A stretch of DNA of 34,691 nt from a virus. Under the pieces are notes generated by a model. The model made no database searches. It was given only the letters and a program-made list of their open reading frames with translations, and was not told the origin of the DNA. This document shows positions 1-34,691 of the stretch, piece after piece. A program made the position numbers and the translations under genes. Location of the stretch: the IMG/VR virus record IMGVR_UViG_3300028048_000053, positions 1 to 34,691 of that record; one strand, given 5' to 3'. Positions within the stretch are counted from its first letter, which is position 1. The number at the start of each line of letters is the position of its first letter.

Positions 1-15
1 AACCACCCCCCTTTT

Positions 16-39
16 AAAAAAAAAAAAAAAAAAAAAAAA
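16..39. repeat. homopolymeric A24 tract immediately upstream of first early promoter
   Basis: seen directly: 24 consecutive A at 16-39. Confidence 0.9.
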
Positions 40-49
40 TAAAAACCCC

Positions 50-78
50 TTGACATTTCCCGGGCGGTGTGCTATACT
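50..78 (+). promoter_or_regulatory. class I (early) sigma-A-type promoter TTGACA-N17-TGcTATACT; spacer contains CCCGGGCG
   Basis: -35 TTGACA 50-55, extended -10 TGcTATACT 70-78. Confidence 0.7.
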
Positions 79-126
79 ATAATCAGAAAGAGGGAAGAAA
101 CCCTAAAAGAAAAGGAGAGAGTAACA

Positions 127-336
127 ATGAAAAACCATTATGAAGGCAGAGAAATCGCAAGAGCGGTCCACGGTTGGACGATTGAAGAAGAAATTCAATG
201 GGAGATTGACCAATTGGAAACCGAAATCGATGACCACGAATGGTATTGCGACAACAAAGGTATTCCTTATGATGATGCGGAAGAAAAGGCAAGGCTTGCC
301 GAGCTTCGCAAAGAGCTTAAAGAAATCAGAGGATAA
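127..336 (+). CDS. hypothetical small acidic protein (69 aa)
   Basis: AAGGAGA SD 8-9 nt upstream of ATG 127; in frame with ORF 67..336; followed by hairpin terminator. Confidence 0.7.
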   Translation: MKNHYEGREIARAVHGWTIEEEIQWEIDQLETEIDDHEWYCDNKGIPYDDAEEKARLAELRKELKEIRG

Positions 337-352
337 AACCTCTGATTTCTTT
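327..352 (+). terminator. intrinsic terminator CAGAGG-loop-CCTCTG + ATTTCTTT
   Basis: perfect 6-bp stem then T-rich tract. Confidence 0.6.
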
Positions 353-362
353 AAAAAAGTGC

Positions 363-391
363 TTGACAATGCCCGGGCGATGTGCTACAAT
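363..391 (+). promoter_or_regulatory. class I promoter TTGACA-N17-TACAAT, CCCGGGCG in spacer
   Basis: -35 363-368, -10 386-391. Confidence 0.7.
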
Positions 392-401
392 ATAGACAGT
401 T

Positions 402-421
402 AAGGGAGCTGATAAACCCTT
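402..421 (+). promoter_or_regulatory. 5'-UTR hairpin family 1 (stem AAGGG/CCCTT, invariant loop AGCTGATAAA) upstream of SD
   Basis: same element at 1243-1260, 3380-3397, 4928-4947 with compensatory stem changes. Confidence 0.6.
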
Positions 422-444
422 GAAAACAGAGAAAGAGAGAGACC

Positions 445-570
445 ATGAGCATTGAGTATTACGAGATTATGAGCGACAATCTGAGCGACCTGCAGGACTG
501 GGCCGAATATGAGGCCGATATGGCTACCGACCCGTTCCAAGATGCGAACTGGGCCGACCGCATGGAGTGA
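445..570 (+). CDS. hypothetical small acidic protein (41 aa)
   Basis: ATG 445 after conserved leader; stop TGA 568-570; tandem terminators follow; shorter than ORF-track cutoff. Confidence 0.55.
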   Translation: MSIEYYEIMSDNLSDLQDWAEYEADMATDPFQDANWADRME

Positions 571-576
571 AGAGAG

Positions 577-645
577 AGAGGGGGGAAGCAATCCCCCCTC
601 TTTTACTGGCCCGCGCGTTGTCAGGTGCAACGCGCGGATTTTTGC
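577..645 (+). terminator. tandem terminator hairpins (GAGGGGGG..CCCCCCTC + CGCGCGTTG..CAACGCGCG) each followed by T-tract
   Basis: two GC-rich perfect stems followed by TTTT. Confidence 0.6.
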
Positions 646-720
646 TTGCAAGTGGGGTTTCGTGAATTTTTATACAAAAAAAATGAATAAAAATTTATGA
701 AAAAATTTTCACAAAACCCC

Positions 721-749
721 TTGACAAATCGCCCGGGCTATGGTATACT
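721..749 (+). promoter_or_regulatory. class I promoter TTGACA-N17-TGgTATACT, GCCCGGGC in spacer
   Basis: -35 721-726, -10 744-749. Confidence 0.7.
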
Positions 750-795
750 GTAGACAATGAAGGGGGCGAGACCCCCGAGAAAAGGAGTGCCAACT

Positions 796-1080
796 ATGAA
801 TATCCCTTATCATCTGACCATCCGCTCTAATGACCCCGACTGCCCGCAGACCATATGGTGGTTTGAGCAGGACGACTGCCACACCCTGGCCGAGGCCGAA
901 ATGGATGCCCTGGAAGAGGCCCTATATGTCCTCTGGGAGCTCGAACCTGTAGGCCGCGCTCCTGAGTGGATGCGTGAGTTGCGCAAGGTGGGCTGCACCA
1001 ACTTCCGCTACTGCCAGGAAGAGTTTGACGTGGTGCGCTGGGTGGGCGACCTGACCTACGAGGTCATGCTGAGCAGCTGA
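796..1080 (+). CDS. hypothetical protein (94 aa)
   Basis: AAAAGGAG SD then ATG 796, in frame with ORF 757..1080; terminator hairpins 1083-1146. Confidence 0.7.
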   Translation: MNIPYHLTIRSNDPDCPQTIWWFEQDDCHTLAEAEMDALEEALYVLWELEPVGRAPEWMRELRKVGCTNFRYCQEEFDVVRWVGDLTYEVMLSS

Positions 1081-1150
1081 GAGGAGGGGGGCTTCGGCCC
1101 CTCTTTTTTTGGCCCGCGCGCCACCGGGCCTGGCGCGCGGTTTTTGCATT

Positions 1151-1169
1151 ATTGTGCAGTTTGCACAAT
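1151..1169. repeat. perfect palindrome ATTGTGCAgtTTGCACAAT (operator-like) upstream of promoter; second copy at 6701-6719
   Basis: seen directly; both copies sit between a terminator and a TTGACTTTTTCC -35. Confidence 0.6.
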
Positions 1170-1201
1170 TTCAATCACAATTTTTTGTGCAATATGACAT
1201 A

Positions 1202-1230
1202 TTGACTTTTTCCCGTATCCGTGTTATACT
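1202..1230 (+). promoter_or_regulatory. class I promoter TTGACT-N17-TGtTATACT
   Basis: -35 1202-1207, -10 1225-1230. Confidence 0.65.
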
Positions 1231-1242
1231 GTAGACAGTTAA

Positions 1243-1260
1243 GGAGAGCTGATAAACTCC
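1243..1260 (+). promoter_or_regulatory. 5'-UTR hairpin family 1 (stem GGAG/CTCC, loop AGCTGATAAA)
   Basis: covaries with copy at 402-421. Confidence 0.6.
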
Positions 1261-1286
1261 GCAAACAGAGAAAGGGAGAACTTACC

Positions 1287-1490
1287 ATGTGGTATCAGAT
1301 TTGTATTTGTGGCAACGGATATGATGATTATGATGGAAGCGGTTGCGCTTTCTTTGAGAACCACGACAAAGAGACCGCATATAAGGCTTATGAGGTCGCA
1401 AAAGCCCTCTGCACCCTATATCCCGATACTTGGATTGAGTTTCGTGAGGACGGGAGGCTCATTGAGGAGTATAACACCTTTGCCGACTAA
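1287..1490 (+). CDS. hypothetical Cys-containing protein (67 aa)
   Basis: ATG 1287 after family-1 leader and GGGAGA SD; in frame with ORF 1221..1490. Confidence 0.7.
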   Translation: MWYQICICGNGYDDYDGSGCAFFENHDKETAYKAYEVAKALCTLYPDTWIEFREDGRLIEEYNTFAD

Positions 1491-1706
1491 ATCATTGACA
1501 TTTTAAAAGGAGGGGCTTCAGCCCCTCTTTTTTACTGACCCGCGCGTTGTCAGGTGCAACGCGCGGATTTCGCTTTAGCCAGGAGGAATAAGAATTTTTA
1601 TATAAAAAAATCACGTCTTTATGCGAGCTATTATATTCCTAATACTTGCTATTGGTAAAAATTTTTGTTATAATAAATATAGAAAAGCTGGAAAGTGGTG
1701 TTACTG

Positions 1707-2000
1707 ATGCGAGTGATAAAAAAGATAGATGATTTGGGCCGTGTGGCTATTCCAAAAGACATCAGAAAAGCAATGGGATTATTTAGTGGGGATGAAATCG
1801 AACTATTGTTCCAGGAGGAAGAAAAGCAGTTGATTATAAAGCCCTACGTATCAAACTATGCGAAACAGATTACAAAATTAAAAGAGGAAATTGCGGCCGC
1901 TCGGTCAGAGGCCGGTTTAACTGGTGTTGAGGATGTGCTAGACCTACTGGCGCAGGCCGAGGGAAAGCTGACTTCCATCGAATCAGATTTGCAAAAATAA
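1707..2000 (+). CDS. AbrB/SpoVT (swapped-hairpin) family transcriptional regulator-like protein (97 aa)
   Basis: N-terminus MRVIKKIDDLGRVAIPKDIRKAMGL matches the AbrB/MazE N-domain pattern; AT-rich TTGCTA-N17-TATAAT promoter upstream; paralog at 16794. Confidence 0.7.
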   Translation: MRVIKKIDDLGRVAIPKDIRKAMGLFSGDEIELLFQEEEKQLIIKPYVSNYAKQITKLKEEIAAARSEAGLTGVEDVLDLLAQAEGKLTSIESDLQK

Positions 2001-2052
2001 AAAATTTTTTGTATAATAATATTAGAAAAAATGAATAAAGGAAGTTTGTTCG

Positions 2053-2169
2053 ATGACCGTGGAATTAGTAAAAGCTCTTTTATTAATTGCTAAAGTTTGC
2101 ATGTCCTCTCCCAACTGTGAACAGTGCAAAATAAAAGACTTCTGTGGTAAGATGCCTTCTCAATGGTAA
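2053..2169 (+). CDS. possible small Cys-rich peptide (38 aa)
   Basis: AAGGAAG SD 8 nt before ATG 2053; 4 Cys; stop TAA 2167-2169; terminator 2238-2272 downstream; below ORF-track cutoff. Confidence 0.35.
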   Translation: MTVELVKALLLIAKVCMSSPNCEQCKIKDFCGKMPSQW

Positions 2170-2345
2170 GATTTGAGGGTGTTCGACACCGGCCGCGATG
2201 CGGTCGAATTTCACGGGAACAAACGTTCTGGAGTTTTTGTTTTTGAAGACCGGCCGCAGAAGCCGGTCTTTTTTTATCCCGAAACCCTTGACATTTATAT
2301 AAAAGTATGCTATACTATAGTCAAGCAACAAGGGGGCCGCAATTA

Positions 2346-2498
2346 ATGCATACTTATAGAATTTATTTCACTTTTGATTTTGAAAAAGTTACCCATAGCG
2401 TCGAGACTGGCAAGAACGCCCATGAAGCTATCGCCAAATTACAAGAGCGTTTTCCAAAACTTAAAAAAGTTTATTGTTACGAAGAAGAAAATGCTTGA
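2346..2498 (+). CDS. hypothetical protein (50 aa)
   Basis: class I promoter 2288-2316, SD AAGGGGGC, ATG 2346 in frame with ORF 2307..2498; next promoter overlaps stop. Confidence 0.6.
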   Translation: MHTYRIYFTFDFEKVTHSVETGKNAHEAIAKLQERFPKLKKVYCYEEENA

Positions 2499-2559
2499 CA
2501 ACAAGCACAAGATGTGCTATACTACAATCAGAAAGAAAAAAGAAAAGGAGATAATAAAA

Positions 2560-2733
2560 ATGATGACTGTTCGTGAAATGATGGAGTTTCTGTCCCGCTG
2601 TGATGGTGACGACTATGTTCTGCCCCGTTCCGGTTTTGACGAAGAAACTTTTGAGACTGAGCTGGCTGTTCAGGTGGTTGCCCGTGATGGCTCCGGCGTC
2701 ATAGATGGCGTCTACTGGACCGAAGAAGATTAA
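2560..2733 (+). CDS. hypothetical acidic protein (57 aa)
   Basis: AAAAGGAGA SD then ATG 2560; in frame with ORF 2374..2733. Confidence 0.65.
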   Translation: MMTVREMMEFLSRCDGDDYVLPRSGFDEETFETELAVQVVARDGSGVIDGVYWTEED

Positions 2734-2736
2734 AGA

Positions 2737-2766
2737 ATGGGGGAAGAAATTTCCCCATTTTTTTTT
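2737..2766 (+). terminator. intrinsic terminator ATGGGGGAAG..CTTCCCCAT + T9
   Basis: perfect hairpin plus T-tract. Confidence 0.7.
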
Positions 2767-2775
2767 AAAAAAAGC

Positions 2776-2804
2776 TTGACAAATAGCCCGGGGTATGCTA
2801 TAGT
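2776..2804 (+). promoter_or_regulatory. class I promoter TTGACA-N17-TGcTATAGT, GCCCGGGG in spacer
   Basis: -35 2776-2781; -10 2799-2804. Confidence 0.65.
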
Positions 2805-2838
2805 ATAATCAGAAAGCAAGAGAAAAGGAGATACGAAA

Positions 2839-3024
2839 ATGAGCGAGCTGAGAGAAAAACTGATTGACCGCATGATTCGGATTTACGGCTTTGAGAATAA
2901 AATCGTGATTGACTTCTGCCGATGCTGTGAGACTTTTCCGAATGATGAAGCACATGACAAAACCCTGCGGACGCTGGTAATGGTCCACGAAGAGTGTCCC
3001 GTAATTGAGGAGGAGGATGAGTAA
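2839..3024 (+). CDS. hypothetical Cys-containing protein (61 aa)
   Basis: ORF track; AAAAGGAGA SD; hairpin terminators 3005-3085. Confidence 0.7.
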   Translation: MSELREKLIDRMIRIYGFENKIVIDFCRCCETFPNDEAHDKTLRTLVMVHEECPVIEEEDE

Positions 3025-3212
3025 TCCTCCTCATTTTTTGCATAATTATGCGGCCGCGCGCCACCGGCCCTAGCGCGCGGTTTTTGCATAAATATTCACT
3101 TTTCAGCAATTTTTTGTATAAATATTCATTGTAACACTTTGTAACCATTTTCCCAAAAAACTGTAACTATTTTGTTATTGACTTCTGGCTTACTTTGTGC
3201 TATACTTTAATC

Positions 3213-3315
3213 AAGGTTGAGGGGCGAAAACAAGATAACAACAGGGACTTGTAACTGCCCGATAAAGAAAAGATAGAAAAGGACTTTTCCAGCTATCCCC
3301 GCCCCTCAAAAAACT
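3213..3315 (+). ncRNA. candidate sRNA: promoter (TTGACT 3178-3183, TATACT 3201-3206) to structured ~100-nt transcript with no ORF
   Basis: long-range pairing GAGGGGCG(3218)...CGCCCCTC(3298); no start codon or SD. Confidence 0.35.
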
Positions 3316-3379
3316 TGAAAAAAATGAAAAAAAGGCTTGACAAACTCAAAAAGGTATGCTATAATAAGAGCGTAATCAA

Positions 3380-3397
3380 GGAGAGCTGATAAACTCC
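3380..3397 (+). promoter_or_regulatory. 5'-UTR hairpin family 1 (GGAG/CTCC, loop AGCTGATAAA)
   Basis: identical to 1243-1260 element. Confidence 0.6.
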
Positions 3398-3421
3398 ACA
3401 AACAGAGAAAAGGAGAAAATT

Positions 3422-3631
3422 ATGAAGATGCGTGCTACTACTAAGGCGGCTATTCAGGCCCTTATCGACAACAAGGCTGAGGTCTACCGCTGGACTGATG
3501 CCGAGGGATGGAGCGTCATCAACACCCCGGCATATGGCGTGTCCATGAGCACTCTGCGCAAGTACGCCACCTATGACAAGCGGCCCTATGGTGAGGGCGA
3601 GATGCTGACCGTCACGGGGTGGAGGGAGTAA
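3422..3631 (+). CDS. hypothetical protein (69 aa), paralog of 4972-5181
   Basis: ORF track; about 70 percent identity to the 4972 product (MKMRATTKAAIQALIDNK.. versus MKMKITTKKAIQTLIDNK..). Confidence 0.75.
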   Translation: MKMRATTKAAIQALIDNKAEVYRWTDAEGWSVINTPAYGVSMSTLRKYATYDKRPYGEGEMLTVTGWRE

Positions 3632-3886
3632 TCTTTCCACCATATATAGAGGCCATTCCCACTAAGCGAGAAGCCGTGGCCAGGAGGAAATAACGAAAAG
3701 GGATAAATACTCCAAAATGTCAACTTCTCATAGGAGGGGGGCTCTTGCCCCTCTCCTTTTCTACTCACCCTCGCGCTTTCTGACGCCAGCGCGAGGAGTT
3801 TAGATTTATATATAGATTACACAATTTTTACCCTATTTTTTTGTGCATATTGTCTACTTGATTTTTTCCTGCATCTATGCTATACT

Positions 3887-3995
3887 TTAATCATCAAGGG
3901 GCGGTGACGCTGACCGGCGGGAAGCAGATACCAAGGTAGCTACAAAGGAAAACAGAAACACGGCTTGTGAAGACACACCGACAAAATTTTTTGGA
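3887..3995 (+). ncRNA. candidate sRNA cassette (promoter TTGATT 3858-3863 / TATACT 3881-3886, no ORF)
   Basis: promoter consensus then ~100 nt lacking an ORF, ending in a hairpin plus T6. Confidence 0.3.
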
Positions 3996-4047
3996 GAAAT
4001 TCAAAAAACCCCTTGACAAACCCATGAAAGTGTGCTATAATAAAGGC

Positions 4048-4373
4048 ACAAGGTCAAGAGGGGAACCGAACAGGACGAAGTAAGGCACCGCGGATGACCC
4101 GAAAAGCGACGAGAGGTTGATAAAAGCTTGATACCCTCTTGACTGTCCACTTAAATAGCACTTCAACTATCAGGCAGACGGAGGTGTCGGAAAGATGTTT
4201 ACGAGCGGATTTCTGTAGCAACTGAATAAGCTGTAGAAAAACGTAAATGTAGGAACGGAGGCAGCTTCTAATGTATTGGTCTGGATTTGTGTAGCTACAA
4301 TTAAATGATGTGTTTTCGATAGGCCGGGACGATGCTTGCGCCCCGGCCTATCGCCCGGGCAAAAAACTTTTTT
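4048..4373 (+). ncRNA. candidate ~300-nt non-coding transcript (promoter TTGACA 4013-4018 / TATAAT 4036-4041) ending in a 12-bp perfect hairpin terminator (4310-4347) + GCCCGGGC + T-tract
   Basis: no ORF with SD on + strand; the minus-strand ORF 4170..4694 spans promoters and terminators and is judged spurious. Confidence 0.35.
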
Positions 4374-4445
4374 CAAAATACTATTGACAAGCTCGGAATA
4401 ATCTGCTATACTGTATTCAGAAAGAAACGAAAGGGGAATTTCAAA

Positions 4446-4637
4446 ATGTACACACTGAGTATTTACACCTATGAAATCAGCGACTATAACCGCCTTGACC
4501 TGTATATCAGCGGTTGCGAAGCGGCCTATGCCGCTTTCCGTAAGGCTTGCGAGCTTGCCGACCTCACGGGCGCTTTCGTGAGCCTGTGGGATAACGACAC
4601 GGGCGAGGTCGTTGCGGACAATGGGGAGGATGAGTAA
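4446..4637 (+). CDS. hypothetical protein (63 aa)
   Basis: class I promoter 4384-4415; ATG 4446 in frame with ORF 4332..4637; terminators follow. Confidence 0.7.
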   Translation: MYTLSIYTYEISDYNRLDLYISGCEAAYAAFRKACELADLTGAFVSLWDNDTGEVVADNGEDE

Positions 4638-4680
4638 TCCTCCCCATTGTCTACTGGCCCGAGCGCCCACGGCCCAGGCG

Positions 4681-4733
4681 CTCGGTTTTTGCATAAATAT
4701 TCAGTTTTGGGTGAATTTTTGCATAAATATTCA
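4681..4733. repeat. GCATAAATATTCA direct repeats flanking a 12-bp inverted repeat (TTTTGGGTGAAT / ATTCACCCAAAA)
   Basis: GCATAAATATTCA-like copies also at ~3070, 3107, 5520, 5554, 5583. Confidence 0.6.
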
Positions 4734-4801
4734 CCCAAAAATTTTTCAACTTTTTTCACAAAACCTATTGACATTTCAGAAAAACCTGCTATAATAGGTA
4801 G

Positions 4802-4880
4802 TGTCAAGGGGAGAAGAAAACAACCTCTCACAGGCGCGTAACCTGTTGTAAGTAAAATAAAATCTCTCATAAAAATGTAA
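4802..4880 (+). ncRNA. candidate short transcript from promoter TTGACA 4768-4773 / TATAAT 4790-4795 with no ORF
   Basis: hairpin ACAGG-cgcgtaa-CCTGT; no SD or ATG. Confidence 0.25.
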
Positions 4881-4927
4881 AAAACCCCTTGACAATTCCC
4901 CGTAAGTGTGTTATACTTAAACCATCA

Positions 4928-4947
4928 AAGGGAGCTGATAAACCCTT
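4928..4947 (+). promoter_or_regulatory. 5'-UTR hairpin family 1 (AAGGG/CCCTT, loop AGCTGATAAA)
   Basis: identical to 402-421 element. Confidence 0.6.
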
Positions 4948-4971
4948 GAAAACAGAGAAAAGGAGAACGCT

Positions 4972-5181
4972 ATGAAAATGAAGATTACGACTAAAAAGGC
5001 TATCCAGACCCTCATTGACAACAAGACCCCCATTTTCCGCTGGACTGATGCGGACGGGTGGAGCGTCATTGATACCGCCGCATATGGCGTGTCCATGAAA
5101 ACTCTGCGCAAATATGCCACCTATACCAAAACCCCCTGCGAGGGCGGCGAGATGCTGACCGTCATCGGGTGGAAAGAGTAA
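4972..5181 (+). CDS. hypothetical protein (69 aa), paralog of 3422-3631
   Basis: ORF track; family-1 leader; AAAAGGAGA SD. Confidence 0.75.
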   Translation: MKMKITTKKAIQTLIDNKTPIFRWTDADGWSVIDTAAYGVSMKTLRKYATYTKTPCEGGEMLTVIGWKE

Positions 5182-5215
5182 TCCGCCCTCACATATGAAA
5201 GGAGATATATTCGAT

Positions 5216-5419
5216 ATGGAAAACAGCAGAAAGAATACCTACAAGGGAGCTTCCATTTGCACCATCCTCACTATCCTCTTCGTCATCCTCAAACTGACCG
5301 GCGTGATTGCCTGGCCCTGGTTCTGGGTGCTGTTCCCGCTGATTCTTGACCTCGGCCTCGCCCTCATCATTCTGATCGTCATCATGGTCGTCAAGATTAT
5401 CGCCTTGAAACGCAACTGA
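5216..5419 (+). CDS. small membrane protein, 2 predicted TM helices (67 aa)
   Basis: GAAAGGAGA SD; ATG 5216 in frame with ORF 5195..5419; hydrophobic core ICTILTILFVILKLTGVIAWPWFWVLFPLILDLGLALIILIVIMVV. Confidence 0.65.
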   Translation: MENSRKNTYKGASICTILTILFVILKLTGVIAWPWFWVLFPLILDLGLALIILIVIMVVKIIALKRN

Positions 5420-5463
5420 CTACAATTTGAGAGGGGCTTTTGCCCCTCTCCTTTTCTTGCTTC

Positions 5464-6050
5464 AGCACTTTAACGATTTAAAGCGCTGAAGTTCAGCCGG
5501 GCGCCCGCGGTCCAAGCGCCCGGCTTTTGCATAAATATTCAGTTTTCAATGAATTTTTGCATAAATATACATACATTTTCTGCATAAATATTTTCACAAA
5601 ACCTCTTGACAGATTGCACGGGCTATGCTATAATACAATCAGAAAGCAAGAGAAAAGGAGGTAAAAAACATGAAATACTTTATTCACACCTATGACTGGA
5701 ATTTTGATACGATGGAACGGAAGCATGAAGTTAAAGAAATTAACCATCAAGAGCTTGCGGAACTTGTGCAATACCAAGAGGAAACCGCCTTTGACTACAA
5801 GTGGAATGAATTGAAACTTATCAAAATGACTGATACGGAAATGCACTTCGTGCTTAACAAGAAAACCAAATTAAATTATTAATCTTAAAAAAAGGTAAAA
5901 GAGGGGGATTGCTCCCCCTCTCTTTTTAAGGCAAACACTTTAACGATTTAAAGTGCTGAAGTTCAACCGGGCGCTTTCCCACGCAGCGCCCGGTTTTTCA
6001 ATTTAAATGGTTAAAGCGTAATTTTTGCCGCACTTTAACCATTTAAAGTG
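5464..6050. repeat. three copies of palindrome GCACTTTAA-N4-TTAAAGTGC (5464-5489, 5937-5955, 6031-6050)
   Basis: seen directly; each follows a gene terminator. Confidence 0.6.
5670..5882 (+). CDS. hypothetical protein (70 aa)
   Basis: class I promoter 5608-5640; AAAAGGAGG SD; ORF track. Confidence 0.7.
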   Translation: MKYFIHTYDWNFDTMERKHEVKEINHQELAELVQYQEETAFDYKWNELKLIKMTDTEMHFVLNKKTKLNY

Positions 6051-6138
6051 CTAAATCGCTAAATCCCAAAACATAAGTTCTGCTTATACCTGGATTGAAG
6101 TATTAGTACAGCGAATAGATAAAAATTTCAAAAAAGGC

Positions 6139-6167
6139 TTGACAAATTGCCCGGGCTATGGTATACT
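6139..6167 (+). promoter_or_regulatory. class I promoter TTGACA-N17-TGgTATACT, GCCCGGGC in spacer
   Basis: -35 6139-6144; -10 6162-6167. Confidence 0.7.
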
Positions 6168-6198
6168 CTAATCAAGATAAGACAAGGGGGAAACACCA

Positions 6199-6645
6199 AT
6201 GAAGAAAATTACTTGCAATCCTGTTACCACCTTCAAGAACAAGGGCGACAATCGGGAATGTGCTTTCGGCAACTATATCGGCATGAGCAAGGCATATCAC
6301 GATGATTTGAATTGCTTTGACGCTTCTGACTTCGTAAAGGGCGATATGCGGTACTCTGTCAAAGGTGACGGTTTCACTCTTATGAGCGGATATCTTGCCC
6401 CTGGGGCTGATTCTTTCGATGCTATATGGGCCGTGTTCCGTACTAAGGTTCATAGCAACTGTTTCGTCTATGTAGACGCTGATTTCAACGCCTATATGAT
6501 GAACATTGATGAGTTTGAGAGCTTCGTTTATATGTTCGGCTATATGGCAAAGGAAAGCGACAAGAACGGCGGCGGATGGAAAATCCGTTGCAAGCACGAA
6601 AGCAAAAAAATGGTCAGGTGGCTGTCCGAAAGGGTGGCCGCCTGA
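6199..6645 (+). CDS. hypothetical protein (148 aa)
   Basis: ORF track; SD AAGGGGGA; tandem terminators 6635-6700. Confidence 0.7.
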   Translation: MKKITCNPVTTFKNKGDNRECAFGNYIGMSKAYHDDLNCFDASDFVKGDMRYSVKGDGFTLMSGYLAPGADSFDAIWAVFRTKVHSNCFVYVDADFNAYMMNIDEFESFVYMFGYMAKESDKNGGGWKIRCKHESKKMVRWLSERVAA

Positions 6646-6700
6646 CCCCCCTCTTTTTTTGGCCCTCGCGCCACCGGGCCTGGCGCGAGGATTTCGCATT

Positions 6701-6719
6701 ATTGTGCAGGTTGCACAAT
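6701..6719. repeat. palindrome ATTGTGCAggTTGCACAAT (second copy of 1151-1169 operator-like site)
   Basis: seen directly. Confidence 0.6.
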
Positions 6720-6816
6720 TTTTGCCCCGATTTTTTGTGTATATTGCAGGATTGACTTTTTCCCAGAAGTGTGCTATACTTTAAACAATCCAAGAGGAAA
6801 GGAAAGTCGAAAATTG

Positions 6817-7266
6817 ATGCAGACTATTTACTTTGACATGGACGGCACGCTTGCCGACCTCTATAGTGTCTTTAACTGGCTGGGCAAACTGCGCTCTGAG
6901 GATGCAACCCCCTATATGGACGCCAAGCCCTTAATCCGCATGGCTCTGCTTGCCCGCCTTTTGAATGGCCTGCAAAAGCAGGGGTATCAGATTGGGATTA
7001 TCTCCTGGCTCAGCAAAGAATCTTCACGGGCATATGAGGTAGAGGTCTCTATTGCCAAGGAAGAGTGGCTGAAAAAGCATCTGCCGAGCGTGACTTGGGA
7101 TAAGATGCATTTCATTCCATATGGAGTTCCCAAGGCCGAGGCCGCAAACATTCAGCCGTTCGATATTCTGTTCGATGATGAACAAGCCAATATCGAAGCA
7201 TGGGAGCGCGCAGGTGGATGGGGCTTTTCCCCCGATAAAATCTTTGAAACTCTGCGGGGAATGTGA
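6817..7266 (+). CDS. HAD-superfamily hydrolase, 5'(3')-deoxyribonucleotidase-like (149 aa)
   Basis: N-terminal motif FDMDGTLADL matches HAD motif I as in the NT5C family; ATG 6817 in frame with ORF 6769..7266. Confidence 0.6.
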   Translation: MQTIYFDMDGTLADLYSVFNWLGKLRSEDATPYMDAKPLIRMALLARLLNGLQKQGYQIGIISWLSKESSRAYEVEVSIAKEEWLKKHLPSVTWDKMHFIPYGVPKAEAANIQPFDILFDDEQANIEAWERAGGWGFSPDKIFETLRGM

Positions 7267-7375
7267 GGGGGTATATCCCCCTTCACCTCTCGCCCGGGCA
7301 AAAAATTTTTTCAAAATACTATTGACTTTTCAAATAAGATGTGCTATACTACCAATAGAAAGAGAGGTTAGGAAA

Positions 7376-7522
7376 ATGAAAAAGAAAGAAGTTAATGCTT
7401 ATAAGAAAATGACCCCCGAACAGCTTGCGGCGTTCCTTGCGCTTCGCTGCCGTGGCGGCATAGTCCCCGCAAAAAAGGGCAAGGGTAGCTATAAGCGGAG
7501 TGAGTTTAAGAAAGGGGAATAA
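7376..7522 (+). CDS. small basic protein (48 aa)
   Basis: class I promoter 7324-7355; ATG 7376 in frame with ORF 7121..7522. Confidence 0.5.
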   Translation: MKKKEVNAYKKMTPEQLAAFLALRCRGGIVPAKKGKGSYKRSEFKKGE

Positions 7523-7525
7523 AAT

Positions 7526-7720
7526 ATGCAAATATTTGGTATAGACTGGTGTGAAAATTTTTGGGATGGAAATACCTCCCATGTTTGGGGTCGTATTTAT
7601 AAAAGATACAGCCCCTATAAAAAGAAATCCTATTCATATTTCTGGATTCGCCACAAAAAGAAAAACAAGACCTTTTATCGTATTACCAATAATTTTTTCA
7701 TTGAAAGAGGTAAAAGATGA
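7526..7720 (+). CDS. hypothetical Lys/Tyr-rich protein (64 aa)
   Basis: AAGGGGAA SD then ATG 7526; ORF track. Confidence 0.5.
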   Translation: MQIFGIDWCENFWDGNTSHVWGRIYKRYSPYKKKSYSYFWIRHKKKNKTFYRITNNFFIERGKR

Positions 7721-7850
7721 AAAATAGAGTTGCCCTTTTGGGTGACCCTATTTTTCGCCCGGGCGAATTTTTTTTATAAAACCTATTGACAAACTTGGCG
7801 CAATGTGCTATAATCACTATAGAAAGTTAAGAAAAAAGGAGATAATAAAA

Positions 7851-8045
7851 ATGAAAATCAAAGTTACCTATTACATCCCTGTGGAAAGAGAAATTGAAAT
7901 GACCCCCGAAGAATATTGTCTGTTCCATGCGGACGGTAAACTGCACGGTGAAAAGGTAATTCCCGATAATGCCATCTATGAAGATGTGACCCTGCCGGAA
8001 GAAGCCATAGAAGAGCTGACTGAATATTTTTATAAAAATTTTTAA
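7851..8045 (+). CDS. hypothetical acidic protein (64 aa)
   Basis: class I promoter; AAAAGGAGA SD; in frame with ORF 7803..8045; 10-bp hairpin terminator 8072-8110. Confidence 0.7.
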   Translation: MKIKVTYYIPVEREIEMTPEEYCLFHADGKLHGEKVIPDNAIYEDVTLPEEAIEELTEYFYKNF

Positions 8046-8272
8046 CATTATAGGAATCCCGGGCGCTCACCCTCGCGTGCCCGGGCGCCACGCGAGGGAT
8101 TCGGTTTTTTATGCAGTTTTGGCAAATTTTTTGCATAAAAATTCACCCCATAAAATTTTGATTTTTTTCCTAAAAAAGGCTTGACATTTTCATCCCCATG
8201 TGCTATAATGTGTATGCAATCGAGGGAGGGACGCCAACCCTGGTTAGCATTTTTGAAAGGATTTGATGCACT

Positions 8273-8935
8273 ATGGACAAGCGCAAGACCTATTACCTGA
8301 CCATCGACACGGAAACCGCAAACAATATGGACGACCCCATGATGTATGACATAGGGGGAGCTATCCATGACAAGCGGGGCATGGTCGAGGAAACTTTTTC
8401 CTTTGTCATTTATGACATTTTCTGCCGTGACCGCAGGCTTTTCAACACCGCCTATTATGCGGACAAGCGCCCCATCTATGAAGCGGGTATTGCGGACGGC
8501 TCTCGCAAGCTGGTAACTATCTTTACCGCAAAAAAGTATATTGCGGCCCTTAGCCGCAAGTATGATGTAAAGGCGATTATCGCCCACAATGCCCGCTTTG
8601 ATAACGGAAGTACCAACAAAACCCTGCGCTATATTACCAAGAGTAAGATGCGCTTTTTTCTGCCGTATGGTATCCCTGTTTGGGATACTCTGAAAATGGC
8701 TCGTGATACTATCTGTAAGCAACCCACTTATAAGCGGTGGTGTGCCGACCACGGTTTTCTTCAGAAGAACGGCACGCCGAGGGCTACCGCTGAAATTCTG
8801 TATCGTTACATTACTTGCAACGCAGAGTTTGAAGAAAGTCACACGGGGCTTGAAGATGTGCTAATCGAAAAGGAAATTTTTGCCAAGTGTATGGCACAGC
8901 ACAAGCCCATGCGGAAACTGTTGTGGGATAAATGA
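8273..8935 (+). CDS. DEDDh-family 3'-5' exonuclease (DnaQ / RNase T-like), 220 aa
   Basis: YLTIDTETAN (Exo I) and AHNARFD (Exo III, His type) motifs read in the translation; terminator 8938-8975. Confidence 0.7.
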   Translation: MDKRKTYYLTIDTETANNMDDPMMYDIGGAIHDKRGMVEETFSFVIYDIFCRDRRLFNTAYYADKRPIYEAGIADGSRKLVTIFTAKKYIAALSRKYDVKAIIAHNARFDNGSTNKTLRYITKSKMRFFLPYGIPVWDTLKMARDTICKQPTYKRWCADHGFLQKNGTPRATAEILYRYITCNAEFEESHTGLEDVLIEKEIFAKCMAQHKPMRKLLWDK

Positions 8936-9091
8936 TAAAATGGGGGGATTCAATCCCCCATTTTATTTTTCATAGCGAGTTAGCAATGGCTAACTTTTTC
9001 GCCCGGGCGATTAGCAAATTGCACAAAAAATAAACGATGTTTTTGTGCAAAATCCCATCTTGCAAAATGGGGGTAGGTCGTGCTATACTAT

Positions 9092-9170
9092 AATTGTTCC
9101 AAGGGGGAAGGCAAACAGCGAAAGCCTTTAGCGAGGTAGGACACTTCCCCCAACGGAACGAAAAAAATTT
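9092..9170 (+). ncRNA. candidate sRNA (CCAAGGGGGAAGGCAAACAG...ACACTTCCCCC family) from promoter TTGCAA 9045-9050 / TATACT 9080-9085
   Basis: no ORF; 8-bp stem GGGGGAAG/CTTCCCCC; two related copies at 13496-13600. Confidence 0.35.
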
Positions 9171-9295
9171 AAAAAAGGTCTTGACAAGCCGCTGAAAGTG
9201 TGCTATAATAAGACCGTAAGTGAGAGAGAGAAAATCTCCACTCCACCGCCTTGCCGCTACTAAAAGGCGTAAGAATCTGGTAGCACCACAAAGGG

Positions 9296-9311
9296 TAGTG
9301 ACCTACCACTA
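9296..9311 (+). promoter_or_regulatory. 5'-UTR hairpin family 2 (stem TAGTG/CACTA, loop ACCTAC) abutting AAAGGAG
   Basis: covarying copies at 13683-13698, 15560-15575, 17185-17200, 17614-17629. Confidence 0.55.
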
Positions 9312-9326
9312 AAGGAGTTGTGTACT

Positions 9327-9695
9327 ATGACTACTTCTAAGATGACCTACAAGACCGCTATCGAGTACGCTATCCGCAACCTGCCTGCCGATGCCCCTGT
9401 CGAGGTGACGGACAAGCTGACCGCCCTTATCACTTCCCTGGAGAAGAAGAGCGGCGCCGAGCGCAAGCCCACCGCCACGCAGGTGGCGAACGAGGGCTAT
9501 AAGGCCGCCATCATGGAGTACCTTTCCGATGTGGGCGAGCCCAAGACCGTGGGCGACATTCTGAAAGAGGTTCCTGCGGTGGCTGGCTTCTCTACCCCCA
9601 AGGTGTCCGCTCTGATGAAACAGCTCACCGAGGGCGGCGCTGTCGAGCGCTTGACTGACAAGCGCCGCACCTACTTCAAGGCGATTGTCGCCTAA
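9327..9695 (+). CDS. winged-helix-like DNA-binding protein (122 aa), paralog of 13714-14100
   Basis: C-terminal ~75 aa nearly identical to the paralog, including at nucleotide level; ORF track. Confidence 0.7.
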   Translation: MTTSKMTYKTAIEYAIRNLPADAPVEVTDKLTALITSLEKKSGAERKPTATQVANEGYKAAIMEYLSDVGEPKTVGDILKEVPAVAGFSTPKVSALMKQLTEGGAVERLTDKRRTYFKAIVA

Positions 9696-9853
9696 CCCCT
9701 GCGGGGGGTGGAGAAATCCACCCCCATTTTTTCCAAGGCGAGTTAGCGGCGGCTAACCGCCCGGGCGATTTAAATGTTGCCTGCGCAACATGAAAAATTC
9801 TTGACTTTTGGTTTCAATGTGGTATAATAAGACCGTGGAAAGGAGTTGATTTT

Positions 9854-10216
9854 TTGGATGAAAAACGCATAGCCCTCTTGATGAAACAGCTTGACATTTC
9901 CAGGGATGAAGCAATCGAAGTCTTGAAAGAGGACAGCGAAATTGACAAGGGCGCAGAACTGTTTGAACTAACCCCCGAACAGAAACAGGTCGAAAAGAAA
10001 ATGCGCCAAGCTGACCGCAAAGTGACTGCCTATAGCTGGAAACCAAGAGAGCGCAAACCCAACGAAACCAAAAGAAAGCTAATTCAAGATTTGGCCTTAA
10101 CCCTGCATCATAATCCTATGGTAGATAGCTGGGAAATCACCAATCAAGAACGGCAAATTGATTTTGAGTGCAACGGCACCAAATATCGTATCATTCTGAG
10201 CGCCCCCCGCAAATAG
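9854..10216 (+). CDS. hypothetical protein (120 aa), paralog of 12613-13014; TTG start; terminates with TAG
   Basis: AGGAG 8 nt before TTG 9854 (the only ATG nearby hits a stop after 4 codons); ends at the same relative point as the paralog, so TAG 10214-10216 acts as a true stop here. Confidence 0.6.
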   Translation: MDEKRIALLMKQLDISRDEAIEVLKEDSEIDKGAELFELTPEQKQVEKKMRQADRKVTAYSWKPRERKPNETKRKLIQDLALTLHHNPMVDSWEITNQERQIDFECNGTKYRIILSAPRK

Positions 10217-10410
10217 GGGGCGCTTTTCATTTTGAATAATTATTCACTTCCTTTGAGCCGCTGGCGCACGGGCGCGTGCCAGCGGTGTTCGGCGCAATCA
10301 GCACTTTCCACAAAAAACGTTGCGAAAATTTGTGCAATTTGCCATCTTGCTTTTTTCCTGAAATGTGCTATACTATAATCACAAAAGGAAAAGAAAAGGA
10401 GATGCTTCAA

Positions 10411-10686
10411 ATGATGTTCAATGATGCTGTGTATGTGGGTCGCGAGTGCCCGTTCTGCGGTGAGTACCACGAGGTACTTGTCAGCGAGGCTGACTTTGCC
10501 GCGTGGCAGGGTGGGGAGTTGGTGCAGGACGCCTTCCCCTATCTCTCCGCTGACGAGAGGGAAATCCTTGTCAGCGGCATCTGTCCCAAGTGTTGGGCAG
10601 AGACCTTTGGCGAGGAGGGAGACGAGGAGGAGGAGTGCTTTGAGCCTGGTCGCCCCTGCGTCAACATGTTTGAGCTGAACCCCTAA
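10411..10686 (+). CDS. Zn-ribbon protein (CPFCG...CPKCW), 91 aa
   Basis: ATG 10411 is 9 nt after AAGGAG; in frame with ORF 10276..10686. Confidence 0.65.
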   Translation: MMFNDAVYVGRECPFCGEYHEVLVSEADFAAWQGGELVQDAFPYLSADEREILVSGICPKCWAETFGEEGDEEEECFEPGRPCVNMFELNP

Positions 10687-10796
10687 TTATGGGGTTTAGT
10701 CGCCCGGGCGCAATTATGTAAACCAAAAAAATCTGAAAAAATTTCAAAAAAGGTATTGACATTTACGCCCCCCTGTGCTATACTATAATTGTTCCA

Positions 10797-11335
10797 AGGG
10801 AGTGGCCATTGACCAAGGAACTGTGGAGGGAAGCCAACATCGGCCCTGCGAGTACCAAATAATGATTGTTGGTGACGGTTAGACGCTTAAGTTGCTATGC
10901 GAACAAACACTTTCTCAAATAGCAGAAAGGGGTTAGAGACAGCAGAGCCACCCTTTTTTAGGCAGTTTTTTCCTGTGGCGTTCAAGGAAAAAATATTCTG
11001 ACTTTTTTAGTGTTCATCTGGTCATTCTTCACCAAACACTGGATTTTTCAAGAGGAAAGAATCTAAAAATAATTGGAAGAAACTGAATACTTTTAGGCAG
11101 TTTTCAATTCAGTCGCTGTGATAGAAAGAAACTCCCCCTTGCGGGGGCGGTGAGGTTAGTAAGGTAAGAGCTAACGGCTTATTGGGTCGAGCCGCTGAAT
11201 ATCAACATCCGCCCCCCAATAAGGGATATTTAAATACCTCTCTACTTTTTGTAGTGCTCCTTTTCTTTCTCTCTTTCTTTCTGTGGCGTGGGTAGGATTT
11301 TCCTACCCTTGCGCCCGGGCGAAAAATTTTTTGCC
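10797..11335 (+). ncRNA. ~540-nt apparently non-coding transcribed region between a consensus promoter (TTGACA 10761-10766) and terminator 11288-11335
   Basis: no ORF with SD; several long-range stems (CTTATTGGG...CCCAATAAG, CCCCC-ttg-CGGGGG); ORF 11283..11471 spans the next promoter and is judged spurious. Confidence 0.3.
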
Positions 11336-11412
11336 CCAATCAAATTTTCCCCTTGACATTTATAAAAAAATATGTTATTATAATAGTACAAAAAGAAAGG
11401 AGATAATAAACA

Positions 11413-11577
11413 ATGACAAACGCTATTTTGATTATCCTCTGCGTGTATTTTGCGGCTTCGGCCCTTGTTGATGCCGCAAAAGCAGACCGCAATCCCTGCT
11501 GGTCTACCTGCCTTGATGTGGTCTTTGACCTGGCTCTGCTGGTGGGCGTGTTTCATTTGATGGAGGTATTTTGCTGA
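11413..11577 (+). CDS. small membrane protein (54 aa)
   Basis: AAAGGAGA SD + ATG 11413; stop TGA overlaps next ATG (TGATG). Confidence 0.55.
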   Translation: MTNAILIILCVYFAASALVDAAKADRNPCWSTCLDVVFDLALLVGVFHLMEVFC

Positions 11578-12056
11578 TGAATACCGCAATTTTGCTTTTT
11601 GTCATTTGCACTCTTGCAAATGTTGTCATTGCGACTATCAAAAGTGTAATGACCATCAAGGGCGGCAAGGTTGCCGCTTCCATCTGGAACGCTCTCAGCT
11701 ATGGCCTTTACTCCTACATTGTGATAATGACCGCAAACGCCGACATTTCCACGCTCGGCAAGGTTTTAATCACCGTAGGCTGTAACTTAATCGGCGTGTT
11801 TTTCGTTAAGTTAGTAGAGGAAAAGATGCGAAAAGATCGCCTGTGGAAAATTGAAATGACAATTTATTCCACCAACGCCGACAAGATGCACCAAGAACTG
11901 GAAAATGCTGGTATCCCCAATAACTATGTAATTGCAGGCCGCCATGCTATTTTTAATTGTTTCTGCGATACTCAAAGTGACAGCGCAAACGCCCTTGCTA
12001 TTGGCAAGACCTACAACGCAAAAACTTTTGCATCAGAAACAAAACTTAATCCCTAA
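11577..12056 (+). CDS. membrane protein with soluble C-terminal domain (159 aa)
   Basis: ORF track 11571..12056; ATG 11577 translationally coupled; 3 hydrophobic segments. Confidence 0.65.
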   Translation: MNTAILLFVICTLANVVIATIKSVMTIKGGKVAASIWNALSYGLYSYIVIMTANADISTLGKVLITVGCNLIGVFFVKLVEEKMRKDRLWKIEMTIYSTNADKMHQELENAGIPNNYVIAGRHAIFNCFCDTQSDSANALAIGKTYNAKTFASETKLNP

Positions 12057-12116
12057 CGGCATTCCCCGCCTCGGCGGGGATGTTGCCCGGGCGCAAAAAA
12101 ATTTTTAAAAAAAGTC

Positions 12117-12145
12117 TTGACAAACTGCGCAAAGTACACTATACT
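12117..12145 (+). promoter_or_regulatory. class I promoter TTGACA-N17-TATACT
   Basis: -35 12117-12122; -10 12140-12145. Confidence 0.65.
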
Positions 12146-12179
12146 GTCTACAGAAACCAAGAGAAAAGGAGATACCAAA

Positions 12180-12494
12180 ATGAAAAAGGGTTTTGTTTCC
12201 ACGATGCGCAAGGGATTCCACATGACCTTCCCCAACGGCCTGACCGTTTCCGTCCAGTGGGGTGCTGGCAACTACTGCGACAACCACTTCCCCAAGGATA
12301 TGGATTTCACCTTCTCCAAGGACGCCGAAAGCGATACTGCCGAGGTTGCTGTCATCGATCCGCAGGGTGAGTTCCTTGACCCTCAGCGGTTTTTTGACTA
12401 TGAAATCAGATCTGACGGCATGGTGGCTGGCTGGCTCGACCCCTCGCAGGTTGTTGAACTGTTGGCGAATGCGCGCGACTGGCCTAACATCTAA
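12180..12494 (+). CDS. hypothetical protein (104 aa)
   Basis: AAAAGGAGA SD; ATG 12180 in frame with ORF 12117..12494. Confidence 0.7.
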   Translation: MKKGFVSTMRKGFHMTFPNGLTVSVQWGAGNYCDNHFPKDMDFTFSKDAESDTAEVAVIDPQGEFLDPQRFFDYEIRSDGMVAGWLDPSQVVELLANARDWPNI

Positions 12495-12612
12495 GGCCAG
12501 TCTTTCGCCCGGGCACGCATAAACATTCACTGAAACTGAATAAAAATTCTTCTTGACATTTGTTTATAGGTGTGCTATACTATGTATAGTCCAGGAGAAA
12601 GGAGAGGTAGTA

Positions 12613-13014
12613 ATGGCAAGACAGTCCGCTAAAGAGCGTGAAGCGCAGATTGAGCGCACGATGAAAGCCCTTGAAGTCACAAGGGAAGAAGCCCTTGAAA
12701 TCCTCGCAGAAGATGACGAGATTGACAAGGGCGCAGATCTTCACCCCTTGACCCCCGAACAGGAAAAAGTTGTTAAAAAGATGCGGCAGGCTGACCGCAA
12801 GCCCACGGTCTACAACTGGCAGAAAAAGCGTGAGCGTAAGCCCAACGAACTCAAAAGAGAAATCATCGACGATTTGTTCGGTTTCTTTTGCGAGAACTGG
12901 CCAGAAGTGGCAAAGAATGGAAACATCATCAACCCCGAAAGACAGATTGACTTTGAGCTTGGAGGGGAGAGCTTTTCCATCACTCTGACCCAGCACCGCA
13001 AACCCAAGGCGTAA
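12613..13014 (+). CDS. hypothetical protein (133 aa), paralog of 9854-10216
   Basis: shared block EIDKGA.L..LTPEQ..V.KKMRQADRK......W...RERKPNE.KR.II and a C-terminal ERQIDFE motif. Confidence 0.7.
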   Translation: MARQSAKEREAQIERTMKALEVTREEALEILAEDDEIDKGADLHPLTPEQEKVVKKMRQADRKPTVYNWQKKRERKPNELKREIIDDLFGFFCENWPEVAKNGNIINPERQIDFELGGESFSITLTQHRKPKA

Positions 13015-13134
13015 GGCGTAAGGGGGGAACATTTGTTCCCCTATCTGCGCCCGGGCGGCCGCAAACTGCACAATTTTAATACTCTGTTTTTGTGCAAAAC
13101 ACCATCTTGCTTTTTTAAGATAGTGTGCTATAAT

Positions 13135-13215
13135 AATAATTGTCAAGGGGCTGTAAACCGCGGGGCATCCAAATAAGTCCTGTACTGCGTGGTAAGAAAT
13201 TTCAAAAAGTTTTTT
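13135..13215 (+). ncRNA. candidate sRNA or leader between promoter (TTGCTT 13100-13105 / TATAAT 13123-13128) and tRNA-Lys
   Basis: no ORF; AT hairpin TTTCAAAAA-g-TTTTTGAAA at the 3' end. Confidence 0.3.
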
Positions 13216-13239
13216 TTTGAAAATCCCCTTGACAAACTT

Positions 13240-13314
13240 GCGGCCATGGTGTAATTGGTAACACAGTAGACTTTTAATCTATCATTCGGGGTTCAAGTCC
13301 CCGTGGTCGCACCA
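13240..13314 (+). tRNA. tRNA-Lys (anticodon UUU), CCA encoded
   Basis: manual cloverleaf: acceptor GCGGCCA/TGGTCGC, D stem GTGT/ACAC, anticodon stem GTAGA/TCTAT with loop CTTTTAA, T stem CGGGG/CCCCG with loop TTCAAGT. Confidence 0.8.
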
Positions 13315-13495
13315 ATTCCTTTCCTTTTTATTATCTCTCTCTTTCTTACAAAGAACCCTGCTAAAGCGATTTAGTGGGGTTTCTTTGTAGAATCGCCCGG
13401 GCGACTGGCAAAATGCACAAAACAATTTCTAAAATTCTATCTCATTTTGTGCATTTTGCCTATTGTAATCTGTGCGCCCTTGTGCTATACTATAA

Positions 13496-13600
13496 TCGTT
13501 CCAAGGGGGAAGGCAAACAGCGTTAGGACACTTCTTCAAAGGGGGAAGGCAAACAGTGACAGGGCACTTCCCCCCTCGGACGCCGAAAAAAATTCCAAAA
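13496..13600 (+). ncRNA. two tandem copies of the CCAAGGGGGAAGGCAAACAG sRNA-like motif from promoter TTGCCT 13455-13460 / TATACT 13478-13483
   Basis: sequence family shared with 9092-9170. Confidence 0.3.
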
Positions 13601-13713
13601 AACTCTTGACAAGCCGCTTTGAGTGTGCTATAATAATGGTGTCAATGAGGGAAGCCCCTCTTGAACATAAAAAAAATATGGGTAGCGACCTACCGCTAAA
13701 GGAGTTGTGTACT

Positions 13714-14100
13714 ATGACTAACACCAAGATGACCTACAGCAAGGCTATTGCCGCCTGTATCGACCTGCTGACCACTGGCGAGACTTCTGAGAATCCCACC
13801 GAAATCGTGGAGAAGCTGACCGCCCTCTCCGAGAGCCTTGCGAAGAAGTCTGGGGCTGAGCGCAAGCCGACTGCGACCCAGGTTGCCAACGAGGGCTATA
13901 AGGCGGAGATTCTCGCCTATCTGCGTGATGTGGCCGAGCCTAAGACTGTGGGCGACATTCTCAAGGAAGTCCCCGCCGTGGCTGGTTTCTCCACTCCCAA
14001 GGTATCTGCCCTCATGAAGCAGTTGGTTGACGAGGGTAACGGCCCCGTCGAGCGTCTGACCGACAAGCGGCGCACCTACTTCCGCATCAAGGCGGAGTAA
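13714..14100 (+). CDS. winged-helix-like DNA-binding protein (128 aa), paralog of 9327-9695
   Basis: family-2 leader; ATG 13714 in frame with ORF 13447..14100. Confidence 0.7.
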   Translation: MTNTKMTYSKAIAACIDLLTTGETSENPTEIVEKLTALSESLAKKSGAERKPTATQVANEGYKAEILAYLRDVAEPKTVGDILKEVPAVAGFSTPKVSALMKQLVDEGNGPVERLTDKRRTYFRIKAE

Positions 14101-14240
14101 GCCCCCTGCGCCCATCCCCTCCCCTGCAATAGTGGGGGAGGGGCGCGCCCGGGCGAAAAAAATTTTTTTTAAAAACCCCTTGACAAACCTCTATAAATGT
14201 GCTATACTTTAGATGTTCCAAGAGGAAAGGAGAGAGTGTA

Positions 14241-14480
14241 ATGGAAAAGAAGTTTAACATGGTAGTGACCCTTACCAATGGTAAAGTCCTGCGCCACTAC
14301 GGACTTTCCTTGCGCATGGCGGCAACTATGAAATTGCACTATCAAGAGAAGTACCCTAACACCCTTGAAGAAATCGAAACCGTTTACGCAGGGACGAACA
14401 AAAGAGCTACGGCGCTTTGCTATTTCATTGAAGATGGAGAAAACGATCCTATCGCTTTCTATGAGCGTTACGGCTGGTAA
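14241..14480 (+). CDS. hypothetical protein (79 aa)
   Basis: class I promoter 14183-14215; AAAGGAGAG SD; in frame with ORF 14199..14480. Confidence 0.7.
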   Translation: MEKKFNMVVTLTNGKVLRHYGLSLRMAATMKLHYQEKYPNTLEEIETVYAGTNKRATALCYFIEDGENDPIAFYERYGW

Positions 14481-14494
14481 AAGGAGGAAATAAA

Positions 14495-14740
14495 ATGGCT
14501 ATTTCTATTAAGCGTGAAAAGAACGAGCGCGGCGTGACGGTCGGCTCTCTCAAAGTGGGCGACACTTTCATGTATGACAACCGTATCGGCGTTATCGTTG
14601 ACCGCAATGGTCACTGTTTTCCCATGGATTTTGCAACCTGTGCCACCTTTCACAAACATCCCTGGACATCCGAAGCACTTCTTCCGCAGGAGATTGTTCT
14701 GCCTATCGAGGTCGAAATGACTTGCAAGGTCGTGGGCTAA
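14495..14740 (+). CDS. hypothetical protein (81 aa)
   Basis: AAAGGAGGA SD then ATG 14495; ORF track. Confidence 0.75.
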   Translation: MAISIKREKNERGVTVGSLKVGDTFMYDNRIGVIVDRNGHCFPMDFATCATFHKHPWTSEALLPQEIVLPIEVEMTCKVVG

Positions 14741-14857
14741 GCCTTTCCCCGCTTCGGCGGGGAAATCGCCCGGGCAAAAAACTTTTTTCAAAAACCTATT
14801 GACATTTTCCTAAGTATGTGCTATACTATAATCACAAAAGGAAAGGAGATAATCAAA

Positions 14858-15130
14858 ATGACCTATTCCATCCAGATTTATCGCATGAATGCTGGCTCTT
14901 GGGAAACCTTTGTTCAGTTTACCCCCGTCGTCTTTGACGAAATGATCGAAGCTGGCAAGGCTATGTTCGTCAATCCTCTACTGTCTGCGGAGAATGTTGC
15001 TATCGTTGATGACACAACTGGCGAAGTTCTCTGGGATGCCTGTTCCGATGATGAGGACTGTGAGCCTGCGGACATTGATGATGATTGCGGCTTTGACCCC
15101 TACGAGGGCTGTTTCACCTACGACTGCTGA
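14858..15130 (+). CDS. hypothetical acidic, Cys-containing protein (90 aa)
   Basis: AAAGGAGA SD; ATG 14858 in frame with ORF 14816..15130. Confidence 0.7.
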   Translation: MTYSIQIYRMNAGSWETFVQFTPVVFDEMIEAGKAMFVNPLLSAENVAIVDDTTGEVLWDACSDDEDCEPADIDDDCGFDPYEGCFTYDC

Positions 15131-15244
15131 CCCCCTACAAGGGGGTCAGTTTGCCCGGGCGAAAAAATTTTTAAAAAGGTCTTGACAAACTCTCAGTAAT
15201 GTGTTATACTGTATTCAGAAATCAAAGGAAAGAGGGAATAAACC

Positions 15245-15457
15245 ATGGTGTGTCCTAAGTGCGGCCCTGGGGCAGCTGTAATGTCCGATGAGTGTATTGA
15301 TGTTGAGGAGTACGACGATGATAACATTGCCGTAACCTACGAGGGGACTTGTCTGTGGTGCAAACGCAAATACCAATGGACGGAAATCTATAAATATAGC
15401 CGTATCAAAAATATTATTGAAATTGGTACAGCTCCGCAGGAGGAAGAAGAGAACTAA
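15245..15457 (+). CDS. Zn-ribbon protein (CPKCG...CLWCK), 70 aa
   Basis: ORF track; class I promoter 15185-15215. Confidence 0.7.
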   Translation: MVCPKCGPGAAVMSDECIDVEEYDDDNIAVTYEGTCLWCKRKYQWTEIYKYSRIKNIIEIGTAPQEEEEN

Positions 15458-15589
15458 CCCCCCTCTTTTTCTTCCCCCTGCGCCCGGGCGCAAAAATTTT
15501 TTTTCAAAACCCCCTTGACAACCCTCCAAGAGTGTGTTATAATAAAGGCACATTGAGGGTGGTGGCCTAACACCAAAGGAGAATTTGTT

Positions 15590-16195
15590 ATGAACAAGAG
15601 TGACTTTTTCGAGCGTGAAATCCAGTTCATTGAGGACATTGACCTCCAAGACTTTGTTCGCTTTTTCTTCAATGAAAGATGCGGCGACTGGTTTTGGAAG
15701 TCTGGGGCTTCCAGTTCTGGGAAATATCATCCCCAGTTCACCAAGGGCGAGGGTGGACTTGTGCGCCATACTAAAGCCGTTGTGTGGGTCTGTGAGGAAC
15801 TTCTGCGCATGAGTTCCTACGCCTACATGAAAGACATTTACAAGGACTACGCAAGGGTCGCCTGCCTGCTTCACGATACACGCAAGTATGGCGGCGGGGA
15901 TGAAGAGGATAAAAGTTATTATCCACGTCATGGTGAAGCCGCCGCAAATGATGTTGGTGTGGCGTGGCGAGAGTTTTTCCACTGTCATTCCTGCCCCGAA
16001 TTGCTTTTGATGGCTATTCACTCCCACATGGGACAGTGGACGGAAAACAGAGAGGACAGACCCTTTACCAACATTGACCGCCTGGTACATCTGTCGGACT
16101 ACATCGCAAGCCGTCCTTTCTGGGACATTCCCGACATTACCACCGAATACAACGAAGCCAATGCAAAGATGATTGAAGATTCTCTGCCTTTCTAA
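15590..16195 (+). CDS. HD-domain phosphohydrolase (201 aa)
   Basis: H..H...LLHDTRKYG...H motif arrangement typical of the HD superfamily; family-2 leader; ORF track. Confidence 0.6.
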   Translation: MNKSDFFEREIQFIEDIDLQDFVRFFFNERCGDWFWKSGASSSGKYHPQFTKGEGGLVRHTKAVVWVCEELLRMSSYAYMKDIYKDYARVACLLHDTRKYGGGDEEDKSYYPRHGEAAANDVGVAWREFFHCHSCPELLLMAIHSHMGQWTENREDRPFTNIDRLVHLSDYIASRPFWDIPDITTEYNEANAKMIEDSLPF

Positions 16196-16286
16196 TCCCC
16201 CTCCCCTCTGTCCCAGTGACAGAGGGGAAATCGCCCGGGCGAAAATTTCCTCTTGACAAGAGGCCAAAAGTATGCTATACTGTATT

Positions 16287-16400
16287 TACAATTCACGGAG
16301 AAATCCGTTTTACATACCTGCGGACTGCCGAACAGGCTTTTTCCAAAATTTCTCATGGGCCTGCATAGGATAACATGACTTTCTGCGGGAATTTTTGAAA
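16287..16400 (+). ncRNA. candidate sRNA cassette (promoter TTGACA 16255-16260 / TATACT 16278-16283; no ORF)
   Basis: only very short ORFs; hairpins CGGAGAAATCCG and CCTGCGGACTGCCGAACAGG. Confidence 0.25.
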
Positions 16401-16466
16401 ATAATACTTGACAAACAAGCACAAGTATGTTATAATAAAGGCACAAAAAGGAAAGGAGATAATAAA

Positions 16467-16694
16467 ATGCTCGATCACATTGGCGGCATCCCCGATGGAC
16501 ACATTGTAGAGTTTCCGCACTCTGCGCGCACTTTCATGAAGGTCTGCACAAGAGATGGGCAGGGCGGAGTTGTTGACATCACTACAGGTGAGCTGATTAT
16601 GATAAGCGACCTGCCGCGATACGGTATTGATGTATGGTGCTCTGAGCACTACGGAGAAAGGGCTACTATTCAGTACGAAGTAGAGGACGATTGA
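16467..16694 (+). CDS. hypothetical protein (75 aa)
   Basis: AAAGGAGA SD; ATG 16467 in frame with ORF 16395..16694. Confidence 0.7.
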   Translation: MLDHIGGIPDGHIVEFPHSARTFMKVCTRDGQGGVVDITTGELIMISDLPRYGIDVWCSEHYGERATIQYEVEDD

Positions 16695-16793
16695 CCGTCC
16701 TCTTGGCCCGGGCGAAAAATTTTTTTAAAAACCTCTTGACAAGTGATTAGCTTTGTGCTATAATGAAGTCACAAAAGGAAAGGAGATACAAAA

Positions 16794-17075
16794 ATGAGAG
16801 CAACAGGTATTGTAAGACGCATTGATGACTTCGGCAGAGTTGTCATTCCGAGGGAAATTCGCAAAACTCTCAACATTCGCGAGGGCGACCCCCTCGAATT
16901 CTTCACCGACCCCGACGAGAGGGCTGTGTGCTTCAAGCCCTATCTGCCCTACTCCGAGCCGTGGCGTATGCTCGAAGATGCCGCAGAGACCATGCGTGAC
17001 AGCGAGGACTTTCACGAGTTCGCCGCCGATGTTTACGCCCTTGCGCGTAAGATTCGGAAATCTGCGCAGGGCTGA
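16794..17075 (+). CDS. AbrB/SpoVT/MazE-like regulator (93 aa), paralog of 1707-2000
   Basis: MRATGIVRRIDDFGRVVIPREIRKTLNIREGDPLEF matches the swapped-hairpin pattern. Confidence 0.7.
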   Translation: MRATGIVRRIDDFGRVVIPREIRKTLNIREGDPLEFFTDPDERAVCFKPYLPYSEPWRMLEDAAETMRDSEDFHEFAADVYALARKIRKSAQG

Positions 17076-17216
17076 TAAATACCCCCGCCTTGGCGGGGGA
17101 AATCGCCCGGGCGCAAAAGTTTTTTCAAAAAGGGCGTTGACAAAGGTATAATCTTGTGCTATAATATCAATGTAAACAAAAGGGTTGCGACCTAACGCAA
17201 GAAAGGAATTGATACT

Positions 17217-17510
17217 ATGAATTTCTGGATTGTTATTTTGACCATCTACATTTTCTTTACTATTACCCTGTTCTTTGTGTCTGCCGCTCAGGCGTTCGAA
17301 GTTCGGCGGCGTATCTACGCAAAAGTTGGTAAGAATTACTATGACTCTTTTTCCAAGCGAAGCATTGTTGAAAAAATTGTTAAACTTTTAACCAGCTTTT
17401 TCTTGTCTGCCATTCCTATTCTTAACTTTTTTGTAACTTTTCATGTGATTATTCATGCTGAGGAATTAGTAAATAGTAGTGTGCAGAAATGGCTTGCAGA
17501 ACATAAATAA
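17217..17510 (+). CDS. membrane protein (97 aa)
   Basis: family-2 leader; ORF track; two long hydrophobic segments. Confidence 0.65.
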   Translation: MNFWIVILTIYIFFTITLFFVSAAQAFEVRRRIYAKVGKNYYDSFSKRSIVEKIVKLLTSFFLSAIPILNFFVTFHVIIHAEELVNSSVQKWLAEHK

Positions 17511-17643
17511 GGGTAAGGGGGCTTAATGTCCCCTGCTGCCCGGGCGCTAAAAAAATCAAAAAAAGGTATTGACAAGCGGCGCAATCTGTGCTATACTATA
17601 CACAGTTAAGGGGTGGCGGCCAAACGCTAAAGGAGATAAAAAA

Positions 17644-17808
17644 ATGTTTTACGAACTGAGAGATGCGATTTTCAATCGTCTTGCCTGCTGGCTGATGAAG
17701 CACTGTCACTGTTGGTCGATGGTGTTCTATACCGCCTGCCGCAGATACTACCCTGCCAATGTAAAATGTATGTATGAATCATGGGCTGAGGAAATGGGGG
17801 TGAAGTGA
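17644..17808 (+). CDS. small Cys/His-rich protein (54 aa)
   Basis: family-2 leader + AAAGGAGA SD; in frame with ORF 17569..17808. Confidence 0.6.
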   Translation: MFYELRDAIFNRLACWLMKHCHCWSMVFYTACRRYYPANVKCMYESWAEEMGVK

Positions 17809-18023
17809 TGTTCAGAGTTTGGTTTGATGATTTGGAAGTAGCCATTGCGGCGTTCCGCAAGGTCGTGATGGACGAACTGTTCGTTTCTATTAGCGGCAAT
17901 CTCTACGGCGATTTCATTTTTGAGATTTCCGAGGGTATCAAGTACACCGTGAAGCACAACGATTTCAGCGTGTGGCGCAATTTCGGGGATTGGAGAAAAC
18001 CCGATTGGAGGGAAATCAAGTAA
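17808..18023 (+). CDS. hypothetical protein (71 aa), translationally coupled (TGATG)
   Basis: ORF track 17805..18023. Confidence 0.6.
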   Translation: MFRVWFDDLEVAIAAFRKVVMDELFVSISGNLYGDFIFEISEGIKYTVKHNDFSVWRNFGDWRKPDWREIK

Positions 18024-18145
18024 TGCCATCCCTCTATTATACCTATTCTCATTGCTCGTTGTCGCCGCTTCAATTTATTATCGCATTTGCTATTGGTGCG
18101 GCGATTGGTGCGGGAATTATTTTCTACTTTACGAATAAAGGGTGA
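18023..18145 (+). CDS. possible single-TM peptide (40 aa), coupled via TAATG
   Basis: ATG overlaps the upstream stop; hydrophobic FIIAFAIGAAIGAGIIFYF; ends inside a 24-bp palindrome terminator. Confidence 0.35.
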   Translation: MPSLYYTYSHCSLSPLQFIIAFAIGAAIGAGIIFYFTNKG

Positions 18146-18161
18146 ATAATTATTCACCCTT
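18138..18161. repeat. perfect 24-bp palindrome AAGGGTGAATAATTATTCACCCTT
   Basis: seen directly; shorter GAATAATTATTC copy at 10234-10245. Confidence 0.7.
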
Positions 18162-18256
18162 TATTCATTGCCCGGGCGCAAAAATTTTTTTTCAAAAACC
18201 CCTTGACAAGTTGCTGTAAATGTGCTATACTACATTCAGAAAGTGAGGGATGCAAG

Positions 18257-18433
18257 ATGCGTGATTTTAAATGGACTGACGAACTGTGGTGCGTTGTAAA
18301 AAACGATGGTAGCTTTGCGGGTGCTCCCTGTCTGAGTTGGGAGGAGGCGCGAGAACTTCAGGCGCAGTACGAAAACAGTCAAATGTATCTGTTGAAACCT
18401 GTCGGATGGATTTCTAAGGAGGATAAAAAATGA
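18257..18433 (+). CDS. hypothetical protein (58 aa)
   Basis: class I promoter 18208-18237; in frame with ORF 18203..18433. Confidence 0.6.
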   Translation: MRDFKWTDELWCVVKNDGSFAGAPCLSWEEARELQAQYENSQMYLLKPVGWISKEDKK

Positions 18434-18789
18434 AGCTGACTAAAAAGTTTTTCTGCCCTGTGAACGGATGGGACTGCCCTTACTGGAAAGAGGACGGTTT
18501 CTGCTCCATGGTCGATAATGGGGATGACCCCGTTATGGAGTGCGACGATGCCGCCACTTTCTGGGAACCCGACGAGGATTACTTCGTGTGGGCTGACGAG
18601 GACGGCGCAACCTACGATGTGGAATGGCTCTTGGAGCTTGGCTATCACTTCGTCAATGGTGAGCCTGTGAAAGCTCCCTCTTCCGACTTCATCAAGGCGA
18701 CTTTGGAAAAAGTTCTCGAACATTGGGATGAAGAGGTCAGTTTTCCTCCCGACTTTGATGAAATGGGGTCAAATGGGTTTAGGGGGTAA
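18430..18789 (+). CDS. hypothetical acidic Cys-containing protein (119 aa)
   Basis: GGAGGATAAAAAATG; ORF track; terminator 18790-18825. Confidence 0.75.
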   Translation: MKLTKKFFCPVNGWDCPYWKEDGFCSMVDNGDDPVMECDDAATFWEPDEDYFVWADEDGATYDVEWLLELGYHFVNGEPVKAPSSDFIKATLEKVLEHWDEEVSFPPDFDEMGSNGFRG

Positions 18790-19282
18790 ATAAGAGGGGG
18801 GTAAATGCCCCCTCTACTTTCGCCCGGGCAACTGGCTTCAAGGCTTTAAATGACTAAAGTGAACCGGCCGCTGACAGGGGCAGCGAGCCGAACTCTCGCC
18901 CAAACACACCATATGCAAATTTTTTGCTCAATCTAGCAGGTCTTAGACCGCCCGGGCATTTTCCCGAAACATGCGGGGAGGAGCGCAGCGACTCCCATAT
19001 GGCCCGCCTAACGGTTGAAAGTGAGGGGCACCCACCCAGCAAAAACTTTCTCGCTGCGCGAGAAACCGGCCTCTGGGGCCGTTTTTTAGCCCCTTGCGGG
19101 CTTGATTTTTATAAAAAATTATGTTATAATATAAAAAAACGGCTGCTTTTTACCAAAATTTACCATTTTTTGTTGTTTTTTATAAAAAAATATGTTATAA
19201 TGTAAAAAAAAGACTAAAAATGGGCGGCCCCAAGGGCCGTTTTCTCTTTTTTCGCCAAAATTTCAGAGCATTATATCGGAGT

Positions 19283-19608
19283 ATTAGGCAATTTCGGGCT
19301 CTGACTAGGCAATTTCATTTAAAATATACCCCTCGTGAAAAATTGTTCATTAAGGTAATTCAAACATTTAAAATCGGCATTTTAAGCCTTTTTTCGGCCT
19401 AACGGCCGAAAAAGCTGGTCCAGAAGAGGAAGATAAAAGAGACCATGGGAAGGTTTAAAGTTTGCGGCAACCGCAAAATTCTTCTCTGATATACTGGGGC
19501 ATTAGACAATTTTAAGCGCTGATTAGGCAATTTCATTTAACAGATACCCCTTCTGAAAAATTACAGTGCTAGGTAAATGAAACATTTAAAATCGGCATTT
19601 TAAGCCGA
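19283..19608. repeat. two copies (19283-19392 and 19497-19608) of an imperfect ~90-bp direct repeat, each ending in palindrome TTAAAATCGGCATTTTAA
   Basis: patchy similarity by eye, roughly half of positions over ~85 bp, strongest in the terminal palindrome; flanked by AT-rich promoter-like elements and hairpin terminators. Confidence 0.6.
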
Positions 19609-19710
19609 TTTCTCGCTTTGAGACCTCTGACCGAGGCGGCCGCAGGTTTGCAATTTTTAAAAAATTTTGATATAATATATATAGAAAATAAAGAAAGGAA
19701 TAAAAAAACT

Positions 19711-20085
19711 ATGGTAACTAAGAATGATATTATTTCTCGCCTCCAGAAGGGTGAGGATATTGATGCTATCGCCGCAGAGTTCACTAATCTGCTCAATGAC
19801 GCGTCGAAAGAGTACACAGCCAAGCACAAGAAGAATGCGGCTGCCGAGGAGCTGGCCGTGGCGTTCAACGACTTCCTTGAGTCCTACTATCCCAACCTTG
19901 TGAAGAACGCACCTATCACTCCGGATGAGCTGATTGAGCTCTTTGATGCGCTCTCCGAGCTAGTGGAGACGCTTGGTGACCTTACGTCTATTCTGGCTCC
20001 GGGTAAGCCGGAGACTAAGTCCAAGAGCAAGGAAGATATGGATAAGGAGACAATTGAGGCGTTTCTGCGGTCGCTGCAGCTGTGA
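19711..20085 (+). CDS. hypothetical protein (124 aa); first gene driven by a class II (AT-rich) promoter
   Basis: TGATATAATATATATAGAAAATAAAGAAAGGAAT leader; ATG 19711 in frame with ORF 19618..20085; terminator 20106-20138. Confidence 0.7.
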   Translation: MVTKNDIISRLQKGEDIDAIAAEFTNLLNDASKEYTAKHKKNAAAEELAVAFNDFLESYYPNLVKNAPITPDELIELFDALSELVETLGDLTSILAPGKPETKSKSKEDMDKETIEAFLRSLQL

Positions 20086-20105
20086 GAAGAAAATATCTAA
20101 GTTAT

Positions 20106-20138
20106 AGAGGGACAGAGCTAATGCTCTGTCTCTTTTTG
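20106..20138 (+). terminator. intrinsic terminator AGAGGGACAGAGC-taat-GCTCTGTCTCT + T5
   Basis: perfect stem then T-tract. Confidence 0.7.
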
Positions 20139-20197
20139 TTTGGCTGCGCGAACCGGAGGTAAAAAAGGGCCTCTGGGGTCGGCTCTGCTCACGCAAC

Positions 20198-20350
20198 GAA
20201 TTTTAGTATTTTTATATAGAATTTTTAGTATTTTTATATAGAATTTTTAGCATTTTTATTAACGAATTTTAGCATTTCTATTTAAAATGTTTAGCATTTT
20301 TATATAGAGTTTTAGTATTCTTTATATAGTATTTTAATAGTTCTATACAA
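20198..20350. repeat. about 7 tandem copies of a 22-bp AT-rich unit GAATTTTTAGTATTTTTATATA (iteron-like)
   Basis: seen directly. Confidence 0.7.
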
Positions 20351-20384
20351 CGAACTTCAACCTTTCTTAAATAACTCCATATGC

Positions 20385-20450
20385 CATTTCATTTCATTTT
20401 TCTATTATCTTCTTCGACCCTTCCCCACATTTTCATTTCATTTTTCTATT
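20385..20450. repeat. 2 copies of CATTT(T)CATTTCATTTTTCTATT
   Basis: seen directly. Confidence 0.6.
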
Positions 20451-21029
20451 CCCCGAAGATTAGTATTTATACTCCACCGTTCTTCCGGCATAATTATATT
20501 TTGGCTTAAAAACCCTAATCAGCCCTAATTCCATACTCTATACATCACGCTTTGTTATCTTACTATTACTCTTTATCTTGGAAACATCAATCAGTTTTTT
20601 AAATTCAATTTTATTTTCTTTATTTATCTAATTATAAAAAATTAATTCTTTACTACATGTTTCTATACCCCTTTTATGTTCTTCCCATCTTTCCTCAAAA
20701 TCTCTCATTGTCATACCTACATATACTAATTCATCATTTTCATAAATACCATAGACTCCATAAGATATAGTCTTTTCCTATTTAATATGATATTTTTTCT
20801 CATAAATCTTTACTTCTTGCTATAAAGCATAATAAAAATTATCTATTTCTTTCTATGCTATCGGAATTAAATGTTTTAAAATTATCTAAATATAATGATT
20901 TAAATCTCCTTTACTCTTTTTCGTTTGAGTTTGCTTAAAAAAATAACTAACAATATTCTAAAAAGAATCTAAATCTATAAACTCCCAGTATTTACCACAA
21001 GACAATATATAACCTGGCAGATTACTTCT

Positions 21030-21227
21030 CTATTCTTTAGTTAAAAAACAAACATAAGAATCATGACTACAACTATCTAATTTATAATTACTATCTAATT
21101 TTGGCATCTGCTTAATTATATATTGGTATACAATATACATATTTTTTCGATTCAAACTTTTATGCTCACATTTCATACATTTTTCAAATTCTTCTTGTGA
21201 AACCAACTTTATAACCTCCTCATACAT
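21030..21227 (-). CDS. possible small Cys/His protein (65 aa)
   Basis: C-terminal part of minus ORF 21030..21548; upstream part of that ORF is the low-complexity repeat array. Confidence 0.3.
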   Translation of the reverse strand: MYEEVIKLVSQEEFEKCMKCEHKSLNRKNMYIVYQYIIKQMPKLDSNYKLDSCSHDSYVCFLTKE

Positions 21228-21239
21228 TACCGAGCATCC

Positions 21240-21510
21240 TAAAAATACAAAACTTGTTTTGTATTTTTTTGTACAAAAACTTGTTTTTTGTACAAAAAGT
21301 TGTAAAAATACAACATTTTTGTTGTATTGTAAGACTAAAGATAGCTTATACAAAAAATACAAAAATACAAAAATTCTTGTATCGTAGAGTCTAAAAACTA
21401 CAATTTTCGTACAAAAAACATAAGCATTTATACAAAAATACATAATAGATAAATACAATAAAAATACAATCGTACAATTTTCATACAAAAATTCGTACAA
21501 AAAATCTATA
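21240..21510. repeat. array of GTACAAAAA / TACAAAAATAC direct repeats interleaved with palindromes
   Basis: palindromes TACAAAAC-ttg-TTTTGTA, GTACAAAAA-cttg-TTTTTTGTAC, AATACAACA-ttttt-GTTGTATT read directly. Confidence 0.65.
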
Positions 21511-21511
21511 A

Positions 21512-21886
21512 TCAAAATATAGCATTGGGGTCCTTGCGTTGTACCCATCCTTTTTTATGCTGTATAGTATTCAACTTTACTCCAAAATAATCGGCTATCT
21601 CTTGCGCGCTCATATTATTTCTAGCCATTTTGTATACTTCGGCATCGGTAACTTTGAGACGAACTTTGCCTCCGTTGCGCTTTTCTTCATACTTAGCAAT
21701 ACTGACATCTATACGCCCCTTCAATAAATTTACATAAGAGTTTATACTGGGGTCATCCGTATATTTCTATTCTAAACGACAGCCATATCTGATTAAATCA
21801 GCAATGATTTTGTCCTAACTTTCCACTGGCAACTAATCAATAGCTTCTAACCAATCACTGTGTACAATAAAAGTATTATCAGCCAT
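21512..21886 (-). CDS. HTH protein (124 codons; possible ArpU/RinA-like sigma-region-4-type regulator) with three in-frame TAG codons
   Basis: ATG 21886-21884 preceded by AAGGGGGA SD; in-frame TAG at 21833-35, 21815-17, 21767-69 (plus coordinates); no TAA/TGA for 124 codons in AT-rich DNA; C-terminal ORF 21512..21724 alone has no start or SD. Confidence 0.55.
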
Positions 21887-21890
21887 TCTA

Positions 21891-22070
21891 TTAGTCCCCC
21901 TTGGCGCCAAAAATTAAGTCTAATTTTTTTTCTAATTCTGGCGTATCTTCAAAAACCCAACACCAATACTATGGCTAAAATGGATTCTTTATAGTTTCAA
22001 CGGGATATACTCCCATTTTCACCAACTTTAGCATTATTTTGCGAGAATAAATAATTCGATTCTTTAGCAT
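21891..22070 (-). CDS. small protein (59 codons) with two in-frame TAG codons
   Basis: ATAGGAGTG SD 9 nt before ATG 22070; TAG at plus 21975-77 and 21969-71; stop TAA 21893-21891 abuts the SD of the next gene. Confidence 0.45.
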
Positions 22071-22086
22071 TAATTAGCACTCCTAT

Positions 22087-22221
22087 TTACTTAGATTCTT
22101 GTCTTTGTATAAAATATTTTATCGCTTTTCTAACAACTTGCGACATAGATAAATCATGAGCAGAAGCATACTTCTCAATCCATGCTTTGTCCTCTTCTGA
22201 AATTCTTATAGAAATAAGCAA
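22087..22221 (-). CDS. ribbon-helix-helix (CopG/Arc-like) DNA-binding protein (~44 aa)
   Basis: ISIRISEEDKAWIEKYASAHDLSMSQVVRKAIKYF matches the beta-strand plus two-helix RHH pattern; TTG 22221 (or GTG 22230) start; first gene of the minus operon. Confidence 0.55.
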   Translation of the reverse strand: MLISIRISEEDKAWIEKYASAHDLSMSQVVRKAIKYFIQRQESK

Positions 22222-22257
22222 TATGTTCACATCCTTTCACATCTATTTGAAAATTCT

Positions 22258-22277
22258 TTGTAATACATTGTAATACA
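22258..22277. repeat. tandem direct repeat TTGTAATACA x2 in divergent promoter region
   Basis: seen directly, immediately upstream (minus sense) of the RHH gene. Confidence 0.6.
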
Positions 22278-22342
22278 TTGTCCAACACTTTTAACATTTT
22301 AATATAATTTTCTGTCGTTAAAGACCGTAAGTACTAAATCCT

Positions 22343-22370
22343 TTTCAGAAGGCTGTAAGCCTTCTGAAAA
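22343..22370. terminator. bidirectional hairpin TTTTCAGAAGGCT-gtaa-AGCCTTCTGAAAA
   Basis: perfect 13-bp stem flanked by T-run and A-run. Confidence 0.6.
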
Positions 22371-22434
22371 ATTTGAAACATATAAAAAAATAATATATAA
22401 TATATATAGAAGATAAAAAAGGAGGTTTCCATAT

Positions 22435-22686
22435 ATGTACCCTTTTGTTTGCGGCGTCCGCTATTTCCCCGCATTCCTAGACCCTGAGAAGGAAGTAACC
22501 GAACAGCACACCAATGTTTTAATCTACGCCCCCAACTTCGCAGAAGCTACCGCCCAGGTTGAAGCCTACTTTGGTGACGAGCTCATTGCGGTAACTGTAG
22601 AAGCCATTGCGGACACCGGCACCCTGTTCGAGGTCTCCGACGAAATCGCTAACAGCCTCACTCTGGGCGAAGGATGTATTACCTAA
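22435..22686 (+). CDS. hypothetical protein (83 aa)
   Basis: class II promoter + AAAAAGGAGG SD; ORF track. Confidence 0.75.
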   Translation: MYPFVCGVRYFPAFLDPEKEVTEQHTNVLIYAPNFAEATAQVEAYFGDELIAVTVEAIADTGTLFEVSDEIANSLTLGEGCIT

Positions 22687-22916
22687 TGTTCCAAAAGAAA
22701 TGTGAAACTTGTCAAATCTATATCCCCCAACAGCAAACCTGTCAGCTAATGCCCAACTTCCAGGGCCGCATCAAACCGACAGACTATTGCAGCCAGCACA
22801 AAGATTTTCTCTACCATTGTGTTTACTGCGGCGCCGCCCTATTAGACGTATTTGTGCGCGTTGAAGAGGACGGTAGTGTACGCACAATCTGCGGCAACTG
22901 CGTCAATAGAACCTAA
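22686..22916 (+). CDS. Zn-ribbon protein (CETC...CSQH...CVYCG...CGNC), 76 aa
   Basis: ATG overlaps upstream TAA (TAATG); in frame with ORF 22674..22916. Confidence 0.6.
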   Translation: MFQKKCETCQIYIPQQQTCQLMPNFQGRIKPTDYCSQHKDFLYHCVYCGAALLDVFVRVEEDGSVRTICGNCVNRT

Positions 22917-22960
22917 AAACCTGGCCGGCCGCAAGCTCTTTTTTTTGAAAGGAAAGTTCT

Positions 22961-23389
22961 ATGTCTAAAGTCGAAAATGAAGTAACGGAGTTCCGCAGCC
23001 ACTTCAACCCCGAATCTACTGCAAATCTTTTCACTCATGGACAATGCTTCTGGTTTTCATTCATTCTCCATGAACGCTTCAAACCCTTTTACCCAACATA
23101 TATATTCTATAATCCGATAGACAATCATTTCGCCACGGAGATTTATGGCGAACTCTACGATATTACAGGCAAGCTTGAAAAGGACTCTAAATGGATTGAG
23201 TGGAATGACTTCATCCTCCTGGAGCCTCTTGCGGCCGCCCGTATATATCGAGATTGCATCTTCCAAGAGACTCCAGAAGCATGGGACAATCATTTTTATA
23301 TGCAAAAGAAAATGCCCTGGATTTACTGTCCCACGGGAGCAGCATTCGGAGATATAACAAATTTTAAAACTATTACCAAGGAGGAATAA
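22961..23389 (+). CDS. hypothetical protein (142 aa)
   Basis: ORF track; GAAAGGAAAG SD. Confidence 0.7.
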   Translation: MSKVENEVTEFRSHFNPESTANLFTHGQCFWFSFILHERFKPFYPTYIFYNPIDNHFATEIYGELYDITGKLEKDSKWIEWNDFILLEPLAAARIYRDCIFQETPEAWDNHFYMQKKMPWIYCPTGAAFGDITNFKTITKEE

Positions 23390-23391
23390 CA

Positions 23392-23682
23392 ATGTCTATG
23401 GTGCCGCGTGCCGCAATTATTCTCGGCTACCCAATTAACACTTGGGACAACACTTGGGATGATTTTGAAGACTTCATAATCTCTGACGTGCATGAGCAAA
23501 ACTATTTTGGTAAGGTTTTAACGACCATAGATGAACATACAGAACCCATTCTTCTTGATGACGTAGTAGGTTCGGTTTGGACTTATGATGAAATCTTTGC
23601 GGCGTGGGATAAGTTTGTTGAGGAGCACCCCGATTATAAGGAAATCCCTCTGCGGAAATGGCTAATCTTTCAGTGGGATTAA
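23392..23682 (+). CDS. hypothetical acidic protein (96 aa)
   Basis: ORF track; CAAGGAGGAATAACAATG. Confidence 0.75.
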   Translation: MSMVPRAAIILGYPINTWDNTWDDFEDFIISDVHEQNYFGKVLTTIDEHTEPILLDDVVGSVWTYDEIFAAWDKFVEEHPDYKEIPLRKWLIFQWD

Positions 23683-23703
23683 GCGGAGATTAACAATCTC
23701 CAC

Positions 23704-23732
23704 TTTATTTTTATAAAAAAATATTATATAAT
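23704..23732 (+). promoter_or_regulatory. class II promoter TTTATT-N17-TATAAT followed by ATATATAGAAAATAAGAAAAGGAG leader
   Basis: same architecture at 25868-, 28366-, 30485-, 30835-, 32674-, 34651-. Confidence 0.6.
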
Positions 23733-23756
23733 ATATATAGAAAATAAGAAAAGGAG

Positions 23757-24485
23757 TTGCATACCGTGGTTGCCAAATCATTCCAGTCCTTAGAGATTCT
23801 TGACGAGCCCCATGCAGTCGGCGGCAAGCCCGCTTTGTATGTTACAGTGCGCACCAAGACTGGCGGTACTCGTGTAGTTAGATGGTATAGCGATAAAGAG
23901 TATGCCAAGATGTATCCTGGCGAGGCTCCTGCGGCGACCCAGCCTCTGCGACCTCTCAAGGAAGTCCTTGGCTTTGAGAAGGGCTACATTACTATCTTCA
24001 AGGGAAATACCTACGAAGATAGGGATTATTTCAAACTCAATGCGGCTCGCTATCACAAGTTGTGGGGGTGGTATTTCATTTCTACCGACGAGCTTCCCAC
24101 CGATATTCCCGAGGATGTAACCCCCATTCGGCTTAATTGGGAAGATATTAGTACCGATGATAACACCCTAAAGAATGATGCGGCAATTACCGCTGCTGTT
24201 GAATCTCTTATCTATGAACCCGATAACAGCGAGTATCAGGGTGAGGTTGGGGATAAGCTCGAACTTGTCGTTGTGGTAGAAAAAGCTGTCGATCTCGATG
24301 GCTACTTCGGTCGTTCTCGAATGCACATCTTTAGGGACTATGACGGGAACTGCTATGTCTGGACCACGTCCGCGCGGAACTGGGAACCGCAGACCGAGCA
24401 TCATATTATCGGAACCGTAAAAGACCATAAGCTGTACAAAGGAACCAAGCAGACCGTGCTCACGCGCTGCCGGAGTCTAGATTAA
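23757..24485 (+). CDS. hypothetical protein (~240 aa; start TTG 23757 or, more likely, GTG 23766 which sits 9 nt after AAGGAG)
   Basis: ORF track; no ATG with SD nearby. Confidence 0.65.
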   Translation: MHTVVAKSFQSLEILDEPHAVGGKPALYVTVRTKTGGTRVVRWYSDKEYAKMYPGEAPAATQPLRPLKEVLGFEKGYITIFKGNTYEDRDYFKLNAARYHKLWGWYFISTDELPTDIPEDVTPIRLNWEDISTDDNTLKNDAAITAAVESLIYEPDNSEYQGEVGDKLELVVVVEKAVDLDGYFGRSRMHIFRDYDGNCYVWTTSARNWEPQTEHHIIGTVKDHKLYKGTKQTVLTRCRSLD

Positions 24486-24499
24486 GGAGGGATAAGACG

Positions 24500-24652
24500 A
24501 TGCGCAGATACTACAAATATTGCGTAATGGGCAGAGAGCGCAATAAAGACACGGGCATTCACCCAATTAGCATCCATATCACTTTTTTGGGAGCTGTGAT
24601 TGGATATATGTTTGCCCTGCAAGATTTTAAAGATGTTTATTTGATTAAGTAA
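24500..24652 (+). CDS. small hydrophobic protein (50 aa)
   Basis: TAAGGAGGGATAAGACGATG; stop TAA 24650-52; below ORF-track cutoff. Confidence 0.5.
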   Translation: MRRYYKYCVMGRERNKDTGIHPISIHITFLGAVIGYMFALQDFKDVYLIK

Positions 24653-24665
24653 GGAATTGATGTAA

Positions 24666-25829
24666 ATGGGTTCTAACTCAAAACAGTATTTGATTACAAA
24701 CTGGAAAGCCCTTTTGGAAGACTTTTCAGAACAGGTTAAAGAAGGGCGCTATACAAAAATGCCCTACACAGAATGGCGGGAATTTAATTTGGTAAAGCCG
24801 CCTGAGCGATTTTATTTCTACACTCACACTCCCTCTGAATCGGAGTGGTATGTAAGTTTCCAGTTCAATGGTAAGCATCATACCTATAATGTAAAAACAG
24901 AAGAAGGAGAAGACTCTTTTGGTGATTTTCTTCTTGATGTAGGTAAAAATATAGCTCATTGTGATTACGCTTGCTTGCCAGAAGGCAAAATTTACGAGGT
25001 TAGGATACCAGCCTCGGCTTATCCGTCACTTAATTGTAGTGATACAATAGAATTTACCATCCAAGATGAAGATTGGTTAAAAGAATGGAATAGTATAATT
25101 TCTACCCCTAATAATATAACTATTGATAACACAACAAATAAAAAGGAGGATACAAAAATGAACGACATGTTTAACTTTGATTTTGGCCCTGCTTCTGGCT
25201 ACAATTTCCGTATGAGTCCCTACGGTCTTGCGGTCCGCACCGAGAAGAACGGCTGGGTTGCTTATAATACCCAGACCAATGAGCTCATGGATGTCAATGT
25301 GCTTAACTTTGACATGGATGGCATGATTTATAAGATGCCTGTTGCACTTGCGGCCATCCAGAAGGGCGATATTCTGATGCATTGCGGCAAGCCCGTCTTT
25401 GTGCGCGGTGTGGGGAGTGACACCGTCCAGGTGGTAGACTACGCAAACGCCTCTGTGTCCAGTATTCTGCCCGTGAAGAGCCCGTTCGGGTTTAATTTCT
25501 TCGTTAAAATTGTTTCTCTGATGGACTTCCAGAATATCAACGCCAGCAATGAGAATCCTTTTGGCAATATGCTGCCTTTTATCATGATGAAGAATTCTAA
25601 GCACTCTAGCGACGAGCGTCCTGACATTGACCCCATGGTACTCATGTTTATGATGAATGGTGGCAATGCTAACTTTATGCAGAACCCCATGATGATGTAC
25701 CTCCTTCTGAGCAAGGGGGAGAATGGCGATATGCTCCCTTTTCTTCTCCTGACCGGAATGGGCGCGTCTACTACCCCAGTAGCTTCCGGTCAGGCCCCTG
25801 TCGCTACGTCCAACCAGGCGAACGCATAA
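24666..25829 (+). CDS. hypothetical protein (387 aa) with Met/Phe/Pro-rich low-complexity C-terminal half; strong in-frame internal SD+ATG at 25158
   Basis: ORF track; internal AAAAGGAGGATACAAAAATG. Confidence 0.65.
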   Translation: MGSNSKQYLITNWKALLEDFSEQVKEGRYTKMPYTEWREFNLVKPPERFYFYTHTPSESEWYVSFQFNGKHHTYNVKTEEGEDSFGDFLLDVGKNIAHCDYACLPEGKIYEVRIPASAYPSLNCSDTIEFTIQDEDWLKEWNSIISTPNNITIDNTTNKKEDTKMNDMFNFDFGPASGYNFRMSPYGLAVRTEKNGWVAYNTQTNELMDVNVLNFDMDGMIYKMPVALAAIQKGDILMHCGKPVFVRGVGSDTVQVVDYANASVSSILPVKSPFGFNFFVKIVSLMDFQNINASNENPFGNMLPFIMMKNSKHSSDERPDIDPMVLMFMMNGGNANFMQNPMMMYLLLSKGENGDMLPFLLLTGMGASTTPVASGQAPVATSNQANA

Positions 25830-25936
25830 CTTTCGCAACAAACTAATCCTAAAGGGAGAACAAAAGTTCTCCCTTTACTTTTATAAAAAAATATTATATA
25901 ATATATATAGAAAGTTAAGAAATGGAGGCTTCACAA

Positions 25937-26122
25937 ATGGATAATTACAGAGACGACATTAATCGCATCCTGCGCAACGGCATTGAAATTGCCTGGGACA
26001 AGGGGTACATGGAAGACGATGTTTCGGAATTTGTGCAGAAGCATTTTCCCGACGAGGAAGATGCGGGTTGGGAAAAGGCTTATGAGCTTATTCGTGAAGC
26101 CATGCATACATATTTTGATTAA
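25937..26122 (+). CDS. hypothetical protein (61 aa)
   Basis: class II promoter; AATGGAGG SD; ATG 25937 in frame with ORF 25922..26122. Confidence 0.65.
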   Translation: MDNYRDDINRILRNGIEIAWDKGYMEDDVSEFVQKHFPDEEDAGWEKAYELIREAMHTYFD

Positions 26123-26142
26123 TTAAGAGGGATTAATAATCA

Positions 26143-27825
26143 ATGCAAGATGTTTTTAGCGGATTGACAGAGAAAGATTTAAGAGATATACAGGTAGTAC
26201 GTGCTTATTTTGGCGATAAAGACGAGAGTGACCTTCTCGCACCCTCAGCCTGGTTGCAGCATTGGCAATATAACAAGAATCAGTATTTAAAGTTTCTTTT
26301 TAAGGACAACCTTATCCTTGAGCGCCAAGTTTCTTATCACCAGGAGCAATATGAGCTGTCTCATGTGATTTCCAGAGTCGTCTTCAATGATTTTTGTACC
26401 TATGGCGCTACTGACGAGCAGAAAAAGGCTATGGATTGGAAAACCGCCATGGAAAATTTTTACAGGCCACTCAGAGATTCTTCTAATCCAGAAGTTCAGC
26501 GCGCGTGGTGTGATATTGGCTACTTAATGGAGTGCTGGTATTTGGCCAGTAATGAATTTACCCCAGATGGCGATACGCGCCCCAGTATTGTCCCATATGG
26601 GGATGGAAAAACCTTTAAGATTCAGCCGCATTGTAAGGTAAGTAAAGCTCTTGGGAAACTTAGTCAGATTGCGGGACTACAAGATGAATGGGAGCCCATT
26701 AGAATCAAAATTTCGCAGGTACTGAATCAGAGTAAACTTACAGGAACGCTGCACCTTTCCATCCATCCCATGGATTATTTCACTGCTAGTCTGAACGATT
26801 ATGATTGGCAATCTTGTATGAATTTTATTGATGGAGATTATCGTCGTGGTGTAATCGAAATGATGAATTCTCCTATGGTCGTAGTTGCATATTTGACCGG
26901 AGCCAATAAGAAGTTTCAGGTAATTAACGATGTTTATGCCAATAACAAAAAGTGGAGAGAATTTTTTATCATTACTCCAGAAATGATTAGCGGCGTAAAG
27001 GGTTATCCATACTGGAGCACGGAGCTTGAAGCACAAACTATCAACTGGTTGAGAGAGCTAATTGCGGCCGCCCATGACGAATTGCCAGAGCAGTTCCAGA
27101 AAGTAACCTGGATAGATGGTGTACAAAAGTTTCACGTTGGTGAAAAAAACGAGCTAAAAGGCATTGACCACCCCGTTAGCTTTGACATTCAGTGCGGCCC
27201 CGCCATGTATGATGATTTTTATCATGGTGAAGTGTATCAAGCTATTTTCTCTGATAAAATACCTATGACATACTATCTTGACTATTCTGGCTTTAGCGAG
27301 TGTTTAATCTGCGGCAATGAGTGTGATGAGGACGACGAACCGAATGACGTAGTCTGCGGCTGTTGTAACGATTATGTCCATTGCGTAGGGTGCGGAGATA
27401 GGTATCATAAGGGTGACATACATATAGTTGAATTTGATGGGCAGTATTATTGTTCTTACTGCTATGATAACTTGACCCGATGTGAATCATGTGGAGAAAT
27501 AATAGGTAATGACTACAATGTTTATTACTTCACAAAAACAGCAGAAAATGGAAATAAATATTTGCTGGAGGAAGGCAAAGTTTTATGTGAAGATTGTCTT
27601 GAAAATTACTTAAAAAATCCAGAGGCTGTTAAAGAAATTACCCCTCCATGGATATACTACGCAACTTGGCATACTATAAGCGCCATAGATGTAGATGATT
27701 TGACCGAAGAGGGACAGCAAGAATTATTCAATCGACCACTTGATGAAGTTTTCAATGAATTCAGCTGCTGGAATCTTAATACCAAAGAGGGGCCGAAACC
27801 CCTGGATGAAAAAATCCCTTTTTGA
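26143..27825 (+). CDS. large hypothetical protein (560 aa) with C-terminal cluster of CxxC motifs (multiple Zn-ribbons)
   Basis: ORF track; AAGAGGGATTAATAATCAATG. Confidence 0.75.
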   Translation: MQDVFSGLTEKDLRDIQVVRAYFGDKDESDLLAPSAWLQHWQYNKNQYLKFLFKDNLILERQVSYHQEQYELSHVISRVVFNDFCTYGATDEQKKAMDWKTAMENFYRPLRDSSNPEVQRAWCDIGYLMECWYLASNEFTPDGDTRPSIVPYGDGKTFKIQPHCKVSKALGKLSQIAGLQDEWEPIRIKISQVLNQSKLTGTLHLSIHPMDYFTASLNDYDWQSCMNFIDGDYRRGVIEMMNSPMVVVAYLTGANKKFQVINDVYANNKKWREFFIITPEMISGVKGYPYWSTELEAQTINWLRELIAAAHDELPEQFQKVTWIDGVQKFHVGEKNELKGIDHPVSFDIQCGPAMYDDFYHGEVYQAIFSDKIPMTYYLDYSGFSECLICGNECDEDDEPNDVVCGCCNDYVHCVGCGDRYHKGDIHIVEFDGQYYCSYCYDNLTRCESCGEIIGNDYNVYYFTKTAENGNKYLLEEGKVLCEDCLENYLKNPEAVKEITPPWIYYATWHTISAIDVDDLTEEGQQELFNRPLDEVFNEFSCWNLNTKEGPKPLDEKIPF

Positions 27826-27906
27826 TTTTTTTAAAAAAATAATATATTATATATATACAAGGTAAGAAAAAAATAAAAATTAAATTTTTGAAAGGACTTG
27901 TGAATT

Positions 27907-28320
27907 ATGGAAAAGAAAATTACGAAGCGGAATGTGCTGGATGTTCTGGTTGCGGCCGTCGATGCCGGCGACATTGTTCTGGACACCTACGGTGATGTGA
28001 CTGCCGAGGATGTGCGCAACTACGCCGTCAATGAGATTGCGCTGCTCGATAAGAGGGCTGAGAGAGCCAAGGAGCGTGCGGCCAAGACCAAGGCCGATGG
28101 TGATGAGCTGACTGAGGTGCTGTATGAGGCACTTGGCGCCGACTTTGAGCCTATTCCCGACATTCTGGCTCGCATCGAGGGTGAGGATATCACCGCTGCG
28201 AAGATTGCCGTCCGCCTGAAGAGACTGGCTGACGATGGGCGCGCTGAGCGTTCTGAGATTAAGGTCAAGGCTGCTGACGGTGGTAAAAGCCGCACGTTGG
28301 TTGCGTACCGTAAGGCGTAA
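27907..28320 (+). CDS. hypothetical Ala/Asp/Glu-rich protein (137 aa); GC-rich coding sequence under an AT-rich class II promoter
   Basis: ORF track; overlapping minus ORF 28020..28295 is antisense to this GC-rich gene and judged spurious. Confidence 0.7.
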   Translation: MEKKITKRNVLDVLVAAVDAGDIVLDTYGDVTAEDVRNYAVNEIALLDKRAERAKERAAKTKADGDELTEVLYEALGADFEPIPDILARIEGEDITAAKIAVRLKRLADDGRAERSEIKVKAADGGKSRTLVAYRKA

Positions 28321-28415
28321 TCCGTAGACCGCTTGAATGGAGAGAGGTTAATCCTCTCTCCATTTGTTTTTTATAAAAAAATATTGTATAATAAGAGTAT
28401 AAGGAGTGATAAAAT

Positions 28416-29192
28416 ATGAAATATAGTATTTCTGGTAGATAGCCCAAAGAATTGTTACAAAAAGCGGATGAAATTTTCATTGAGTACAGAGATAAAGATG
28501 TACTTTTTGATTATGTAGAGTTATATCCCGATAAAAAAATTGTGATGTTTATTCCAAAAGATACAGAAGTAGATTGGGATTTACTTAAAAGTTTTAATGA
28601 AAAACTCAATCTTACCTTGGAGATAGAACAAATTAAAGATGCAGAACTGGTTAATTTTCATTGGTTTTGGCACTTTCCGGTAACTACATATTTTGAATTA
28701 GATGGTATTCTTGCGCTTAATACATCGGAAGTTTTAATTGGTGGGCCATTGTTCTTTGACTTAGAGCGAGTAAAAGAGTTGTGCAAGGATATTGAAATAA
28801 GAGCCGTACCAAATGTTGCCTTTGACGCATATATTCCAAGAACAAATGGCATATGTGGCACTTATATCCGTCCAGAAGATGTGGTAACATATGAACCATA
28901 CATTAACACTCTAGTTTTTAAATATGAAGATCTAAAAGAAGAAAGAATGTTATTCCAAGTTTACAAAGAGGATCAGAAGTGGCCAGGTAATCTATATTTT
29001 TTAATTAAAAATCTCAACAAGCATGTAGATAATAGAGGGTTTGAAGAAGATTTCGCAAGCACTCGCCTCAACTGCCGCCAGACCTGCTGCCGCAATCATA
29101 TATGCCATTTTTGTGAATCTTACATTACTTTTATAAACACCATAGATAAAAATAAAAACTATCTAAAGGAACAATTAAATGACGATAAGTAA
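28416..29192 (+). CDS. hypothetical Cys-containing protein (258 codons) whose codon 9 is TAG
   Basis: class II promoter with AAGGAG-N8-ATG 28416 in the standard position; TAG 28440-28442 in frame; ORF 28452..29192 continues in the same frame with no SD of its own. Confidence 0.55.
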
Positions 29193-30120
29193 GAAAGATA
29201 TTGACTTATTAAAAGGCTTATGCTATCTGTCTGAAACCAAAATATTAAAATTATTTTCAGACTTTCTAACCCAGCATCAATACTCTCCCATTGTAACAAA
29301 AGACTATTTGATTGCCGAGGGGGATCTTCCAATTCTTCTGGTTGCTCATGTAGATACAGTTTTTCCAAAAGTACCAACAGAGATTTATTTCGATAGTGAG
29401 AAAAATGTCATGTGGAGTCCTAATGGATTGGGCGCAGATGATCGGGCCGGAGTGTTTGGTATAGCTAAGATTTTACAGCATGAAAGCAACTTGCGGCCGC
29501 ACATTCTTCTCACGACTGGAGAAGAGAGCGGAGGAGTTGGAGTATCTGAATTGATAACCACATTCACAGAGTCACCTTTTTTAGAACTGAAATATGTTAT
29601 TGAACTCGATAGACAAGGATTTGATGAGTGTGTTTTCTACGATTGTGATAATCAGAAATTTATCAATTATGTAACAAGTTTTGATTTTGTAGAAACAATA
29701 GGATTGTTTTCTGATATATCTATTCTTTGTCCAGCTTGGAATATTGCCGGAGTAAATCTTTCTATCGGATATATAGATGAACATTCATATATTGAAAGAC
29801 TCTTTGTAAATAAAATTTATGAAACTATTGAAAAAGTTATAACAATGTTACAAGATTATGACAATATAGATTGTTATAAATATTTTTCAAATTCTTCACG
29901 TTTGGTCGATATGGATTGTTGTGACGTGTGTCACAAAAAGACTATAGATTCAGTATTGACCGTCGCACAGAGTCTAGACTCCGCCAATACCATGTTCTAT
30001 GCGTTAGTATGTCCATCTTGCGCCCAGCGTTGTATACAGTATTGTAAGAAATGTAAAACAGCTTTTATTGACTCATACAAAAATGATTTATGTTATTCAT
30101 GTAGAAAGGAGACAAATTAA
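29179..30120 (+). CDS. M42/M20-type metallopeptidase-like domain fused to a C-terminal Cys-rich Zn-ribbon region (313 aa)
   Basis: LLVAHVDTV, GLGADDRAGV, LLTTGEESGGVG and LDRQG motifs resemble M42 (FrvX/TET-like) metal-binding residues; ORF track. Confidence 0.55.
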   Translation: MTISKKDIDLLKGLCYLSETKILKLFSDFLTQHQYSPIVTKDYLIAEGDLPILLVAHVDTVFPKVPTEIYFDSEKNVMWSPNGLGADDRAGVFGIAKILQHESNLRPHILLTTGEESGGVGVSELITTFTESPFLELKYVIELDRQGFDECVFYDCDNQKFINYVTSFDFVETIGLFSDISILCPAWNIAGVNLSIGYIDEHSYIERLFVNKIYETIEKVITMLQDYDNIDCYKYFSNSSRLVDMDCCDVCHKKTIDSVLTVAQSLDSANTMFYALVCPSCAQRCIQYCKKCKTAFIDSYKNDLCYSCRKETN

Positions 30121-30125
30121 ATAAT

Positions 30126-30428
30126 ATGCGTGGAGCAATTGCGAAAACTCAAGTAGAAGATATTATTGCCAAAGCATTTGGGGATAAGTATATCGGAACA
30201 TATGATAAGAAATTGTATGTTTGGGCCGATGATGGCGGTGAAGAGGTACAAATCTCCATCGCGCTGACCTGTCCAAAAGTACCAGTGGGCGCAGAAGCCG
30301 TGCAAAAGCCTGCGACTATGGATTTTGAAAATAATCCAGACTTTGCGGTCCCCGCACCTGCGGCCGCAGAGATTACACCAGAAGAGACCGCAACTTTACA
30401 GGATATGCTAAAAAAGCTAGGTCTGTAA
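30126..30428 (+). CDS. hypothetical protein (100 aa)
   Basis: ORF track; ATG 5 nt after upstream stop. Confidence 0.65.
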   Translation: MRGAIAKTQVEDIIAKAFGDKYIGTYDKKLYVWADDGGEEVQISIALTCPKVPVGAEAVQKPATMDFENNPDFAVPAPAAAEITPEETATLQDMLKKLGL

Positions 30429-30556
30429 TTGCTACTGGACAAAAGAGATTAATTGAGTTTCGTTAAAAAACTAGTTTAGCGAAACTCAATTTTCCTTTTT
30501 GATTTTTTATAAAAAATAATATATAATATTTATAGAAAGTTAAGGAGGGAAAAGGT

Positions 30557-30805
30557 ATGACACTCCGAGATATCCTTGAGGGGCATCCTCCCGTAGATCG
30601 AATCCAGTGGAGAAGTAATGCTCCAAAAGAATGGGAAGATGAGGAGCCAGACGGCATCTTCTGTGGCTATTGCGCTTGGGATGGTGAAAAACTCGTTTCT
30701 CTAGACGGTGATTATTATTCTCTAAACACAGAAATTTATCGTTATGAGTGGGAAAAAGATGGCTCGCTAACCTACTGGGAAAAAGTGGAGTGGATTTCTG
30801 GATAA
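30557..30805 (+). CDS. hypothetical protein (82 aa)
   Basis: class II promoter; TAAGGAGGGAAAAGGTATG; ORF track. Confidence 0.75.
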   Translation: MTLRDILEGHPPVDRIQWRSNAPKEWEDEEPDGIFCGYCAWDGEKLVSLDGDYYSLNTEIYRYEWEKDGSLTYWEKVEWISG

Positions 30806-30834
30806 ATATATGAAAGTAAAAACTATCGCTCCTA

Positions 30835-30863
30835 TTGATTTTTTATAAAAAATATATTATAAT
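30835..30863 (+). promoter_or_regulatory. class II promoter TTGATT-N17-TATAAT + ATATATAGAAAATAAAGAAAGG
   Basis: -35 30835-30840; -10 30858-30863. Confidence 0.65.
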
Positions 30864-30896
30864 ATATATAGAAAATAAAGAAAGGGGAAATGAAAA

Positions 30897-31049
30897 ATGA
30901 TTATTGAGCATGACACTTACACCGGTGAGATTCGCGCAGAGTGTGAGGGATGTGGCCGGCAATGGCTTTTTGAAGAGTGCGAAGTAATTCTTTCTCCTTG
31001 GCCGCACGTAGAATGTCCTGTATGCGGCGAATTTATACCCTTATTTTGA
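30897..31049 (+). CDS. Zn-ribbon protein (CEGCG...CPVCG), 50 aa
   Basis: ATG 30897; the alternative ATG 30890 hits a stop after 5 codons; TGA 31047-49. Confidence 0.55.
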   Translation: MIIEHDTYTGEIRAECEGCGRQWLFEECEVILSPWPHVECPVCGEFIPLF

Positions 31050-31118
31050 GACGCTTGGGCAAAAAAAGTTAGGCAATAACACCATTTTTTTATATTTATA
31101 TGAAAGGATGTGTGACAT

Positions 31119-32012
31119 ATGCCAAGATATAAAGATGAAACTGGCAATAAGTATGGAAAATTAACCGTTCTATACCCTACCGATAAGAGAAATTCCAAAA
31201 GAGAGATTTTTTGGCATTGTAAATGTGACTGCGGAAATGAGTGTGATGTTTTGGGTAGATTACTGCGAAACGGGAATACTCGTTCTTGTGGTTGTCTAAG
31301 GATTGGCTCAAAAACATTGGATGAAATCGGTAATAGATATGGAAAATTAACCGTAATTTCGTAGGCCAAGGATAAAATTAATAATCATGTTGCGTGGAAT
31401 TGTTTGTGCGATTGCGGAAATAATATTATAGTATCTGGCACAAAATTACGCTCTTAGGAAATCACGGCTTGTCCAACTTGCCGCCAATTGCAAAAGCCAA
31501 AATTGACAGATGTGAATGAACAATATGGTGATCTTACTGTTTTGGAATCTGCAGGACGAGATAAGTATAGAAGATTATTGTGGAAATGTCGATGCTCTTG
31601 CGGAAATATTTGTATTGTTGCCGGCATAGATTTAAGGTCTGGACAAAAAACTAGCTGCGGCTGTAAAAAAACCCTATCTAAAGGGGCAGATAAAATAAGA
31701 CAAATTTTACAAGAAAATAATGTTCATTTTACCTAGGAAAAGACTTTTGATTCGTGTAGATTTCCGGATACCAACTAGCTCGCTCGTTTTGACTTTTATC
31801 TTCCCGAACAAAATGTTTTAATTGAGTATGATGGAAACCAGCACTTTTTTTATACAAATCATCATTGGGATACCAAAGAACATTTTGAATATACAAAAAG
31901 ACATGATGAATATAAAAATCAATGGTGTAAAGAAAACAATATAAAATTAATTAGAATTCCGTATTACGATATAAAGCAAATATCTTATGAAAAGATATTG
32001 GCTCTATTCTAA
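31119..32012 (+). CDS. homing-endonuclease-like protein: three YG.LTV..W.C.C.CGN...SCGC Zn-finger repeats + C-terminal Vsr/DUF559-like PD-(D/E)XK domain (FDFYLP...IEYDG.QH); four in-frame TAG codons
   Basis: single frame maintained 31119-32012 (ORFs 31119..31364 and 31488..31736 share the frame); TAG at 31362-64, 31455-57, 31734-36, 31776-78; no TAA/TGA until 32010. Confidence 0.5.
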
Positions 32013-32023
32013 GGAGGATAGCT

Positions 32024-32512
32024 ATGGAATTAAATGTATTTAAACAGTATTACTCTCCTTGGAACCATATTACCAACTGGCCTCGCAACATCAAACTCTT
32101 TTTCCGCAGATATAAATGGGCTTATCAGAGAGCAACTCGTGGATATGCAGATTGTGACGTCTGGGATTTAGACCACTTTTACACCAATCTTTTTGTGGGC
32201 AGCTTAAATCGGTTGGCAGACATTACGGTTAGCTATCCAGGTGATGAAAATTTTCCCACTTACGAAGATTGGATAAGCTATCTGCGCGAGATGGCCCAGT
32301 TGTTTAGTCGGTCGTTAGAATCAAATAATTATTATCCCACTCCGGCGGAAGAGAAGTGGTGGGATTGGAGTCAGAAGCATGGATGGAAAGACGAAAATCC
32401 TTTTAACGATGACATGATAAAGGAAGCTCATGAGAACGCTCTCAATAGAGAAGAGGATTTTAACAAAGCATGGGAGATGATGGGACGTGTTTATGGACAC
32501 TTGTGGGACTAA
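32024..32512 (+). CDS. hypothetical Trp-rich protein (162 aa)
   Basis: CTAAGGAGGATAGCTATG; ORF track. Confidence 0.75.
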   Translation: MELNVFKQYYSPWNHITNWPRNIKLFFRRYKWAYQRATRGYADCDVWDLDHFYTNLFVGSLNRLADITVSYPGDENFPTYEDWISYLREMAQLFSRSLESNNYYPTPAEEKWWDWSQKHGWKDENPFNDDMIKEAHENALNREEDFNKAWEMMGRVYGHLWD

Positions 32513-32687
32513 AGATTACTTTATTGTTTCTGAGAATGAGGGCAAGTGTATGATTTGCGGCCATGAGACAAATCTCATAGACCCATGTGCTGAAGCTTAT
32601 CTGTGTTCGCCTGAATGCGAAGAAAAACTCATCCAGATGATGGTAGAGTATGAAAGAGAACATCCGATGGAAATTGATTTTTTATAA
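32493..32687 (+). CDS. possible Cys-rich small protein (start uncertain: GTG 32487, ATG 32493 or ATG 32548)
   Basis: ORF track 32487..32687; overlaps the end of the upstream gene; weak SD. Confidence 0.35.
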   Translation: MDTCGTKDYFIVSENEGKCMICGHETNLIDPCAEAYLCSPECEEKLIQMMVEYEREHPMEIDFL

Positions 32688-32702
32688 AAAATAATATATA
32701 AT
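32674..32702 (+). promoter_or_regulatory. class II promoter TTGATT-N17-TATAAT driving the tRNA cluster
   Basis: -35 32674-32679; -10 32697-32702. Confidence 0.6.
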
Positions 32703-32729
32703 ATATATAGAAAGTTAAGAAAGGAATAT

Positions 32730-32816
32730 GGGTCGGTATCCCGTAGCAGGTAGCGGTTCTGGCTGTAAATCAGGTGTCTAGCGACTCGGTTGGTTCGATC
32801 CCAACCCGGCCCACCA
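32730..32816 (+). tRNA. tRNA-Tyr (GUA), class II long variable arm, CCA encoded
   Basis: manual fold: acceptor GGGTCGG/CCGGCCC, anticodon loop CTGTAAA, variable stem GTC/GAC, T arm GTTGG-TTCGATC-CCAAC. Confidence 0.7.
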
Positions 32817-32909
32817 ATCGCCCTATTGGCAGACTAAAACAGAATCTATGCAATAGTATTGGCGCTGTGTCTACTGATATGGCGTCACTGTATGGTGAAG
32901 GAGATTATT

Positions 32910-33095
32910 ATGCATACCTTTCATTCTCAGGATAAATACAATTTCCATCACAATGGAGATTTTTCCGGTGACGTGATAATCACTAAGGATGATGACACTA
33001 ATTTTGAAATTGAAATTAGTAGTCAAGCTCTTCTTGAATATGCTCGTTATGTAATTGACTCTGTTCTTACAGAAAAAATTGAAGACATTATGTAA
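32910..33095 (+). CDS. hypothetical protein (61 aa) between tRNA-Tyr and tRNA-His
   Basis: GAAGGAGATTATTATG; in frame with ORF 32859..33095. Confidence 0.55.
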   Translation: MHTFHSQDKYNFHHNGDFSGDVIITKDDDTNFEIEISSQALLEYARYVIDSVLTEKIEDIM

Positions 33096-33096
33096 T

Positions 33097-33174
33097 GGTG
33101 GGAGTAGCTTAGTTGGCTAAAGCACCAGATTGTGGCTCTGGGGACCGCGGGTTCAAGACCCGTCTCTCACCCCA
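33097..33174 (+). tRNA. tRNA-His (GUG) with encoded G-1 pairing to C73, CCA encoded
   Basis: manual fold: acceptor GTGGGAG/CTCTCAC, anticodon stem CCAGA/TCTGG with loop TTGTGGC, T arm GCGGG-TTCAAGA-CCCGT. Confidence 0.7.
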
Positions 33175-33215
33175 TTTATGCCTCCTTAGCTCAGCTGGTC
33201 AGAGCACGCGGCTGT

Positions 33216-33682
33216 TTGCCTGACCTTACATTCTTGATGAAAAAGAAAAATGAATAGTAAGCAAAAAGGCAATATTACTGAATTAGAAACAATGTTAGCG
33301 TTTTTAAAACATGGTTTTAATGTTTTAACTCCTTATGGAGATTGTGAAAGATATGATTTTGTAGTAGACGCTAACAGAAAGTTTTATCGAATTCAGAGTA
33401 AAACAGCAAGCACAGAAGACGATGGAGCTTCGTTTAAGTTTTCTTGTAGGAGCTCAAATCGTCAAGATGGTAGAATAGTCCATCACCAATATACAAAAGA
33501 TGAAATTGACTATTTCGTAACTTCTTTTGAAGGAAAATGTTATTTAATTCCAGTTGAAGAATGTGGTTGTGATAAACGACTTCGTCTTTTTCCTACTAAA
33601 AATGGACAAACAAGAGGAATAAGCTGGGCAAAAGATTATGAAATGGAGGAAGTAATCAAGAATTGGTAAGCTGATGTGCAAG
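33216..33682 (+). mobile_element. 467-bp insertion in the tRNA-Asp anticodon loop carrying an endonuclease-like ORF; group-I-intron-like boundaries (5' exon ends in T, insertion ends in G)
   Basis: boundaries inferred from tRNA cloverleaf; only ~47 nt of the insertion lie outside the ORF, so the intron class is unresolved. Confidence 0.5.
33250..33669 (+). CDS. putative homing endonuclease of the PD-(D/E)XK / Hjc-like fold (139 aa) encoded inside the tRNA-Asp insertion
   Basis: pattern E11..LK.GF.V..P.GD..RYDFVVD....FYRIQSK resembles small restriction-endonuclease-fold nucleases; ORF track. Confidence 0.45.
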   Translation: MNSKQKGNITELETMLAFLKHGFNVLTPYGDCERYDFVVDANRKFYRIQSKTASTEDDGASFKFSCRSSNRQDGRIVHHQYTKDEIDYFVTSFEGKCYLIPVEECGCDKRLRLFPTKNGQTRGISWAKDYEMEEVIKNW

Positions 33683-33906
33683 CAACCGCGGTGTCGTAGG
33701 TTCGAATCCTACAGGAGGCGCCAGGCCCGTGGATCCGAGGGCACAGTATCGGACAAAATACGCTGGCATATCGTAGAGAGTGCGCAATCTCAAATATGCG
33801 ATACCGCTATTCGTTGGGGCGGGATATAAATGCAGCAACGACAGGTCGCTTGAACCTGATTGATCCTGTCGGCGGTACGGGAGAAGAAAAGCATCCGCTG
33901 TTTTAT

Positions 33907-33982
33907 AGGGGATTGGTGTAGTAGGGAGCATCTGCGCCTCCAAAGCGTTAGAGAGAGGGTCCGAGTCCTTCATCCCCTGCCA
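33907..33982 (+). tRNA. possible tRNA-Trp (CCA), weak (several G-U pairs, T-loop TCCGAGT)
   Basis: acceptor AGGGGAT/ATCCCCT perfect, discriminator G, CCA encoded, anticodon loop CTCCAAA; D and T arms non-canonical. Confidence 0.35.
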
Positions 33983-34256
33983 ATAGTGAGTCGTTTAAGC
34001 AAGACTGCGGCCATGGTAACGCAATGTTGGGTAGCGACCGGCACCAACCTCACTATTATATGCCTCGGTAGTTTAGCAAGTAAAACGGTGGACACATATT
34101 TTTATGTGGCTGCAAGTGGATGGAGCGTGGCCGTCTCGGGGCACCAACGGCAAGGTGGCGTAGCGTGAGCTACAAGTGCGAATGACTGAACGCACTAAAA
34201 ACTGGCAATGGGCAAGCCTTCTGTATAGTAAAACCAAGAAGTCTATTTTTTAATAT

Positions 34257-34331
34257 GCCGGGGTCATATAGTGGTTAGTATGCGGAACTGATAATTCCGT
34301 CATGGCAGTCCGACTCTGCCCCCTGGCACCA
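34257..34331 (+). tRNA. tRNA-Ile (GAU), CCA encoded
   Basis: acceptor GCCGGGG/CCCTGGC, anticodon stem CGGAA/TTCCG with loop CTGATAA, T arm GGCAG-TCCGACT-CTGCC. Confidence 0.7.
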
Positions 34332-34413
34332 TAAATCTCAGCTGAGATAGGGATAGCTCTGCGTTTGGAGTAGCATTTCAGTCGTCGGGGGCGGAGCGCT
34401 GAGATTTTTATAT

Positions 34414-34489
34414 CCCGCTGTAGCACAATCGGTCAGTGCCGGCAACTTATAATTGTCAGATGCTGGTTCAAATCCAGACAGCGGGACCA
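34414..34489 (+). tRNA. tRNA-Ile (UAU) (AUA decoder), CCA encoded
   Basis: acceptor CCCGCTG/CAGCGGG, D arm GCAC..GTGC, anticodon stem GGCAA/TTGTC with loop CTTATAA. Confidence 0.55.
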
Positions 34490-34569
34490 AAAACCTTGTT
34501 AGTTAGTGGAGAATAGCAGCGAGGTTTGCATTAAATTAATAAAGACACATACAGCAATTTATACTTGAA

Positions 34570-34640
34570 AGTATATTAGTCCAATGGTAGGACGCAAAAG
34601 TTTTAATTTTGAAGAATTGGTTCAAATCCAATATTTACTT
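34570..34640 (+). pseudogene. degenerate tRNA-like sequence (anticodon loop GTTTTAA, Lys-UUU-like) lacking CCA, with an acceptor mismatch
   Basis: D stem GTCC/GGAC, anticodon stem CAAAA/TTTTG, T arm ATTGG-TTCAAAT-CCAAT; acceptor AGTATAT/ATTTACT has 1 mismatch. Confidence 0.3.
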
Positions 34641-34691
34641 TTTGGTGTCTTGATTTTTATAAAAAAATATAATATAATAATTATAGAAAAG

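Follow-up and report, generated by a model that had tools for sequence, protein, structure and literature searches.

Gut phages that read the TAG stop codon as glutamine (genetic code 15) have been described among crAss-like, Lak, Agate and other clades (bioRxiv 10.1101/2021.08.26.457843; PMC9523058). One of them, phAss-1, has a genome of 136 kb with 36 tRNAs and carries TAG in 41 of its 147 open reading frames (ORFs) (PMC10607447). In the model of Borges et al., early genes keep to the standard code and later genes are recoded, and an endonuclease of a group I intron in an Agate phage, which is enriched in recoded TGA codons, was read as a case in which endonuclease synthesis is delayed until the code has changed (bioRxiv 10.1101/2021.08.26.457843). 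Published recoded phages often do without accessory genes for the code change, such as release factor 2 or a synthetase.

Here we describe the left end of a phage genome in which the same use of TAG can be followed along two promoter modules. The stretch analysed, referred to below as the window, comprises 34,691 nucleotides and corresponds to the left end of the 171,985-bp metagenome contig ena:ERZ27252073:k141_3465. The 18.5 kb that were compared are identical at every base, window positions being contig positions plus 6; an identical gene set is found on a JGI contig of 171,974 bp. By exact-protein look-ups the reading was extended to an extrapolated position of 70.5 kb of the ~172 kb, and all coordinates beyond 34691 are extrapolated. 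Gene and TAG tallies refer to the first 62 kb (97 genes), and a further 8 kb (12 genes) was read up to 70.5 kb; capsid, lysis and replication genes are not among the genes seen in these ~70 kb. The genome is that of a ~172-kb phage of gut or rumen type. Searches with 6.5-kb pieces gave no nucleotide similarity to deposited phages, near or distant, and the proteins showed distant similarity to those of large phages of Enterococcus and Bacillus and of further phages of Firmicutes, which suggests a Firmicute host. We consider, with a probability of about 0.85, that this phage employs genetic code 15 in part of its genes, TAG being decoded as glutamine by an amber-suppressor tRNA(CUA) of its own.

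The genes are arranged in blocks with distinct promoters. The early module (50-18231, + strand) holds 39 small genes, many terminators and 32 strict class-1 promoters of the consensus TTGACA-N17-TGnTATAAT (~45 copies when near-consensus ones are included, all on the + strand); behind each lie one or a few small genes with an AAGGAG ribosome-binding site (RBS), often followed by a terminator. The second module starts at its first class-2 promoter (TTGcaa…TATAATATATATAGAAAATAAAGAAAGG; 19648-19700, + strand). Promoters of this class are AT-rich and highly conserved (TTGAtt…TATAAAAAAtattaTATAATATATATAGAAAATAAAGAAAGG), with 16 strict copies between 19671 and 47425, all on the + strand, and serve the genes from 19.7 to 54 kb, which include mostly genes of unknown type, an array of more than 25 tRNA genes (32.7-48.8 kb) and numerous genes for homing endonucleases. 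In a scan of 62 kb the two classes are strictly separated along the genome, with no class-1 promoter to the right of 18231 and no class-2 promoter found in the early block. Genes for tail and tail-fibre proteins form a minus-strand block that begins at 54.4 kb, and the sequences upstream of them yielded no late-promoter motif. Since the class-2 promoters keep sigma-A-like hexamers, the 'middle' timing of the second module is assigned from architecture only.

We also used the class-2 motif as a 31-base pattern (25 specified bases), which retrieved more than 119 metagenome stretches, including human-gut and other contigs of 147-240 kb; the present contig was absent among the matches listed from the viral and metagenome collections scanned. 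The spread of the pattern suggests that this promoter may be common to a large group of related big phages.

In-frame TAG codons occur in 19 of the 97 genes over 62 kb. In total there are 54 of them, with no in-frame TAA and no in-frame TGA, and as TAG accounts for ~23% of the stop trinucleotides on that strand, an excess of this kind lies far beyond chance (p about 3e-35). The minus-strand genes near the start of the second module illustrate the pattern. A putative GIY-YIG homing endonuclease gene (20460-21227, - strand; 25% G+C) carries eight TAGs and neither TAA nor TGA in frame; its assignment comes from a GIY…YVG motif in the translation, Pfam giving no match. The DUF6291/HTH gene at 21512-21886 (- strand) has three, at codons 18, 24 and 40, all spanned by the Pfam DUF6291 match (residues 5-72), and a 59-codon ORF at 21891-22070 (- strand) has two. 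The adjoining ribbon-helix-helix (RHH) gene (DUF6290/RHH_1; 22087-22230, - strand) has none, so that the initial annotation, which had placed TAGs in the RHH operon regulators and the homing endonuclease, was right for the three downstream minus-strand genes and wrong for the RHH gene itself. These four genes make up an AT-rich minus-strand cassette (20230-22330; 25-37% G+C) with a direct repeat of ATGTATTACA, present twice, upstream of the RHH gene and TTTTTGTACAAAAA palindromes upstream of the endonuclease gene; placed between the two promoter modules, the cassette has the appearance of a mobile island that regulates itself.

On the + strand, a 258-codon middle gene (28416-29192; ATG at 28416, AAGGAG RBS 9 nt upstream) has a TAG at codon 9. 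Two further non-endonuclease genes with a strong RBS likewise carry TAG within the first ten codons, at codon 10 (gene at 35408) and codon 9 (gene at 52146). A 297-codon homing endonuclease gene (31119-32012, + strand), whose product consists of three Cys-rich repeats and a nuclease domain, contains TAG at codons 82, 113, 206 and 220, and a tail-fibre gene contains six. The PHROG matches of the endonuclease (HNH/homing endonuclease, E 2e-44) and of a tail protein (E 4e-59) both run across the TAGs. At least eight homing endonuclease genes of three kinds (GIY-YIG, HNH and a repeat/PD-(D/E)XK-like type) are present, some standing alone and others lodged within tRNA or protein genes, mostly with no ribozyme that could be recognised. 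None of the 120 relatives listed, of more than 6500, for the 297-aa endonuclease came from this contig. As these matches show, the ORFs that carry TAG are conserved and intact genes.

Several observations argue that the residue inserted at TAG is glutamine. TAG and glutamine codons are exchanged between close relatives. In a 79-codon gene (36030-36269), the relative L011 has CAA in place of the TAG found here at codon 38; in the 297-codon endonuclease, codon 220 is TAG here and CAG in the relative L010, codon 241 is CAG here and TAG there, and the other three TAGs are kept (3/4 conserved). At codon 24 of the DUF6291 gene, glutamine is found in 35 of 72 aligned homologs (out of 108 retrieved by an exhaustive profile search) against a background of 3.8%, within a conserved 'EQQD' motif, and serine is not among the nine commonest residues of that column. 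Glutamine is also enriched at three of the four TAG columns of the endonuclease (66 homologs). At the TAG column of a partial HNH gene at the end of L003, homologs have F, K, R or N, which is uninformative, and the protein itself was not among the homologs retrieved. The ENA copy of the contig had been called with TAG→Q by an independent pipeline. Codon swaps, the DUF6291 column and the endonuclease columns, three lines independent of one another, all give glutamine as the meaning of TAG in this phage.

The tRNA array begins inside the window (32730-34641, + strand) and runs beyond it to ~48.8 kb; the window itself contains no tRNA with a CUA anticodon. A search along the rest of the array placed a tRNA(CUA) at extrapolated 47560-47653 (k141_3465 47554-47647; L008 15030-15123), detected by ARAGORN and by the Rfam tRNA model (53.3 bits), 13 kb to the right of the window. 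The last class-2 promoter (start 47402) precedes this gene by ~125 nt, and the 32 class-1 promoters all lie elsewhere. The suppressor suspected by the initial annotation to be expressed with the middle/late programme, and to change the meaning of TAG, thus has its gene behind a class-2 promoter, which together with TAG-free early genes and TAG-carrying tail genes supports that proposal.

The tRNA measures 94 nt and has a variable arm of 25 nt, a G1·U72 pair, G73 and a Gln-like D arm. Members of the same family, of 94-96 nt and with U1-A72 and G73, are found in four IMG/VR contigs (L251, L252, L254 and L255), three of which carry a second tRNA(CUA) of ordinary length. Across the four phage homologs, compensatory changes affect 11 of the 21 cloverleaf pairs and, as judged by eye, the stem of the variable arm too. 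We found no description of such a long-armed Gln-type tRNA(CUA) in the literature searched. Neither a release factor nor a synthetase gene was seen in the ~70 kb read.

Other features of the array and its surroundings deserve mention in their own right. A tRNA-Asp(GUC) gene (window 33180-33723) forms a perfect cloverleaf whose anticodon loop is split by a 467-nt AT-rich insert; this insert is almost wholly a PD-(D/E)XK (PF11645) ORF (33250-33669) with only 47 nt non-coding, and resembles group I introns in having U as the last base of the 5' exon and G as its own last base, with no ribozyme found in it by Rfam. A second split tRNA (extrapolated 40852-41772; L003 17603-18523) harbors an 844-nt insert with an HNH endonuclease ORF containing three in-frame TAGs, and the choice of junction decides whether its anticodon reads as UCA (opal-suppressor type) or as CCA. 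Exact searches of IMG/VR gave no uninterrupted copy of either split gene. Directly 3' of the suppressor tRNA(CUA) lies a tRNA-Leu(UAA) (extrapolated 47709-48292; L008 15179-15762) with an ORF-less 499-nt intron between positions 34 and 35, which we take to be the classic cyanobacterial/plastid position; the Rfam Intron_gpI match (46.1 bits, E 5e-9) is slightly below the gathering score. A tRNA-Ile with anticodon UAU (window 34414-34489), a type rare in bacteria, would read ATA directly, a codon expected to be frequent in the AT-rich endonuclease genes. A Thg1-like gene (tRNA-His guanylyltransferase family; extrapolated 46289-47086) is located inside the array, and a Y-RNA-like (YrlA) match occurs at extrapolated 45292-45409 (45 bits, E 3e-7, under the gathering score). 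A DUF2828/VWA gene (extrapolated 49594-52046) is split into parts of 147 and 371 aa by an insert with two TAG-containing ORFs, one for a small HTH protein and one for a GIY-YIG/NUMOD3 endonuclease, and in which no ribozyme was detected. The YrlA-like RNA and the Thg1-like and DUF2828/VWA genes hint at an RNA repair or quality-control module.

The use of TAG differs strongly between gene groups. We expressed it as the share TAG/(TAG+CAA+CAG) per group for the 97 genes in 62 kb. It is 0% in the 39 early genes (0/71), 6% in the 41 non-endonuclease genes of the middle module (10/176), 39% in the eight homing endonucleases of GIY-YIG, HNH and repeat type (33/84) and 21% in the nine genes of the tail module (11/53). 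The early genes have no in-frame TAG in 3462 codons, with CAG making up 50 of their 71 CAA/CAG codons. The difference is significant between early and tail genes (p=4.5e-5) and between endonucleases and other middle genes (p=6e-11), and it is not significant between early and ordinary middle genes (p=0.07). Early genes are therefore compatible with the standard code and tail genes are recoded, 'early' and 'late' being assigned from promoters and function. Most middle genes have no TAG at all, including those for large proteins (a 560-aa protein, 0/26, and an 816-aa vault-like protein, 0/30), and seven of the ten TAGs of ordinary middle genes sit in small ORFs adjoining endonucleases. The glutamine-type codons of the endonucleases comprise 45 CAA, 6 CAG and 33 TAG, so that CAG is nearly replaced, and the TAG-bearing genes are nearly all AT-rich (G+C mostly 0.23-0.39, with three tail-module genes at 0.40-0.52). 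Within the middle module, promoter class predicts the presence of TAG far less well than does AT-richness or homing-endonuclease identity of the gene.

Some of these genes are of separate interest. The 816-aa protein (extrapolated 65495-67945), with 29 CAG, 1 CAA and no TAG, has a major-vault-protein shoulder domain (PF11978), and the 560-aa middle protein has no relative in IMG/VR. In the early module, a consensus class-1 promoter opens a region (window 10756-11340) with ~500 nt devoid of a plausible ORF before the next promoter. A potential early gene with an in-frame TAG at 10823-11086, after the promoter at 10756, was rejected on account of its weak start and a translation that is not protein-like, and is more likely non-coding. 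The region is a candidate early non-coding RNA, with no match in Rfam.

As a stop codon, TAG is found in one gene only. This early gene (9854-10216, + strand; 120 codons) begins with TTG, 8 nt downstream of an RBS (ggaaaggag) and behind a class-1 promoter, TTGACT-N16-TGgTATAAT, at 9801-9828 (+ strand). Its TAG (10214-10216) lies in the loop of an intrinsic terminator hairpin (10198-10225, + strand; GAGCGCCCCC-cgcaaaTAg-GGGGGCGCTT; 10 pairs, 8 of them G-C) that is followed by the T-rich tail TTCATTTT (fold -21.5 kcal/mol, z -4.2), as the initial annotation had seen, except that the stop codon is within the hairpin itself. The product has no Pfam or PHROG match, and the same 120-aa protein was called in a short-read assembly. 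A paralog (12613-13014, + strand; 54% identity, E 3e-39) does end in TAA, at an approximately equivalent and not at the same relative position, as it is three codons longer (…HRKPKA against …PRK before the stop). In an ortholog from the relative L006, TAG and hairpin are kept at the same place, and the sequence 3' of the TAG is unconserved (54 codons here, 16 unrelated codons in L006). Because the post-TAG sequences of the two phages are unrelated, the conserved protein truly ends at this TAG. The view that TAG is a real stop in the early programme is supported to this extent, by one gene.

It had also been proposed that stop-codon usage is split, with TAG ending an early gene and never one in the AT-rich module. 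The sequence facts behind this hold: the 25 gene models at 19.7-33.7 kb end in TAA (21) or TGA (4), which is unlikely from composition (0/25 TAG, p=0.0015), and TAG occurs there only within reading frames, with 18 codons in five gene models and not, as first counted, 10 in four. The early genes end in TAA (24), TGA (14) and TAG (1). Counted over 62 kb, the contrast is carried by one gene, with 1/39 early against 0/58 later genes (Fisher p=0.40), so that a split between early and later terminators is not demonstrable. TAG terminators are depleted in early genes too (1/39 against ~12% expected, p=0.04). TAG ends 1 of 97 genes and none of the 12 added between 62 and 70.5 kb. The recoded codon is thus depleted at gene ends, and TAG stops are avoided across the whole 62-kb region. 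No later gene ending in TAG and no early gene with an in-frame TAG was found in the 62 kb or in the 8 kb up to 70.5 kb.

These data fit a scheme in which decoding of TAG changes in the course of infection. Early genes lack in-frame TAG and lie behind consensus host-type promoters, so a naive host ribosome can translate them. Class-1 genes would be expressed first, under the host's code, and the suppressor would then accumulate with the class-2 programme. ORFs carrying TAG could be completed only after it has built up; the ones gated in this way would be chiefly those for homing endonucleases (39% TAG), those for tail and tail-fibre proteins (~20%) and, in the middle module, a few in which TAG comes close to the 5' end. 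Translation of the early gene with a TAG stop would end correctly in the first phase of infection; once the switch has occurred, part of its ribosomes may continue into the terminator, so that a longer or non-stop product is made. The suggestion that TAG read-through serves as a timing device is thus a candidate role, and one already published as a hypothesis by Borges et al.

Other explanations were weighed against this reading. If TAG were always a stop, the interrupted ORFs would be pseudogenes of decaying selfish endonucleases. Homing endonuclease genes often decay, and the standard-code calls on the JGI contig fragment those seen here into pieces of 81, 82, 70 and 122 aa; however, decay should not spare TAA and TGA in every one of 54 cases (p about 3e-35), nor leave purifying selection on both sides of the TAGs, where the 297-codon endonuclease and its L010 relative differ by 33 synonymous and 14 non-synonymous changes. 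With domain matches spanning the TAGs, TAG positions conserved, tail genes also carrying TAG and a suppressor tRNA in existence, we find this explanation hardly credible. It is also very unlikely that TAG is read as serine or another residue, or by a host function such as pyrrolysine insertion or a host suppressor. The 25-nt variable arm and G73 resemble determinants of tRNA-Ser and, taken alone, would suggest recognition by seryl-tRNA synthetase, which is why TAG→Ser was considered. It was set aside in view of the three codon swaps, which all involve glutamine codons, and of the conserved glutamine column in which serine is essentially absent; the tRNA homologs, moreover, have U1-A72 and G73 with a Gln-like D arm. 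The 'tRNA-Pyl' label given by ARAGORN follows from the CUA anticodon, whereas the normal 7/5 cloverleaf with a long arm is unlike tRNA-Pyl with its short variable loop and small D loop, and no pyl genes were seen in the ~70 kb read. That the 'split' reflects chance or composition, TAG being a rare terminator everywhere and a single early TAG stop being uninformative on decoding, agrees with the Fisher test and with the depletion among early genes given above, and for the terminator statistics this explanation stands. It covers terminator counts only and leaves the 54 in-frame TAGs, the suppressor tRNA and the TAG/CAR swaps unexplained; for the finding in full it already stands refuted, and we regard it as improbable.

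The rival we take most seriously grants the recoding and denies it a regulatory role, the endonuclease bias being mutational or historical. CAG→TAG changes would accumulate neutrally under AT pressure in genes that are dispensable, selfish or expressed after the suppressor, endonucleases may import TAGs as they move between code-15 phages, and the early/late pattern would be a by-product. The AT-richness of nearly all TAG-bearing genes, the near replacement of CAG in the endonucleases and the statistics, in which the large contrast is between endonucleases and other middle genes (p=6e-11) and the one between early and ordinary middle genes reaches p=0.07, all favor it, as does the view of low G+C as a route to recoding (Borges et al., bioRxiv 10.1101/2021.08.26.457843). 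It accounts less well for early genes with 50 CAG and zero TAG, for the three non-endonuclease genes with TAG in the first ten codons behind a strong RBS, which looks like gating, and for TAG positions kept between relatives (3/4 in the endonuclease). We give it a substantial chance of being right, if somewhat below even. In the opposite direction, a more far-reaching proposal would see here a new type of amber suppressor, conserved among several uncultured phages, that combines a Gln-type acceptor (U1-A72 or G1·U72, G73) with a class-II variable arm that is long and covaries, and that serves mainly selfish genes in the present phage. The TAG load would act as a leash that silences at least eight homing endonucleases, some inside tRNA genes of the array, until the phage programme is under way, and the early gene with a TAG stop would behave in the opposite way, being silenced when ribosomes read through into its terminator. 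This proposal is speculative and we hold it to be rather unlikely as a whole.

The organization of the early block recalls that of a phage with an ordinary code. In Bacillus phage SPO1 (Herelleviridae), which uses the standard code, the host-takeover module is a terminal block of many small genes with strong sigma-A promoters and terminators. The present genome likewise has a terminal block of small genes, each with a strong host-sigma-A consensus promoter and a terminator, and in both phages later promoter classes differ. It has no sequence similarity to SPO1, its second promoter class retains sigma-A-like hexamers, and its code is not the standard one throughout.

For the suppressor, the nearest familiar case is supE of Escherichia coli, a tRNA-Gln with a CUA anticodon that acts as an amber suppressor inserting glutamine. 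The phage tRNA family shares Gln-like acceptor features with it (U1-A72 or G1·U72, G73). Unlike supE, however, the tRNA is encoded by a phage, is a natural part of its coding system and has a long variable arm, which to our knowledge is not found in any tRNA-Gln. In Firmicutes, Gln-tRNA is made via Glu-tRNA and GatCAB, which would make charging of the phage tRNA proceed by another route than that of supE.

The closest relatives in strategy are the code-15 phages. As in those, in-frame TAG stands for glutamine, a tRNA(CUA) is located in the tRNA cluster, early genes are compatible with the standard code, structural genes are recoded, only part of the genes is affected and the genome is large with many tRNAs. 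In contrast to them, the present phage has no nucleotide and only distant protein similarity to deposited phages, its recoding is sparse (19 of 97 genes in 62 kb) and falls mostly on homing endonucleases, and its suppressor has a 25-nt variable arm, with no release factor or synthetase gene in the ~70 kb read.

The phage strategy has already been described, and as the phenomenon is known the finding opens no new question. It has practical weight, in that gene callers set to the standard code split at least 19 genes within the first 62 kb, tail genes included, and one public copy of the contig (JGI) is fragmented in just that manner. It also provides a clean and compact case of the published model, with sharply separated promoter classes and a located suppressor, and the bias of TAG to homing endonucleases makes restraint of selfish genes by recoding testable in one genome. 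In this last respect the phage resembles the Agate phage, where a homing endonuclease is also loaded with a recoded stop codon; there TGA is read as Trp, and here TAG is read as Gln in at least eight endonuclease genes of three kinds. This genome is a fresh example of the strategy, in which the long-armed Gln-type suppressor and the extreme endonuclease bias could be new details.

Follow-up and report, generated by a model that had tools for sequence, protein, structure and literature searches.

At the junction where an uncultivated large phage with in-frame TAG codons changes promoter class, from class I to the AT-rich class II, approximately 0.9 kb of DNA (18790-19710 of the window, i.e., of the whole analysed stretch of 34,691 nt) lies without a credible gene, and sequence comparison indicates that this proposed control region holds a duplicated 122-nt module under strong selection, in a layout that is conserved in relatives (Table 1). 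A sequence-only reading of the window had noted that about 600 bp here lack any credible protein gene. This was borne out, and the gene-free stretch proved wider than the interval first given, with no plausible ORF in 18790-19710 even when TAG was read as a sense codon. Alternative stop-codon tables were also tried, and the region was still non-coding.

Table 1. Features of the boundary region and the first gene beyond it (window positions).
Feature	Position	Strand	Description
CGCCCGGGCA palindrome	18821-18830		second copy at 18949-18958
GC hairpin	18865-18890	+	CGGCCGCUG-ACAGGGG-CAGCG(A)GCCG; ~20 nt 5' of the first CATATG motif
Conserved CATATG motif	18909-18930	+	CCATATGCAAATTTTTTGCTCA; unique in the window
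Early-module terminator	19067-19087	+	CGGCC-TCTGG-GGCCG (19067-19081) + T6; just 5' of P1
Second hairpin/terminator	19088-19102	+	overlaps the P1 -35
Promoter P1	19102-19130 (feature 19102-19139)	+	TTGATT-17-TATAAT, TGT before the -10, then A7 run; special "P_A" subtype
Promoter P2	19173-19201 (feature 19173-19211)	+	TTGTTT-17-TATAAT, then A8 run; duplicate of P1
P2 terminator	19222-19242 (with tail to 19252)	+	GGGCGGCCC-CAA-GGGCCGTTT + T-rich tail TCTCTTTTTT; 9-bp stem with 6 GC pairs
Repeat unit 1	19272-19393	+	122 nt; TAGGCAATTTC at 19285 and 19306 (21 nt apart); ends TTAAAATCGGCATTTTAAGCC + T6
Perfect 10-bp hairpin	19390-19413	+	TTTTTCGGCC-TAAC-GGCCGAAAAA
Terminator-like hairpin	19461-19487	+	TTTGCGG-CAA-CCGCAAA (19461-19477) + U-rich tail, within the mini-ORF 19446-19490
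Repeat unit 2	19490-19611	+	122 nt; hairpin AAATCGGC-ATTTTAA-GCCGATTT at 19589-19611
Promoter P3	19648-19676 (feature 19648-19710)	+	generic class II, TTGCAA-17-TATAAT-ATATATAGAAA, plus 5'UTR and RBS of the first class II gene
First class II gene	19711-20085	+	124 aa, predicted protein without assigned function

The early module upstream of the junction is at least 18.8 kb long and made up of small genes; its promoters, about 45 in number, are strong, co-oriented, and of host type. They make up class I and are near-consensus sigma-A promoters (TTGACA-17-TGnTATAMT), the last of which starts at 18203 and stops at 18231. Downstream gene groups each have their own class II promoter, from a 16-copy AT-rich family that includes P1, P2, and P3, retains the -35 box, and has its first member at 19102 (a class II-related pattern matched 7 sites, compared with 0.05 expected). 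The region lies exactly at this change from class I (18203) to class II (19102), and its layout is kept in relatives; both observations support the earlier suggestion that transcription programmes are switched here by a regulatory element.

About 20 uncultivated relatives, drawn from IMG/VR, ENA, Logan, JGI, and one Lachnospiraceae MAG, share this layout. It opens with a GC hairpin, two to four CATATG units, and a special promoter with an A7-9 run; after a non-coding spacer that varies come the last AT-rich promoter and a homologue of the 124-aa protein, which is the first gene past the boundary in all relatives examined. The motif CGCCCGGG, as in the palindrome at 18821-18830, is found ahead of most class I promoters and, in relatives, marks the start of the boundary region. 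A second CATATG is found at 18996-19001, with TTTCCCGAAAC at 18960-18970. The exact degenerate pattern of the 18909-18930 motif was recovered at 13 IMG/VR loci and in one true family member within a MAG; among bacterial genomes, one of 19 matches was true (L059, a Lachnospiraceae MAG bin), the others being at chance level. The MAG hints at a host among the Lachnospiraceae or other Clostridia. Searches with the 124-aa protein yielded no closer relatives in JGI metagenomes, and the Logan contigs that they recovered all break at the repeated P3 promoter, while a search with the first gene for the upstream edge of the early module found no relative.

The two AT-rich promoter-like elements of the sequence-only reading correspond to P1 and P2, and a third family member, P3, had been overlooked. 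All three resemble sigma-70/sigma-A promoters, with hexamers near TTGACA and TATAAT at a spacing of 17 bp, within the 16-18 bp of this promoter type (10/12 matches with TG for P1, 9/12 for P2, and 10/12 for P3). P1 and P2 are 88% identical over 43 nt at an offset of 71 nt, and the stretch that contains them is 87% A+T. The P_A subtype with its A7-9 run is kept at the same place in relatives, and L003, L004, L005, L007, L008, and L015 likewise have promoters in tandem, at a distance of 60-72 nt. P3, with GCGGCCGC directly 5' of it at 19636-19643, is unchanged in L042 (a ~90% identical relative) and L024, and is predicted to drive the gene at 19711.

A GC-rich stem-loop followed by a U-run is present at 19067-19081 (with T6) and at 19222-19242 (with TCTCTTTTTT), whereas the tails at 19461-19477 and 19589-19611 are only U-rich and interrupted; overall, there are 9 terminator-like sites, compared with 2.8 in shuffles. 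The terminator at 19067-19087, which had been missed together with that at 19088-19102, is predicted to close early (class I) transcription. The previously described GC-stem terminator does exist at 19222-19252, where the segment 19208-19252 folds at -14.3 kcal/mol, and would give RNAs of ~43 nt from P2 and ~115 nt from P1. However, it sits behind P2 only, 20 nt past its -10, and the next element after P1 is P2 itself, so that the claim of a terminator after each promoter holds for one of the two. Likewise, the "tiny transcription unit" of a promoter with an immediate terminator exists in this lineage but not in relatives, where no U-run terminator follows the equivalent promoter.

The direct repeat had been described as an imperfect, patchy ~90-bp similarity. 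It is real, but consists of two 122-nt units in register, which agree at 96 of 122 positions without an indel at an exact spacing of 218 nt (the best of 30 shuffles reached 59/122). Unit 2 differs from its counterparts at 2/122 positions in L042 and 2/117 in L024, and the adjacent gene differs by 7.2%; in L042, the block from unit 2 through P3 to the ATG carries 4 differences in 221 positions, against 106 in 893 in the flanks (Fisher p = 4.6e-7). Unit 2 is thus better conserved than the neighbouring coding gene, and by this comparison it is under sequence constraint. The distant relative L041 has one homologous unit at the equivalent position. This unit is preceded by P_A(1) and followed, shortly before P_A(2), by a hairpin with a U-rich tract, and there forms a promoter-to-terminator unit of ~210 nt. 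The region is therefore neither absent nor unconserved in relatives, and the refuting outcome named by the earlier reading did not occur.

No consensus fold or covariation was found for the 122-nt unit (RNAalifold -3.8 kcal/mol, no compensatory pairs), a weak negative given that only four sequences were available, and single-sequence folds had only a weak advantage over shuffled ones (z = -1.1 to -2.4). No convincing sigma-A promoter lies inside the units on either strand, except for the extended -10-like TCTGATATACT at 19485-19495, at the 5' edge of unit 2. We also considered the unit as a peptide gene and rejected it: similar peptides occur in one frame of both copies, but there is no start codon, and the frame meets TAG in copy 2 and TAA in L041. 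An antisense role, as proposed earlier, finds no target beyond chance matches in the 34.7-kb window for the units, the spacer, or the P2 leader. The palindrome TTAAAATCGGCATTTTAA, which had been reported to end each repeat copy, is indeed present in both (19368-19385 and 19586-19603; 0 expected by chance), but in L042 it is broken by T19587C, which leaves the overlapping hairpin AAATCGGC/GCCGATTT intact.

Two hairpins that flank the units keep their pairing through compensatory substitutions. In the perfect 10-bp hairpin at 19390-19413, present as first described, L042 shows two double changes (19394 T>C with 19409 A>G, and 19398 C>T with 19405 G>A) that preserve pairing, along with two loop changes; the hairpin is under structural selection. 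The other, the GC hairpin at 18865-18890, lies outside the coordinates of the earlier reading and is part of the same boundary cassette. Of 19 lineages, 17 have a hairpin at this offset, with inner stems that differ in sequence; in the alignment, 83% of cells are paired, compared with 70.5% when shuffled, both sides change in 6 of 9 pairs, and the covariation score is 0.282 vs. 0.095 (0/500 shuffles), with slid controls at or below 0.094. In the hairpin at 19461-19477, the loop alone differs in L042 (CAA to CCG), and the spacer 19394-19489 folds with z = -2.9. The mini-ORF described around this hairpin is present, as is the hairpin, but the ORF is not conserved, being frameshifted by a 1-nt insertion in L042.

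With Rfam 15, only tRNAs reached the gathering threshold across the whole window, and in 18700-20200 the best sub-threshold hit was Phe_leader (24.3 bits vs. a threshold of 55), the E-value cut-off also returning nothing. In the GenBank phage collection there was no annotated relative, no DNA match for the boundary region, and no match for the 119-aa and 560-aa proteins; the sole match, 299 nt at 73.6% identity to Enterococcus phage EFP01, lies elsewhere in the window.

Taken together, an RNA-level action of the region, where the two transcription modules meet, is most likely. Our best reading, which we hold tentatively and at less than even confidence, is that this non-coding stretch may be a control region that is transcribed and punctuated by terminators, giving a short leader RNA and two sRNA-like units. 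We infer promoter activity, an RNA function of the units, and a part for them in the switch from the early to the second phase. In such a scheme, early transcription by the host RNA polymerase would stop at the 19067-19087 terminator; P_A, with its start-site A-run and duplicated as P1 and P2, would fire a short leader ending at 19222-19242; the two paralogous 122-nt units with the selected hairpins would give sRNA-like transcripts of ~110-200 nt, produced by read-through or initiated at the extended -10 (19485-19495); and P3 would then initiate the first class II gene. This model places + strand 5' ends near 19137, 19208, 19502, and 19683 and 3' ends near 19087, 19250, 19415-19487, and 19618, and predicts abundant, discrete RNAs of about 45, 115, and 110-200 nt. 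We count for this reading, besides the change of promoter class, the excess of terminator-like sites, the layout shared with relatives, the conservation from unit 2 to the ATG, and the single unit of L041, that every element is co-oriented with transcription, that T19587C breaks the DNA palindrome and spares the 19589-19611 hairpin, and that the hairpin changes in L042 are compensatory or confined to the loop. A precedent is provided by the non-coding regions of 525-570 bp in a Kayvirus, which account for ~10% of phage reads (PMC7698491). However, read-through into unit 1 would be restricted by the terminator that separates it from P2, no convincing promoter serves unit 1 itself, and the terminator directly behind P_A is missing in relatives. 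Also against an RNA role are the lack of conserved internal structure in the units, of an antisense target in the 34.7 kb, and of an Rfam match.

The near-perfect conservation of primary sequence running into P3 would suit a DNA-level platform equally well. The 122-nt units may bind a phage regulator that controls P3 or P_A and so times the second module, for example an AbrB-like protein from one of the early genes (1695-2000 and 16794-17075) or the RHH/HTH proteins from the genes at 22087-22230 and 21512-21721, and this reading is nearly as likely as the RNA-level one, although possible rather than probable in itself. It would account for the occurrence of TAGGCAATTTC twice per unit at 21 bp, i.e., two helical turns, for constraint on primary sequence with no RNA covariation in the units, and for a conserved block that is uninterrupted from unit 2 through P3. 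The distance from unit to promoter is also alike, at ~57 nt between unit 2 and P3 and ~65 nt between the L041 unit and P_A(2), and the reverse complement, TTGCCTA, adjoins the -35 of a special early promoter type at 13456 of the window and is found at the same promoter type in L004, L016, L027, L031, L033, L036, L037, and L040. However, the first 11-mer of each pair is not conserved: copy 2 reads TAGACAATTTT instead, and L041 has a GC hairpin there. The 18-nt palindrome has a degenerate form in L041 and is disrupted in L042, the 7-mer shows no enrichment across the window (5 vs. 4.2 expected), and no good promoter lies downstream of unit 1. Further, the compensatory changes in the adjoining hairpins suggest a single-stranded (RNA) function.

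A broader and more doubtful proposal is that the region might form half of a cis-acting "boundary cassette" shared by the whole family, which would serve as a checkpoint where the early module, the first to enter or to be expressed, meets the remaining genome. Its parts would be those observed here, namely the covarying GC hairpin, two to four CATATG units, a promoter starting in an A7-9 run, and the constrained 122-nt unit. Such a checkpoint would be, for example, an origin primed by transcription, or a stop-and-go signal in a genome entry that is driven by transcription or takes place in two steps, and the cassette would then be a new type of element in uncultivated, Clostridia-associated large phages with in-frame TAG codons.

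A replication origin proper is unlikely. By analogy with the T7 primary origin or T4 oriF/oriG, the CATATG units and TAGGCAATTTC repeats beside the 87% A+T stretch with its tandem promoters could form a transcription-activated origin, and the arrangement fits in several respects: two to four co-oriented CATATGCnnnTTTTTnGCTCA repeats, conserved across relatives, lie directly 5' of an AT-rich segment of ~125 nt that bears two promoters 60-72 nt apart, an early promoter is found directly upstream of the hairpin-CATATG element in six lineages, and the position is intergenic between modules. However, DnaA boxes (TTATCCACA, at most one mismatch) number 0 in 18790-19711 (11 window-wide vs. 9 expected), the CATATG units lie at uneven intervals (30-106 nt), cumulative GC skew has no minimum here, and L059 lacks a recognisable P_A. 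An iteron origin would have at least three regular repeats of ~17-22 bp beside an AT-rich unwinding element; TAGGCAATTTC occurs twice per unit at 21-bp spacing, with the first copy not conserved, and a more typical array (22 bp x 6.9) lies 0.5 kb downstream at 20198-20347. That array adjoins the most AT-rich DNA and genes for DNA-binding proteins.

Quite improbable, too, is a physical landmark, such as the inner edge of a long terminal repeat, a site where DNA is packaged or cut, or an injection stop like that of T5, at which a first-entering early module would end. The early module resembles the terminal-repeat host-takeover modules of SPO1-like phages and Kayvirus (PMC6445280) as well as the first-step-transfer region of T5, which ends in a large, repeat- and palindrome-rich untranslated stretch that is conserved in relatives (bioRxiv 10.1101/866236), and short palindromes (CCCGGG, CATATG, GCGGCCGC) cluster at the boundary. 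The source contig also begins at the start of the early module. However, we rejected this as evidence of a genome end, because the window opens with an A25 homopolymer, an ordinary cause of assembly breaks. The boundary lies mid-contig in L004, the DnaA boxes that define the T5 iss model are absent, and a scan of ten neighbouring proteins recognised no terminase. Finally, a functionless spacer of recent tandem duplication and decayed promoter and terminator remnants is highly improbable: the distance from P_A to the last promoter varies (~0-500 nt) and is not alignable between lineages, and TTTTCCCGAAAC at 18960 resembles the class I promoter spacer of relatives and so suggests a dead promoter, but unit 2 is conserved to a significantly higher degree than the coding sequence beside it, a hairpin carries compensatory substitutions, and the unit is retained at the same place in distant L041.

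We regard the region as a well-documented regulatory intergenic region with a putative mechanism, rather than as a demonstrated new system. If the proposed control holds, this phage family would part two promoter classes by a conserved non-coding cassette instead of a protein gene, and the 122-nt unit and the hairpin-CATATG element would time the infection programme as new non-coding elements, in the form of RNA or of protein-binding DNA. Since neither has a match in Rfam or in deposited phages, they offer concrete targets for transcript mapping and binding studies. In a lineage known from metagenomes only, the boundary is also the obvious place to seek the edge of a terminal repeat or an origin.

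Among known systems, the iss region of T5 is similarly gene-free, ends a block of small, first-expressed genes, is crowded with repeats and palindromes, and has a conserved layout (bioRxiv 10.1101/866236); an untranslated, repeat- and palindrome-rich, conserved region at the end of the first-expressed module is what we find here as well. However, the ordered DnaA boxes of iss are absent, there is no sequence similarity, and the present region has strong predicted promoters and terminators. The lncRNA1 and lncRNA2 regions of Kayvirus (Staphylococcus phages) are highly transcribed, gene-free stretches of 0.5-0.6 kb in a large phage, driven by ordinary promoters and with no function assigned, in a genome that likewise has consensus sigma-70-type early promoters with a TRTG extension and a second class with a long AT-rich -10 (PMC7698491). 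Unlike the present region, they adjoin tRNA genes and not an early-module boundary, and no sequence similarity is seen.

The PR'-tR' unit of lambda ("6S", Q antitermination) also has a strong promoter with an intrinsic terminator ~40-115 nt on, heading a later gene block. However, the promoter-proximal terminator here is lineage-specific and the downstream genes have their own class II promoters, so that a conserved terminator on whose read-through those genes depend is not found. The T7 primary origin has two promoters in tandem, 1.1A and 1.1B, and then an AT-rich segment. Our region shares with it two tandem promoters ~70 bp apart, very AT-rich DNA, and a position near the boundary between early and middle genes, but its promoters are host sigma-A-like rather than of the phage-polymerase type, and a better iteron candidate lies at 20198-20347. 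SPO1-like phages and other Herelleviridae differ in that class II here keeps its -35 box, in the in-frame TAG codons, and in the absence of any GenBank phage relative apart from the EFP01 match, but they share the overall plan, in which dozens of small genes each have a terminator and a near-consensus host promoter and the promoter type then changes (PMC6445280, PMC7698491).

It is firmly established that two transcription modules meet in the region at 19090-19700, with terminators and promoters at its borders. Positions 50-18231 form a very dense, host-takeover-like early module with about 45 near-perfect sigma-A promoters (class I, TTGACA-17-TGnTATAMT); all of these are on the + strand, each stands before a single small gene, and most have the palindrome CGCCCGGGCG and an A/T tract upstream. 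Since this run ends at 18231 and a second, AT-rich family (class II, TTGATTTTTTATAAAAAATAATATATAATATATATAGAAA; 16 copies in the window, including two in the early part) takes over from 19102, the region sits exactly at the promoter-class boundary. The sequence-only reading saw no credible protein gene here, and the stretch 18790-19710 is indeed gene-free, flanked by a 119-aa and a 124-aa gene.

The two AT-rich promoter-like elements of that reading are true class II members (P1 and P2; 88% identity over 43 nt, 71 nt apart) and represent a duplication of P_A, the special class II promoter found in relatives. A third member, P3, is absent from that reading. The claim that each is followed by a terminator holds for P2 but not for P1, which precedes P2; RNAs of ~43 nt from P2 and ~115 nt from P1 are predicted, and P_A may yield a short terminated leader.

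Features of the boundary region and the conserved element upstream of it
Feature	Position	Strand	Remark
Covarying GC hairpin	18865-18890		
CCATATGCAAATTTTTTGCTCA	18909-18930		boundary-element motif
TTTCCCGAAAC	18960-18970		boundary-element motif
Second CATATG	18996		boundary element
Terminator	19067-19087	+	meets early transcription just upstream of P1
Second hairpin	19088-19102		adjoins terminator 19067-19087
P1	19102-19130	+	class II; then P2, no terminator between
P2	19173-19201	+	class II
Terminator	19222-19242 + T-rich tail	+	single one behind P2; -14.3 kcal/mol
Unit 1	19272-19393		122-nt repeat copy
10-bp hairpin	19390-19413		perfect
Hairpin in mini-ORF	19461-19477		
Unit 2	19490-19611		122-nt repeat copy
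Hairpin AAATCGGC/GCCGATTT	19589-19611		
P3	19648-19676	+	class II; predicted to drive the gene at 19711

It is likewise firmly shown that a family of uncultivated phages shares this architecture. Searching with the 119-aa protein yielded homologues at 15 IMG/VR loci and in several ENA and Logan contigs from closer relatives; a conserved DNA motif added 13 IMG/VR loci and one true family member that had been binned with a Lachnospiraceae MAG, and a repeat-unit motif added two JGI contigs. Across the recovered relatives, the last class I gene is followed by the CGCCCGGG palindrome, a GC-rich hairpin and, ~20 nt past it, CCATATGCRAAWWTTTTnnTCA, with two to four CATATG units in all and the TTCCCGAAA motif. 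Next is P_A, with an A7-9 run behind its -10; past it lies a second promoter at a distance of 60-72 nt in some relatives and, in the others, 150-500 nt of non-coding spacer DNA that cannot be aligned, before a last class II promoter and the 124-aa protein homologue. The inner-stem sequences of the GC hairpin differ between lineages while pairing is kept (83% of cells vs 70.5% shuffled), with changes on both sides in six of nine pairs and a covariation score of 0.282 vs 0.095 (0/500 shuffles; slid controls <=0.094). The hairpin-CATATG element stands immediately behind a class I promoter in six lineages and would therefore be transcribed there. In the window, these conserved parts, seen in ~20 related loci, lie at 18821-19030, just outside the region first described, and have no Rfam match. 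The boundary order kept in syntenic regions of relatives, together with the change of promoter class, supports the proposed switch between transcription programmes.

The imperfect direct repeat is present; however, it is not ~90 bp of patchy similarity but two units of 122 nt at an exact 218-nt spacing, identical at 96/122 positions without indels (best of 30 shuffles, 59/122). The duplicated module is under strong sequence constraint and the hairpins under structural constraint, both firmly shown. L042, a JGI contig ~90% identical to the window over 19352-20465, differs at 2/122 positions in unit 2 (also covered by the ENA contig L024) and at 4/221 from unit 2 via P3 to the ATG (19490-19710), against 106/893 in the rest of the alignment (Fisher p = 4.6e-7); the 124-aa gene has 27/375 differences, mostly at third codon positions. 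The spacer between units evolves fast, yet both of its hairpins are kept: that at 19390-19413 carries two compensatory double substitutions (T-A to C-G; C-G to T-A) and two loop changes, and that at 19461-19477 changes in the loop only. The mini-ORF (19446-19490) around the latter is destroyed by a 1-nt insertion. The 18-nt near-palindrome at the repeat ends is present in the window and broken in L042 by T19587C, which leaves the overlapping hairpin at 19589-19611 intact. The first observation is partly confirmed, with corrections. In L041, a distant relative with the same overall layout, a single unit (CTGACTAGGCAATTTCATTTAA...CATTTAAAATCG conserved) lies ~55 nt behind P_A; a hairpin bearing a U-rich tract and then a second P_A come after it. 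L025 and L027 have the TAGGCAA motif 85-95 nt behind P_A. The unit does not encode a protein, and no conserved fold was found among the four sequences available.

A 171,985-bp metagenomic contig (ENA ERZ27252073 k141_3465) begins with the same sequence as the window, at an offset of 6 nt, and a 1.5-kb Logan contig from another run has 100% identity across the boundary region. Nothing similar to the window was found among 50,697 deposited phage records, the sole match, outside the boundary region, being Enterococcus phage EFP01 (299 nt, 73.6% identity). In four independent Logan contigs of close relatives (L020-L023), position 1 falls inside P3, with the 124-aa gene starting 36-45 nt further on. 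Short-read assemblies break at the class II promoter because it is present in many copies, which leaves this boundary poorly represented among public contigs.

Elsewhere in the window, all 15 in-frame stops inside called genes (9881-29192) are TAG, with which none of the 32 genes ends (24 TAA, 8 TGA). The AT-rich minus-strand module (20460-22070) holds a GIY-YIG-like 255-aa gene with eight TAGs, a DUF6291-like 124-aa gene with three and a 59-aa gene with two; relatives have fewer, at other positions. The pattern suggests either a code-15-like reassignment of TAG or a homing-endonuclease island in decay; the window has no suppressor tRNA. Among its seven tRNA genes, six (Tyr, His, Trp, Ile x2, Lys) are interleaved with class II promoters at 32730-34641; the seventh, a tRNA-Lys (13240-13314), directly follows one of the class I promoters of the early module. 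The class I promoter at 10756 is followed by ~570 nt (10784-11350) with no convincing ORF and two copies of TAGGCAGTTTT (10959, 11094), which may be another non-coding transcript.

We favour an RNA-level function for the boundary region, although the case is not strong, because substitutions in the hairpin compensate for each other, the palindrome can be lost whereas the terminator-like hairpin persists, every part has the same orientation downstream of strong promoters, and L041 forms a clean promoter-unit-terminator arrangement. The units might give rise to sRNA-like transcripts; a search within the window found no RNA target for them. A protein-binding DNA platform fits almost as well, given that conservation runs without a break from unit 2 into P3 and that the 11-mers in the units are spaced 21 bp apart. 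A lead to a regulator of this kind is TTGCCTA, which reads as the units' TAGGCAA core in reverse complement and abuts the -35 of a special early promoter type in the window (13456) and eight relatives. In the window this promoter (13431-13498) has TTTTGTGCATTTTGCCTA against its -35 box, and its type also drives the hairpin-CATATG element in L004, L031, L033, L036, L037 and L040. Small DNA-binding AbrB/MazE-type proteins (SpoVT-AbrB fold, PF04014) encoded in the early module (1695-2000, 16794-17075) are candidate regulators of the boundary motifs.

A replication origin is possible, since the repeats adjoin an 87% A+T segment with tandem promoters, an arrangement that can be likened to the primary origin of T7. 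However, no DnaA boxes were found in 18790-19711, the repeats are irregularly spaced, no signal shows in the GC skew, and a more typical array lies at 20198-20347. This 22-bp tandem repeat (GAATTTTAGTATTTTTATATA, 6.9 copies, 80% matches) borders DNA of 24% G+C, just past the terminator of the 124-aa gene. It is conserved in L023 and L042, looks like iterons and may serve as an origin or a partition site.

The picture also resembles a terminal-repeat edge, a packaging site or an injection stop region, as in T5 (bioRxiv 10.1101/866236) and in terminal-repeat early modules (PMC6445280). The only seeming clue, a contig start that coincides with that of the early module, is explained by an A25 homopolymer (16-40) directly upstream of the first early promoter, at which the window and, 6 nt later, the contig begin; this is probably why assemblies end there. 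A lambda-like PR'-tR' unit is unlikely, because the terminator close to the promoter is confined to this lineage and the genes further on carry promoters of their own.

The boundary elements match no curated family and are in kind an intergenic regulatory region, and the conserved cassette, taken as a whole, holds the most promise for further study. The RNA-level function is further favoured by comparison with a Kayvirus, in which long non-coding regions of a similar kind rank with the most abundant transcripts (PMC7698491).

Follow-up and report, generated by a model that had tools for sequence, protein, structure and literature searches.

The classical amber suppressors are supE, a tRNA-Gln with the anticodon CUA, supF, a tRNA-Tyr with the same anticodon, and the psu tRNAs of phage T4. 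Phages with TAG recoded to glutamine were reportedly described by Ivanova et al. in 2014. Gut phages of this type have suppressor tRNAs, and they combine early genes in the standard code with recoded late genes (Borges et al., bioRxiv 10.1101/2021.08.26.457843). In the same study, a CUA suppressor tRNA was found in approximately 35–40% of such phages, the large 'Sapphire' clade was shown to recode 26% of its genes, and an intron homing endonuclease was found to be preferentially recoded in the Agate phages. Genetic code 15 has been confirmed by proteomics (Peters et al. 2022, PMC9523058), and code-15 gut phages that infect standard-code hosts are documented as well (phAss-1, PMC10607447).

The window analyzed here is the whole 34,691-nt stretch of IMG/VR virus record IMGVR_UViG_3300028048_000053. 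ENA contig ERZ27252073:k141_3465 (171,985 bp) is identical over the entire 34.7-kb window, which forms the beginning of an approximately 172-kb genome of an uncultivated gut phage. For k141_3465, the record coordinate + 6 equals the window coordinate. The same contig was walked in three steps up to the window-equivalent position 63.6 kb. The survey of TAG codons covers about 64 kb of the 172-kb genome and reaches into the tail genes. The public gene calls of k141_3465 already have TAG read-through applied.

Many relatives of this phage are present in IMG/VR and in ENA metagenomes. Among the GenBank phages (50,697 records) no relative was detected by megablast with 15 kb or by tblastn with a 560-aa protein. 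A tblastn search of the same GenBank phages with the protein g3 described below gave one weak match, MT835900.1 (28.8% identity, E = 3e-5). The Thg1-like protein of the relatives has more than 7,900 database matches.

A low-GC island is found at approximately 20.0–22.3 kb of the window, where the GC content is 29% versus 42–48% on both sides. The island is the sole minus-strand coding block within the window. The AT content of the region is about 70%, which is above the 65% given in an earlier reading made from the sequence alone (the sequence-only reading). The features of the island and its edges are the following.

22258..22294, minus strand: putative promoter of the module, TTAAAA-16-TACAAT, a consensus match only
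22087..22221 (start TTG 22221) or from GTG 22230, minus strand: g1, RHH protein, first gene of the module
21891..22070, minus strand: g2, ATG 22070 to TAA 21893–21891, 59 aa, no assigned function
21512..21886, minus strand: g3, ATG 21886 to TGA 21514–21512, 124 aa, predicted DNA-binding protein
21228..21511, no strand: AT-rich non-coding spacer between g3 and g4, with many short TTTTGTAC/ATACAAAA-type repeats
20460..21227, minus strand: g4, ATG 21227 to TAA 20460, 255 aa, GIY-YIG-like
20198..20347, no strand: 22-bp tandem repeat, about seven copies of GAATTTTAGTATTTTTATATA, at the downstream border of the island

The g1 sequence displays zero TAG codons in this genome, and its TTG start at 22221 has an SD, AAAGGA, 10 nt upstream. 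Pfam shows DUF6290 (35.6 bits, cutoff 27) and RHH_1 (20.6 bits versus 20.5), both above the gathering cutoff. This agrees with the proposal in the sequence-only reading that g1 is RHH-like and needs no read-through. The open reading frame g2 has TAG at codons 32 (21977–75) and 34 (21971–69) and no in-frame TAA or TGA. In g3, TAG is present at codons 18 (21835–33), 24 (21817–15) and 40 (21769–67), again with no in-frame TAA or TGA. Both frames, i.e. g2 from ATG 22070 through two TAGs to a TAA and g3 from ATG 21886 through 124 codons and three TAGs to the TGA at 21514–21512, were reproduced exactly as first read. The SDs, AAGGGGGA and TAGGAGTG, are at the positions assigned to them earlier and were confirmed in the sequence; the SD of g3 is inside the last codons of g2. 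The 3′ part of g3 had been annotated as an open reading frame of its own (21512..21724), and it was said to have no ATG, GTG or SD. The SD is indeed absent, but the ORF list does contain a TTG start.

The sequence-only reading described an operon with two interrupted genes and five TAGs. This is correct for g2 and g3, but it missed g4, which contributes eight more. The TAGs of g4 are at codons 66, 90, 114, 125, 136, 150, 200 and 230, and the frame has no other stops. The C-terminal domain of g4 is conserved and displays the motifs GVYGIY...YVGMT...RWEEH, while the N-terminal half is variable, with two alleles in the population. Profile matches are weak, i.e. the I-TevI catalytic domain at E = 0.044 and a PHROG endonuclease family at E = 0.0019. 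Pfam GIY-YIG is scored as 'weak' on allelic variants of g4; for the window copy there is no match at E ≤ 0.1.

The Pfam DUF6291 domain is found at residues 5–72 of g3 (36.6 bits versus a cutoff of 27.2), and all three TAGs are inside this match. It is followed at the C-terminus by a helix-turn-helix (HTH) similar to those of LuxR and sigma-70 region 4. A fold search with g3 matched known structures at the C-terminal HTH only, with E > 0.7, and gave no structural match to the N-terminal DUF6291 domain. No experimentally studied homolog of g1 or g3 exists. The putative promoter of the module is overlapped by a 10-bp direct repeat, TGTATTACAA, present in 2.4 copies, and g1, the RHH protein, may use this repeat as its operator. 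The spacer at 21228..21511 may contain binding sites or an origin. Taken together, the RHH protein g1, the HTH protein g3, the repeats, the spacer and the tandem array suggest a DNA-binding module that is regulatory or origin-associated.

The absence of TAA and TGA from these frames was compared with chance expectation. The other two frames of the g3 region contain 7 and 10 TAA or TGA codons, and those of g2 contain 6 and 2. When the island was shuffled 2000 times, a run of 124 codons or more (the length of g3) without TAA or TGA appeared in 22 of the shuffled sequences, and one of 255 or more (the length of g4) in 0.

A database search with g3 yielded 11 full-length homologs of 123–132 aa, and the real codons were counted in the DNA fetched for six of them. 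Comparison of g3 with five orthologs gives pN values of 0.23–0.38 and pS values of 0.66–0.85, which are saturated; dN/dS is approximately 0.2–0.25 where it can be computed. The low pN against a saturated pS shows that the g3 frame is under purifying selection before, between and after the TAG codons. For g2, dN/dS is 0.09–0.46 relative to its orthologs. In orthologs with 55–64% identity the frame is kept, and often the TAGs are kept too. The sequence-only reading had allowed that homologs might reveal fragmented pseudogenes. The homologs are single intact genes, and the DUF6291 match runs across the TAG positions. A pseudogene cluster is rejected because the frames are intact and under purifying selection.

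The arrangement of the module is conserved too. In relatives at 55–64% identity, the order g1-g2-g3, the reversed orientation with respect to the flanks and a repeat-filled spacer after g3 are all found, and the module is located between the same flanking genes. This synteny indicates that the module is an old part of the phage lineage and not a recent insertion. The gene g4 is present in the relative L035 and absent from the relative L003. The module is thus a conserved, divergently transcribed, low-GC DNA-binding module, with g4 as an optional nuclease-like gene.

The difference in GC content between the island and its flanks (29% versus 42–48%), together with the opposite orientation, could be taken as the mark of an artefact, i.e. 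of a sequencing or assembly error or of a chimeric contig containing DNA with another code. However, at least 17 contigs from at least eight independent sequencing runs contain an identical g3 in which the three TAGs recur, and their recurrence in that many runs rules out an assembly artefact. Assembly error had been named in the sequence-only reading as a possible source of the TAGs. Across eight sampled populations no TAA, TGA or frameshift was detected in the module frames. The synteny of the module in relatives and the interspersion of TAG-containing genes along 64 kb also speak against an artefact of any kind, an explanation that is left with next to no probability.

TAG codons are unevenly distributed in the part of the genome that was read. 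The relevant loci, in order, are the following.

1..19100, plus strand: early region, about 40 small genes
9854..10216, plus strand: early gene with a TAG stop, the TAG being within an intrinsic terminator hairpin, GCGCCCCCCGCAAATAGGGGGCGCTTTT
28416..29192, plus strand: 258-aa gene, class-2 promoter, AAGGAG SD before the ATG, TAG at codon 9 (28440–28442)
31119..32012, plus strand: homing-endonuclease-like gene, 297 aa, 4 TAGs; PHROG 374 (E = 2e-44), PHROG 559, PHROG 9084
40980–41708: homing-endonuclease-like gene, TAGs in the 3–7 range of the group
43338–44021: homing-endonuclease-like gene, TAGs in the 3–7 range of the group
48878–49528: homing-endonuclease-like gene, TAGs in the 3–7 range of the group
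50267–50926: homing-endonuclease-like gene, TAGs in the 3–7 range of the group
52146–53117: homing-endonuclease-like gene, TAGs in the 3–7 range of the group

A near-consensus TTGACA-N17-TGnTATAMT promoter precedes each early gene, and a GCCCGGGC terminator comes after it. No credible gene of the early region (1..19100) has an in-frame TAG. In the early gene at 9854..10216 TAG is a genuine stop. Its paralog at 12613–13014 ends 3 residues later.

From 19 kb onward a second, AT-rich class of promoter (class 2) is found. The plus strand of the window also has open reading frames with TAG, at 28416–29192 (1 TAG) and 31119–32012 (4 TAGs). In all, at least six homing-endonuclease-like genes contain TAG, with 3–7 codons each. 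Housekeeping-type genes of the same region, i.e. those for the 387-aa and 560-aa proteins, the Thg1-like protein and a DUF2828/VWA protein, have 0 or 1. Among the tail genes, one for a tail protein (PHROG 5302, E = 4e-59) contains 4 TAGs, and 6 are found in one for a tail-fibre-like protein. In the island there are 13 TAG codons versus 12 CAA and CAG codons combined, and TAG makes up 3% of codons. TAG use in the part of the genome read is densest in the RHH/HTH module and in the homing endonucleases. The recoding of the module genes noted in the sequence-only reading is upheld, but it is not peculiar to them; it extends along the genome outside the early region, homing endonucleases and tail genes included.

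Two other interpretations of the open reading frames were considered and set aside. Reassignment of TGA or TAA across the whole window is not supported by the ORF statistics, as no single or double reassignment gave long open reading frames across 1–20 kb. A 1550-codon open reading frame interrupted by TAG only is apparent rather than real; it is made up of successive small early genes whose promoters are repeated.

The distribution of TAG bears on the alternative that TAG is mostly a stop and that g2, g3 and g4 are made in trace amounts by leaky read-through, or are decaying to pseudogenes. A homing endonuclease and DNA-binding regulators are needed in small amounts only, TAG density has its peak in the island at the 3% given above, and one early gene does have TAG as its stop. 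However, tail structural proteins are needed in bulk and they contain 4–6 TAGs. Purifying selection is evident downstream of every TAG, and the eight sampled populations are free of TAA, TGA and frameshifts. There is also a dedicated CUA tRNA, which is described next. Leaky read-through or decay is very improbable on this evidence, and translation of TAG as a sense codon is the reading followed here.

32730..34641, plus strand: first part of the phage tRNA cluster (Tyr, His, Trp, Ile-GAU, Ile-UAU, Lys), which continues past the window end
47560–47653, window-equivalent (14223–14316 of L022): tRNA with anticodon CUA, found by ARAGORN on the same contig

The window contains 7 tRNAs and none of these has the anticodon CUA, in agreement with the sequence-only reading, which suspected that a phage-encoded suppressor tRNA was nevertheless involved. 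Such a tRNA is encoded on this contig, 12.9 kb beyond the end of the window. It scores as an Rfam tRNA with 53.3 bits versus a threshold of 29 and is located approximately 110–150 nt downstream of a copy of the class-2 promoter. The tRNA is 94 nt long. Its extra arm, CCATAGCCCCCTGAAGGAGCTTATG, has 25 nt, the first acceptor pair is G1.U72, the discriminator is G73, and the CCA is encoded. A split tRNA-Leu adjoins it; there is an Rfam intron match, and the 3′ exon, downstream of the end of that match, was located by hand.

The 94-nt CUA tRNA with its long arm is also present in three other phage contigs (L032–L034). The acceptor and T stems of the copies differ by compensatory changes, but the extra arm is conserved. 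These compensatory changes and the conserved arm show that the long-arm tRNA is a functional, conserved gene. The copies in L032–L034 have U1-A72, G2-C71, G3-C70 and G73, which is the acceptor identity set of E. coli tRNA-Gln. The long-arm tRNA is probably charged with glutamine. In relatives that were reached via a neighbouring marker gene, the syntenic cluster has one or two CUA tRNAs of 74–76 nt, and at least one of these resembles a derivative of tRNA-Gln(CUG).

ARAGORN labels every CUA tRNA 'Pyl'. tRNA-Pyl has a short D loop, a 3-nt variable loop and a 6-bp anticodon stem, and pyrrolysine decoding goes with the genes pylS and pylBCD. In the phage CUA tRNA the D arm is normal, the anticodon stem has 5 bp and the extra arm 25 nt, and pyrrolysine decoding is rejected on these grounds. 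No pyl genes are present among the called genes of the 64 kb, and the alignments, which point to glutamine, also disfavour pyrrolysine.

The amino acid inserted at TAG was examined by comparison with orthologs. The second TAG of g3 is at the position of the invariant Q of the QDKIIA motif. This position is TAG in the window, L003 and L035, and it is CAA or CAG in L036, in L037 and in eight IMG/VR homologs (L024–L031). In g3 of L003 a fourth TAG occupies the position of a CAA of the window, within the GWKQR motif. In L035 the conserved Q of AQEIA and that of TIQH are both TAG. The g1 genes of L035 and L036 have TAG at a position that is Q in the window ('DLSMSQVV'). The g2 orthologs of L003, L035 and L036 have their TAGs elsewhere, and they show K, Q or E at the TAG sites of the window.

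A wider tally compared 54 kb of the genome of this phage with 15 related loci and gave 96 pairs of a TAG and a canonical ortholog codon. The residues opposite TAG were Q in 14, K in 13, E in 10, N in 8, S in 2 and L in 2. Q is about 4-fold above its background frequency. By BLOSUM62 log-likelihood Q is the best fit, ahead of K by 12.9, of E by 13.5 and of S by 24; the 96 pairs are phylogenetically non-independent, and these margins are indicative only. The sequence-only reading had suggested that the residue carried by homologs at the TAG sites be determined, and over the 96 pairs that residue is best described as Q.

Decoding of TAG as a residue other than glutamine (Ser, or Lys or Glu), or in an ambiguous manner, has some points in its favor. 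Seryl-tRNA synthetase recognises a long extra arm plus G73, and the sole CUA tRNA found in the genome has both a type-II-like long extra arm and G73, which makes Ser a candidate. In the alignments, K and E stand opposite TAG almost as often as Q does, and the TAGs of g2 align with K, E and KK in relatives. But K and E are the residues that usually replace Q, and their codons are one first-base change from TAG, and the enrichment and likelihood values above favor Q over K, E and S. In addition, TAG and CAA or CAG replace one another at four Q positions that are invariant or nearly so, and the long-arm tRNAs of L032–L034 have the tRNA-Gln acceptor set. A residue other than glutamine, or ambiguity, is thus improbable. 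Glutamine is the probable amino acid at TAG, judged from alignments and tRNA features. Still more secure, and considered highly probable, is the decoding of TAG as an amino acid by means of the phage tRNA; the proposal of the sequence-only reading that TAG is a sense codon here is borne out by the intact homologs, the many assemblies and the CUA tRNA.

With glutamine as the preferred assignment, the phage genome would use genetic code 15 (TAG = glutamine) in part of its genes. The early genes would be transcribed from about 35 strong host-type promoters and translated with the standard code of the host. They are free of in-frame TAG and one of them has a TAG stop, which means that they should be translatable in an unmodified host. 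Promoters of the host sigma-70 type and this TAG stop may hint, indirectly, at a host with the standard code. The phage would then express the CUA tRNA from its large tRNA cluster, and ribosomes would insert an amino acid, most likely glutamine, at TAG instead of terminating. Production of full-length g2, g3 and g4 would depend on the suppressor, and so would that of the tail proteins and of six or more homing endonucleases. The best-supported reading is thus the published stage-switch model, where the temporal switch itself is our inference, and the module presumably has a regulatory role.

The module itself does not fit a stage switch cleanly. Relatives have TAG in g1, distant g3 homologs are without any TAG, and the module promoter is outside both classes of repeated promoter. 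One idea was that g1 stays free of TAG to allow its synthesis ahead of g2 and g3. As a general rule this is rejected, as the orthologs in L035 and L036 have TAG in g1.

The three TAGs of g3 are at the same positions in three lineages despite saturated synonymous sites. All three have been lost in L036, and the more distant homologs have none. The retention of the TAGs in g3 may hint at selection on the codons themselves. A further proposal is that TAG, beyond being a Gln codon that arose by synonymous drift, is a selected translational gate on selfish nucleases and on the DNA-binding module, and that the gate is opened by an undescribed class of long-arm suppressor tRNA. This proposal is doubtful. 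If it were true, the extra arm might alter which synthetase charges the tRNA, or it might shield the tRNA from tRNA nucleases of the host or the phage.

The finding does not overturn current understanding. It has practical consequences for annotation, in that the genome is mis-called under translation table 11, with g3, g4, the tail genes and a number of homing endonucleases split into fragments; table 15 is required. It also adds to the code-15 phages an uncultivated lineage of about 172 kb that is without a deposited phage relative. Testable leads on how a code switch is set up and what its targets are come from the long-arm CUA tRNA and from the high density of TAG in homing endonucleases and in the module.

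In comparison with known systems, the phage is similar to published code-15 phages in several respects. Interruption of frames is by TAG only (2 in g2, 3 in g3, 8 in g4, 3–7 in the endonucleases and 4 + 6 in the tail genes), TAG aligns with glutamine (TAG and CAR alternate at four conserved Q positions), and a CUA tRNA is encoded among other, clustered tRNAs. With 0 TAGs the early genes can be read in the standard code, and the tail genes are recoded (4 + 6 TAGs). As in the 'Sapphire' clade, a minority of genes is recoded, as judged from the approximately 64 kb of this phage that was read. The recoded homing endonucleases have a parallel in the one reported for the Agate phages. The phage has no sequence relative among the 50,697 GenBank phage records and so is none of the cultured or deposited genomes. 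It also differs from published code-15 phages by the concentration of TAG, within the part read, in the RHH/HTH module and in homing endonucleases, and by the conserved 25-nt extra arm of its suppressor; no mention of a long-arm suppressor tRNA was found in the searchable literature.

The phage tRNA resembles the classical amber suppressors in that a CUA tRNA competes with RF1 at UAG, and it resembles tRNA-Gln in its acceptor, with a weak 1–72 pair and G73. Unlike classical suppression, which rescues mutations, decoding of TAG would here be normal and required for dozens of essential or conserved genes. The g1 and g3 proteins score above the curated cutoffs of Pfam DUF6290 and DUF6291, which are families without a known function, and g3 differs from DUF6291 alone by the added C-terminal LuxR/sigma-70 region-4-like HTH. 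One genome displays both uses of TAG, i.e. as a stop in an early gene and as glutamine, most probably, elsewhere. Recoding of this kind is already well documented (Borges et al.; Peters et al. 2022), and the long-arm tRNA is the one unusual detail.

The early region of the genome (window positions 1-19100) is of the 'host-takeover' type and is strikingly regular. A near-consensus extended -10 promoter, TTGACA-N17-TGnTATAMT, is present in about 35 copies on the plus strand, and a GCCCGGGC hairpin and T-run terminator is located upstream of most of these copies. Since most early promoters are preceded by a terminator, the transcription unit of each is limited to a single very small gene or a pair of them. 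Several of these genes are paralogous:

3422-3631 and 4972-5181, early paralogous pair
9327-9695 and 13714-14100, early paralogous pair
9854-10216 (plus strand) and 12613-13014, early paralogous pair

The region also displays repeats of 105-234 nt (families D8, D16 and D20). Together, the gene pairs and the repeats point to segmental duplication.

The gene at 9854-10216 ends at a TAG codon that lies inside its own terminator hairpin. Thus TAG is a stop codon at this position and is read as glutamine elsewhere in the same genome.

In-frame TAG codons are found in g4, the GIY-YIG-like gene of the minus-strand module (20460-21227), which has two alleles in the population (loci L039-L046). The longer allele encodes 255 aa and has eight TAGs, the shorter encodes 237 aa and has two to three; the GIY-YIG-like C-terminal end is common to both and the N-terminal and middle parts differ. 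The TAA stop is replaced by TAG in L045, which lengthens the product by nine residues. Both flanks of g4 contain repeats:

20198-20347, 22-bp tandem repeat, about seven copies
21228-21511, dense field of short TTTTGTAC/ATACAAAA repeats

These repeats are candidates for iterons, an origin or sites bound by g3, the DUF6291-HTH protein; related phages have a comparable repeat field downstream of g3. The 64%-identity relative L003 encodes, immediately upstream of its RHH module, a 190-aa membrane protein with a Pfam Form_Nir_trans match and six in-frame TAGs (L003 8736-9308), which the window lacks.

TAG codons are also present further along the contig to which the window belongs, in locus L022 (window-equivalent positions, on the window scale, are in brackets):

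L022 16257-18709 (49594-52046), DUF2828/VWA gene, split in two (147 aa and 371 aa)

A small open reading frame and a GIY-YIG/NUMOD3 homing endonuclease with three TAGs separate the two parts. The split is probably the result of an intron or of insertion of a free-standing endonuclease.

Positions 19100-34691 of the window display another conserved promoter-like element, TTGATTTTTTATAAAAAATAATATATAATATATATAGAAAG, in about 12 plus-strand copies, e.g.:

23703-23744, 25873-25914, 30498-30539, 32673-32714 and 34649-34690, plus strand, TTGATTTTTTATAAAAAATAATATATAATATATATAGAAAG element

Larger genes and tRNA blocks are located downstream of these elements, and one copy is also found upstream of the CUA tRNA, the proposed amber suppressor, which lies beyond the window. 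The tRNA-associated features are:

33250-33669, plus strand, PDDEXK_5-family nuclease gene midway through the tRNA cluster
34414-34489, plus strand, tRNA-Ile, anticodon UAU, adjoining tRNA-Ile(GAU)
L022 14223-14316 (47560-47653), amber-suppressor tRNA, 94 nt, with a conserved 25-nt extra arm
L022 14372-14954 (about 47709-48291), tRNA-Leu(UAA) gene, split by an intron of the group I type (about 494 nt)

A second protein similar to the PDDEXK_5 nuclease adjoins tRNAs in relative L007 (10401-10805). The tRNA-Ile(UAU) is also present in relatives L003, L008 and L013; bacterial genomes seldom encode a UAU anticodon for AUA. Three other phage contigs (L032-L034) share the 94-nt long-arm CUA tRNA, and in each of them a further CUA tRNA, of normal length, lies about 430 nt upstream of it.

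The split tRNA-Leu(UAA) of L022 was not detected by ARAGORN. Its intron has an Rfam Intron_gpI match of 46.1 bits (E = 8.5e-10), slightly under the gathering score, and related phages have an uninterrupted tRNA-Leu(UAA) at the corresponding place. The insertion is between U34 and A35, the site that the cyanobacterial and plastid tRNA-Leu intron also occupies.

Follow-up and report, generated by a model that had tools for sequence, protein, structure and literature searches.

An in-frame TAG at codon 9 of a phage TIM-barrel gene is very probably read as glutamine and may act as a translational gate

Results

The locus and its transcription units

The whole stretch of viral DNA that was analysed, referred to here as the window, is 34,691 nucleotides long. 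The gene under study (the focal gene) lies on its plus strand, between a terminator-like hairpin and a metallopeptidase gene, and the local features are as follows.

28334..28366, plus strand: terminator-like hairpin of 14 pairs with a T-run, closing the upstream 137-aa gene (stem folding, compensatory changes)
28363..28404, plus strand: class II promoter copy, with -35 TTGTTT at 28364-28369, a 17-nt spacer and -10 TATAAT at 28387-28392
28401..28406, plus strand: Shine-Dalgarno (SD) sequence AAGGAG, ATG 9 nt downstream
28416..28418, plus strand: start codon ATG, read directly
28416..29192, plus strand: true coding sequence as assigned from homologs and an AlphaFold model, 258 codons from Met1 to the TAA at 29190-29192
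28440..28442, plus strand: codon 9, an in-frame TAG standing for Gln and a possible gate dependent on a suppressor (homologs, relatives' DNA)
28452..28454, plus strand: TTG used as start by the standard-code ORF listing; false start lacking an SD, equivalent to residue 13
29179..30120, plus strand: M20/M28-like metallopeptidase gene, overlapping the end of the focal gene by 14 nt, no TAG
30126..30428, plus strand: 100-aa gene, the last before the next terminator (30451-30491)

The upstream gene, of 137 codons, stops at 28320, and the stem of the hairpin that follows it is kept by compensatory changes in two relatives, L002 and L045. Directly 3' of this hairpin lies a copy of the class II promoter, TTGATTTTTTATAAAAAA(T)ATAATATATAATATATATAGAAA, which belongs to a repeat family (D2, D6) with 9-16 plus-strand copies between 19101 and 34649. 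In line with a preliminary description of this DNA, which named the gene as driven by a class II promoter, the class is real as a repeat family. That description also called the leader identical to those of the other class II genes, and indeed the sequence TAAG..AAGGAG, 6-10 nt and a start codon follow the other copies, with the exception of the copy at 32673, which is followed by a tRNA instead. The architecture is common to the copies at 19647, 22372, 23703, 25873, 27821, 30498, 30834 and 32673. The promoter class of the focal gene thus also drives tRNA genes.

Transcription would begin about 7 nt past the -10 element, at approximately 28399, leaving a leader of about 17 nt. The mRNA would therefore begin just before the SD, and ATG 28416 would be its first start codon. 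From this promoter, a three-gene unit encoding the TIM-barrel protein described below, the M20/M28-like peptidase and the 100-aa protein would be transcribed, ending at 30451-30491. In relatives L003, L004 and L041, the syntenic gene of about 100 aa has a TAG at codon 4-5.

A different promoter class dominates the first part of the window. A pattern search for class I promoters (CTTGACA, 17 nt, TGTGCTATA(C/A)T) found 28 copies on the plus strand between 50 and 18231, and zero copies on the minus strand of the window. Most of these copies have a GCCCGGGC hairpin with a T-run upstream, and an SD with a small ORF (about 50-150 codons) downstream. Positions 1-20 kb looked free of ORFs under every code because they are made up of such promoters and tiny genes; the region is a series of tiny early genes that resembles a host-takeover block, and is not differently coded. 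For the fragmented ORFs of 1-22 kb, a window-wide change in the meaning of TGA, TAA or two stops together was considered and rejected, as the long 'TAA-only' minus-strand frames are not protein-like.

Relatives of the locus are found on viral contigs of 130-200 kb from gut and rumen-type metagenomes. Among GenBank phages, no megablast match to the locus was found, and tblastn with the protein gave no match at E<=1e-5 in 50,697 records. At about 41% identity, the neighbouring peptidase resembles proteins of Enterococcus phages of about 140 kb. Based on this likeness, together with strong SD use, early promoters of sigma-70 consensus and the tiny early-gene block, we infer a large phage of Firmicutes. 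Assigning the host from metagenome-assembled genome (MAG) bins was abandoned, as the labels are contradictory (Muribaculaceae, Acutalibacteraceae, Faecalimonas, Mollicutes, Staphylococcaceae) and the bins probably contain mis-binned phage contigs.

Codon 9 in the focal gene and its relatives

Reading of positions 28200-29400 confirmed that codon 9 (28440-28442) is TAG, as had been noted before, and that the long ORF continues in the same frame, which is open through to the TAA at 29190-29192. A protein search with the full-length translation, in which the TAG was entered as Q, recovered 284 homologs of about 258 aa (E<=1e-3), most of which are 255-270 aa long and cover 95-100% of the query. 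In an alignment of the best 120 of these, 110 cover position 9, and 101 of the 110 have Gln opposite the TAG.

A TAG=Q table had evidently been used in calling some of the database proteins, and codon 9 was therefore checked directly in DNA. Under table 11, for instance, P0001, P0002 and P0003 fail to match the database sequence. Viral contigs were scanned with the homolog alignment, as a scan with a single sequence gave no match; metagenomes and genomes were scanned with a 16-sequence alignment, more diverse alignments having given no usable result. The viral, metagenome and genome contig scans provided 109 distinct gene sequences with DNA, 26 of which have TAG at codon 9. In the DNA of unrecoded relatives, the codon is CAA or CAG and the frame is uninterrupted.

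The TAG is present in L001 (93% protein identity), L002 (82%) and L045 (62%), and it is also kept in L044, L005, L006, L008, L025, L037, L041 and others. CAA occupies codon 9 in L003 and L004 (49% identity, 170-kb contig). The SD, the ATG and the TAG are all invariant in L001, L002 and L045, as is AAGGAGTGATA across these three and the window. The codons near the TAG differ synonymously among the same three relatives (AAA/AAG, GGT/GGC, AGA/AGG, CCC/CCA and TCT/TCG). At the other near-invariant Gln of the family, Q222, TAG is found in L006, L045/L046, L061 and L102. Over the 38 alignment columns that contain a TAG, Gln is the most enriched residue, at 4x background, followed by Glu and Lys at 2x.

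TAG usage across the window and tRNA genes

Three further features of the window bear on how TAG is decoded.

20460..21227, minus strand: GIY-YIG-like ORF (motif by eye) that contains 8 TAGs in frame but neither TAA nor TGA
31119..32012, plus strand: TAG-bearing gene (codons 82, 113, 206 and 220) with Cys-rich repeats and an IEYDG nuclease-like C-terminus (motifs by eye)
32730..34641, plus strand: tRNA array for Tyr, His, Trp, Ile-GAU, Ile-UAU and Lys, cut by the window end (ARAGORN, Rfam)

The 34.7-kb window holds 62 SD-led plus-strand ORFs of at least 45 codons; 43 of them end in TAA and 19 in TGA, and none needs TAG as its terminator. The L002 copy of the focal gene terminates in TGA, and thus TGA is still a stop. 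The preliminary description had tied codon 9 to other TAG-containing genes, and such genes are present: 31119-32012 has four TAGs in frame and is free of internal TAA and TGA, and the minus-strand ORF at 20460-21227 has twice that number. With TAG read as Q, neither has a Pfam match. Recoding is sparse in the window, as most class II genes and all early ORFs behind class I promoters are devoid of TAG.

ARAGORN and Rfam identified seven tRNAs in the window, namely the six of the array and a lone tRNA-Lys at 13240. None of them has a CUA anticodon, the array being cut at the window end, and a permissive Rfam scan of the window revealed neither a hidden suppressor tRNA nor a theta-type ribozyme. 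The 34.7-kb window also has no release factor and no aminoacyl-tRNA synthetase gene. The decoding proposed for this genome is therefore drawn from its relatives, which have large tRNA arrays at the same position downstream of the focal gene. Three of the 387 tRNAs across the relatives' loci have the anticodon CUA, and all three sit in the equivalent downstream array; L042 has one of them and L127 the other two (20260-20334 and 20477-20552). The pair of tRNAs in L127 combines G73 with a weak 1-72 pairing, which would fit Gln or Trp identity. Decoding of TAG by the window's phage would depend on a putative amber-suppressor tRNA-CUA of its own, probably located in the part of the array beyond 34641.

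Taken from sequence comparison, the evidence supports a change of TAG to a Gln codon across the whole genome (code 15), with TAA and TGA remaining stops. The preliminary description had preferred read-through of the TAG; its view that the codon is translated stands, given Gln at this position in most homologs, while reassignment throughout the genome takes the place of occasional read-through. Programmed read-through at this site with no change of code, or decoding of TAG as a residue other than Gln, is improbable. Either would be in keeping with the failure to find a suppressor tRNA in the window, and the relatives' CUA tRNAs are by sequence slightly closest to phage tRNA-Trp genes. However, the codon after the TAG varies (CCC, CCA, ACA, CCT, TCT, AAT, TCA) and there is no conserved 3' context as local read-through might lead one to expect; TAG is moreover found in many positions and genes, and is dispensable as a terminator in the window. 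As for the inserted residue, Gln is the one at both conserved TAG-bearing columns, and in E. coli, amber suppressors that derive from tRNA-Trp and read UAG through the anticodon CUA receive mainly Gln.

The N-terminus and the start of the gene

The placement of the start rests on the N-terminus of the family. A Met1-equivalent start is shared by 102 of the best 120 of the 284 homologs, the N-terminus being M-K-Y-C-x-S-G-R-Q-P. In the alignment of the best 120, R8 and Q9 are conserved in >90%. Conservation extends over the first 12 residues in more than 100 homologs, and the observation thus exceeds chance. Additionally, AGGAG-type SDs are found at the equivalent place in relatives. In the focal gene, the spacer between SD and ATG is TGATAAAAT, which is 9 nt long and not 8 nt as previously given.

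An AlphaFold model was obtained for P0001 (93% identical, 110 homologs), and it shows an alternating beta/alpha barrel with a pLDDT of 97.2. In this model, beta-strand 1 is formed by residues 2-6, and a start at residue 13 would delete it. It is for this reason that the TTG start at 28452 is regarded as an artefact of the standard code.

If the TAG were a true stop, an 8-residue peptide would be made and the long ORF would begin at an internal start with no SD, either TTG 28452 or the ATG at codon 44, perhaps through termination-reinitiation. This corresponds to the alternative raised in the preliminary description, an 8-aa uORF followed by an SD-less internal start. The standard-code ORF list does begin at TTG 28452, only three codons past the TAG, and a few database homologs are annotated with a downstream start. 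However, no GGAG, GAGG or AGGA occurs in the 17 nt before this TTG (GGTAGATAGCCCAAAGAA), in agreement with the earlier remark that the listed start has no SD. The first in-frame ATG does exist further on, as had been stated, although it is 35 codons beyond the TAG and not about 40. The residues that such a start would discard are the conserved ones, they include the first strand of a confidently modelled barrel, and in unrecoded relatives no stop interrupts them. The homologs with downstream starts, P0007 and P0045, are standard-code miscalls. In the DNA 5' of P0007, in L043, an SD and a TTG start lead into LRYSLSARQPKELLN-TAG-ADEI, and in that 5' of P0045, in L044, an SD and a GTG start lead into VNFTLSGR-TAG-SLAA. 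Comparison of homologous N-termini, which had been proposed as a check, thus does not point to a start downstream of the TAG with an SD of its own. A uORF with an internal start is therefore highly improbable. A nonsense mutation or assembly error in a decaying gene would account for one in-frame stop in an otherwise intact ORF, yet its probability is negligible, given that separately assembled sequences of other samples (L001 of ENA, L002 of Logan, and L045) have the same TAG amid synonymous drift, its presence in at least 18 lineage clusters, and a gene with no further defects and a confident model.

Overall, as judged from the sequences compared here, ATG 28416 is very probably the start of a gene for a TIM-barrel protein of 258 residues, with codon 9, TAG, read as Gln under code 15.

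The protein

The focal product is, by its model, a TIM-barrel protein with a C-terminal helical element containing four Cys. Structural matches to solved barrels are of the generic TIM-barrel kind only, and the close structural relatives (TM 0.83-0.86) are only two uncharacterised phage proteins. Searches of Pfam, PHROG, NCBIfam and the PDB sequences gave no match to the protein. In contrast to TIM-barrel enzymes such as the aldolase, phosphate-binding and GDPD-like groups, it matches no specific family by sequence and has the extra C-terminal helical element. The four cysteines of this element (C220, C224, C230 and C233) are invariant, which suggests a metal or Fe-S site. Gln9 sits just past beta-1 in the model. 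The active site of TIM barrels is typically at the C-terminal ends of the strands, and the near-invariance of Gln9 may be owing to its location at this end.

With regard to peptides, GluC is predicted to give MKYSISGRQPKE, which would span position 9 as Gln; trypsin would give QPK only.

Position of TAG within the gene family

For the analysis of position, full-length members were clustered at 70% protein identity and the clusters were treated as independent, although phylogenetically they are not. A TAG is found within codons 1-16 in 25 of the 29 TAG-using clusters, and in 15 of these clusters it is found only there. When each gene's TAGs were shuffled among its own Gln-type codons, the expected number of clusters with an early TAG was 9.3 +/- 2.1, and no more than 17 were reached over 20,000 shuffles. 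TAG and CAA/CAG occur in a proportion of 18:8 at codon 9, against 3:22 at Q222, which is as conserved (Fisher p = 4.5e-5). TAG makes up 60% of the Gln-type codons in codons 1-16 and 17% of those elsewhere (p = 1.4e-8).

The early TAGs are located at positions 8, 9, 10, 13 and 16. Some of them are at columns that are non-Gln in other members, or in genes where codon 9 is CAA, CAG or CAT. As early TAGs occupy at least four positions, some of them non-Gln columns, they are likely to reflect repeated origins and not one inherited codon. An early TAG is nevertheless not obligatory, since there are recoded relatives without one, which have CAA or CAG at codon 9 (L019, L061, L126 and the L085 group). 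Most TAG-9 sequences fall in one similarity cluster, and TAG at codon 9 specifically could be partly inherited from a common ancestor.

A first test for 5' bias in other genes was confounded by start calls, and a test controlled for alignment coverage was therefore used. All code-15 ORFs of all loci were included, and a codon was counted only if it was covered by a BLASTP alignment to a homolog of a different locus. The focal family had an odds ratio (OR) of 6.4 (p = 1.6e-6), and the 30 other families an OR of 1.9 (p = 0.054). The families also differ in how often TAG is used at all: TAG carriers number 51 of 105 in the focal family, 0 of 98 in the adjacent peptidase, 1 of 42 in the upstream 137-aa family and 19 of 160 in a 560-aa protein. 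The focal family therefore uses TAG for Gln more than its neighbour families do, and is a TAG-biased family in the sense of Borges et al.

A possible translational gate

Relatives keep or re-create TAG specifically in codons 8-16, and for this reason the early TAG is proposed to be under selection as a translational gate specific to this gene. Such a gate would delay the protein until the code switch. We regard this proposal, which derives from sequence patterns, as having an even chance of being correct. Ribosomes would initiate at ATG 28416, and at codon 9 the host RF1 would compete with a Gln-charged phage tRNA-CUA. With too little suppressor, an 8-residue peptide would be released; with enough, the full 258-residue protein would be made. 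Selection would place the TAG early, where abortive translation costs least (a peptide of 8-15 residues). The competition and its timing are suggested by analogy with known recoded phages. If the suppressor is co-transcribed with the class II tRNA genes, the delay could be short.

A different possibility is that the TAG is a Gln codon whose position has no function, having been either handed down by a recoded ancestor or tolerated as a slow codon near the 5' end. The gathering of most TAG-9 sequences in a single similarity cluster is compatible with such inheritance, the CAG of L043 and the CAA of L003 show that codon 9 can change, and the trend towards 5' positions in other families, although weak, goes in the same direction. 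However, the lineages compared have 35-60% protein identity, so that their synonymous sites should be saturated, and CAA and CAG are freely mixed at Q222; TAG is nonetheless found at codon 9 in 18 of 26 cases, compared to 3 of 25 at Q222. Additionally, early TAGs arose at the non-Gln columns 8, 10 and 16 in genes where codon 9 is CAA, CAG or CAT, and the complete absence of TAG from the peptidase family indicates that TAG is not neutrally spread. A position without function is therefore a real but somewhat doubtful explanation, and the translational gate is the reading that is carried forward below.

Discussion

Recoding of TAG to Gln is already known in gut phages; the early position is the new element. 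Gut phages use TAG for Gln with a bias to particular gene families, and recoding has been proposed to delay the expression of those families (10.1101/2021.08.26.457843). Metaproteomics has confirmed code 15 in gut phages (PMC9523058).

The present locus has much in common with the code-15 gut phages of Borges et al. (10.1101/2021.08.26.457843). In both, in-frame TAG occurs at conserved Gln positions with TAA and TGA as the sole terminators, and TAG is concentrated in certain gene families, including homing endonucleases, to which the GIY-YIG-like ORF with its 8 TAGs may be compared. A suppressor tRNA-CUA likewise occurs in the window's relatives, and a post-transcriptional role in timing is proposed here as it was there. 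There are also differences. The lineage of the window matched none of the named clades, and recoding within the window is sparse. The biased family here is an uncharacterised TIM-barrel protein and not a lysis or structural gene. Furthermore, the bias here is one of position (codons 8-16), and the terms 'N-termin' and 'early in' are absent from the text of the preprint (10.1101/2021.08.26.457843). No description of gene-specific retention of TAG at early positions was found in the literature searched.

Two other known systems offer useful comparisons. In classical amber mutants on supE-type hosts, and in engineered amber gates, an early UAG allows the full protein to be made only when a charged CUA tRNA prevails over RF1. 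The arrangement proposed here would be analogous to such suppressor-dependent expression, except that it is natural, conserved across diverged lineages and presumably served by a suppressor that the phage supplies. Under the standard code, the locus also resembles control by a uORF or leader peptide, with an 8-codon uORF followed by a long ORF. In contrast to such systems, the apparent uORF is the conserved, in-frame N-terminus of the protein, and the downstream part has no separate start signal.

There is a lesson for annotation in these observations, as standard-code gene callers clip or split the focal gene, and two database homologs are shortened for that reason. If the gate is true, the hypothesis of recoding as a timer would become testable on a small cassette consisting of a promoter, an SD and nine codons. 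A single TAG in the first 16 or so codons of a conserved gene would then be a signature by which other gated genes may be recognised, and stop-codon timers would follow a positional rule, in addition to the known bias towards gene classes. In that case, a widespread and uncharacterised phage protein, combining a TIM barrel with a four-Cys element, would apparently be under tight control of expression.

Early TAG codons in the three-gene unit

The TIM-barrel gene with TAG at codon 9 is not the only member of its three-gene unit to show such a codon: the gene family two genes 3' of it, coding for about 100 aa, is a second early-TAG family. In several lineages, these genes carry TAG at codon 4-5, and the following copies are syntenic with the gene at 30126-30428 of the window:

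L003, 3074-3382, approximately 100-aa gene with TAG at codon 4-5
L004, from 3021, approximately 100-aa gene with TAG at codon 4-5
L041, from 13408, approximately 100-aa gene with TAG at codon 4-5

The N-termini across the codon read MARG-TAG-IAKE and MKG-TAG-IAKE, and other lineages have Thr at this position. Locus L003 has the early TAG in its approximately 100-aa gene and CAA at codon 9 of its TIM-barrel gene. In contrast, the M20/M28-like peptidase gene that lies between them (29179-30120), and overlaps the 3' end of the TIM-barrel gene, is free of TAG, as are all 98 of its relatives from the loci that were fetched, whereas half of their upstream neighbours have one. Among GenBank phages, relatives of this peptidase were found only in Enterococcus phages of approximately 140 kb (EF1, EF5, VRE9, and H1).

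A hairpin at 28334-28366 lies 5' of the promoter of the TIM-barrel gene. Compensatory substitutions preserve its stem in L002 and L045, loci whose TIM-barrel proteins are 82% and 62% identical to that of the window, which supports a functional role for it as a terminator.

Other TAG-bearing genes and CUA tRNAs

Two further genes of the window contain several in-frame TAG codons:

20460-21227, minus strand, GIY-YIG-like ORF (motif YGVYGIY..LVYVGMT, recognised by eye)
31119-32012, plus strand, 297-codon gene with four in-frame TAGs

Neither has a Pfam match. The GIY-YIG-like ORF, the sole clear minus-strand gene in the window, is also its most heavily recoded: its frame contains eight TAGs but neither TAA nor TGA. 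A TAG bias in homing endonucleases has been described for other recoded phages (10.1101/2021.08.26.457843). The gene at 31119-32012 encodes three Cys-rich repeats (..GKLTV..W.C.C.CG..) and a nuclease-like IEYDG segment at the C-terminus; all 11 of its relatives in the fetched loci have TAG, which falls within codons 1-16 in five.

The window ends within a tRNA array, and the arrays of relatives include tRNAs with a CUA anticodon:

32673-34691 (array within this range, cut by the window end), tRNAs Tyr, His, Trp, Ile-GAU, Ile-UAU, and Lys
33250-33669, PD-(D/E)XK endonuclease gene lying between tRNA genes of the array (Pfam PF11645, E = 5e-31)
L127, 20260-20334 and 20477-20552, CUA tRNAs
L042, 16265-16357, CUA tRNA

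Class II promoters precede the array at 32673 and 34649. L127 has two CUA tRNA copies, although its own TIM-barrel gene is without TAG; both have G73 and a mismatched or wobble 1-72 pair. In L008, ARAGORN called a tRNA with a four-base anticodon (gtag) at 15491-15562.

The probable early promoter block and its boundary

The region at 1-18300 has the appearance of an early or host-takeover module of the SPO1 type. It holds 28 near-consensus sigma-70 promoters on the plus strand (TTGACA, 17 nt, TGTGCTATACT); upstream of most lies a GCCCGGGC hairpin with a T-run, and downstream come an SD and a tiny ORF of about 50-150 codons. None of these tiny ORFs contains TAG. GC content is 44-51% here, versus 34-43% in the 22-34 kb part. 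Paralogous segments occur within the block (3400-3633 and 4950-5183; 9437-9623 and 13836-14022), as does a single tRNA:

13240-13314, lone tRNA-Lys(UUU)

At the boundary with the class II region, inside a GC-poor island (29% GC, 20000-22000), a 22-nt unit (TTTAGTATTTTTATATAGAATT-like) is repeated head to tail at least six times (20180-20367). These repeats could be iterons, an origin or a regulatory array.

Database annotation of the family

Database entries for the TIM-barrel family are a mixture of standard-code and TAG=Q calls. The public entries P0007 (from L043) and P0045 (from L044) are N-terminally truncated because a standard-code gene caller restarted past the early TAG; for P0001-P0003, the calling evidently used a TAG=Q table.

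Follow-up and report, generated by a model that had tools for sequence, protein, structure and literature searches.

The window, which is the whole stretch of 34,691 nucleotides analysed here (IMG/VR virus record IMGVR_UViG_3300028048_000053), holds near its 3' end a gene resembling homing endonucleases, whose reading frame is crossed by four TAG codons. This raises the question of whether TAG is translated in this gene and, if so, as which amino acid and for the production of which protein.

The window corresponds to the start of contig k141_3465 (171,985 bp) of ENA ERZ27252073, to which it is identical over an 11.4-kb overlap with L006, a record of the contig reaching to 43.6 kb, and over the full 20.6 kb of L008. 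In the gene calls publicly available for it, TAG is already translated as glutamine. Most window genes are small and lie on the plus strand, and the GC content is 0.43. No close relative was found by megablast or tblastn against GenBank phages or by a pattern search of IMG/VR; a 560-aa window protein had no tblastn match in 50,697 GenBank phage records, and positions 24000-34691, the only part queried at the nucleotide level, gave one match to GenBank phages, in Enterococcus phage EFP01 (73.6% over 33268-33566). The contig DNA to 43.6 kb contains no structural genes, lysis genes or terminase. The gene order of the window is found in L002 and L003 (172-kb contig) and in L011 (174 kb), with 32-68% protein identity and sparse recoding in the region. 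Recoding goes further in L013, a related phage of 204 kb, whose DnaB, RecJ and PolIII-alpha genes contain 5-14 TAGs.

The gene and the motif that precedes it are the following:

31119..32012, plus strand: free-standing homing-endonuclease gene, 297 codons followed by TAA, with TAG read as glutamine
31103..31108, plus strand: Shine-Dalgarno-like AAAGGA, 10 nt 5' of the ATG, read from the sequence and of putative function

From the ATG at 31119 to the TAA at 32010-32012, a single plus-strand frame of 297 sense codons is kept, in which the only stops before the terminator are TAGs, at 31362, 31455, 31734 and 31776 (codons 82, 113, 206 and 220). This is the frame that a first, sequence-only reading had proposed; its coordinates are confirmed, and the ORF pieces 31119-31364 and 31488-31736 indeed share it. 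The coding frame has no TAA and no TGA before its terminator, against 12 and 31 in the other two plus-strand frames. Such a TAA/TGA-free frame is far beyond chance: shuffling the 891 nt 20,000 times never produced one, and the analytic probability is about 8e-9. PHROG endonuclease profiles span all four TAGs, among them phrog_559 (residues 28-293, E 2e-31) and phrog_374 (E 2e-44), and the endonuclease called publicly on the source contig is likewise 297 aa long (L006 7870-8763). Comparison of the window allele with the 94%-identical allele of L001 yields, over the whole frame, a dN/dS of 0.088 (dS 0.249, dN 0.022), and the differences are scattered along the entire frame, also 3' of every TAG. 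Because the ratio is low and the substitutions are spread along the gene, the full frame is under purifying selection, and the gene is intact rather than a pseudogene.

The homologues behave in the same manner. A protein search returned more than 7,000 relatives, the best of which is 94% identical over 297 aa, and several are full-length at 64-67% identity. The DNA behind six homologue hits (L001, L002, L003-5, L011, L013) was read. In all six, TAG is the sole in-frame stop, the database proteins carry Q at these positions and the DNAs are flagged as not translating under table 11; further TAGs are found in them at codons 35, 63, 157, 189, 240/241, 262 and 274. The earlier claim that TAG is translated in this gene therefore gains support on several sides, from profiles that cross all the TAGs, from the dN/dS of 0.088 and from exchanges of TAG and CAG between alleles. 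The observations that would have spoken against it are absent: the relatives whose DNA was read carry TAG inside their frames, several relatives are full-length, and the window gene shows no frameshift, TAA or TGA that would mark it as decayed.

In-frame TAGs are not restricted to this locus. The other genes concerned, two of which lie beyond the window end, are:

20460..21227, minus strand: GIY-YIG-like gene, 255 aa, 8 TAG and no TAA or TGA, in a low-GC island; a weak label, given from a motif seen by eye and a match to phrog_16880 at E 0.0017
21512..21886, minus strand: DUF6291 gene, 3 in-frame TAG
21891..22070, minus strand: 59-aa gene, 2 in-frame TAG
28416..29192, plus strand: 258-aa non-endonuclease gene, 1 TAG, at codon 9 (28440-28442)
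9881-10378, plus strand: 165-aa gene, 1 in-frame TAG (public code-15 call)
L006 17731-18459: HNH endonuclease gene in the tRNA array, 3 TAG, 6-9 kb past the window end
L006 20089-20420: HNH endonuclease gene in the tRNA array, at least 1 TAG, 6-9 kb past the window end

Three nuclease classes, Vsr-like, GIY-YIG-like and HNH, thus carry in-frame TAG, one of the two HNH labels being below the Pfam cut-off. Between 5.6 and 43.6 kb of the contig, the four endonuclease-like genes contain 16 TAG in 904 codons, as compared with 9 in 6,845 codons of the other called genes (odds ratio 13.7, Fisher p 8e-10), which makes TAG about 14 times denser in the former; it should be noted that the TAG-rich genes are also the AT-richest (GC 0.25-0.37 versus 0.43 for the window), so that in this comparison a CAG-to-TAG mutation bias is confounded with a regulatory role. 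Expressed as a share of glutamine codons, TAG amounts to 41% in the endonuclease-like genes versus 5% in the others. The 31 TAG-free genes of the window (5,113 codons) use 92 CAG and 44 CAA. As a terminator, TAG is hardly used: in our own selection of standard-code ORFs, with the endonuclease fragments excluded, 58 ORFs end in TAA (42), TGA (15) or TAG (1), and the public calls have no TAG terminator, a count that is circular since the calls were made under code 15. Most window genes have no TAG, and the extent of recoding across the genome of this phage is accordingly judged from a few genes and from the public caller's choice of code 15. One TAG, at 10214-10216, may genuinely end its ORF (9854-10216) if the standard code applies; the codon score falls from 23.2 to 18.5 when this ORF is extended to the code-15 gene 9881-10378.

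L002 and L003, whose versions of the 258-aa protein are only 38-41% identical to it, also have TAG where codon 9 aligns; so early a conserved TAG may serve to gate translation instead of being a neutral glutamine codon. The GIY-YIG-like gene and its two neighbours belong to a low-GC island (20100-22500; GC 0.29 over 20-22 kb), which is the sole block of minus-strand genes in the window and gives the impression of a mobile cassette, itself recoded, that has been inserted.

A suppressor tRNA was searched for in the tRNA genes of the phage and of its relatives. Downstream of the endonuclease gene, the window enters an array that also houses a further nuclease:

32730..34641, plus strand: start of the phage tRNA array (Tyr, His, Trp, Ile, Ile-UAU, Lys), which continues past the window
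33250-33669: PD-(D/E)XK endonuclease gene inside the tRNA array (Pfam PDDEXK_5, E 5e-31), with no TAG

Using ARAGORN and Rfam, no tRNA with a CUA anticodon was found in the window, in the contig up to 43.6 kb (L006) or in the relatives L002, L003, L011, L013 and L014 (about 90 kb in all), a search that covered about a quarter of the source genome. RF2 and GlnRS were not found in the same three sets of DNA. One tRNA-like gene, at L006 19778-19862, was considered as a TAG suppressor and rejected, its anticodon being UGA and its long variable arm that of a Ser-type tRNA; this 85-nt gene lies between tRNA-Ser and tRNA-Arg, was missed by ARAGORN and scores 43.5 bits with the Rfam tRNA-Sec family (gathering 47). 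In published recoded genomes, a suppressor tRNA was detected in only 40% of those that recode TAG (Borges et al., bioRxiv 10.1101/2021.08.26.457843). Separately, a lone tRNA-Lys(UUU) is found at 13240-13314, 19 kb upstream of the main array, which itself has a second tRNA-Lys(UUU).

The lack of a suppressor tRNA in the DNA examined, together with the concentration of TAG in endonuclease-like genes and its near absence from about 5100 other window codons, would suit a model of leaky read-through, in which TAG stays a stop for phage and host, natural or tRNA-mediated suppression at a low level lets a trickle of full-length nuclease be made, and the TAGs attenuate a toxic selfish gene. This model is nonetheless improbable. 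Four to eight successive TAGs per gene would multiply to a negligible yield, TAG occupies the position of a near-invariant residue, Gln241, in two alleles, and essential replication genes of the relative L013 contain 5-14 TAGs, as mentioned above. Moreover, TAG is almost never used as a terminator.

The mobility of the gene has then to be considered. The endonuclease gene sits between two ORFs of the same orientation, outside any detected intron RNA family (no group I or group II intron family reaches the Rfam gathering scores in the window), and this copy is free-standing, resident neither in an intron nor in an intein. A scan for promoters and terminators around the gene gave sites no commoner than in shuffled sequences. 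Its upstream neighbour is of interest for the history of the locus:

30897..31049, plus strand: 50-aa gene, of which L002 has a homologue directly 5' of its own endonuclease gene; the 100% identity to L001 is lost at the 3' end of the window copy

Of the 261 nt that precede the gene in the Logan contig L001, 257 match the window and the first 182 do so without exception, versus 94.1% identity for the gene body. The four differences start at the last codons of the 50-aa gene (window 31040-31118 versus L001 180-261), and a boundary of recombination or co-conversion is located at the 5' edge of the endonuclease gene. Because the flank is identical and the gene body is at 94.1%, near-identical phage backgrounds carry diverged endonuclease alleles; such allele exchange is what is expected of a mobile active gene, and is the sole, indirect sign of homing at this locus. 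On a larger scale, the endonuclease of the window is 64-67% identical to those of L002 and L003 and the flanking genes are only 32-53% identical, a greater similarity which suggests that the endonuclease moved horizontally.

It might then be argued that a standard-code phage newly acquired these low-GC genes from recoded phages and that they are truncated and non-functional in their present host genome. The GC content of the TAG-bearing genes (0.25-0.37, against 0.43) and the resemblance of the endonuclease to its L002 and L003 counterparts, closer than that of its flanks, are compatible with recent import. Dead genes are, however, very difficult to reconcile with the two alleles on an otherwise identical background, whose dS of 0.25 and dN/dS of 0.088 imply selection on the full frame within the lineage. 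In addition, a core, syntenic and non-mobile gene keeps its codon-9 TAG in three diverged phages, that of the window included, TAG is avoided as a terminator, and neither TAA, TGA nor frameshift has accumulated. We give this account even less credence than leaky read-through.

Translation of TAG as a sense codon is thus the reading to be pursued, and the amino acid can be sought in the homologues. The four codons compare as follows:

31362..31364, plus strand: TAG codon 82, aligned with Q or K in homologues; TAG also in L001 and L002
31455..31457, plus strand: TAG codon 113, aligned residue mostly G; TAG also in L001
31734..31736, plus strand: TAG codon 206, aligned with Q, E or T; CAA in L002, TAG in L001
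31776..31778, plus strand: TAG codon 220, CAG in the 94%-identical L001; TAG in L002

The sequence-only reading had pointed to homologues as a source for the residue at the TAG positions, and they do supply Q at several of these, with the sense codons CAG or CAA in some relatives. The most informative positions are two. At codon 220, the window has TAG and L001 has CAG. The situation is reversed at codon 241, which encodes the glutamine of the EYDGxQH motif: it is CAG in the window and TAG in both L001 and L002. Q241 is near-invariant: 90% or more of 64 homologues have Q there, as do the three NCBI-sourced ones. In syntenic genes, TAG is paired most often with TAG, CAA or CAG, then with E, K, R and T. 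Because TAG and CAG are swapped at codons 220 and 241, the latter a near-invariant glutamine, TAG is a glutamine sense codon (genetic code 15) in the endonuclease gene and in the phage lineage.

Could TAG specify another amino acid, such as Pyl, Trp, Tyr, Leu, Ser, Glu or Lys? At several TAG positions, homologues do have E, K, G, T or R, and no tRNA that would fix the identity was found in the DNA examined. Yet close alleles alternate TAG with CAG or CAA, with CAG and TAG a single C<->T step apart, TAG is used at the near-invariant Q241 in two alleles, and Q is the commonest aligned residue; TAG-recoded phages are also described as generally using TAG for Gln (bioRxiv 10.1101/2021.08.26.457843; PMC9523058). 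Assignment to a residue other than glutamine is therefore extremely unlikely. The glutamine assignment amounts to a clean demonstration, at the level of one gene, that TAG is Gln in an uncharacterised lineage of phages of about 170-200 kb, where TAG is tolerated even at a near-invariant glutamine of the catalytic domain, as in the L001 and L002 alleles. In practical terms, annotation under the standard code would fragment the endonuclease gene and several of its neighbours.

With TAG read as glutamine, the protein has the following parts:

31143..31295, plus strand: Cys-rich repeat 1, covering residues 9-59, made of three beta strands plus a short helix; presumed DNA-binding/Zn module
31329..31481, plus strand: Cys-rich repeat 2, residues 71-121, with two TAGs and a C..C end in place of CGC
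31515..31664, plus strand: Cys-rich repeat 3, residues 133-182
31674..32009, plus strand: C-terminal domain, residues ~186-297, predicted Vsr-like PD-(D/E)XK nuclease

The three repeats announced by the sequence-only reading, the second with two TAGs inside it, are indeed recovered at these residues, and follow the pattern YG(K/D)LTV...W.C.C.CGN...L(R).G...(S)C(G)C. In repeat 2, C118 and C121 do not vary among 64 homologues, and its C..C ending is accordingly a trait of the whole family and not a sign of decay. The C-terminal domain contains the block FDFYLP...IEYDGNQH...D..K...IRIPY, and its residues D225, E236, H242, D263 and K266 are invariant in the 64-homologue alignment; E207 is invariant in an alignment of five sequences. 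An AlphaFold2 model, computed from the 94%-identical protein P0001 and 63 homologues, is confident along the whole chain (mean pLDDT 89.4). It shows three similar modules, each of three beta strands and a short helix with the invariant W-x-C-x-C-x-C-G...C-x-C, followed by an alpha/beta domain, and Foldseek comparisons agree with this architecture, with weak E-values and a probability of about 1. That the gene is dying, with its TAGs as nonsense mutations, is hardly credible in view of these data and has effectively been refuted already: homing endonuclease genes do cycle through decay and repeat 2 is the less canonical one (ACPTC versus SCGC), but the in-frame stops are TAG only, without any frameshift, dN/dS is 0.088, repeat 2 has the same C..C ending in all 64 homologues and the model is confident throughout.

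As for the class of nuclease, the earlier suggestion of a Vsr/DUF559-type PD-(D/E)XK C-terminus stands at the level of the fold, which is predicted to be Vsr-like and is recognised by fold comparison only; it does not extend to a Pfam family profile. A Pfam search with the protein found no family, apart from a chance match to AAA_11 at E 0.15. The HNH (at E<=1), NUMOD and HTH profiles of Pfam did not match the protein, and a profile search of PDB sequences returned nothing real. In the nuclease region, some homologues match Pfam DUF2726 or PvuRts1I-like_N. The 'HNH' label given by PHROG was not retained for this protein, which has no HNH motif, no Pfam HNH match and a Vsr-like fold. The three Cys-rich, beta-rich repeats presumably bind DNA.

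The prototype of Vsr-like 'EDxHD' homing endonucleases is I-Bth0305I, which has N-terminal DNA-binding modules (PMC3239194). The window protein shares with it (PDB 3R3P) the type of nuclease domain, Vsr-like PD-(D/E)XK, and the layout of N-terminal modules followed by a C-terminal nuclease, but there is no match at the sequence level. Where I-Bth0305I and the EDxHD family have NUMOD/HTH modules, the window protein has 185 residues of three Cys-rich repeats, and whereas I-Bth0305I is intron-encoded, the window gene is free-standing. The invariant D225, H242 and D263 of the window protein are candidate counterparts of D196, H213 and D222 in I-Bth0305I. Similar nuclease domains, at 12-18% sequence identity, are found in E. 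coli Vsr, in the DUF559-like NGO0050 (3hrl) and in the N-terminal nuclease domain of PvuRts1I/AbaSI. However, these occur in another domain context, and nothing links the window protein to mismatch repair or to restriction of modified bases. The nearest families are PHROG 374, 559 and 9084 ('HNH'/'homing endonuclease'), whose members are full-length sequence homologues at about 30% identity, which share its Cys repeats and its EYDGx(Q/H)H...D..K nuclease block. They are typical intron-borne or free-standing mobile genes, but their phages use the standard code. One homologue, gp083 of Staphylococcus phage vB_SscM-1, is located inside a split terL (terminase large subunit), a position typical of a mobile intron endonuclease. 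The pairing of Cys-rich repeats with a Vsr-like nuclease is unusual.

Taken together, it is very probable that the locus is an intact, free-standing endonuclease gene, with Cys repeats and a Vsr-like domain, in a code-15 phage of about 172 kb. Recoding of TAG to Gln with suppressor tRNAs is documented in gut phages (bioRxiv 10.1101/2021.08.26.457843), and proteomic proof of code 15 exists for crAss-like phages (PMC9523058). Code 15 in phages is therefore established, and had already been applied to contig k141_3465 by the public gene caller; what is new here is a further example, in an undescribed phage lineage. As in the known code-15 phages (crAss-like, Lak, the 'gemstone' clades of Borges et al. 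and Phassvirus), TAGs in conserved genes align with Gln, TAG-free regions lie beside recoded genes, and a large genome is accompanied by a tRNA array.

The probable course of events is as follows. The four TAG sense codons arose from CAG through C-to-T changes. They would be read as soon as the infected cell can suppress TAG, by means of a phage-encoded tRNA(CUA), possibly together with changes in release factors, if the phage resembles other recoded phages in this respect. Genes with in-frame stops may then be expressed late, after the code switch, as proposed in the recoded-phage literature. All four TAGs precede the conserved D225, H242 and D263; therefore, a cell that reads TAG as a stop would make no active nuclease. 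A precedent is the TGA->Trp recoded endonuclease of an intron in an early gene, for which in-frame stops were proposed to delay production until late infection (Borges et al., bioRxiv 10.1101/2021.08.26.457843). That case differs from the present one in codon and setting, since in the window phage the reassigned codon is TAG, read as Gln, and the genes, which belong to three nuclease classes, are free-standing. Still, by analogy, the roughly 14-fold TAG density suggests that the code switch may delay nuclease expression until late infection. The concentration of TAG in four endonuclease-like genes extends the single published example of a TGA-recoded intron endonuclease, and the timing of nuclease expression by a code switch, whether it serves the phages or the selfish genes, becomes testable.

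A bolder version, which we consider doubtful, is that in this phage lineage TAG is a dedicated timing lock on selfish nucleases. The Vsr-like, GIY-YIG-like and HNH genes, which lie among TAG-poor genes, would each stay silent until the code is switched; mobile genes would carry TAG and the dependence on the code switch into new genomes, and would thus be both beneficiaries and spreaders of the reassignment.

Some minor features of the window may finally be mentioned. Scans for reassignment over the whole window were set aside: no single reassignment opens long ORFs in the first 20 kb, a region of many small plus-strand genes. Long TAG-containing frames on the minus strand, for example 8970-10136 (minus strand), were likewise dismissed as antisense shadows of plus-strand genes. 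Positions 1-20000 hold about 40 small plus-strand genes (40-220 aa) separated by unusually wide gaps of 100-700 nt. Among these small early genes are found an HD-domain protein at 15590-16195 (Pfam, E 1.6e-6) and, at 16794-17075, a 93-aa protein resembling the MazE antitoxin, according to a precomputed Pfam match of the public gene call.

Follow-up and report, generated by a model that had tools for sequence, protein, structure and literature searches.

Genes and promoters of the tRNA unit

The window is the whole stretch of DNA that was analysed, 34,691 nucleotides of the IMG/VR virus record IMGVR_UViG_3300028048_000053. Positions 32674-34649 are a single promoter-to-promoter unit of a tRNA island on a 172-kb phage-like contig, and as a tRNA operon it is routine for a large phage from gut or rumen. 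Its promoter-like sites, its uninterrupted tRNA genes and a short ORF are as follows.

32674..32702, plus strand: promoter-like site, TTGATT-17-TATAAT, 10/12 consensus matches, within a repeated AT-rich phage motif
32730..32816, plus strand: tRNA-Tyr(GUA), class II, CCA encoded (ARAGORN)
32910..33095, plus strand: 61-aa ORF between Tyr and His, called as a gene on the source contig
33097..33174, plus strand: tRNA-His(GUG), G-1 genome-encoded at 33097, C73 after the acceptor stem (ARAGORN, 33098-33174; Rfam, 60.8 bits)
33907..33982, plus strand: tRNA-Trp(CCA), CCA encoded, T loop UCCGAGU, cloverleaf (ARAGORN; Rfam, 43.4 bits)
34257..34331, plus strand: tRNA-Ile(GAU), T loop UCCGACU (ARAGORN; Rfam, 52.5 bits)
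34414..34489, plus strand: tRNA-Ile(UAU) (ARAGORN; Rfam, 57.5 bits)
34569..34641, plus strand: tRNA-Lys(UUU), AT-rich, CCA not encoded (ARAGORN; Rfam, 60.4 bits)
34650..34678, plus strand: next copy of the promoter-like motif, TTGATT-17-TATAAT, start of the following unit

The site at 32674..32702 is likely the start of the tRNA transcription unit, as the original prediction, made from the letters of the window, had proposed. The AT-rich promoter motif is present in at least nine copies on the plus strand from 22385 to 34650, and it is also found in many related loci.

Membership in the Rfam tRNA family (RF00005) needs a cloverleaf above the gathering score of 29 and a 7-nt anticodon loop. His, Lys, Ile(UAU), Ile(GAU) and Trp are tRNAs by Rfam, and Asn, described below, is one as its joined 77-nt exons. 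Tyr is a tRNA by ARAGORN; its long variable arm limits the Rfam result to tRNA-Sec, at 28.6 bits. ARAGORN thus agrees with the genes originally read as Tyr(GUA), His(GUG) with G-1, Trp(CCA), Ile(GAU), Ile(UAU) and a CCA-less Lys. However, the Trp gene had been called marginal and the Lys gene degenerate, and their Rfam scores show both to be sound tRNAs; the Lys gene lies in a segment that is 100% identical in a relative, L146.

The reading of tRNA-Ile(UAU) as an AUA-decoding tRNA was right, and AUA accounts for 36 of the 148 Ile codons in the neighbouring plus-strand genes. Its anticodon, for which reassignment had been considered, is retained in L146 together with a compensatory change in the anticodon stem. 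Since Ile(UAU) is common among these phages (L146, L019, L034 and L159), it is not remarkable here. As had been noted, a CUA-anticodon (amber suppressor) tRNA is absent from the window; ARAGORN found none in the next 9 kb or in locus L003 either, and such tRNAs are present in the related loci L009 and L012. The 61-aa ORF matches no Pfam family. A synteny search in IMG/VR with the upstream 162-aa protein gave only two distant loci, both without tRNAs.

The interrupted tRNA-Asn gene and its endonuclease

Comparison with intact alleles identifies the seventh tRNA gene of the unit as tRNA-Asn(GUU), invaded exactly between nucleotides 36 and 37. Its parts are as follows.

33180..33216, plus strand: tRNA-Asn(GUU) 5' exon, with the acceptor, D arm, 5' strand of the anticodon stem and nucleotides 32-36 (CUGUU)
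33217..33683, plus strand: mobile insert of 467 nt between tRNA positions 36 and 37, with the ORF flanked by 33 nt upstream and 14 nt downstream
33250..33669, plus strand: PD-(D/E)XK homing endonuclease of the I-Ssp6803I family, 139 aa (Pfam PF11645, PHROG 5018, PDB 2OST)
33684..33723, plus strand: tRNA-Asn 3' exon, with A37 A38, the 3' strand of the anticodon stem, T arm, acceptor, G73 and CCA

The best matches of the joined exons are annotated tRNA-Asn genes (80-82% identity over the full length), and an intact tRNA-Asn(GTT) with the exact joined sequence, CGCGGCTGTT followed directly by AACCGCGGTG, is present in 13 viral contigs. For the split tRNA of the Enterococcus phage EFP01, an uninterrupted allele is found in 36 other Enterococcus phage records, mostly annotated as tRNA-Asn. 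A pattern scan built from the 5' exon gave no matches. The gene had been recognised originally as a tRNA split around an ORF, but one sequence alone leaves the junction ambiguous, and it was therefore taken for Asp; in its intron mode, ARAGORN likewise prints Asp(gtc), i(37,467). In L003, a separate weak Asp(GTC) lies downstream. Standard tRNA finders miss endonuclease-split genes or misname them (Asp for Asn), and phage tRNA inventories are therefore incomplete.

The endonuclease matches PF11645 (PDDEXK_5) with E=5e-31 over residues 1-132 and the solved protein 2OST_A with E=1.9e-6, and it belongs to the I-Ssp6803I family by both. The gene lies within its own target site in a tRNA anticodon loop, and alleles without the insert are known; from the family, we expect the insert endonuclease to perform site-specific cleavage and homing. 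A homing-endonuclease cassette without a ribozyme in an anticodon loop is the most unusual feature of the locus, and it had been mentioned only in passing.

[quoted passage not shown] The present enzyme resembles it in protein family, in small size (139 against 150 aa), in the host gene type and site, which is the tRNA anticodon loop beside the anticodon, and in its target, a pseudo-palindromic anticodon stem-loop. Bonocora and Shub reportedly found in 2001 that I-Ssp6803I cleavage leaves 3-nt 3' overhangs flanking the anticodon. The two differ in that the Synechocystis gene lies in a self-splicing intron and has a single target tRNA, whereas here the insert is shorter, lacks a ribozyme and leaves just 47 nt beyond the ORF, and the target tRNAs are many.

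More than 100 such cassettes were found in phage tRNA genes. The matching arrangement is seen in the cultured phage EFP01 and in about 90 loci of viral, metagenomic and MAG origin, the metagenomes being from human gut and rumen. The invaded tRNAs include Asn, Ile, Lys, Met, Thr, Ala, Asp and Ser, the cassette is always co-linear with its host tRNA, and L020 has at least four split tRNAs within 6.4 kb. The exons of most loci are perfect cloverleaves; those of L066, L068, L017, L096/L094 and L009/L085 are relaxed, with broken stems, D-arm duplication or C33. We found no description in the literature of ribozyme-less PD-(D/E)XK cassettes in phage tRNA genes, and the I-Ssp6803I family was previously known from essentially one characterised case, inside a cyanobacterial self-splicing intron. 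Judged from sequence, enzymes of this type appear to have a previously undescribed, ribozyme-free setting in phage tRNA genes, in the anticodon loops of nine kinds or more.

The GIY-YIG endonuclease SegB of phage T4 is free-standing in a phage tRNA cluster, cuts in or near tRNA genes and carries flanking tRNA sequence along (PMC2330249; PMC8421152). The cassette shares with SegB the location of a homing endonuclease in a phage tRNA cluster, and a free-standing member of the family is found in L160, directly upstream of an intact tRNA-Asn. However, SegB lies between genes and leaves them intact, whereas the cassette, whose ends are shaped for pairing with the anticodon, has its gene within the anticodon loop.

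Insert ends, possible splicing and proposed homing

The ends of the insert pair with the tRNA and with each other, through the following elements.

33214..33219, plus strand: helix H1, 5' strand, the anticodon GUU and the first three insert bases (ugc), pairing with 33678-33683
33220..33224, plus strand: internal-loop strand CUGAC, opposite CUGAUGU
33225..33238, plus strand: helix H2, 5' strand, in the endonuclease 5' UTR (MFE of the whole precursor)
33651..33669, plus strand: helix H2, 3' strand, the final ORF codons and stop (MFE of the whole precursor; raised synonymous identity)
33671..33677, plus strand: internal-loop strand CUGAUGU
33678..33683, plus strand: helix H1, 3' strand, gcaAGC, whose final AGC ends the insert and pairs with the anticodon

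Since the insert ends pair through H1, the internal loop and H2, the precursor is predicted to be a cloverleaf with a prolonged anticodon stem, extended to a rod of about 25 bp with the endonuclease ORF in its distal loop. The fold of the whole precursor gives this cloverleaf and rod with z = -5.25. Among the 82 distinct junction sets that were reconstructed, the final three insert bases complement the anticodon in 68 (permutation mean 32.6, maximum 46). In the covariation analysis of H1 over 78 sequences, 94.7% of the cells pair and the score is 0.778; the score for shuffled sequences is 0.179, with 0 of 500 shuffles reaching the observed value, and that for slid ones is ≤0.13. H1 starts exactly at the last insert base and follows the anticodon in at least nine tRNA species. 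Every insert comes with an RNA helix that is fitted to the anticodon of its host tRNA. The Ile loci that have apparently moved from Asn (L032, L125 and L161) keep AGC with an A.G mismatch, while the main Ile lineage has AUC, and this suggests selection on that pair.

The CUGAC/CUGAUGU internal loop is conserved in the Asn/Lys subfamily, and the main Ile subfamily has a different loop. The loop thus differs between subfamilies, its distance from the junctions ranges over 6 to 8 bp, and it is therefore not a fixed recognition or measuring element. It is possible that it is a k-turn or a tandem G.A loop. CUGAUGU resembles the hammerhead motif CUGAUGA, and also box C, with the 5' CUGA resembling box D. 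We rejected the hammerhead reading: the topology is that of a two-strand internal loop, the motif is missing in the Ile subfamily and A9 is U.

Could the insert be a self-splicing intron, its ribozyme core (group I or other) either hidden in the ORF or made up jointly with the tRNA body? The site, just 3' of the anticodon, is also that of group I introns in bacterial tRNA genes such as Azoarcus tRNA-Ile, and the 5' exon here ends in U. Furthermore, the only characterised relative, I-Ssp6803I, resides in a group I intron (PMC1995217). Nevertheless, we regard self-splicing as very improbable. The 47 nt outside the ORF (33 + 14) compare with about 200 nt in the Synechocystis intron (PMC1995217) and are too few to hold a group I core (P3-P9, about 150-200 nt); the endonuclease gene makes up essentially the whole insert, and the subfamilies share no sequence core. 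Synonymous-site identity is flat along the ORF, at 0.56-0.79, and is 0.88 in the last 8 codons, so that no block of the ORF has the suppressed synonymous change of a hidden core. No Rfam intron model matches the insert at E≤10. The insert ends in C (AGC, followed by AA of the exon) rather than in the terminal G of group I, and the partner of U36 is an A near the 3' end of the insert rather than a 5' internal guide. The insert also starts with UGCCU, ends with AGC and is 467 nt long, whereas group II introns start with GUGYG, end with AY and have domains I-VI.

The explanation that we consider best overall, and moderately probable, is that the unit has six conventional tRNAs and a tRNA-Asn invaded by a ribozyme-less mobile cassette that is not spliced, with non-coding spacers between the genes. 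From what is known of the family, the endonuclease would attack co-infecting phages whose tRNA-Asn lacks the insert, cutting that allele at the anticodon, and repair would then copy the cassette, plus some flanking exon sequence, into the cut allele. The selfish cassette would be expressed from the tRNA operon transcript, with the tRNA body and rod as a scaffold for the folding, processing and stability of the endonuclease mRNA, and the interrupted tRNA-Asn would stay unrestored because nothing in the sequence can splice it; we give these three steps together about an even chance. Ponchon and Dardel are said to have engineered, in 2007, a 'tRNA scaffold' that expresses an RNA cargo placed in the anticodon arm. 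The predicted cassette precursor is similar, a cloverleaf with cargo RNA on an extended anticodon stem, which would give RNase P/Z processing and protected ends; however, the cassette, known here from its sequence and fold, would be natural and its cargo a translated mRNA.

Near-identical endonuclease genes reside in exons that are 21-24% divergent. Homing is probably recent and frequent, which limits what the divergence of exons and endonuclease genes says about selection on the exons. In L068, the 3' exon equals that of the window for 12 nt and adjoins a 5' anticodon-stem strand that does not match, a chimera that looks like co-conversion. Together, the divergent exons around near-identical genes and the L068 chimera are indirect evidence that homing is active in the cassette family.

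A more tentative explanation is that the insert is a protein-dependent tRNA intron. An endonuclease, from the host or the phage or the intron's own PD-(D/E)XK, would cut, and an RNA ligase (RtcB/Rnl-type) would rejoin the anticodon loop and restore tRNA-Asn, with the rod placing both junctions three base pairs apart on opposite strands. More generally, it is possible, but not probable, that these are widespread phage tRNA introns at 36/37, neither group I nor group II, that are removed by proteins, possibly by their own PD-(D/E)XK enzyme acting on the RNA copy of its DNA target and then an RNA ligase. The covariation of H1 with the anticodon and its start exactly at the 3' junction are consistent with this, as are the invariable co-linearity and the up to four split tRNAs per phage. 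In 13 loci (4.7-6.4 kb each, with 3-14 other tRNAs present), the anticodon of the split gene never recurs in an intact tRNA, and the split gene therefore fills the isoacceptor slot. An RNA ligase (PF09414) is encoded in clade relatives (L154 and L155); its search in the phage collection gave no Enterococcus phage homologue. However, no RNA ligase gene was found in the window or L003, over 43 kb of the 172-kb contig of this phage, the exons of several loci could not yield a working tRNA even if joined, and the internal loop provides no fixed element.

Archaeal bulge-helix-bulge introns with LAGLIDADG genes, which are spliced by proteins, have the ORF in the loop of the intron-end stem, no ribozyme, and an anticodon region that pairs with the intron, and the cassette has all three features, which speaks for a protein-spliced intron. 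In contrast to those introns, which are cut in two 3-nt bulges 4 bp apart, at 37/38, the cassette has its junction at 36/37, and any splicing of it is hypothetical. Just 3 bp separate its two junctions within one continuous helix, which a 2x2 loop (C32 U33 / A37 A38) borders, and we rejected the bulge-helix-bulge reading, as bulges are lacking both in the junctions of the family and in the precursor fold. It also counts against protein splicing that, to our knowledge, there is no tRNA-splicing endonuclease in bacteria or phages, and we know of no splicing endonuclease in the hosts of these phages.

We favour the unspliced selfish cassette, at roughly even confidence, over protein-dependent splicing, which we hold to be the less probable. 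If the cassette is unspliced, it may be that phages tolerate selfish elements which inactivate the tRNAs of their carrier and turn the tRNA body into a scaffold for expression. If proteins do splice it, this would be a new tRNA splicing route in bacteria and the first protein-dependent one outside archaea and eukaryotes.

Some observations speak against an unspliced fate. These are the lack of a second isoacceptor in 13/13 loci, the split tRNAs of L020, a match between H1 and anticodon that is tighter than a mere stabilising stem requires, the A.G mismatch pattern in the Ile lineages and the perfect cloverleaves of most exons. Recent homing could also explain the cloverleaves.

The GC-rich spacers

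Three spacers separate the tRNA genes downstream of the cassette.

33724..33906, plus strand: non-coding spacer, 183 nt, no gene called, absent from the closest relative
33983..34256, plus strand: non-coding spacer, 274 nt, of which 33987-34220 is common to L146, with two GGCACCAAC motifs and a sub-threshold tRNA-like stretch
34332..34413, plus strand: inter-Ile spacer, 82 nt, closed by a 10-bp stem, one difference from L146

The original prediction treated 33724-34256 as about 530 bp of structured spacer with no credible ORF. The latter part holds, as no gene is called there, but about half of this supposed unit is not conserved even in the closest relative. The spacers have no excess folding energy (z = +0.34 for 33724-33906 and +0.56 for 33983-34256), so the structure is not above that of shuffles, and the Rfam scan that had been proposed gave no match to any family. 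The 10-bp stem AAATCTCAGC/GCTGAGATTT between the Ile genes is present in the MFE fold of 34329-34416, but at z = -1.5 it is not significant. Local stems are indeed present in the sequence, and ARAGORN does print Asp(gtc); nevertheless, with Asn established, Trp at 43 bits, Lys at 60 bits and no structure above shuffles, the combination of a split Asp, a marginal Trp, a degenerate Lys pseudogene and a 530-bp structured RNA is hardly tenable.

A tRNA-like stretch of 85 nt does exist, at 34062-34146 rather than at 34049-34133. ARAGORN calls it only at the 80% threshold (-ps80), at which 44 of 400 dinucleotide-shuffled spacers (11%) give a call as well, and a search of 279 nt gave no Rfam tRNA match at E≤10. 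Its detection is no better than chance, and it is not a tRNA by the definition above. We also rejected it as an ORF-less cassette remnant, as both a CU/AA loop and matching stems are missing. The intron, permuted and tmRNA searches with ARAGORN, which found the split tRNA, gave a permuted tmRNA only as low-threshold noise; ROOL, GOLLD, YrlA and tmRNA models have no match in the window at E≤10 and none in L003, and a permuted tmRNA or YrlA in the window was rejected.

The 183-nt and 274-nt spacers most likely belong to a mosaic island with frequent recombination and consist of processing spacers between tRNAs and of decayed tRNA-like sequence. It is unlikely, in our view, that 33983-34220 is a functional non-coding RNA, such as a tRNA mimic or Y-RNA-like decoy processed from the tRNA precursor. 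The region 33987-34220 differs from L146 by just one substitution and one indel (99% identity). It contains the tRNA-like stretch, in which an encoded ACCA end goes with acceptor, D and T-like arms, and a second hairpin that ends in ACCA. In related phages, a D-arm-like 20-mer is 85% identical to that of the spacer, and L146 has an extra 153-nt tmRNA-like tRNA-like element at the adjoining site. Two relatives (L148 and L151) have ROOL (317 and 312 bits) and sub-threshold YrlA-like matches in the homologous island, whereas the window and L003 reach none of the ROOL, GOLLD and YrlA models. However, the fold, the Rfam result and the shuffles all stand against a functional RNA, and no homologue beyond L146 was found in about 180 loci (blastn, nhmmer), two viral-collection pattern scans or self-comparison.

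Against L146, the whole locus has a background identity of about 96%, and many of its 100-nt windows reach 98-100%; the conservation of 33987-34220 is therefore not exceptional. Its apparent ultra-conservation against neighbours at 83-91% was rejected as purifying selection on these grounds. Two observations still speak against the spacer as junk: 33987-34220 is kept in L146, and the same island of relatives has ROOL and YrlA-like RNAs.

A tRNA-Asn gene split by an endonuclease cassette

Two tRNA halves near the end of the window, when joined, form a perfect cloverleaf. The insert that separates them carries an endonuclease gene.

33180–33216: first half of tRNA-Asn(GUU)
33217–33683: insert, 467 nt, beginning UGCCU and ending in C
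33250–33669: endonuclease ORF, 139 aa (Pfam PF11645, E = 5e-31; I-Ssp6803I, PDB 2OST, E = 1.9e-6)
33684–33723: second half of tRNA-Asn(GUU)

The junction is ambiguous in the single sequence, as an Ala, Asp or Asn anticodon can be obtained; ARAGORN with introns gives Asp, and the original prediction had described a split Asp. Four lines of evidence show that the tRNA is Asn(GUU). A homologous insert splits a tRNA-Asn of the cultured Enterococcus phage EFP01 (KY549443, at about 105.24–105.79 kb), and the uninterrupted allele of that tRNA is found in 36 other Enterococcus phage records, mostly annotated as tRNA-Asn. This allele is one base off the Asp-type join, showing that the insert follows nucleotide 36, CUGUU|AA. 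When joined, the window exons are most similar (80–82%, full length) to genes annotated as tRNA-Asn in SPO1-like and other phages. The exact joined 20-mer lies inside intact tRNA-Asn(GTT) in 13 viral contigs, which are empty sites; the duplex sequence of the uninterrupted site is GAGCACGCGGCTGTTAACCGCGGTGTCG, in which the endonuclease would be expected to cut on either side of GTT, leaving 3-nt 3′ overhangs. Finally, the source contig (the portion L003) has its own separate, weak Asp(GTC). A true Asp-targeting member of the family, L165, has A37 C38, compared with A37 A38 in the window.

By sequence, the endonuclease belongs to the I-Ssp6803I family. The group I intron that carries I-Ssp6803I itself is 655 nt long, of which the ORF takes up 150 codons, leaving about 200 nt for the ribozyme (PMC1995217). 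The insert in the window, by contrast, has only 33 nt 5′ and 14 nt 3′ of the ORF, and has no such room. The UGCCU start and the terminal C are also unlike those of group I or group II introns, and the insert has no match to the intron families in Rfam at E ≤ 10. By these tests, it is not a group I or group II intron. A bulge–helix–bulge intron was also rejected, since there are no bulges around the junctions. Synonymous-site identity among 42 distinct ORFs is flat (0.56–0.79), apart from the last eight codons (0.88), so the coding sequence hides no RNA core, and we consider a cryptic ribozyme in the insert extremely improbable.

Free-standing endonucleases in phage tRNA clusters, such as T4 SegB, are already known (PMC2330249, PMC8421152), and a 2012 review placed close homologues of the I-Ssp6803I family in cyanobacteria (PMC3384342). 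Our literature search found no description of I-Ssp6803I-family genes inside phage tRNAs, without an intron and with ends matched to the anticodon. It is the split tRNA, not the tRNA cluster, that merits experimental study.

Related split tRNAs and the predicted RNA rod

Relatives were sought with the endonuclease protein and an alignment of its relatives, which returned 30 loci from IMG/VR viral contigs, 80 of 169 loci from metagenomes, and 11 from MAGs. Junctions were set from tRNA geometry only: five bases had to follow the 5′ strand of the anticodon stem and two had to precede the 3′ strand, U33 and R37 had to be present, and ARAGORN had to call a tRNA once the halves were joined. The 82 distinct junction sets reconstructed have inserts of 415–484 nt, mostly 460–485, always in the orientation of the tRNA. 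Automatic placement gave Asn-GUU (47), Ile-GAU (15), and Lys-UUU (6) as targets, together with Met-CAU, Thr-UGU, and a UUA anticodon, although about a dozen placements are mis-registered, including two Lys calls that are EFP01-type Asn genes. The MAG loci add Ala-UGC, Asp-GUC, and Ser-UGA.

The last three bases of the insert complement the anticodon in 68 of the 82 sets, while permuted triplets give a mean of 32.6 and a maximum of 46. The anticodon/triplet combinations are GUU/AGC, GAU/AUC, UUU/AAA, CAU/AUG, UGU/AUA, UGC/GCA, and UGA/UCA. This pairing is part of a 6-bp helix, H1, formed by the anticodon and the first three insert bases with the insert 3′ end. In 78 aligned junction sequences, the anticodon stem and H1 are 94.7% paired, and all 11 pairs vary on both sides, with a covariation score of 0.778 (0.179 for shuffled alignments, none of 500 reaching it, and ≤0.13 for slid controls). 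Distal to H1 is an internal loop, which in the Asn/Lys subfamily consists of CUGA opposite UGAUG; the loop of the main Ile subfamily is another one. Beyond it a second helix, H2, pairs the 5′ UTR with the last ORF codons. Folding of the joined ends gives a median z of −3.1. For the full 544-nt window precursor, the predicted fold contains the acceptor, D, and T arms, the anticodon stem, H1, and H2 (z = −5.25; 0/100 shuffles equally stable), with the junctions on opposite H1 strands, three base pairs apart.

What is this rod for? With about even confidence, we suggest that the cassette is an unspliced selfish element, in which the tRNA body and the rod would scaffold the endonuclease mRNA. A ribozyme is absent, and near-identical endonuclease genes occur in exons that are 21–24% apart, so homing is evidently active and recent. 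Furthermore, the exons of several loci could not form a working tRNA. In L068, the 3′ exon is that of the window for 12 nt, next to a non-matching 5′ stem of its own, as expected from co-conversion; the acceptor strands are mismatched in L066, the D arm has an 8-nt duplication in L017, the anticodon stem is broken in L096 (L094 belongs with it), and C33 replaces U33 in L009 (likewise L085). A 54%-identical endonuclease gene is free-standing in L160 (1201–1709), where an intact tRNA-Asn(GTT) begins about 12 nt after its end; this may represent an ancestral or alternative lifestyle of the family.

Protein-dependent splicing of the insert is possible but on the unlikely side. In its favor, the 13 longer loci have 3–14 other tRNAs each, but in none is the anticodon of the split tRNA also found on an intact tRNA nearby, and a single phage can hold four split tRNA genes. 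H1 is also matched to the anticodon base by base, the A·G mismatch of the older Ile lineages having apparently been repaired. Relatives of the phage clade encode an RNA ligase (PF09414/PF21189; L154 11494–12498 and L155 7899–8903), about 5 kb downstream of a 48%-identical homologue of the upstream 162-aa protein; however, there is no RNA ligase in the 43 kb examined from the window phage.

Other loci show further arrangements. The viral contig L020 (1–6417) has at least four endonuclease-split tRNAs in 6.4 kb, including two different tRNA-Lys(UUU) and a tRNA-Thr(UGU), with separate endonuclease lineages 71%, 45%, 44%, and 36% identical to that of the window. At L163 989–1688, the endonuclease-split tRNA is a tRNA-Ala(UGC), and immediately before it is an intact gene with the same anticodon, which may be a resistant copy next to an invaded one. 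L029, L134, and L121 have a class I split tRNA whose loop by the family junction rule is UUUUAAA, anticodon UUA, the junction being ambiguous in an A/T run; such a tRNA would decode the stop codon UAA. An intact tRNA with anticodon tta was called by ARAGORN in L032.

The neighboring tRNAs and the GC-rich spacer

tRNA genes of the cluster other than the split tRNA-Asn (Rfam tRNA gathering score, 29 bits)
tRNA-Tyr(gta): position confirmed by ARAGORN; class II, weak Rfam match to the Sec model only
tRNA-His(gtg): 60.8 bits; G-1 encoded at 33097, C73
33907–33982, tRNA-Trp(cca): 43.4 bits
34257–34331, tRNA-Ile(gat): 52.5 bits
tRNA-Ile(tat): 57.5 bits; ARAGORN call
tRNA-Lys(ttt): 60.4 bits; AT-rich, without encoded CCA

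ARAGORN agrees with the original prediction on the positions of all six. The Trp gene, thought marginal, scores well over the gathering score, and the Lys gene, thought degenerate, is among the best-scoring tRNAs and lies within a 100%-identical window in L146, the closest relative. Ile(UAU) has the same anticodon in L146, where one pair of the anticodon stem has changed from A-U to G-C, a compensatory change, and AUA accounts for 36 of 148 Ile codons in neighboring genes. The presence of Ile(UAU) in L019, L034, and L159 shows that it is usual for such phages. The tRNA cluster and Ile(UAU) are ordinary. Both the Trp and Ile(GAU) genes have the T loop UCCGA, with C at position 55 where U is usual; the Ile(GAU) gene in the same place in L146 is a different one, and its loop is the normal UUCGA.

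33724–33906: spacer, non-coding, 183 nt
33983–34256: spacer, non-coding, 274 nt

These segments flank the Trp gene. As predicted, they hold no credible ORF: the ENA gene caller calls none, and a 102-codon ORF spans the Trp gene. The proposal that they are structured did not hold up, with fold z-scores of +0.34 and +0.56, respectively. No Rfam family matched the two segments, including in a 279-nt search, and no internal repeat was found in the spacer. The tRNA-like stretch is located at 34062–34146. Its acceptor stem contains two G·U pairs and is followed by a D arm. In place of the anticodon arm is a hairpin of 4+6 bp closed by UUUU, and the loop of the T-like arm is atypical; the stretch ends in ACCA. 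ARAGORN calls it only at 80% of threshold, as it does 11% of shuffles.

Across 6.8 kb of flanking genes, L146 (ENA ERZ27256903) and the window share about 96% identity. There are two differences between them in 33987–34220 and one in the inter-Ile spacer, which against this background is uninformative on constraint. The segment that runs from Tyr, through a 61-aa ORF, His, and the split Asn, to the 183-nt spacer and the first half of the Trp gene is replaced in L146. The replacement consists of a small ORF, unrelated sequence, and a tRNA-Asn that is intact and differs from that of the window; the two sequences become similar again within the Trp anticodon stem. The spacer is most likely composed of processing spacers and decayed tRNA-like DNA. 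That it encodes an undescribed small RNA seems improbable. The islands of the more distant L148 and L151 (upstream protein 54–55% identical) have ROOL RNA (3342–3963, 317 bits, and 3676–4279, 312 bits) and sub-threshold YrlA-like matches, and the window has neither.

The YrlA (Y RNA-like) matches, of 31–33 bits (L148 8008–8119, L151 7652–7761), lie within about 900 nt of conserved non-coding sequence. L146 has an extra 153-nt element (7576–7723) immediately before Ile(GAU), corresponding in position to window 34249–34256. It has a tmRNA-like or tRNA-Ala-like acceptor, GGGGCAU.../...AUGCUCCACCA, with G3·U70, a T arm, and about 80 nt of other sequence between (Rfam tmRNA, 13.4 bits, E = 0.006; ARAGORN at low threshold only).

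The tRNA island and an apparently TAG-recoded module

A metagenome contig of 171,985 bp (ENA ERZ27252073 k141_3465) encodes an endonuclease protein identical to that of the window, as does a 1-kb Logan contig; the source samples are ERZ27252073 and SRR8442993. L003 is the larger contig from window position 23250, and extends 9 kb beyond the window end. Its gene layout and PHROG matches are phage-like. In L003, ARAGORN finds 14 tRNAs (20 with its threshold lowered), showing that the window cluster is the first part of a tRNA island of more than 11 kb. As the comparison with L146 shows, the island is a mosaic of exchangeable cassettes. An AT-rich motif with TTGATT-17-TATAAT is present at 32674 and 34650, among at least nine copies on the + strand from 22385 to 34650, and many related loci also have it. 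The stretch 32674–34649 thus looks like a single transcription unit, and no terminator-like site was found on its + strand. Downstream of the window, L003 has gene-free gaps (15260–16420 and 17170–17731) and tRNA-like genes for Ala-UGC, Asp-GUC, and Ser-UGA (15537–15615, 16283–16358, and 19778–19866), called by ARAGORN at a lowered threshold only.

Window 1–22000 has almost no long ORFs in the standard code. Reading TAG as sense lengthens many ORFs of its minus strand, for example 8970–10136 (388 codons) and 20460–21554 (364 codons). The + strand genes at 23757–33095, 2,367 codons in all, have no TAG. The pattern fits a TAG-recoded, perhaps late, module adjoining a standard-code module. No CUA-anticodon tRNA was found by ARAGORN in the window or in L003, consistent with the original prediction; such tRNAs were seen in the related loci L009 and L012. 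The endonuclease ORFs of L026 (3001–3411) and L031 (2998–3408) have in-frame TAG at the same conserved positions (VL*PYGD, P*xEC), which indicates that their host phages read TAG as sense and that the element inhabits TAG-recoded phages too. A second tRNA-Lys(UUU), at 13240–13314 on the + strand, stands alone within the apparently recoded module and, at 68.4 bits, is the best-scoring tRNA of the window.

Follow-up and report, generated by a model that had tools for sequence, protein, structure and literature searches.

Analysis of the window, meaning here the whole 34,691-nt stretch of viral DNA that was examined, revealed a tRNA gene on the plus strand that is split in its anticodon loop by a 467-nt insertion encoding an endonuclease, as the preliminary description had proposed. 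A tRNA-His gene ends 5 nt upstream of the split gene, and the spacers on its 3' side (33724-33906 and 33983-34256) showed no more structure than shuffled sequences. Among the ten largest ORFs (open reading frames) of the window, a search for an RNA ligase gave no Pfam match and only uninformative PHROG matches. The features of the locus are as follows.

33180-33216, plus strand: 5' exon of a predicted tRNA-Asn(GUU) gene (cloverleaf parse; ARAGORN with the intron option), comprising the acceptor 5' strand, the D arm, the 5' strand of the anticodon stem and C32, U33, G34, U35 and U36
33213-33219, plus strand: 5' strand of helix Pa (U33, the anticodon G34 U35 U36 and insert nucleotides +1 to +3), pairing with 33678-33684 (RNAfold)
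33217-33683, plus strand: mobile insertion (homing-endonuclease cassette) of 467 nt between tRNA positions 36 and 37, starting with UGCCUGACC and ending with GUGCAAGC; boundaries taken from L035, L225 and the phages EFP01 and EFDG1
33220-33224, plus strand: 5' side of a conserved internal loop, CUGAC (YUGAC in most Asn-type cassettes, from flank listings)
33225-33238, plus strand: 5' strand of the distal stem, consisting of Pb (CUUAC) and Pc (AUUCUUGAU) and lying in the 5' untranslated region of the open reading frame (ORF) (RNAfold)
33250-33669, plus strand: ORF of 139 aa, predicted PD-(D/E)XK homing endonuclease of the I-Ssp6803I family (PF11645; Pfam, PDB and Foldseek)
33655-33670, plus strand: 3' strand of the distal stem (AUCAAGAAU, a UG bulge and GUAAG), formed by the last ORF codons, the UAA stop codon and the next G
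33671-33677, plus strand: 3' side of the internal loop, CUGAUGU, whose UGA is the ORF stop codon in some relatives
33678-33684, plus strand: 3' strand of helix Pa, consisting of the last six insert nucleotides (GCAAGC) and A37 (RNAfold)
33684-33723, plus strand: 3' exon of the predicted tRNA-Asn gene (cloverleaf parse; identity to L035 and L225), comprising A37, A38, the 3' strand of the anticodon stem, the variable loop, the T arm, the acceptor 3' strand, the discriminator G and an encoded CCA

The two halves pair without mismatch in the acceptor (7/7), D (4/4), anticodon (5/5) and T (5/5) stems. Neither ARAGORN with default settings nor Rfam called the split gene, and ARAGORN with the intron option joined both halves into a single gene at exactly 33180-33723 with an intron of 467 nt. 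The gene had been described as tRNA-Asp(GUC) interrupted between positions 35 and 36, and this assignment is ruled out by empty-site alleles: every uninterrupted allele with these exons carries GTT and none carries GTC. The uninterrupted tRNAs at L035 and L225, which have matching exon sequences, contain the loop CTGTTAA and are tRNA-Asn(GUU). A 27-nt segment of the 5' exon, covering the D and anticodon arms up to U35, is identical to the intact L035 tRNA-Asn, with U36 also matching, and the 3' exon is identical over its first 14 nt to L035 and over its first 26 nt to L225. The homologous site in EFDG1 is annotated as tRNA-Asn-GTT, and removal of the insert yields a 7-nt loop (CUGUUAA) and a cloverleaf whose body is that of uninterrupted Asn genes. 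On the basis of these intact cognates, and of the filled and empty sites of EFP01 and EFDG1, the interrupted gene is identified from sequence as tRNA-Asn(GUU) with the insertion between U36 and A37, one base away from the boundary drawn earlier. A T does precede the insertion, as U36, but the terminal G reported with it does not stand: the insert begins with U and its final nucleotide is C33683 (A or C in relatives), so that the group-I-like U...G ends were a product of the misplaced boundary. A separate, intact tRNA-Asp is present at several loci.

The ORF matched Pfam PF11645 over the full length with an E value of 5e-31 (108 bits against a cutoff of 26.1) and the sequence of I-Ssp6803I in the PDB (2OST) with an E value of 1.9e-6. 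Foldseek analysis of its AlphaFold2 model also returned 2OST as the best match (TM 0.74), so that the restriction-endonuclease-like fold suspected from motifs in this 139-aa ORF was borne out by both sequence and structure comparison. Residues E11, D36, Q49 and K51, at the acidic and Q-x-K catalytic positions, were unchanged in 17 and in 23 homologues in two comparisons. The product is thus predicted to be a PD-(D/E)XK endonuclease of the I-Ssp6803I family and a putative site-specific DNA cutter. It has 598 protein relatives, and distant PF11645 relatives in phage My1, Salmonella phage SM5 and halovirus HSTV-4 are free-standing genes adjoining tRNA genes. Free-standing homing endonuclease genes, such as those of the T4 SegB and T5 F-Tfl enzymes, are a familiar component of phage tRNA clusters. 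The cassette resembles them as a selfish nuclease gene in a phage array that presumably targets the tRNA genes of relatives; they, however, occupy intergenic positions and do not interrupt the tRNAs, whereas the cassette has its place within the anticodon loop, where a covarying stem encloses it.

Homology searches recovered 106 copies of the ORF, about 90 of which likewise lie inside a split tRNA, and the split arrangement is therefore not a chance observation. The more than 90 mapped cassettes came from gut, rumen and Enterococcus phages and occupied the 36/37 site of tRNA-Asn, -Ile, -Lys or -Thr genes. In the Enterococcus phage EFP01, a homologous cassette interrupts a tRNA-Asn-GTT gene exactly at the boundary of T36 and A37. 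EFDG1 and more than 60 schiekviruses, with flanks 94-98% identical to those of EFP01, have this gene intact; the exons of the filled and empty alleles are identical, and target duplication is absent. L001 (filled) and L213 form a second presence/absence pair at one site. The cassette was carried by only 3 of the roughly 55 tRNA-Asn genes that share one scaffold type, and L005 and L009 share the same cassette and untranslated region with different tRNA-Asn bodies. At L015, three cassettes occur in one array, with both visible tRNA-Lys genes among their hosts. The insertion is a mobile element with presence/absence polymorphism at one exact site.

RNAfold analysis of 33180-33723 predicted a stem of 5 + 7 + 5 + 9 bp interrupted by a single mismatch, an internal loop and a 2-nt bulge, and a matching architecture was found in 69 distinct cassettes. 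Throughout the more than 90 mapped cassettes, the two ends together with loop nucleotides 33-36 build a long stem that extends the anticodon stem. In helix Pa, AGC at the insert end pairs with the anticodon GUU. Pair counts over 63 distinct junctions showed that 97.1% of cells were paired, a value reached in none of 500 shuffles; in Asn, Ile, Lys and Thr hosts, the final three nucleotides of the insert show covariation with the anticodon, and the U33-A37 pair is invariant. C33220 and G33676 also covary, being replaced by A and U at L015. The internal loop, as read from the sequence, has the potential for a stack of C-G, U.U, G.A and A.G (CUGA opposite UGAUG); a standard kink-turn or box C-D-like motif has a 3-nt bulge and then tandem sheared G.A pairs beside a canonical stem, and the loop here has 2 nt versus 1 nt, not 3 versus 0. 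The CUGA/UGAUG motif is missing from Ile- and Lys-type cassettes. In the distal stem, the mean duplex energy was -12.9 kcal/mol for a cassette's own 5' and 3' flanks versus -5.9 kcal/mol when flanks were swapped between cassettes, and a compensatory example is seen in L010, where CUCAC pairs with GUGAG and the stop codon is UGA. The stem has the size of an RNase III-type substrate (at least about two helical turns, mostly paired). Its two junctions lie 3 bp apart in a continuous helix free of bulges, and a search of the stem for a bulge-helix-bulge (two 3-nt bulges around a 4-bp helix) found none. The covariation indicates that the stem is selected to pair with the anticodon. Target-site duplication was considered as a source of the anticodon complement and rejected, as it predicts a direct repeat and an inverted one was observed.

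A search with the group I intron model RF00028 across 33000-34691 at E ≤ 10 found no group I core, and Rfam at the gathering score returned no ribozyme match at 20 related loci. The same search scored the true tRNA-Leu group I intron of the related phage L010, used as a positive control, at 47.4 bits (E 3.5e-11). Synonymous variation extends along all 139 codons, with mild dips only at codons 16-30 and 126-139. The sequence outside the ORF amounts to 47 nt, as against the roughly 180 nt or more of RNA-constrained sequence expected of a group I intron, in agreement with the earlier remark that this is too little for a normal group I ribozyme. Of the ends expected of group I introns, the U that closes the 5' exon is present and the G at the end of the insert is absent. 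These analyses argue together against a hidden group I core, and the cassette is predicted to be without a self-splicing group I ribozyme. Inspection by eye also led us to reject a small ribozyme (hammerhead, hairpin or other) at the CUGAUG motif, which does not occur in all cassettes: only two helices are present, and a CUGAUGA...GAAA core is lacking. We know of no small self-cleaving ribozyme family that the two-helix internal loop matches, judging from comparison by eye with consensus motifs.

The closest known counterpart is the Synechocystis tRNA-fMet intron that encodes I-Ssp6803I, which shares with the cassette the PF11645 family, a tRNA anticodon stem-loop as target and an insertion at the edge of the anticodon triplet. 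The Synechocystis element measures 655 nt with a 150-codon ORF (PMC1995217), which leaves about 200 nt for its ribozyme, and is located at position 33/34 (PMC13011429); the phage cassette, in contrast, has 467 nt with about 47 nt outside the ORF, lies at 36/37 and has neither a ribozyme nor a terminal G. In Patescibacteria, group I introns occur at 35/36 of tRNA-Asn and tRNA-Asp; they are 184-894 nt long, self-splice in vitro, have U...G ends and mostly carry no endonuclease genes (PMC13011429). The phage cassette differs from these in its 36/37 position and the absence of a ribozyme. The two cases are alike in that the interrupted tRNA-Asn is overlooked or mis-assigned by standard tools, an ARAGORN boundary shift confusing Asn with Asp. 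Standard tRNA finders miss or mis-type such genes and thereby distort phage tRNA inventories.

The explanation we favour, at a probability of about one half, is that the insertion is a ribozyme-less homing-endonuclease cassette residing in its own target, which is not spliced and whose stem clamps the tRNA halves into a tRNA-shaped, processable transcript. The I-Ssp6803I-type enzyme would cut the uninterrupted tRNA-Asn genes of co-infecting phages beside the anticodon, and repair would then copy the cassette exactly into 36/37, destroying the recognition site and so rendering the carrier immune. The interrupted gene would be transcribed together with the tRNA array. We infer that the RNA stays unspliced because no bacterial mechanism for its splicing is known, and this phage tRNA-Asn copy would then be lost for decoding. 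The cassette ends would have evolved complementarity to one another and to loop nucleotides 33-36, prolonging the anticodon stem to about 26 bp with the ORF looped out. Such a stem may hold the halves in the normal acceptor/T/D body, and RNase P and 3'-end enzymes could still excise the split unit from the tightly packed array; the product would be a separate mRNA for the endonuclease, capped with tRNA structure, which a double-strand RNase (for example RNase III) might shorten further. That the tRNA is inactivated by a homing endonuclease gene had been listed among the options in the preliminary description; it is now the best-supported default, although that version lacked the covarying anticodon stem.

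Damaged alleles count in favour of the unspliced cassette. They include a D arm with 8 nt duplicated (L012), C33 (L004/L055), a GCU anticodon (L073), broken or indel-bearing anticodon stems (L038, L064/L066), an acceptor mismatch (L036) and remnants (L080, L095), none of which would be tolerable in a tRNA that decodes. The odd T loop ATCGTAA of L001/L002 was examined as a further sign of decay and set aside, as it belongs to a scaffold widespread among intact phage tRNAs. A neighbouring tRNA lies within 10 nt upstream in 11 of 50 cases and downstream in 13 of 64, and since only about one fifth of split tRNAs are closely abutted, the array-processing argument is not valid for all of them. Other observations count against the unspliced cassette. 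Most split tRNAs are as healthy as intact ones, with no difference in anticodon-stem mismatches per tRNA (0.23 versus 0.20), and three dead tRNAs at L015 would cost the phage.

These last observations speak for protein-dependent splicing, the main rival, in which the cassette would be a true intron of a kind new to bacteria and phages; we regard this as unlikely. A different splicing mechanism was also among the options of the preliminary description. The stem would present both junctions to an endonuclease with a 3-bp stagger astride the paired anticodon, the tRNA body would hold the halves, and an RNA ligase would seal them into a working tRNA-Asn. The endonuclease could be that of the host or the phage or, conceivably, the cassette's own dimeric nuclease. 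In this last version, both strands of the helix would be cut with the 3-nt stagger, possibly by the PD-(D/E)XK dimer, a member of the fold superfamily that also contains the archaeal splicing endonuclease, and a phage or host ligase such as RtcB would reseal the loop. The tracking of the anticodon by the insert 3' end in four isoacceptor families, with U33-A37 held constant, resembles by analogy the protein-spliced pre-tRNAs of eukaryotes; eukaryotic and archaeal pre-tRNAs have an anticodon-intron helix like the covarying cassette stem. The junctions stand astride the anticodon with a 3-nt 3' stagger, and I-Ssp6803I reportedly cuts DNA with a 3-nt 3' stagger flanking the anticodon, as Bonocora and Shub are said to have found in 2001. 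EFP01 encodes an RtcB ligase (PF01139, E 3e-59), and no second tRNA-Asn was found in its 16-kb array. The same or related arrays contain further anticodon-loop insertions that have no ORF and no ribozyme match, some of them shaped like mini-tRNAs. The hosts of these ORF-less insertions possibly include suppressor tRNAs.

Several points weigh against splicing. We know of no candidate splicing endonuclease, and the archaeal one is absent from bacteria. Archaeal bulge-helix-bulge introns are spliced by proteins, and some carry homing endonuclease genes. The cassette is like them in having no ribozyme, in its position in or near the anticodon loop, in a terminal helix whose loop holds the ORF, and in anticodon-intron pairing. 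The archaeal enzyme, however, requires two 3-nt bulges 4 bp apart, whereas the cassette helix is continuous, and the hosts here are bacterial (Enterococcus for EFP01), with no splicing endonuclease known. RtcB requires 2',3'-cyclic-phosphate and 5'-OH ends, but double-strand RNases and PD-(D/E)XK enzymes produce 5'-phosphate and 3'-OH ends. The ligase is confirmed only in EFP01 and in two viral contigs nearly identical to it (99% and 98%); scanning of other cassette-bearing contigs for RtcB matched only close relatives of EFP01 and is uninformative about co-occurrence. Lesioned and chimeric alleles persist, and the cassette is rare among alleles. A precedent for splicing of this type exists in animals, where DNA transposons are removed from mRNAs through pairing of their inverted ends and sealing by RTCB (SOS splicing; PMC12779559). 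This parallels a mobile element with pairing ends and the RtcB of EFP01, but SOS splicing is an animal nuclear process dependent on AKAP17A and CAAP1, with no counterpart shown in bacteria or phages.

We consider it improbable that the stem is a mere double-strand RNase target that frees the endonuclease mRNA and leaves the tRNA pieces associated but nicked. The irregular 26-bp stem with its asymmetric internal loop, as supported by RNAfold, does recall phage RNase III sites. Bacterial 23S rRNA intervening sequences, which RNase III removes without ligation, offer a plausible processing route and are likewise stable-RNA insertions with a long end stem; a fragmented 23S rRNA is functional, however, whereas a tRNA broken at the anticodon loop is not. 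The inclusion of the anticodon in the helix is left unexplained by an RNase target. For the tRNA, this alternative is a sub-case of the unspliced cassette, because a nick in or close to the anticodon loop leaves a tRNA unable to decode.

Very improbable is a compact self-splicing intron, whether with a group I core overlapping the ORF, an option offered in the preliminary description, or with a novel small ribozyme built from the conserved CUGAC/CUGAUGU loop and its flanking helices: the U at the 5' exon end, the occurrence of PF11645 genes in group I introns of tRNA-fMet and tRNA-Arg (PMC13011429) and the near-invariant internal loop of Asn-type cassettes are consistent with it, but RF00028 found nothing at E ≤ 10 while scoring its positive control, synonymous sites vary throughout the ORF, the final insert nucleotide is C or A and never G, and the Ile-type, Lys-type (second L015 copy) and TTTTA-type cassettes have the stem only and no loop motif.

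In the textbook view, a homing endonuclease gene within an essential RNA is carried by a self-splicing intron, and every bacterial tRNA intron is a ribozyme. The large and diversified family described here departs from this view, its endonuclease gene lying naked in the anticodon loop and wrapped in a stem that pairs with the anticodon. The cultured pair of EFP01 (filled) and EFDG1-like phages (empty) makes the question of splicing directly testable. If the cassettes are unspliced, phages would put up with a selfish gene that systematically deprives them of tRNAs while keeping the array processable, and the transcript would be a natural tRNA-scaffolded mRNA. If they are spliced, they would represent the first pathway of protein-dependent tRNA splicing in bacteria or phages, and splicing by RtcB would provide a physiological substrate for the bacterial or phage enzyme, bearing on the long-standing question of RtcB function.

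Direct reading of positions 33180-33723 revealed a tRNA gene in two halves, GCCTCCT TA GCTC AGCTGGTCA GAGC A CGCGG CTGTT on the 5' side and AA CCGCG GTGTC GTAGG TTCGAAT CCTAC AGGAGGC G CCA on the 3' side, with 467 nt between them and all tRNA stems pairing perfectly across the gap. Neither default ARAGORN nor the Rfam tRNA model recovered this gene; with the intron option, ARAGORN placed it at [33180,33723] exactly and gave it an intron of 467 nt. The perfect stems and the single gene found in intron mode bear out the preliminary description in treating the halves as one tRNA, whereas its Asp identity and its junction had to be revised. The rest of the window holds small phage genes without known function and has a tRNA array at its end.

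Features of the window
33180-33723: split tRNA gene
33250-33669: endonuclease ORF, 139 aa, the only long ORF within the insertion
33724-33906, 33983-34256 and 34332-34413: inter-tRNA spacers, unusually long and GC-rich

The anticodon loop admits three closures, which would specify Asp (CTGT+CAA), Asn (CTGTT+AA), or Ala (CTG+GCAA). Three independent lines of sequence comparison show that the window tRNA, called Asp in the preliminary description and by ARAGORN, is Asn with the insertion between positions 36 and 37. Uninterrupted tRNAs with the same exon sequences read CTGTTAA in viral contigs (L035, L225). The cultured Enterococcus phage EFP01 carries a homologous cassette (60% protein identity), and more than 60 schiekviruses with flanks 94-98% identical to EFP01 lack ~460 bp at this spot, which is annotated as tRNA-Asn-GTT; alignment of EFP01 with its empty-site relative EFDG1 showed that the exons are identical, that T36 and A37 directly flank the cassette, and that the target is not duplicated. 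Finally, relatives yield sensible tRNAs only with the 36/37 geometry (CTTTT/AA, Lys; CTGAT/AA, Ile; TTTGT/AA, Thr). The window insertion therefore spans 33217-33683, begins with U and ends in C, and does not lie at 35/36 with a terminal G as first proposed. The same Asn/Asp boundary confusion by ARAGORN was recently described (PMC13011429), there with genuine group I introns located at 35/36.

Along its whole length the ORF matched Pfam PF11645 (PDDEXK_5; E 5e-31), and it also matched the homing endonuclease I-Ssp6803I, whose structure is solved (PDB 2OST, E 1.9e-6). The known structure closest to the AlphaFold2 model of its product (mean pLDDT 73) was again 2OST (TM 0.74, E 2.5e-8), followed by Hjc resolvases, in line with the restriction-endonuclease-like character noted earlier. 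Residues E11, D36, Q49, and K51 were invariant in two homologue sets, and the family comprised 598 proteins at E<=0.001.

A search of viral contigs, metagenomes, and genomes yielded 106 ORF copies, ~90 of which were parsed as split tRNAs; in every one, position 36 closes the 5' exon and A37 opens the 3' exon. The host tRNAs were mostly Asn, with Ile(GAU), Lys(UUU), Thr(UGU), a TTTTA type, and one probable Val, and the sources were human gut, rumen, and one Enterococcus phage. In T5-like, Vi1-like, and haloarchaeal viruses, relatives at ~30% identity are free-standing genes that directly adjoin tRNA genes. Living on tRNA genes is a trait of the entire family, and the cassette clade has moved into the anticodon loop. 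The cassette is uncommon among alleles, being present in 1 of ~66 schiekviruses and in 3 of ~55 alleles of one tRNA-Asn scaffold. In contig L015, paralogous cassettes split three tRNAs of a single phage array within 3.4 kb. Contigs L005 and L009 have ORFs 97% identical and the same untranslated region in different, internally complementary exons, which shows that the cassette moved between diverged tRNA-Asn bodies. Cassette ORFs of TAG-reassigning phages contain in-frame TAG codons; in L021 (ORF start 3001) and L026 (2998) there are several, at conserved positions, which indicates that these phages reassign TAG. tmRNA genes are present in L023, L026, and L029. Other extra genes, including HNH endonucleases, occupy the tRNA-Asn/Gln/Ser neighbourhood in phiSHEF16 (L226 1112-1690) and phage 113 (H29 region), and this schiekvirus array seems to be a hotspot at which selfish nucleases settle.

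Features of related loci (L-numbers)
L015 1575-2125, 2933-3475 and 4405-4950: diverged PF11645 genes in Thr-UGU, Lys-UUU and Lys-UUU, respectively
L217 40218-41462 (EFP01, NC_047796 140218-141462): RtcB-family RNA ligase (PF01139, E 3e-59)
L217 30100-31280 (EFP01): two metallophosphoesterase genes, ~9 kb upstream of the RtcB gene
L010 4833-5138: 218-nt group I intron at 34/35 of a phage tRNA-Leu(UAA) (RF00028)
L012 4887-5020 and 4069-4190; L101 196-321; L213 complement 4785-4916 and 379-519; L148 complement 361-514: ORF-less loop insertions
L132 complement 948-1119; L193 complement 907-1079; L117 4680-4836; L027 3882-4030: recurrent 74-95-nt loop insertion
L016 4367-4471 (also L017, L018): ORF-less 31-nt plain hairpin after C36 of a tRNA-Gly(UCC)-like gene
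L001 5734-6381; L020 3930-4516; L023 4611-5235: ROOL RNA genes (RF03087, 265-341 bits)

In RNAfold, the whole precursor of the split tRNA retained the cloverleaf and prolonged the anticodon stem (z = -5.25).

Elements of the prolonged stem
Element 1: C32/A38 mismatch
Element 2: 7-bp helix of U33-A37, G34-C, U35.G, U36-A and three insert-insert pairs
Element 3: internal loop, CUGAC opposite CUGAUGU
Element 4: 5-bp helix that includes the stop codon
Element 5: 9-bp helix of the 5' untranslated region with the last codons

The same fold was obtained for all 69 distinct cassettes despite widely differing distal sequences. In an ungapped alignment of 63 distinct junctions, 97.1% of cells were paired, compared with 66.1% in shuffles (0/500 as high); pairing fell to 34-44% when the partner column was slid, and in 11 of the 12 pairs both partners had changed. 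The final three nucleotides of the insert track the anticodon (AGC/GUU, AUC/GAU, AAA/UUU, AUA/UGU). Distal helix duplexes averaged -12.9 kcal/mol with their own flanks and -5.9 with swapped flanks, the own flank being the best partner in 39 of 69 cassettes. The internal loop is nearly invariant among Asn-type cassettes and absent from other types; its first and sixth positions covary, its UGA is the ORF stop codon in some relatives, and it appears not to match the standard kink-turn.

We give a probability of roughly one-half to the reading that the RNA of the interrupted gene remains unspliced, that the phage forfeits that tRNA, and that the stem clamps the halves together. The enzyme, judging from its family, would cut intact anticodon stem-loops beside the anticodon. 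I-Ssp6803I reportedly leaves 3-nt 3' overhangs flanking the anticodon; by that geometry, 36/37 would be the top-strand cut and 33/34 the bottom-strand cut. The I-Ssp6803I intron sits at 33/34 (PMC13011429). Brought together by the stem, the unit would retain its acceptor/T/D body, and RNase P and 3'-end enzymes could still resolve the array, in which the nearest tRNA is <=10 nt away in about one-fifth of cases (only 5 nt in the window, from the end of an upstream tRNA-His). Processing would also set free the endonuclease mRNA as a separate RNA capped by structure, which RNase III might cut further. Some alleles carry damage that a decoding tRNA could not have (a duplicated stretch in the D arm, C33, a GCU anticodon, a disrupted anticodon stem, mismatches in the acceptor stem, or reduction to bare remnants), and these damaged alleles and the rarity of the cassette support this reading.

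Removal of the cassette by protein-dependent tRNA splicing is the main rival reading and, in our estimate, clearly the less likely of the two. Anticodon-intron pairing, seen here across four anticodons, is a hallmark of protein-spliced pre-tRNAs, and both junctions are symmetrically staggered by 3 bp, but the bulge-helix-bulge motif is absent and there is no candidate splicing endonuclease. The exons are mostly as clean as those of intact tRNAs, and without splicing L015 would be left with three dead tRNAs, yet damaged alleles persist. EFP01 encodes an RtcB ligase, no second tRNA-Asn was seen in its array, and in animals mRNA transposons are removed via paired terminal repeats and RTCB (PMC12779559); however, the end chemistry expected of double-strand nucleases is unsuited to RtcB. 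Related arrays also contain ORF-less anticodon-loop insertions without a ribozyme match, several of them mini-tRNA-shaped and ending in ACCA.

A group I intron or other recognisable ribozyme, including the compact intron with a core overlapping the ORF suggested earlier, was rejected because Rfam gave no match, the terminal G is absent, and the ORF varies synonymously throughout. No intron or ribozyme family was detected in 33000-34691 (E<=10), and 20 related loci gave none at gathering score. As a positive control, the genuine L010 intron was detected by the same search in the same mode at 47.4 bits (E 3.5e-11), slightly below the gathering score of 50, indicating adequate sensitivity in this kind of phage. 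A terminal G is universal among group I introns. The ORFs of twelve Asn-type cassettes differed by 13-26% of nucleotides, with synonymous changes along all 139 codons, mild dips only at codons 16-30 and 126-139, and no 150-200-nt stretch constrained as RNA. The I-Ssp6803I intron is 655 nt with an ORF of 150 codons (PMC1995217).

The ORF-less insertions of L012, L101, L213, and L148 measure 45-77 nt and interrupt Leu-UAA, Ser, Thr, Arg, and a possible CUA suppressor. Mini-tRNA folds are clearest in both L012 inserts and L101, with a 7-bp acceptor-like stem from the first insert nucleotide, a T-arm-like hairpin, and a discriminator plus CCA directly before the 3' exon; the L148 and L213 Thr inserts have a similar terminal stem and ...ACCA tail, and the L213 Ser insert showed no such fold in RNAfold. 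Units of this shape could be cut out by RNase P and 3'-end enzymes, after which a ligase would be needed, and these insertions may be an undescribed intron type. The recurrent 74-95-nt insertion combines a TTAGTTTAA motif with a GAGTGCAAxxCTC hairpin; ARAGORN types some of its host tRNAs as SeC(tca), and these may be opal suppressors. The L016 hairpin, which prolongs the anticodon stem of a gene still scored at 50 bits by the Rfam tRNA model, could be a cassette remnant or a small intron.

A scaffold with D arm TAGCTCAGAGGCAGAGC and non-canonical T arm GAGAT-ATCGTAA-TTCTC is widespread among phage tRNAs, occurring in L121-L216 (96 viral contigs; L213, L140, and L125 are examples), and serves Asn, Met, Ile, Lys, and other anticodons. 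ARAGORN assigned 'anticodons' of 2 or 4 nt (tt, at, tgtt, tatg) to tRNA-like genes in L003-L009 and L028, indicating anticodon loops of unusual length in several arrays. ROOL RNA genes adjoin cassette-bearing tRNA arrays, including that of EFP01, and are absent from the window. The window spacers had no Rfam match; 33724-33906 and 33983-34256 were not structured above shuffles (z +0.3, +0.6), 34332-34413 forms a long hairpin (z -3.2), and two copies of a GGCACCAAC motif lie near 34040 and 34140.

Our analysis has shown that the endonuclease cassette is mobile, occupies a fixed site, is polymorphic in presence and absence, lacks a ribozyme, and has a selected RNA stem. In the searchable literature we came across no report of an endonuclease cassette that lacks a ribozyme and lies in the anticodon loop of a bacterial or phage tRNA. 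Protein-dependent splicing, if true, would be categorically new. If the RNA is unspliced, the cassette would be a homing endonuclease gene of the kind known from phage tRNA clusters, now inside its target with an RNA clamp.
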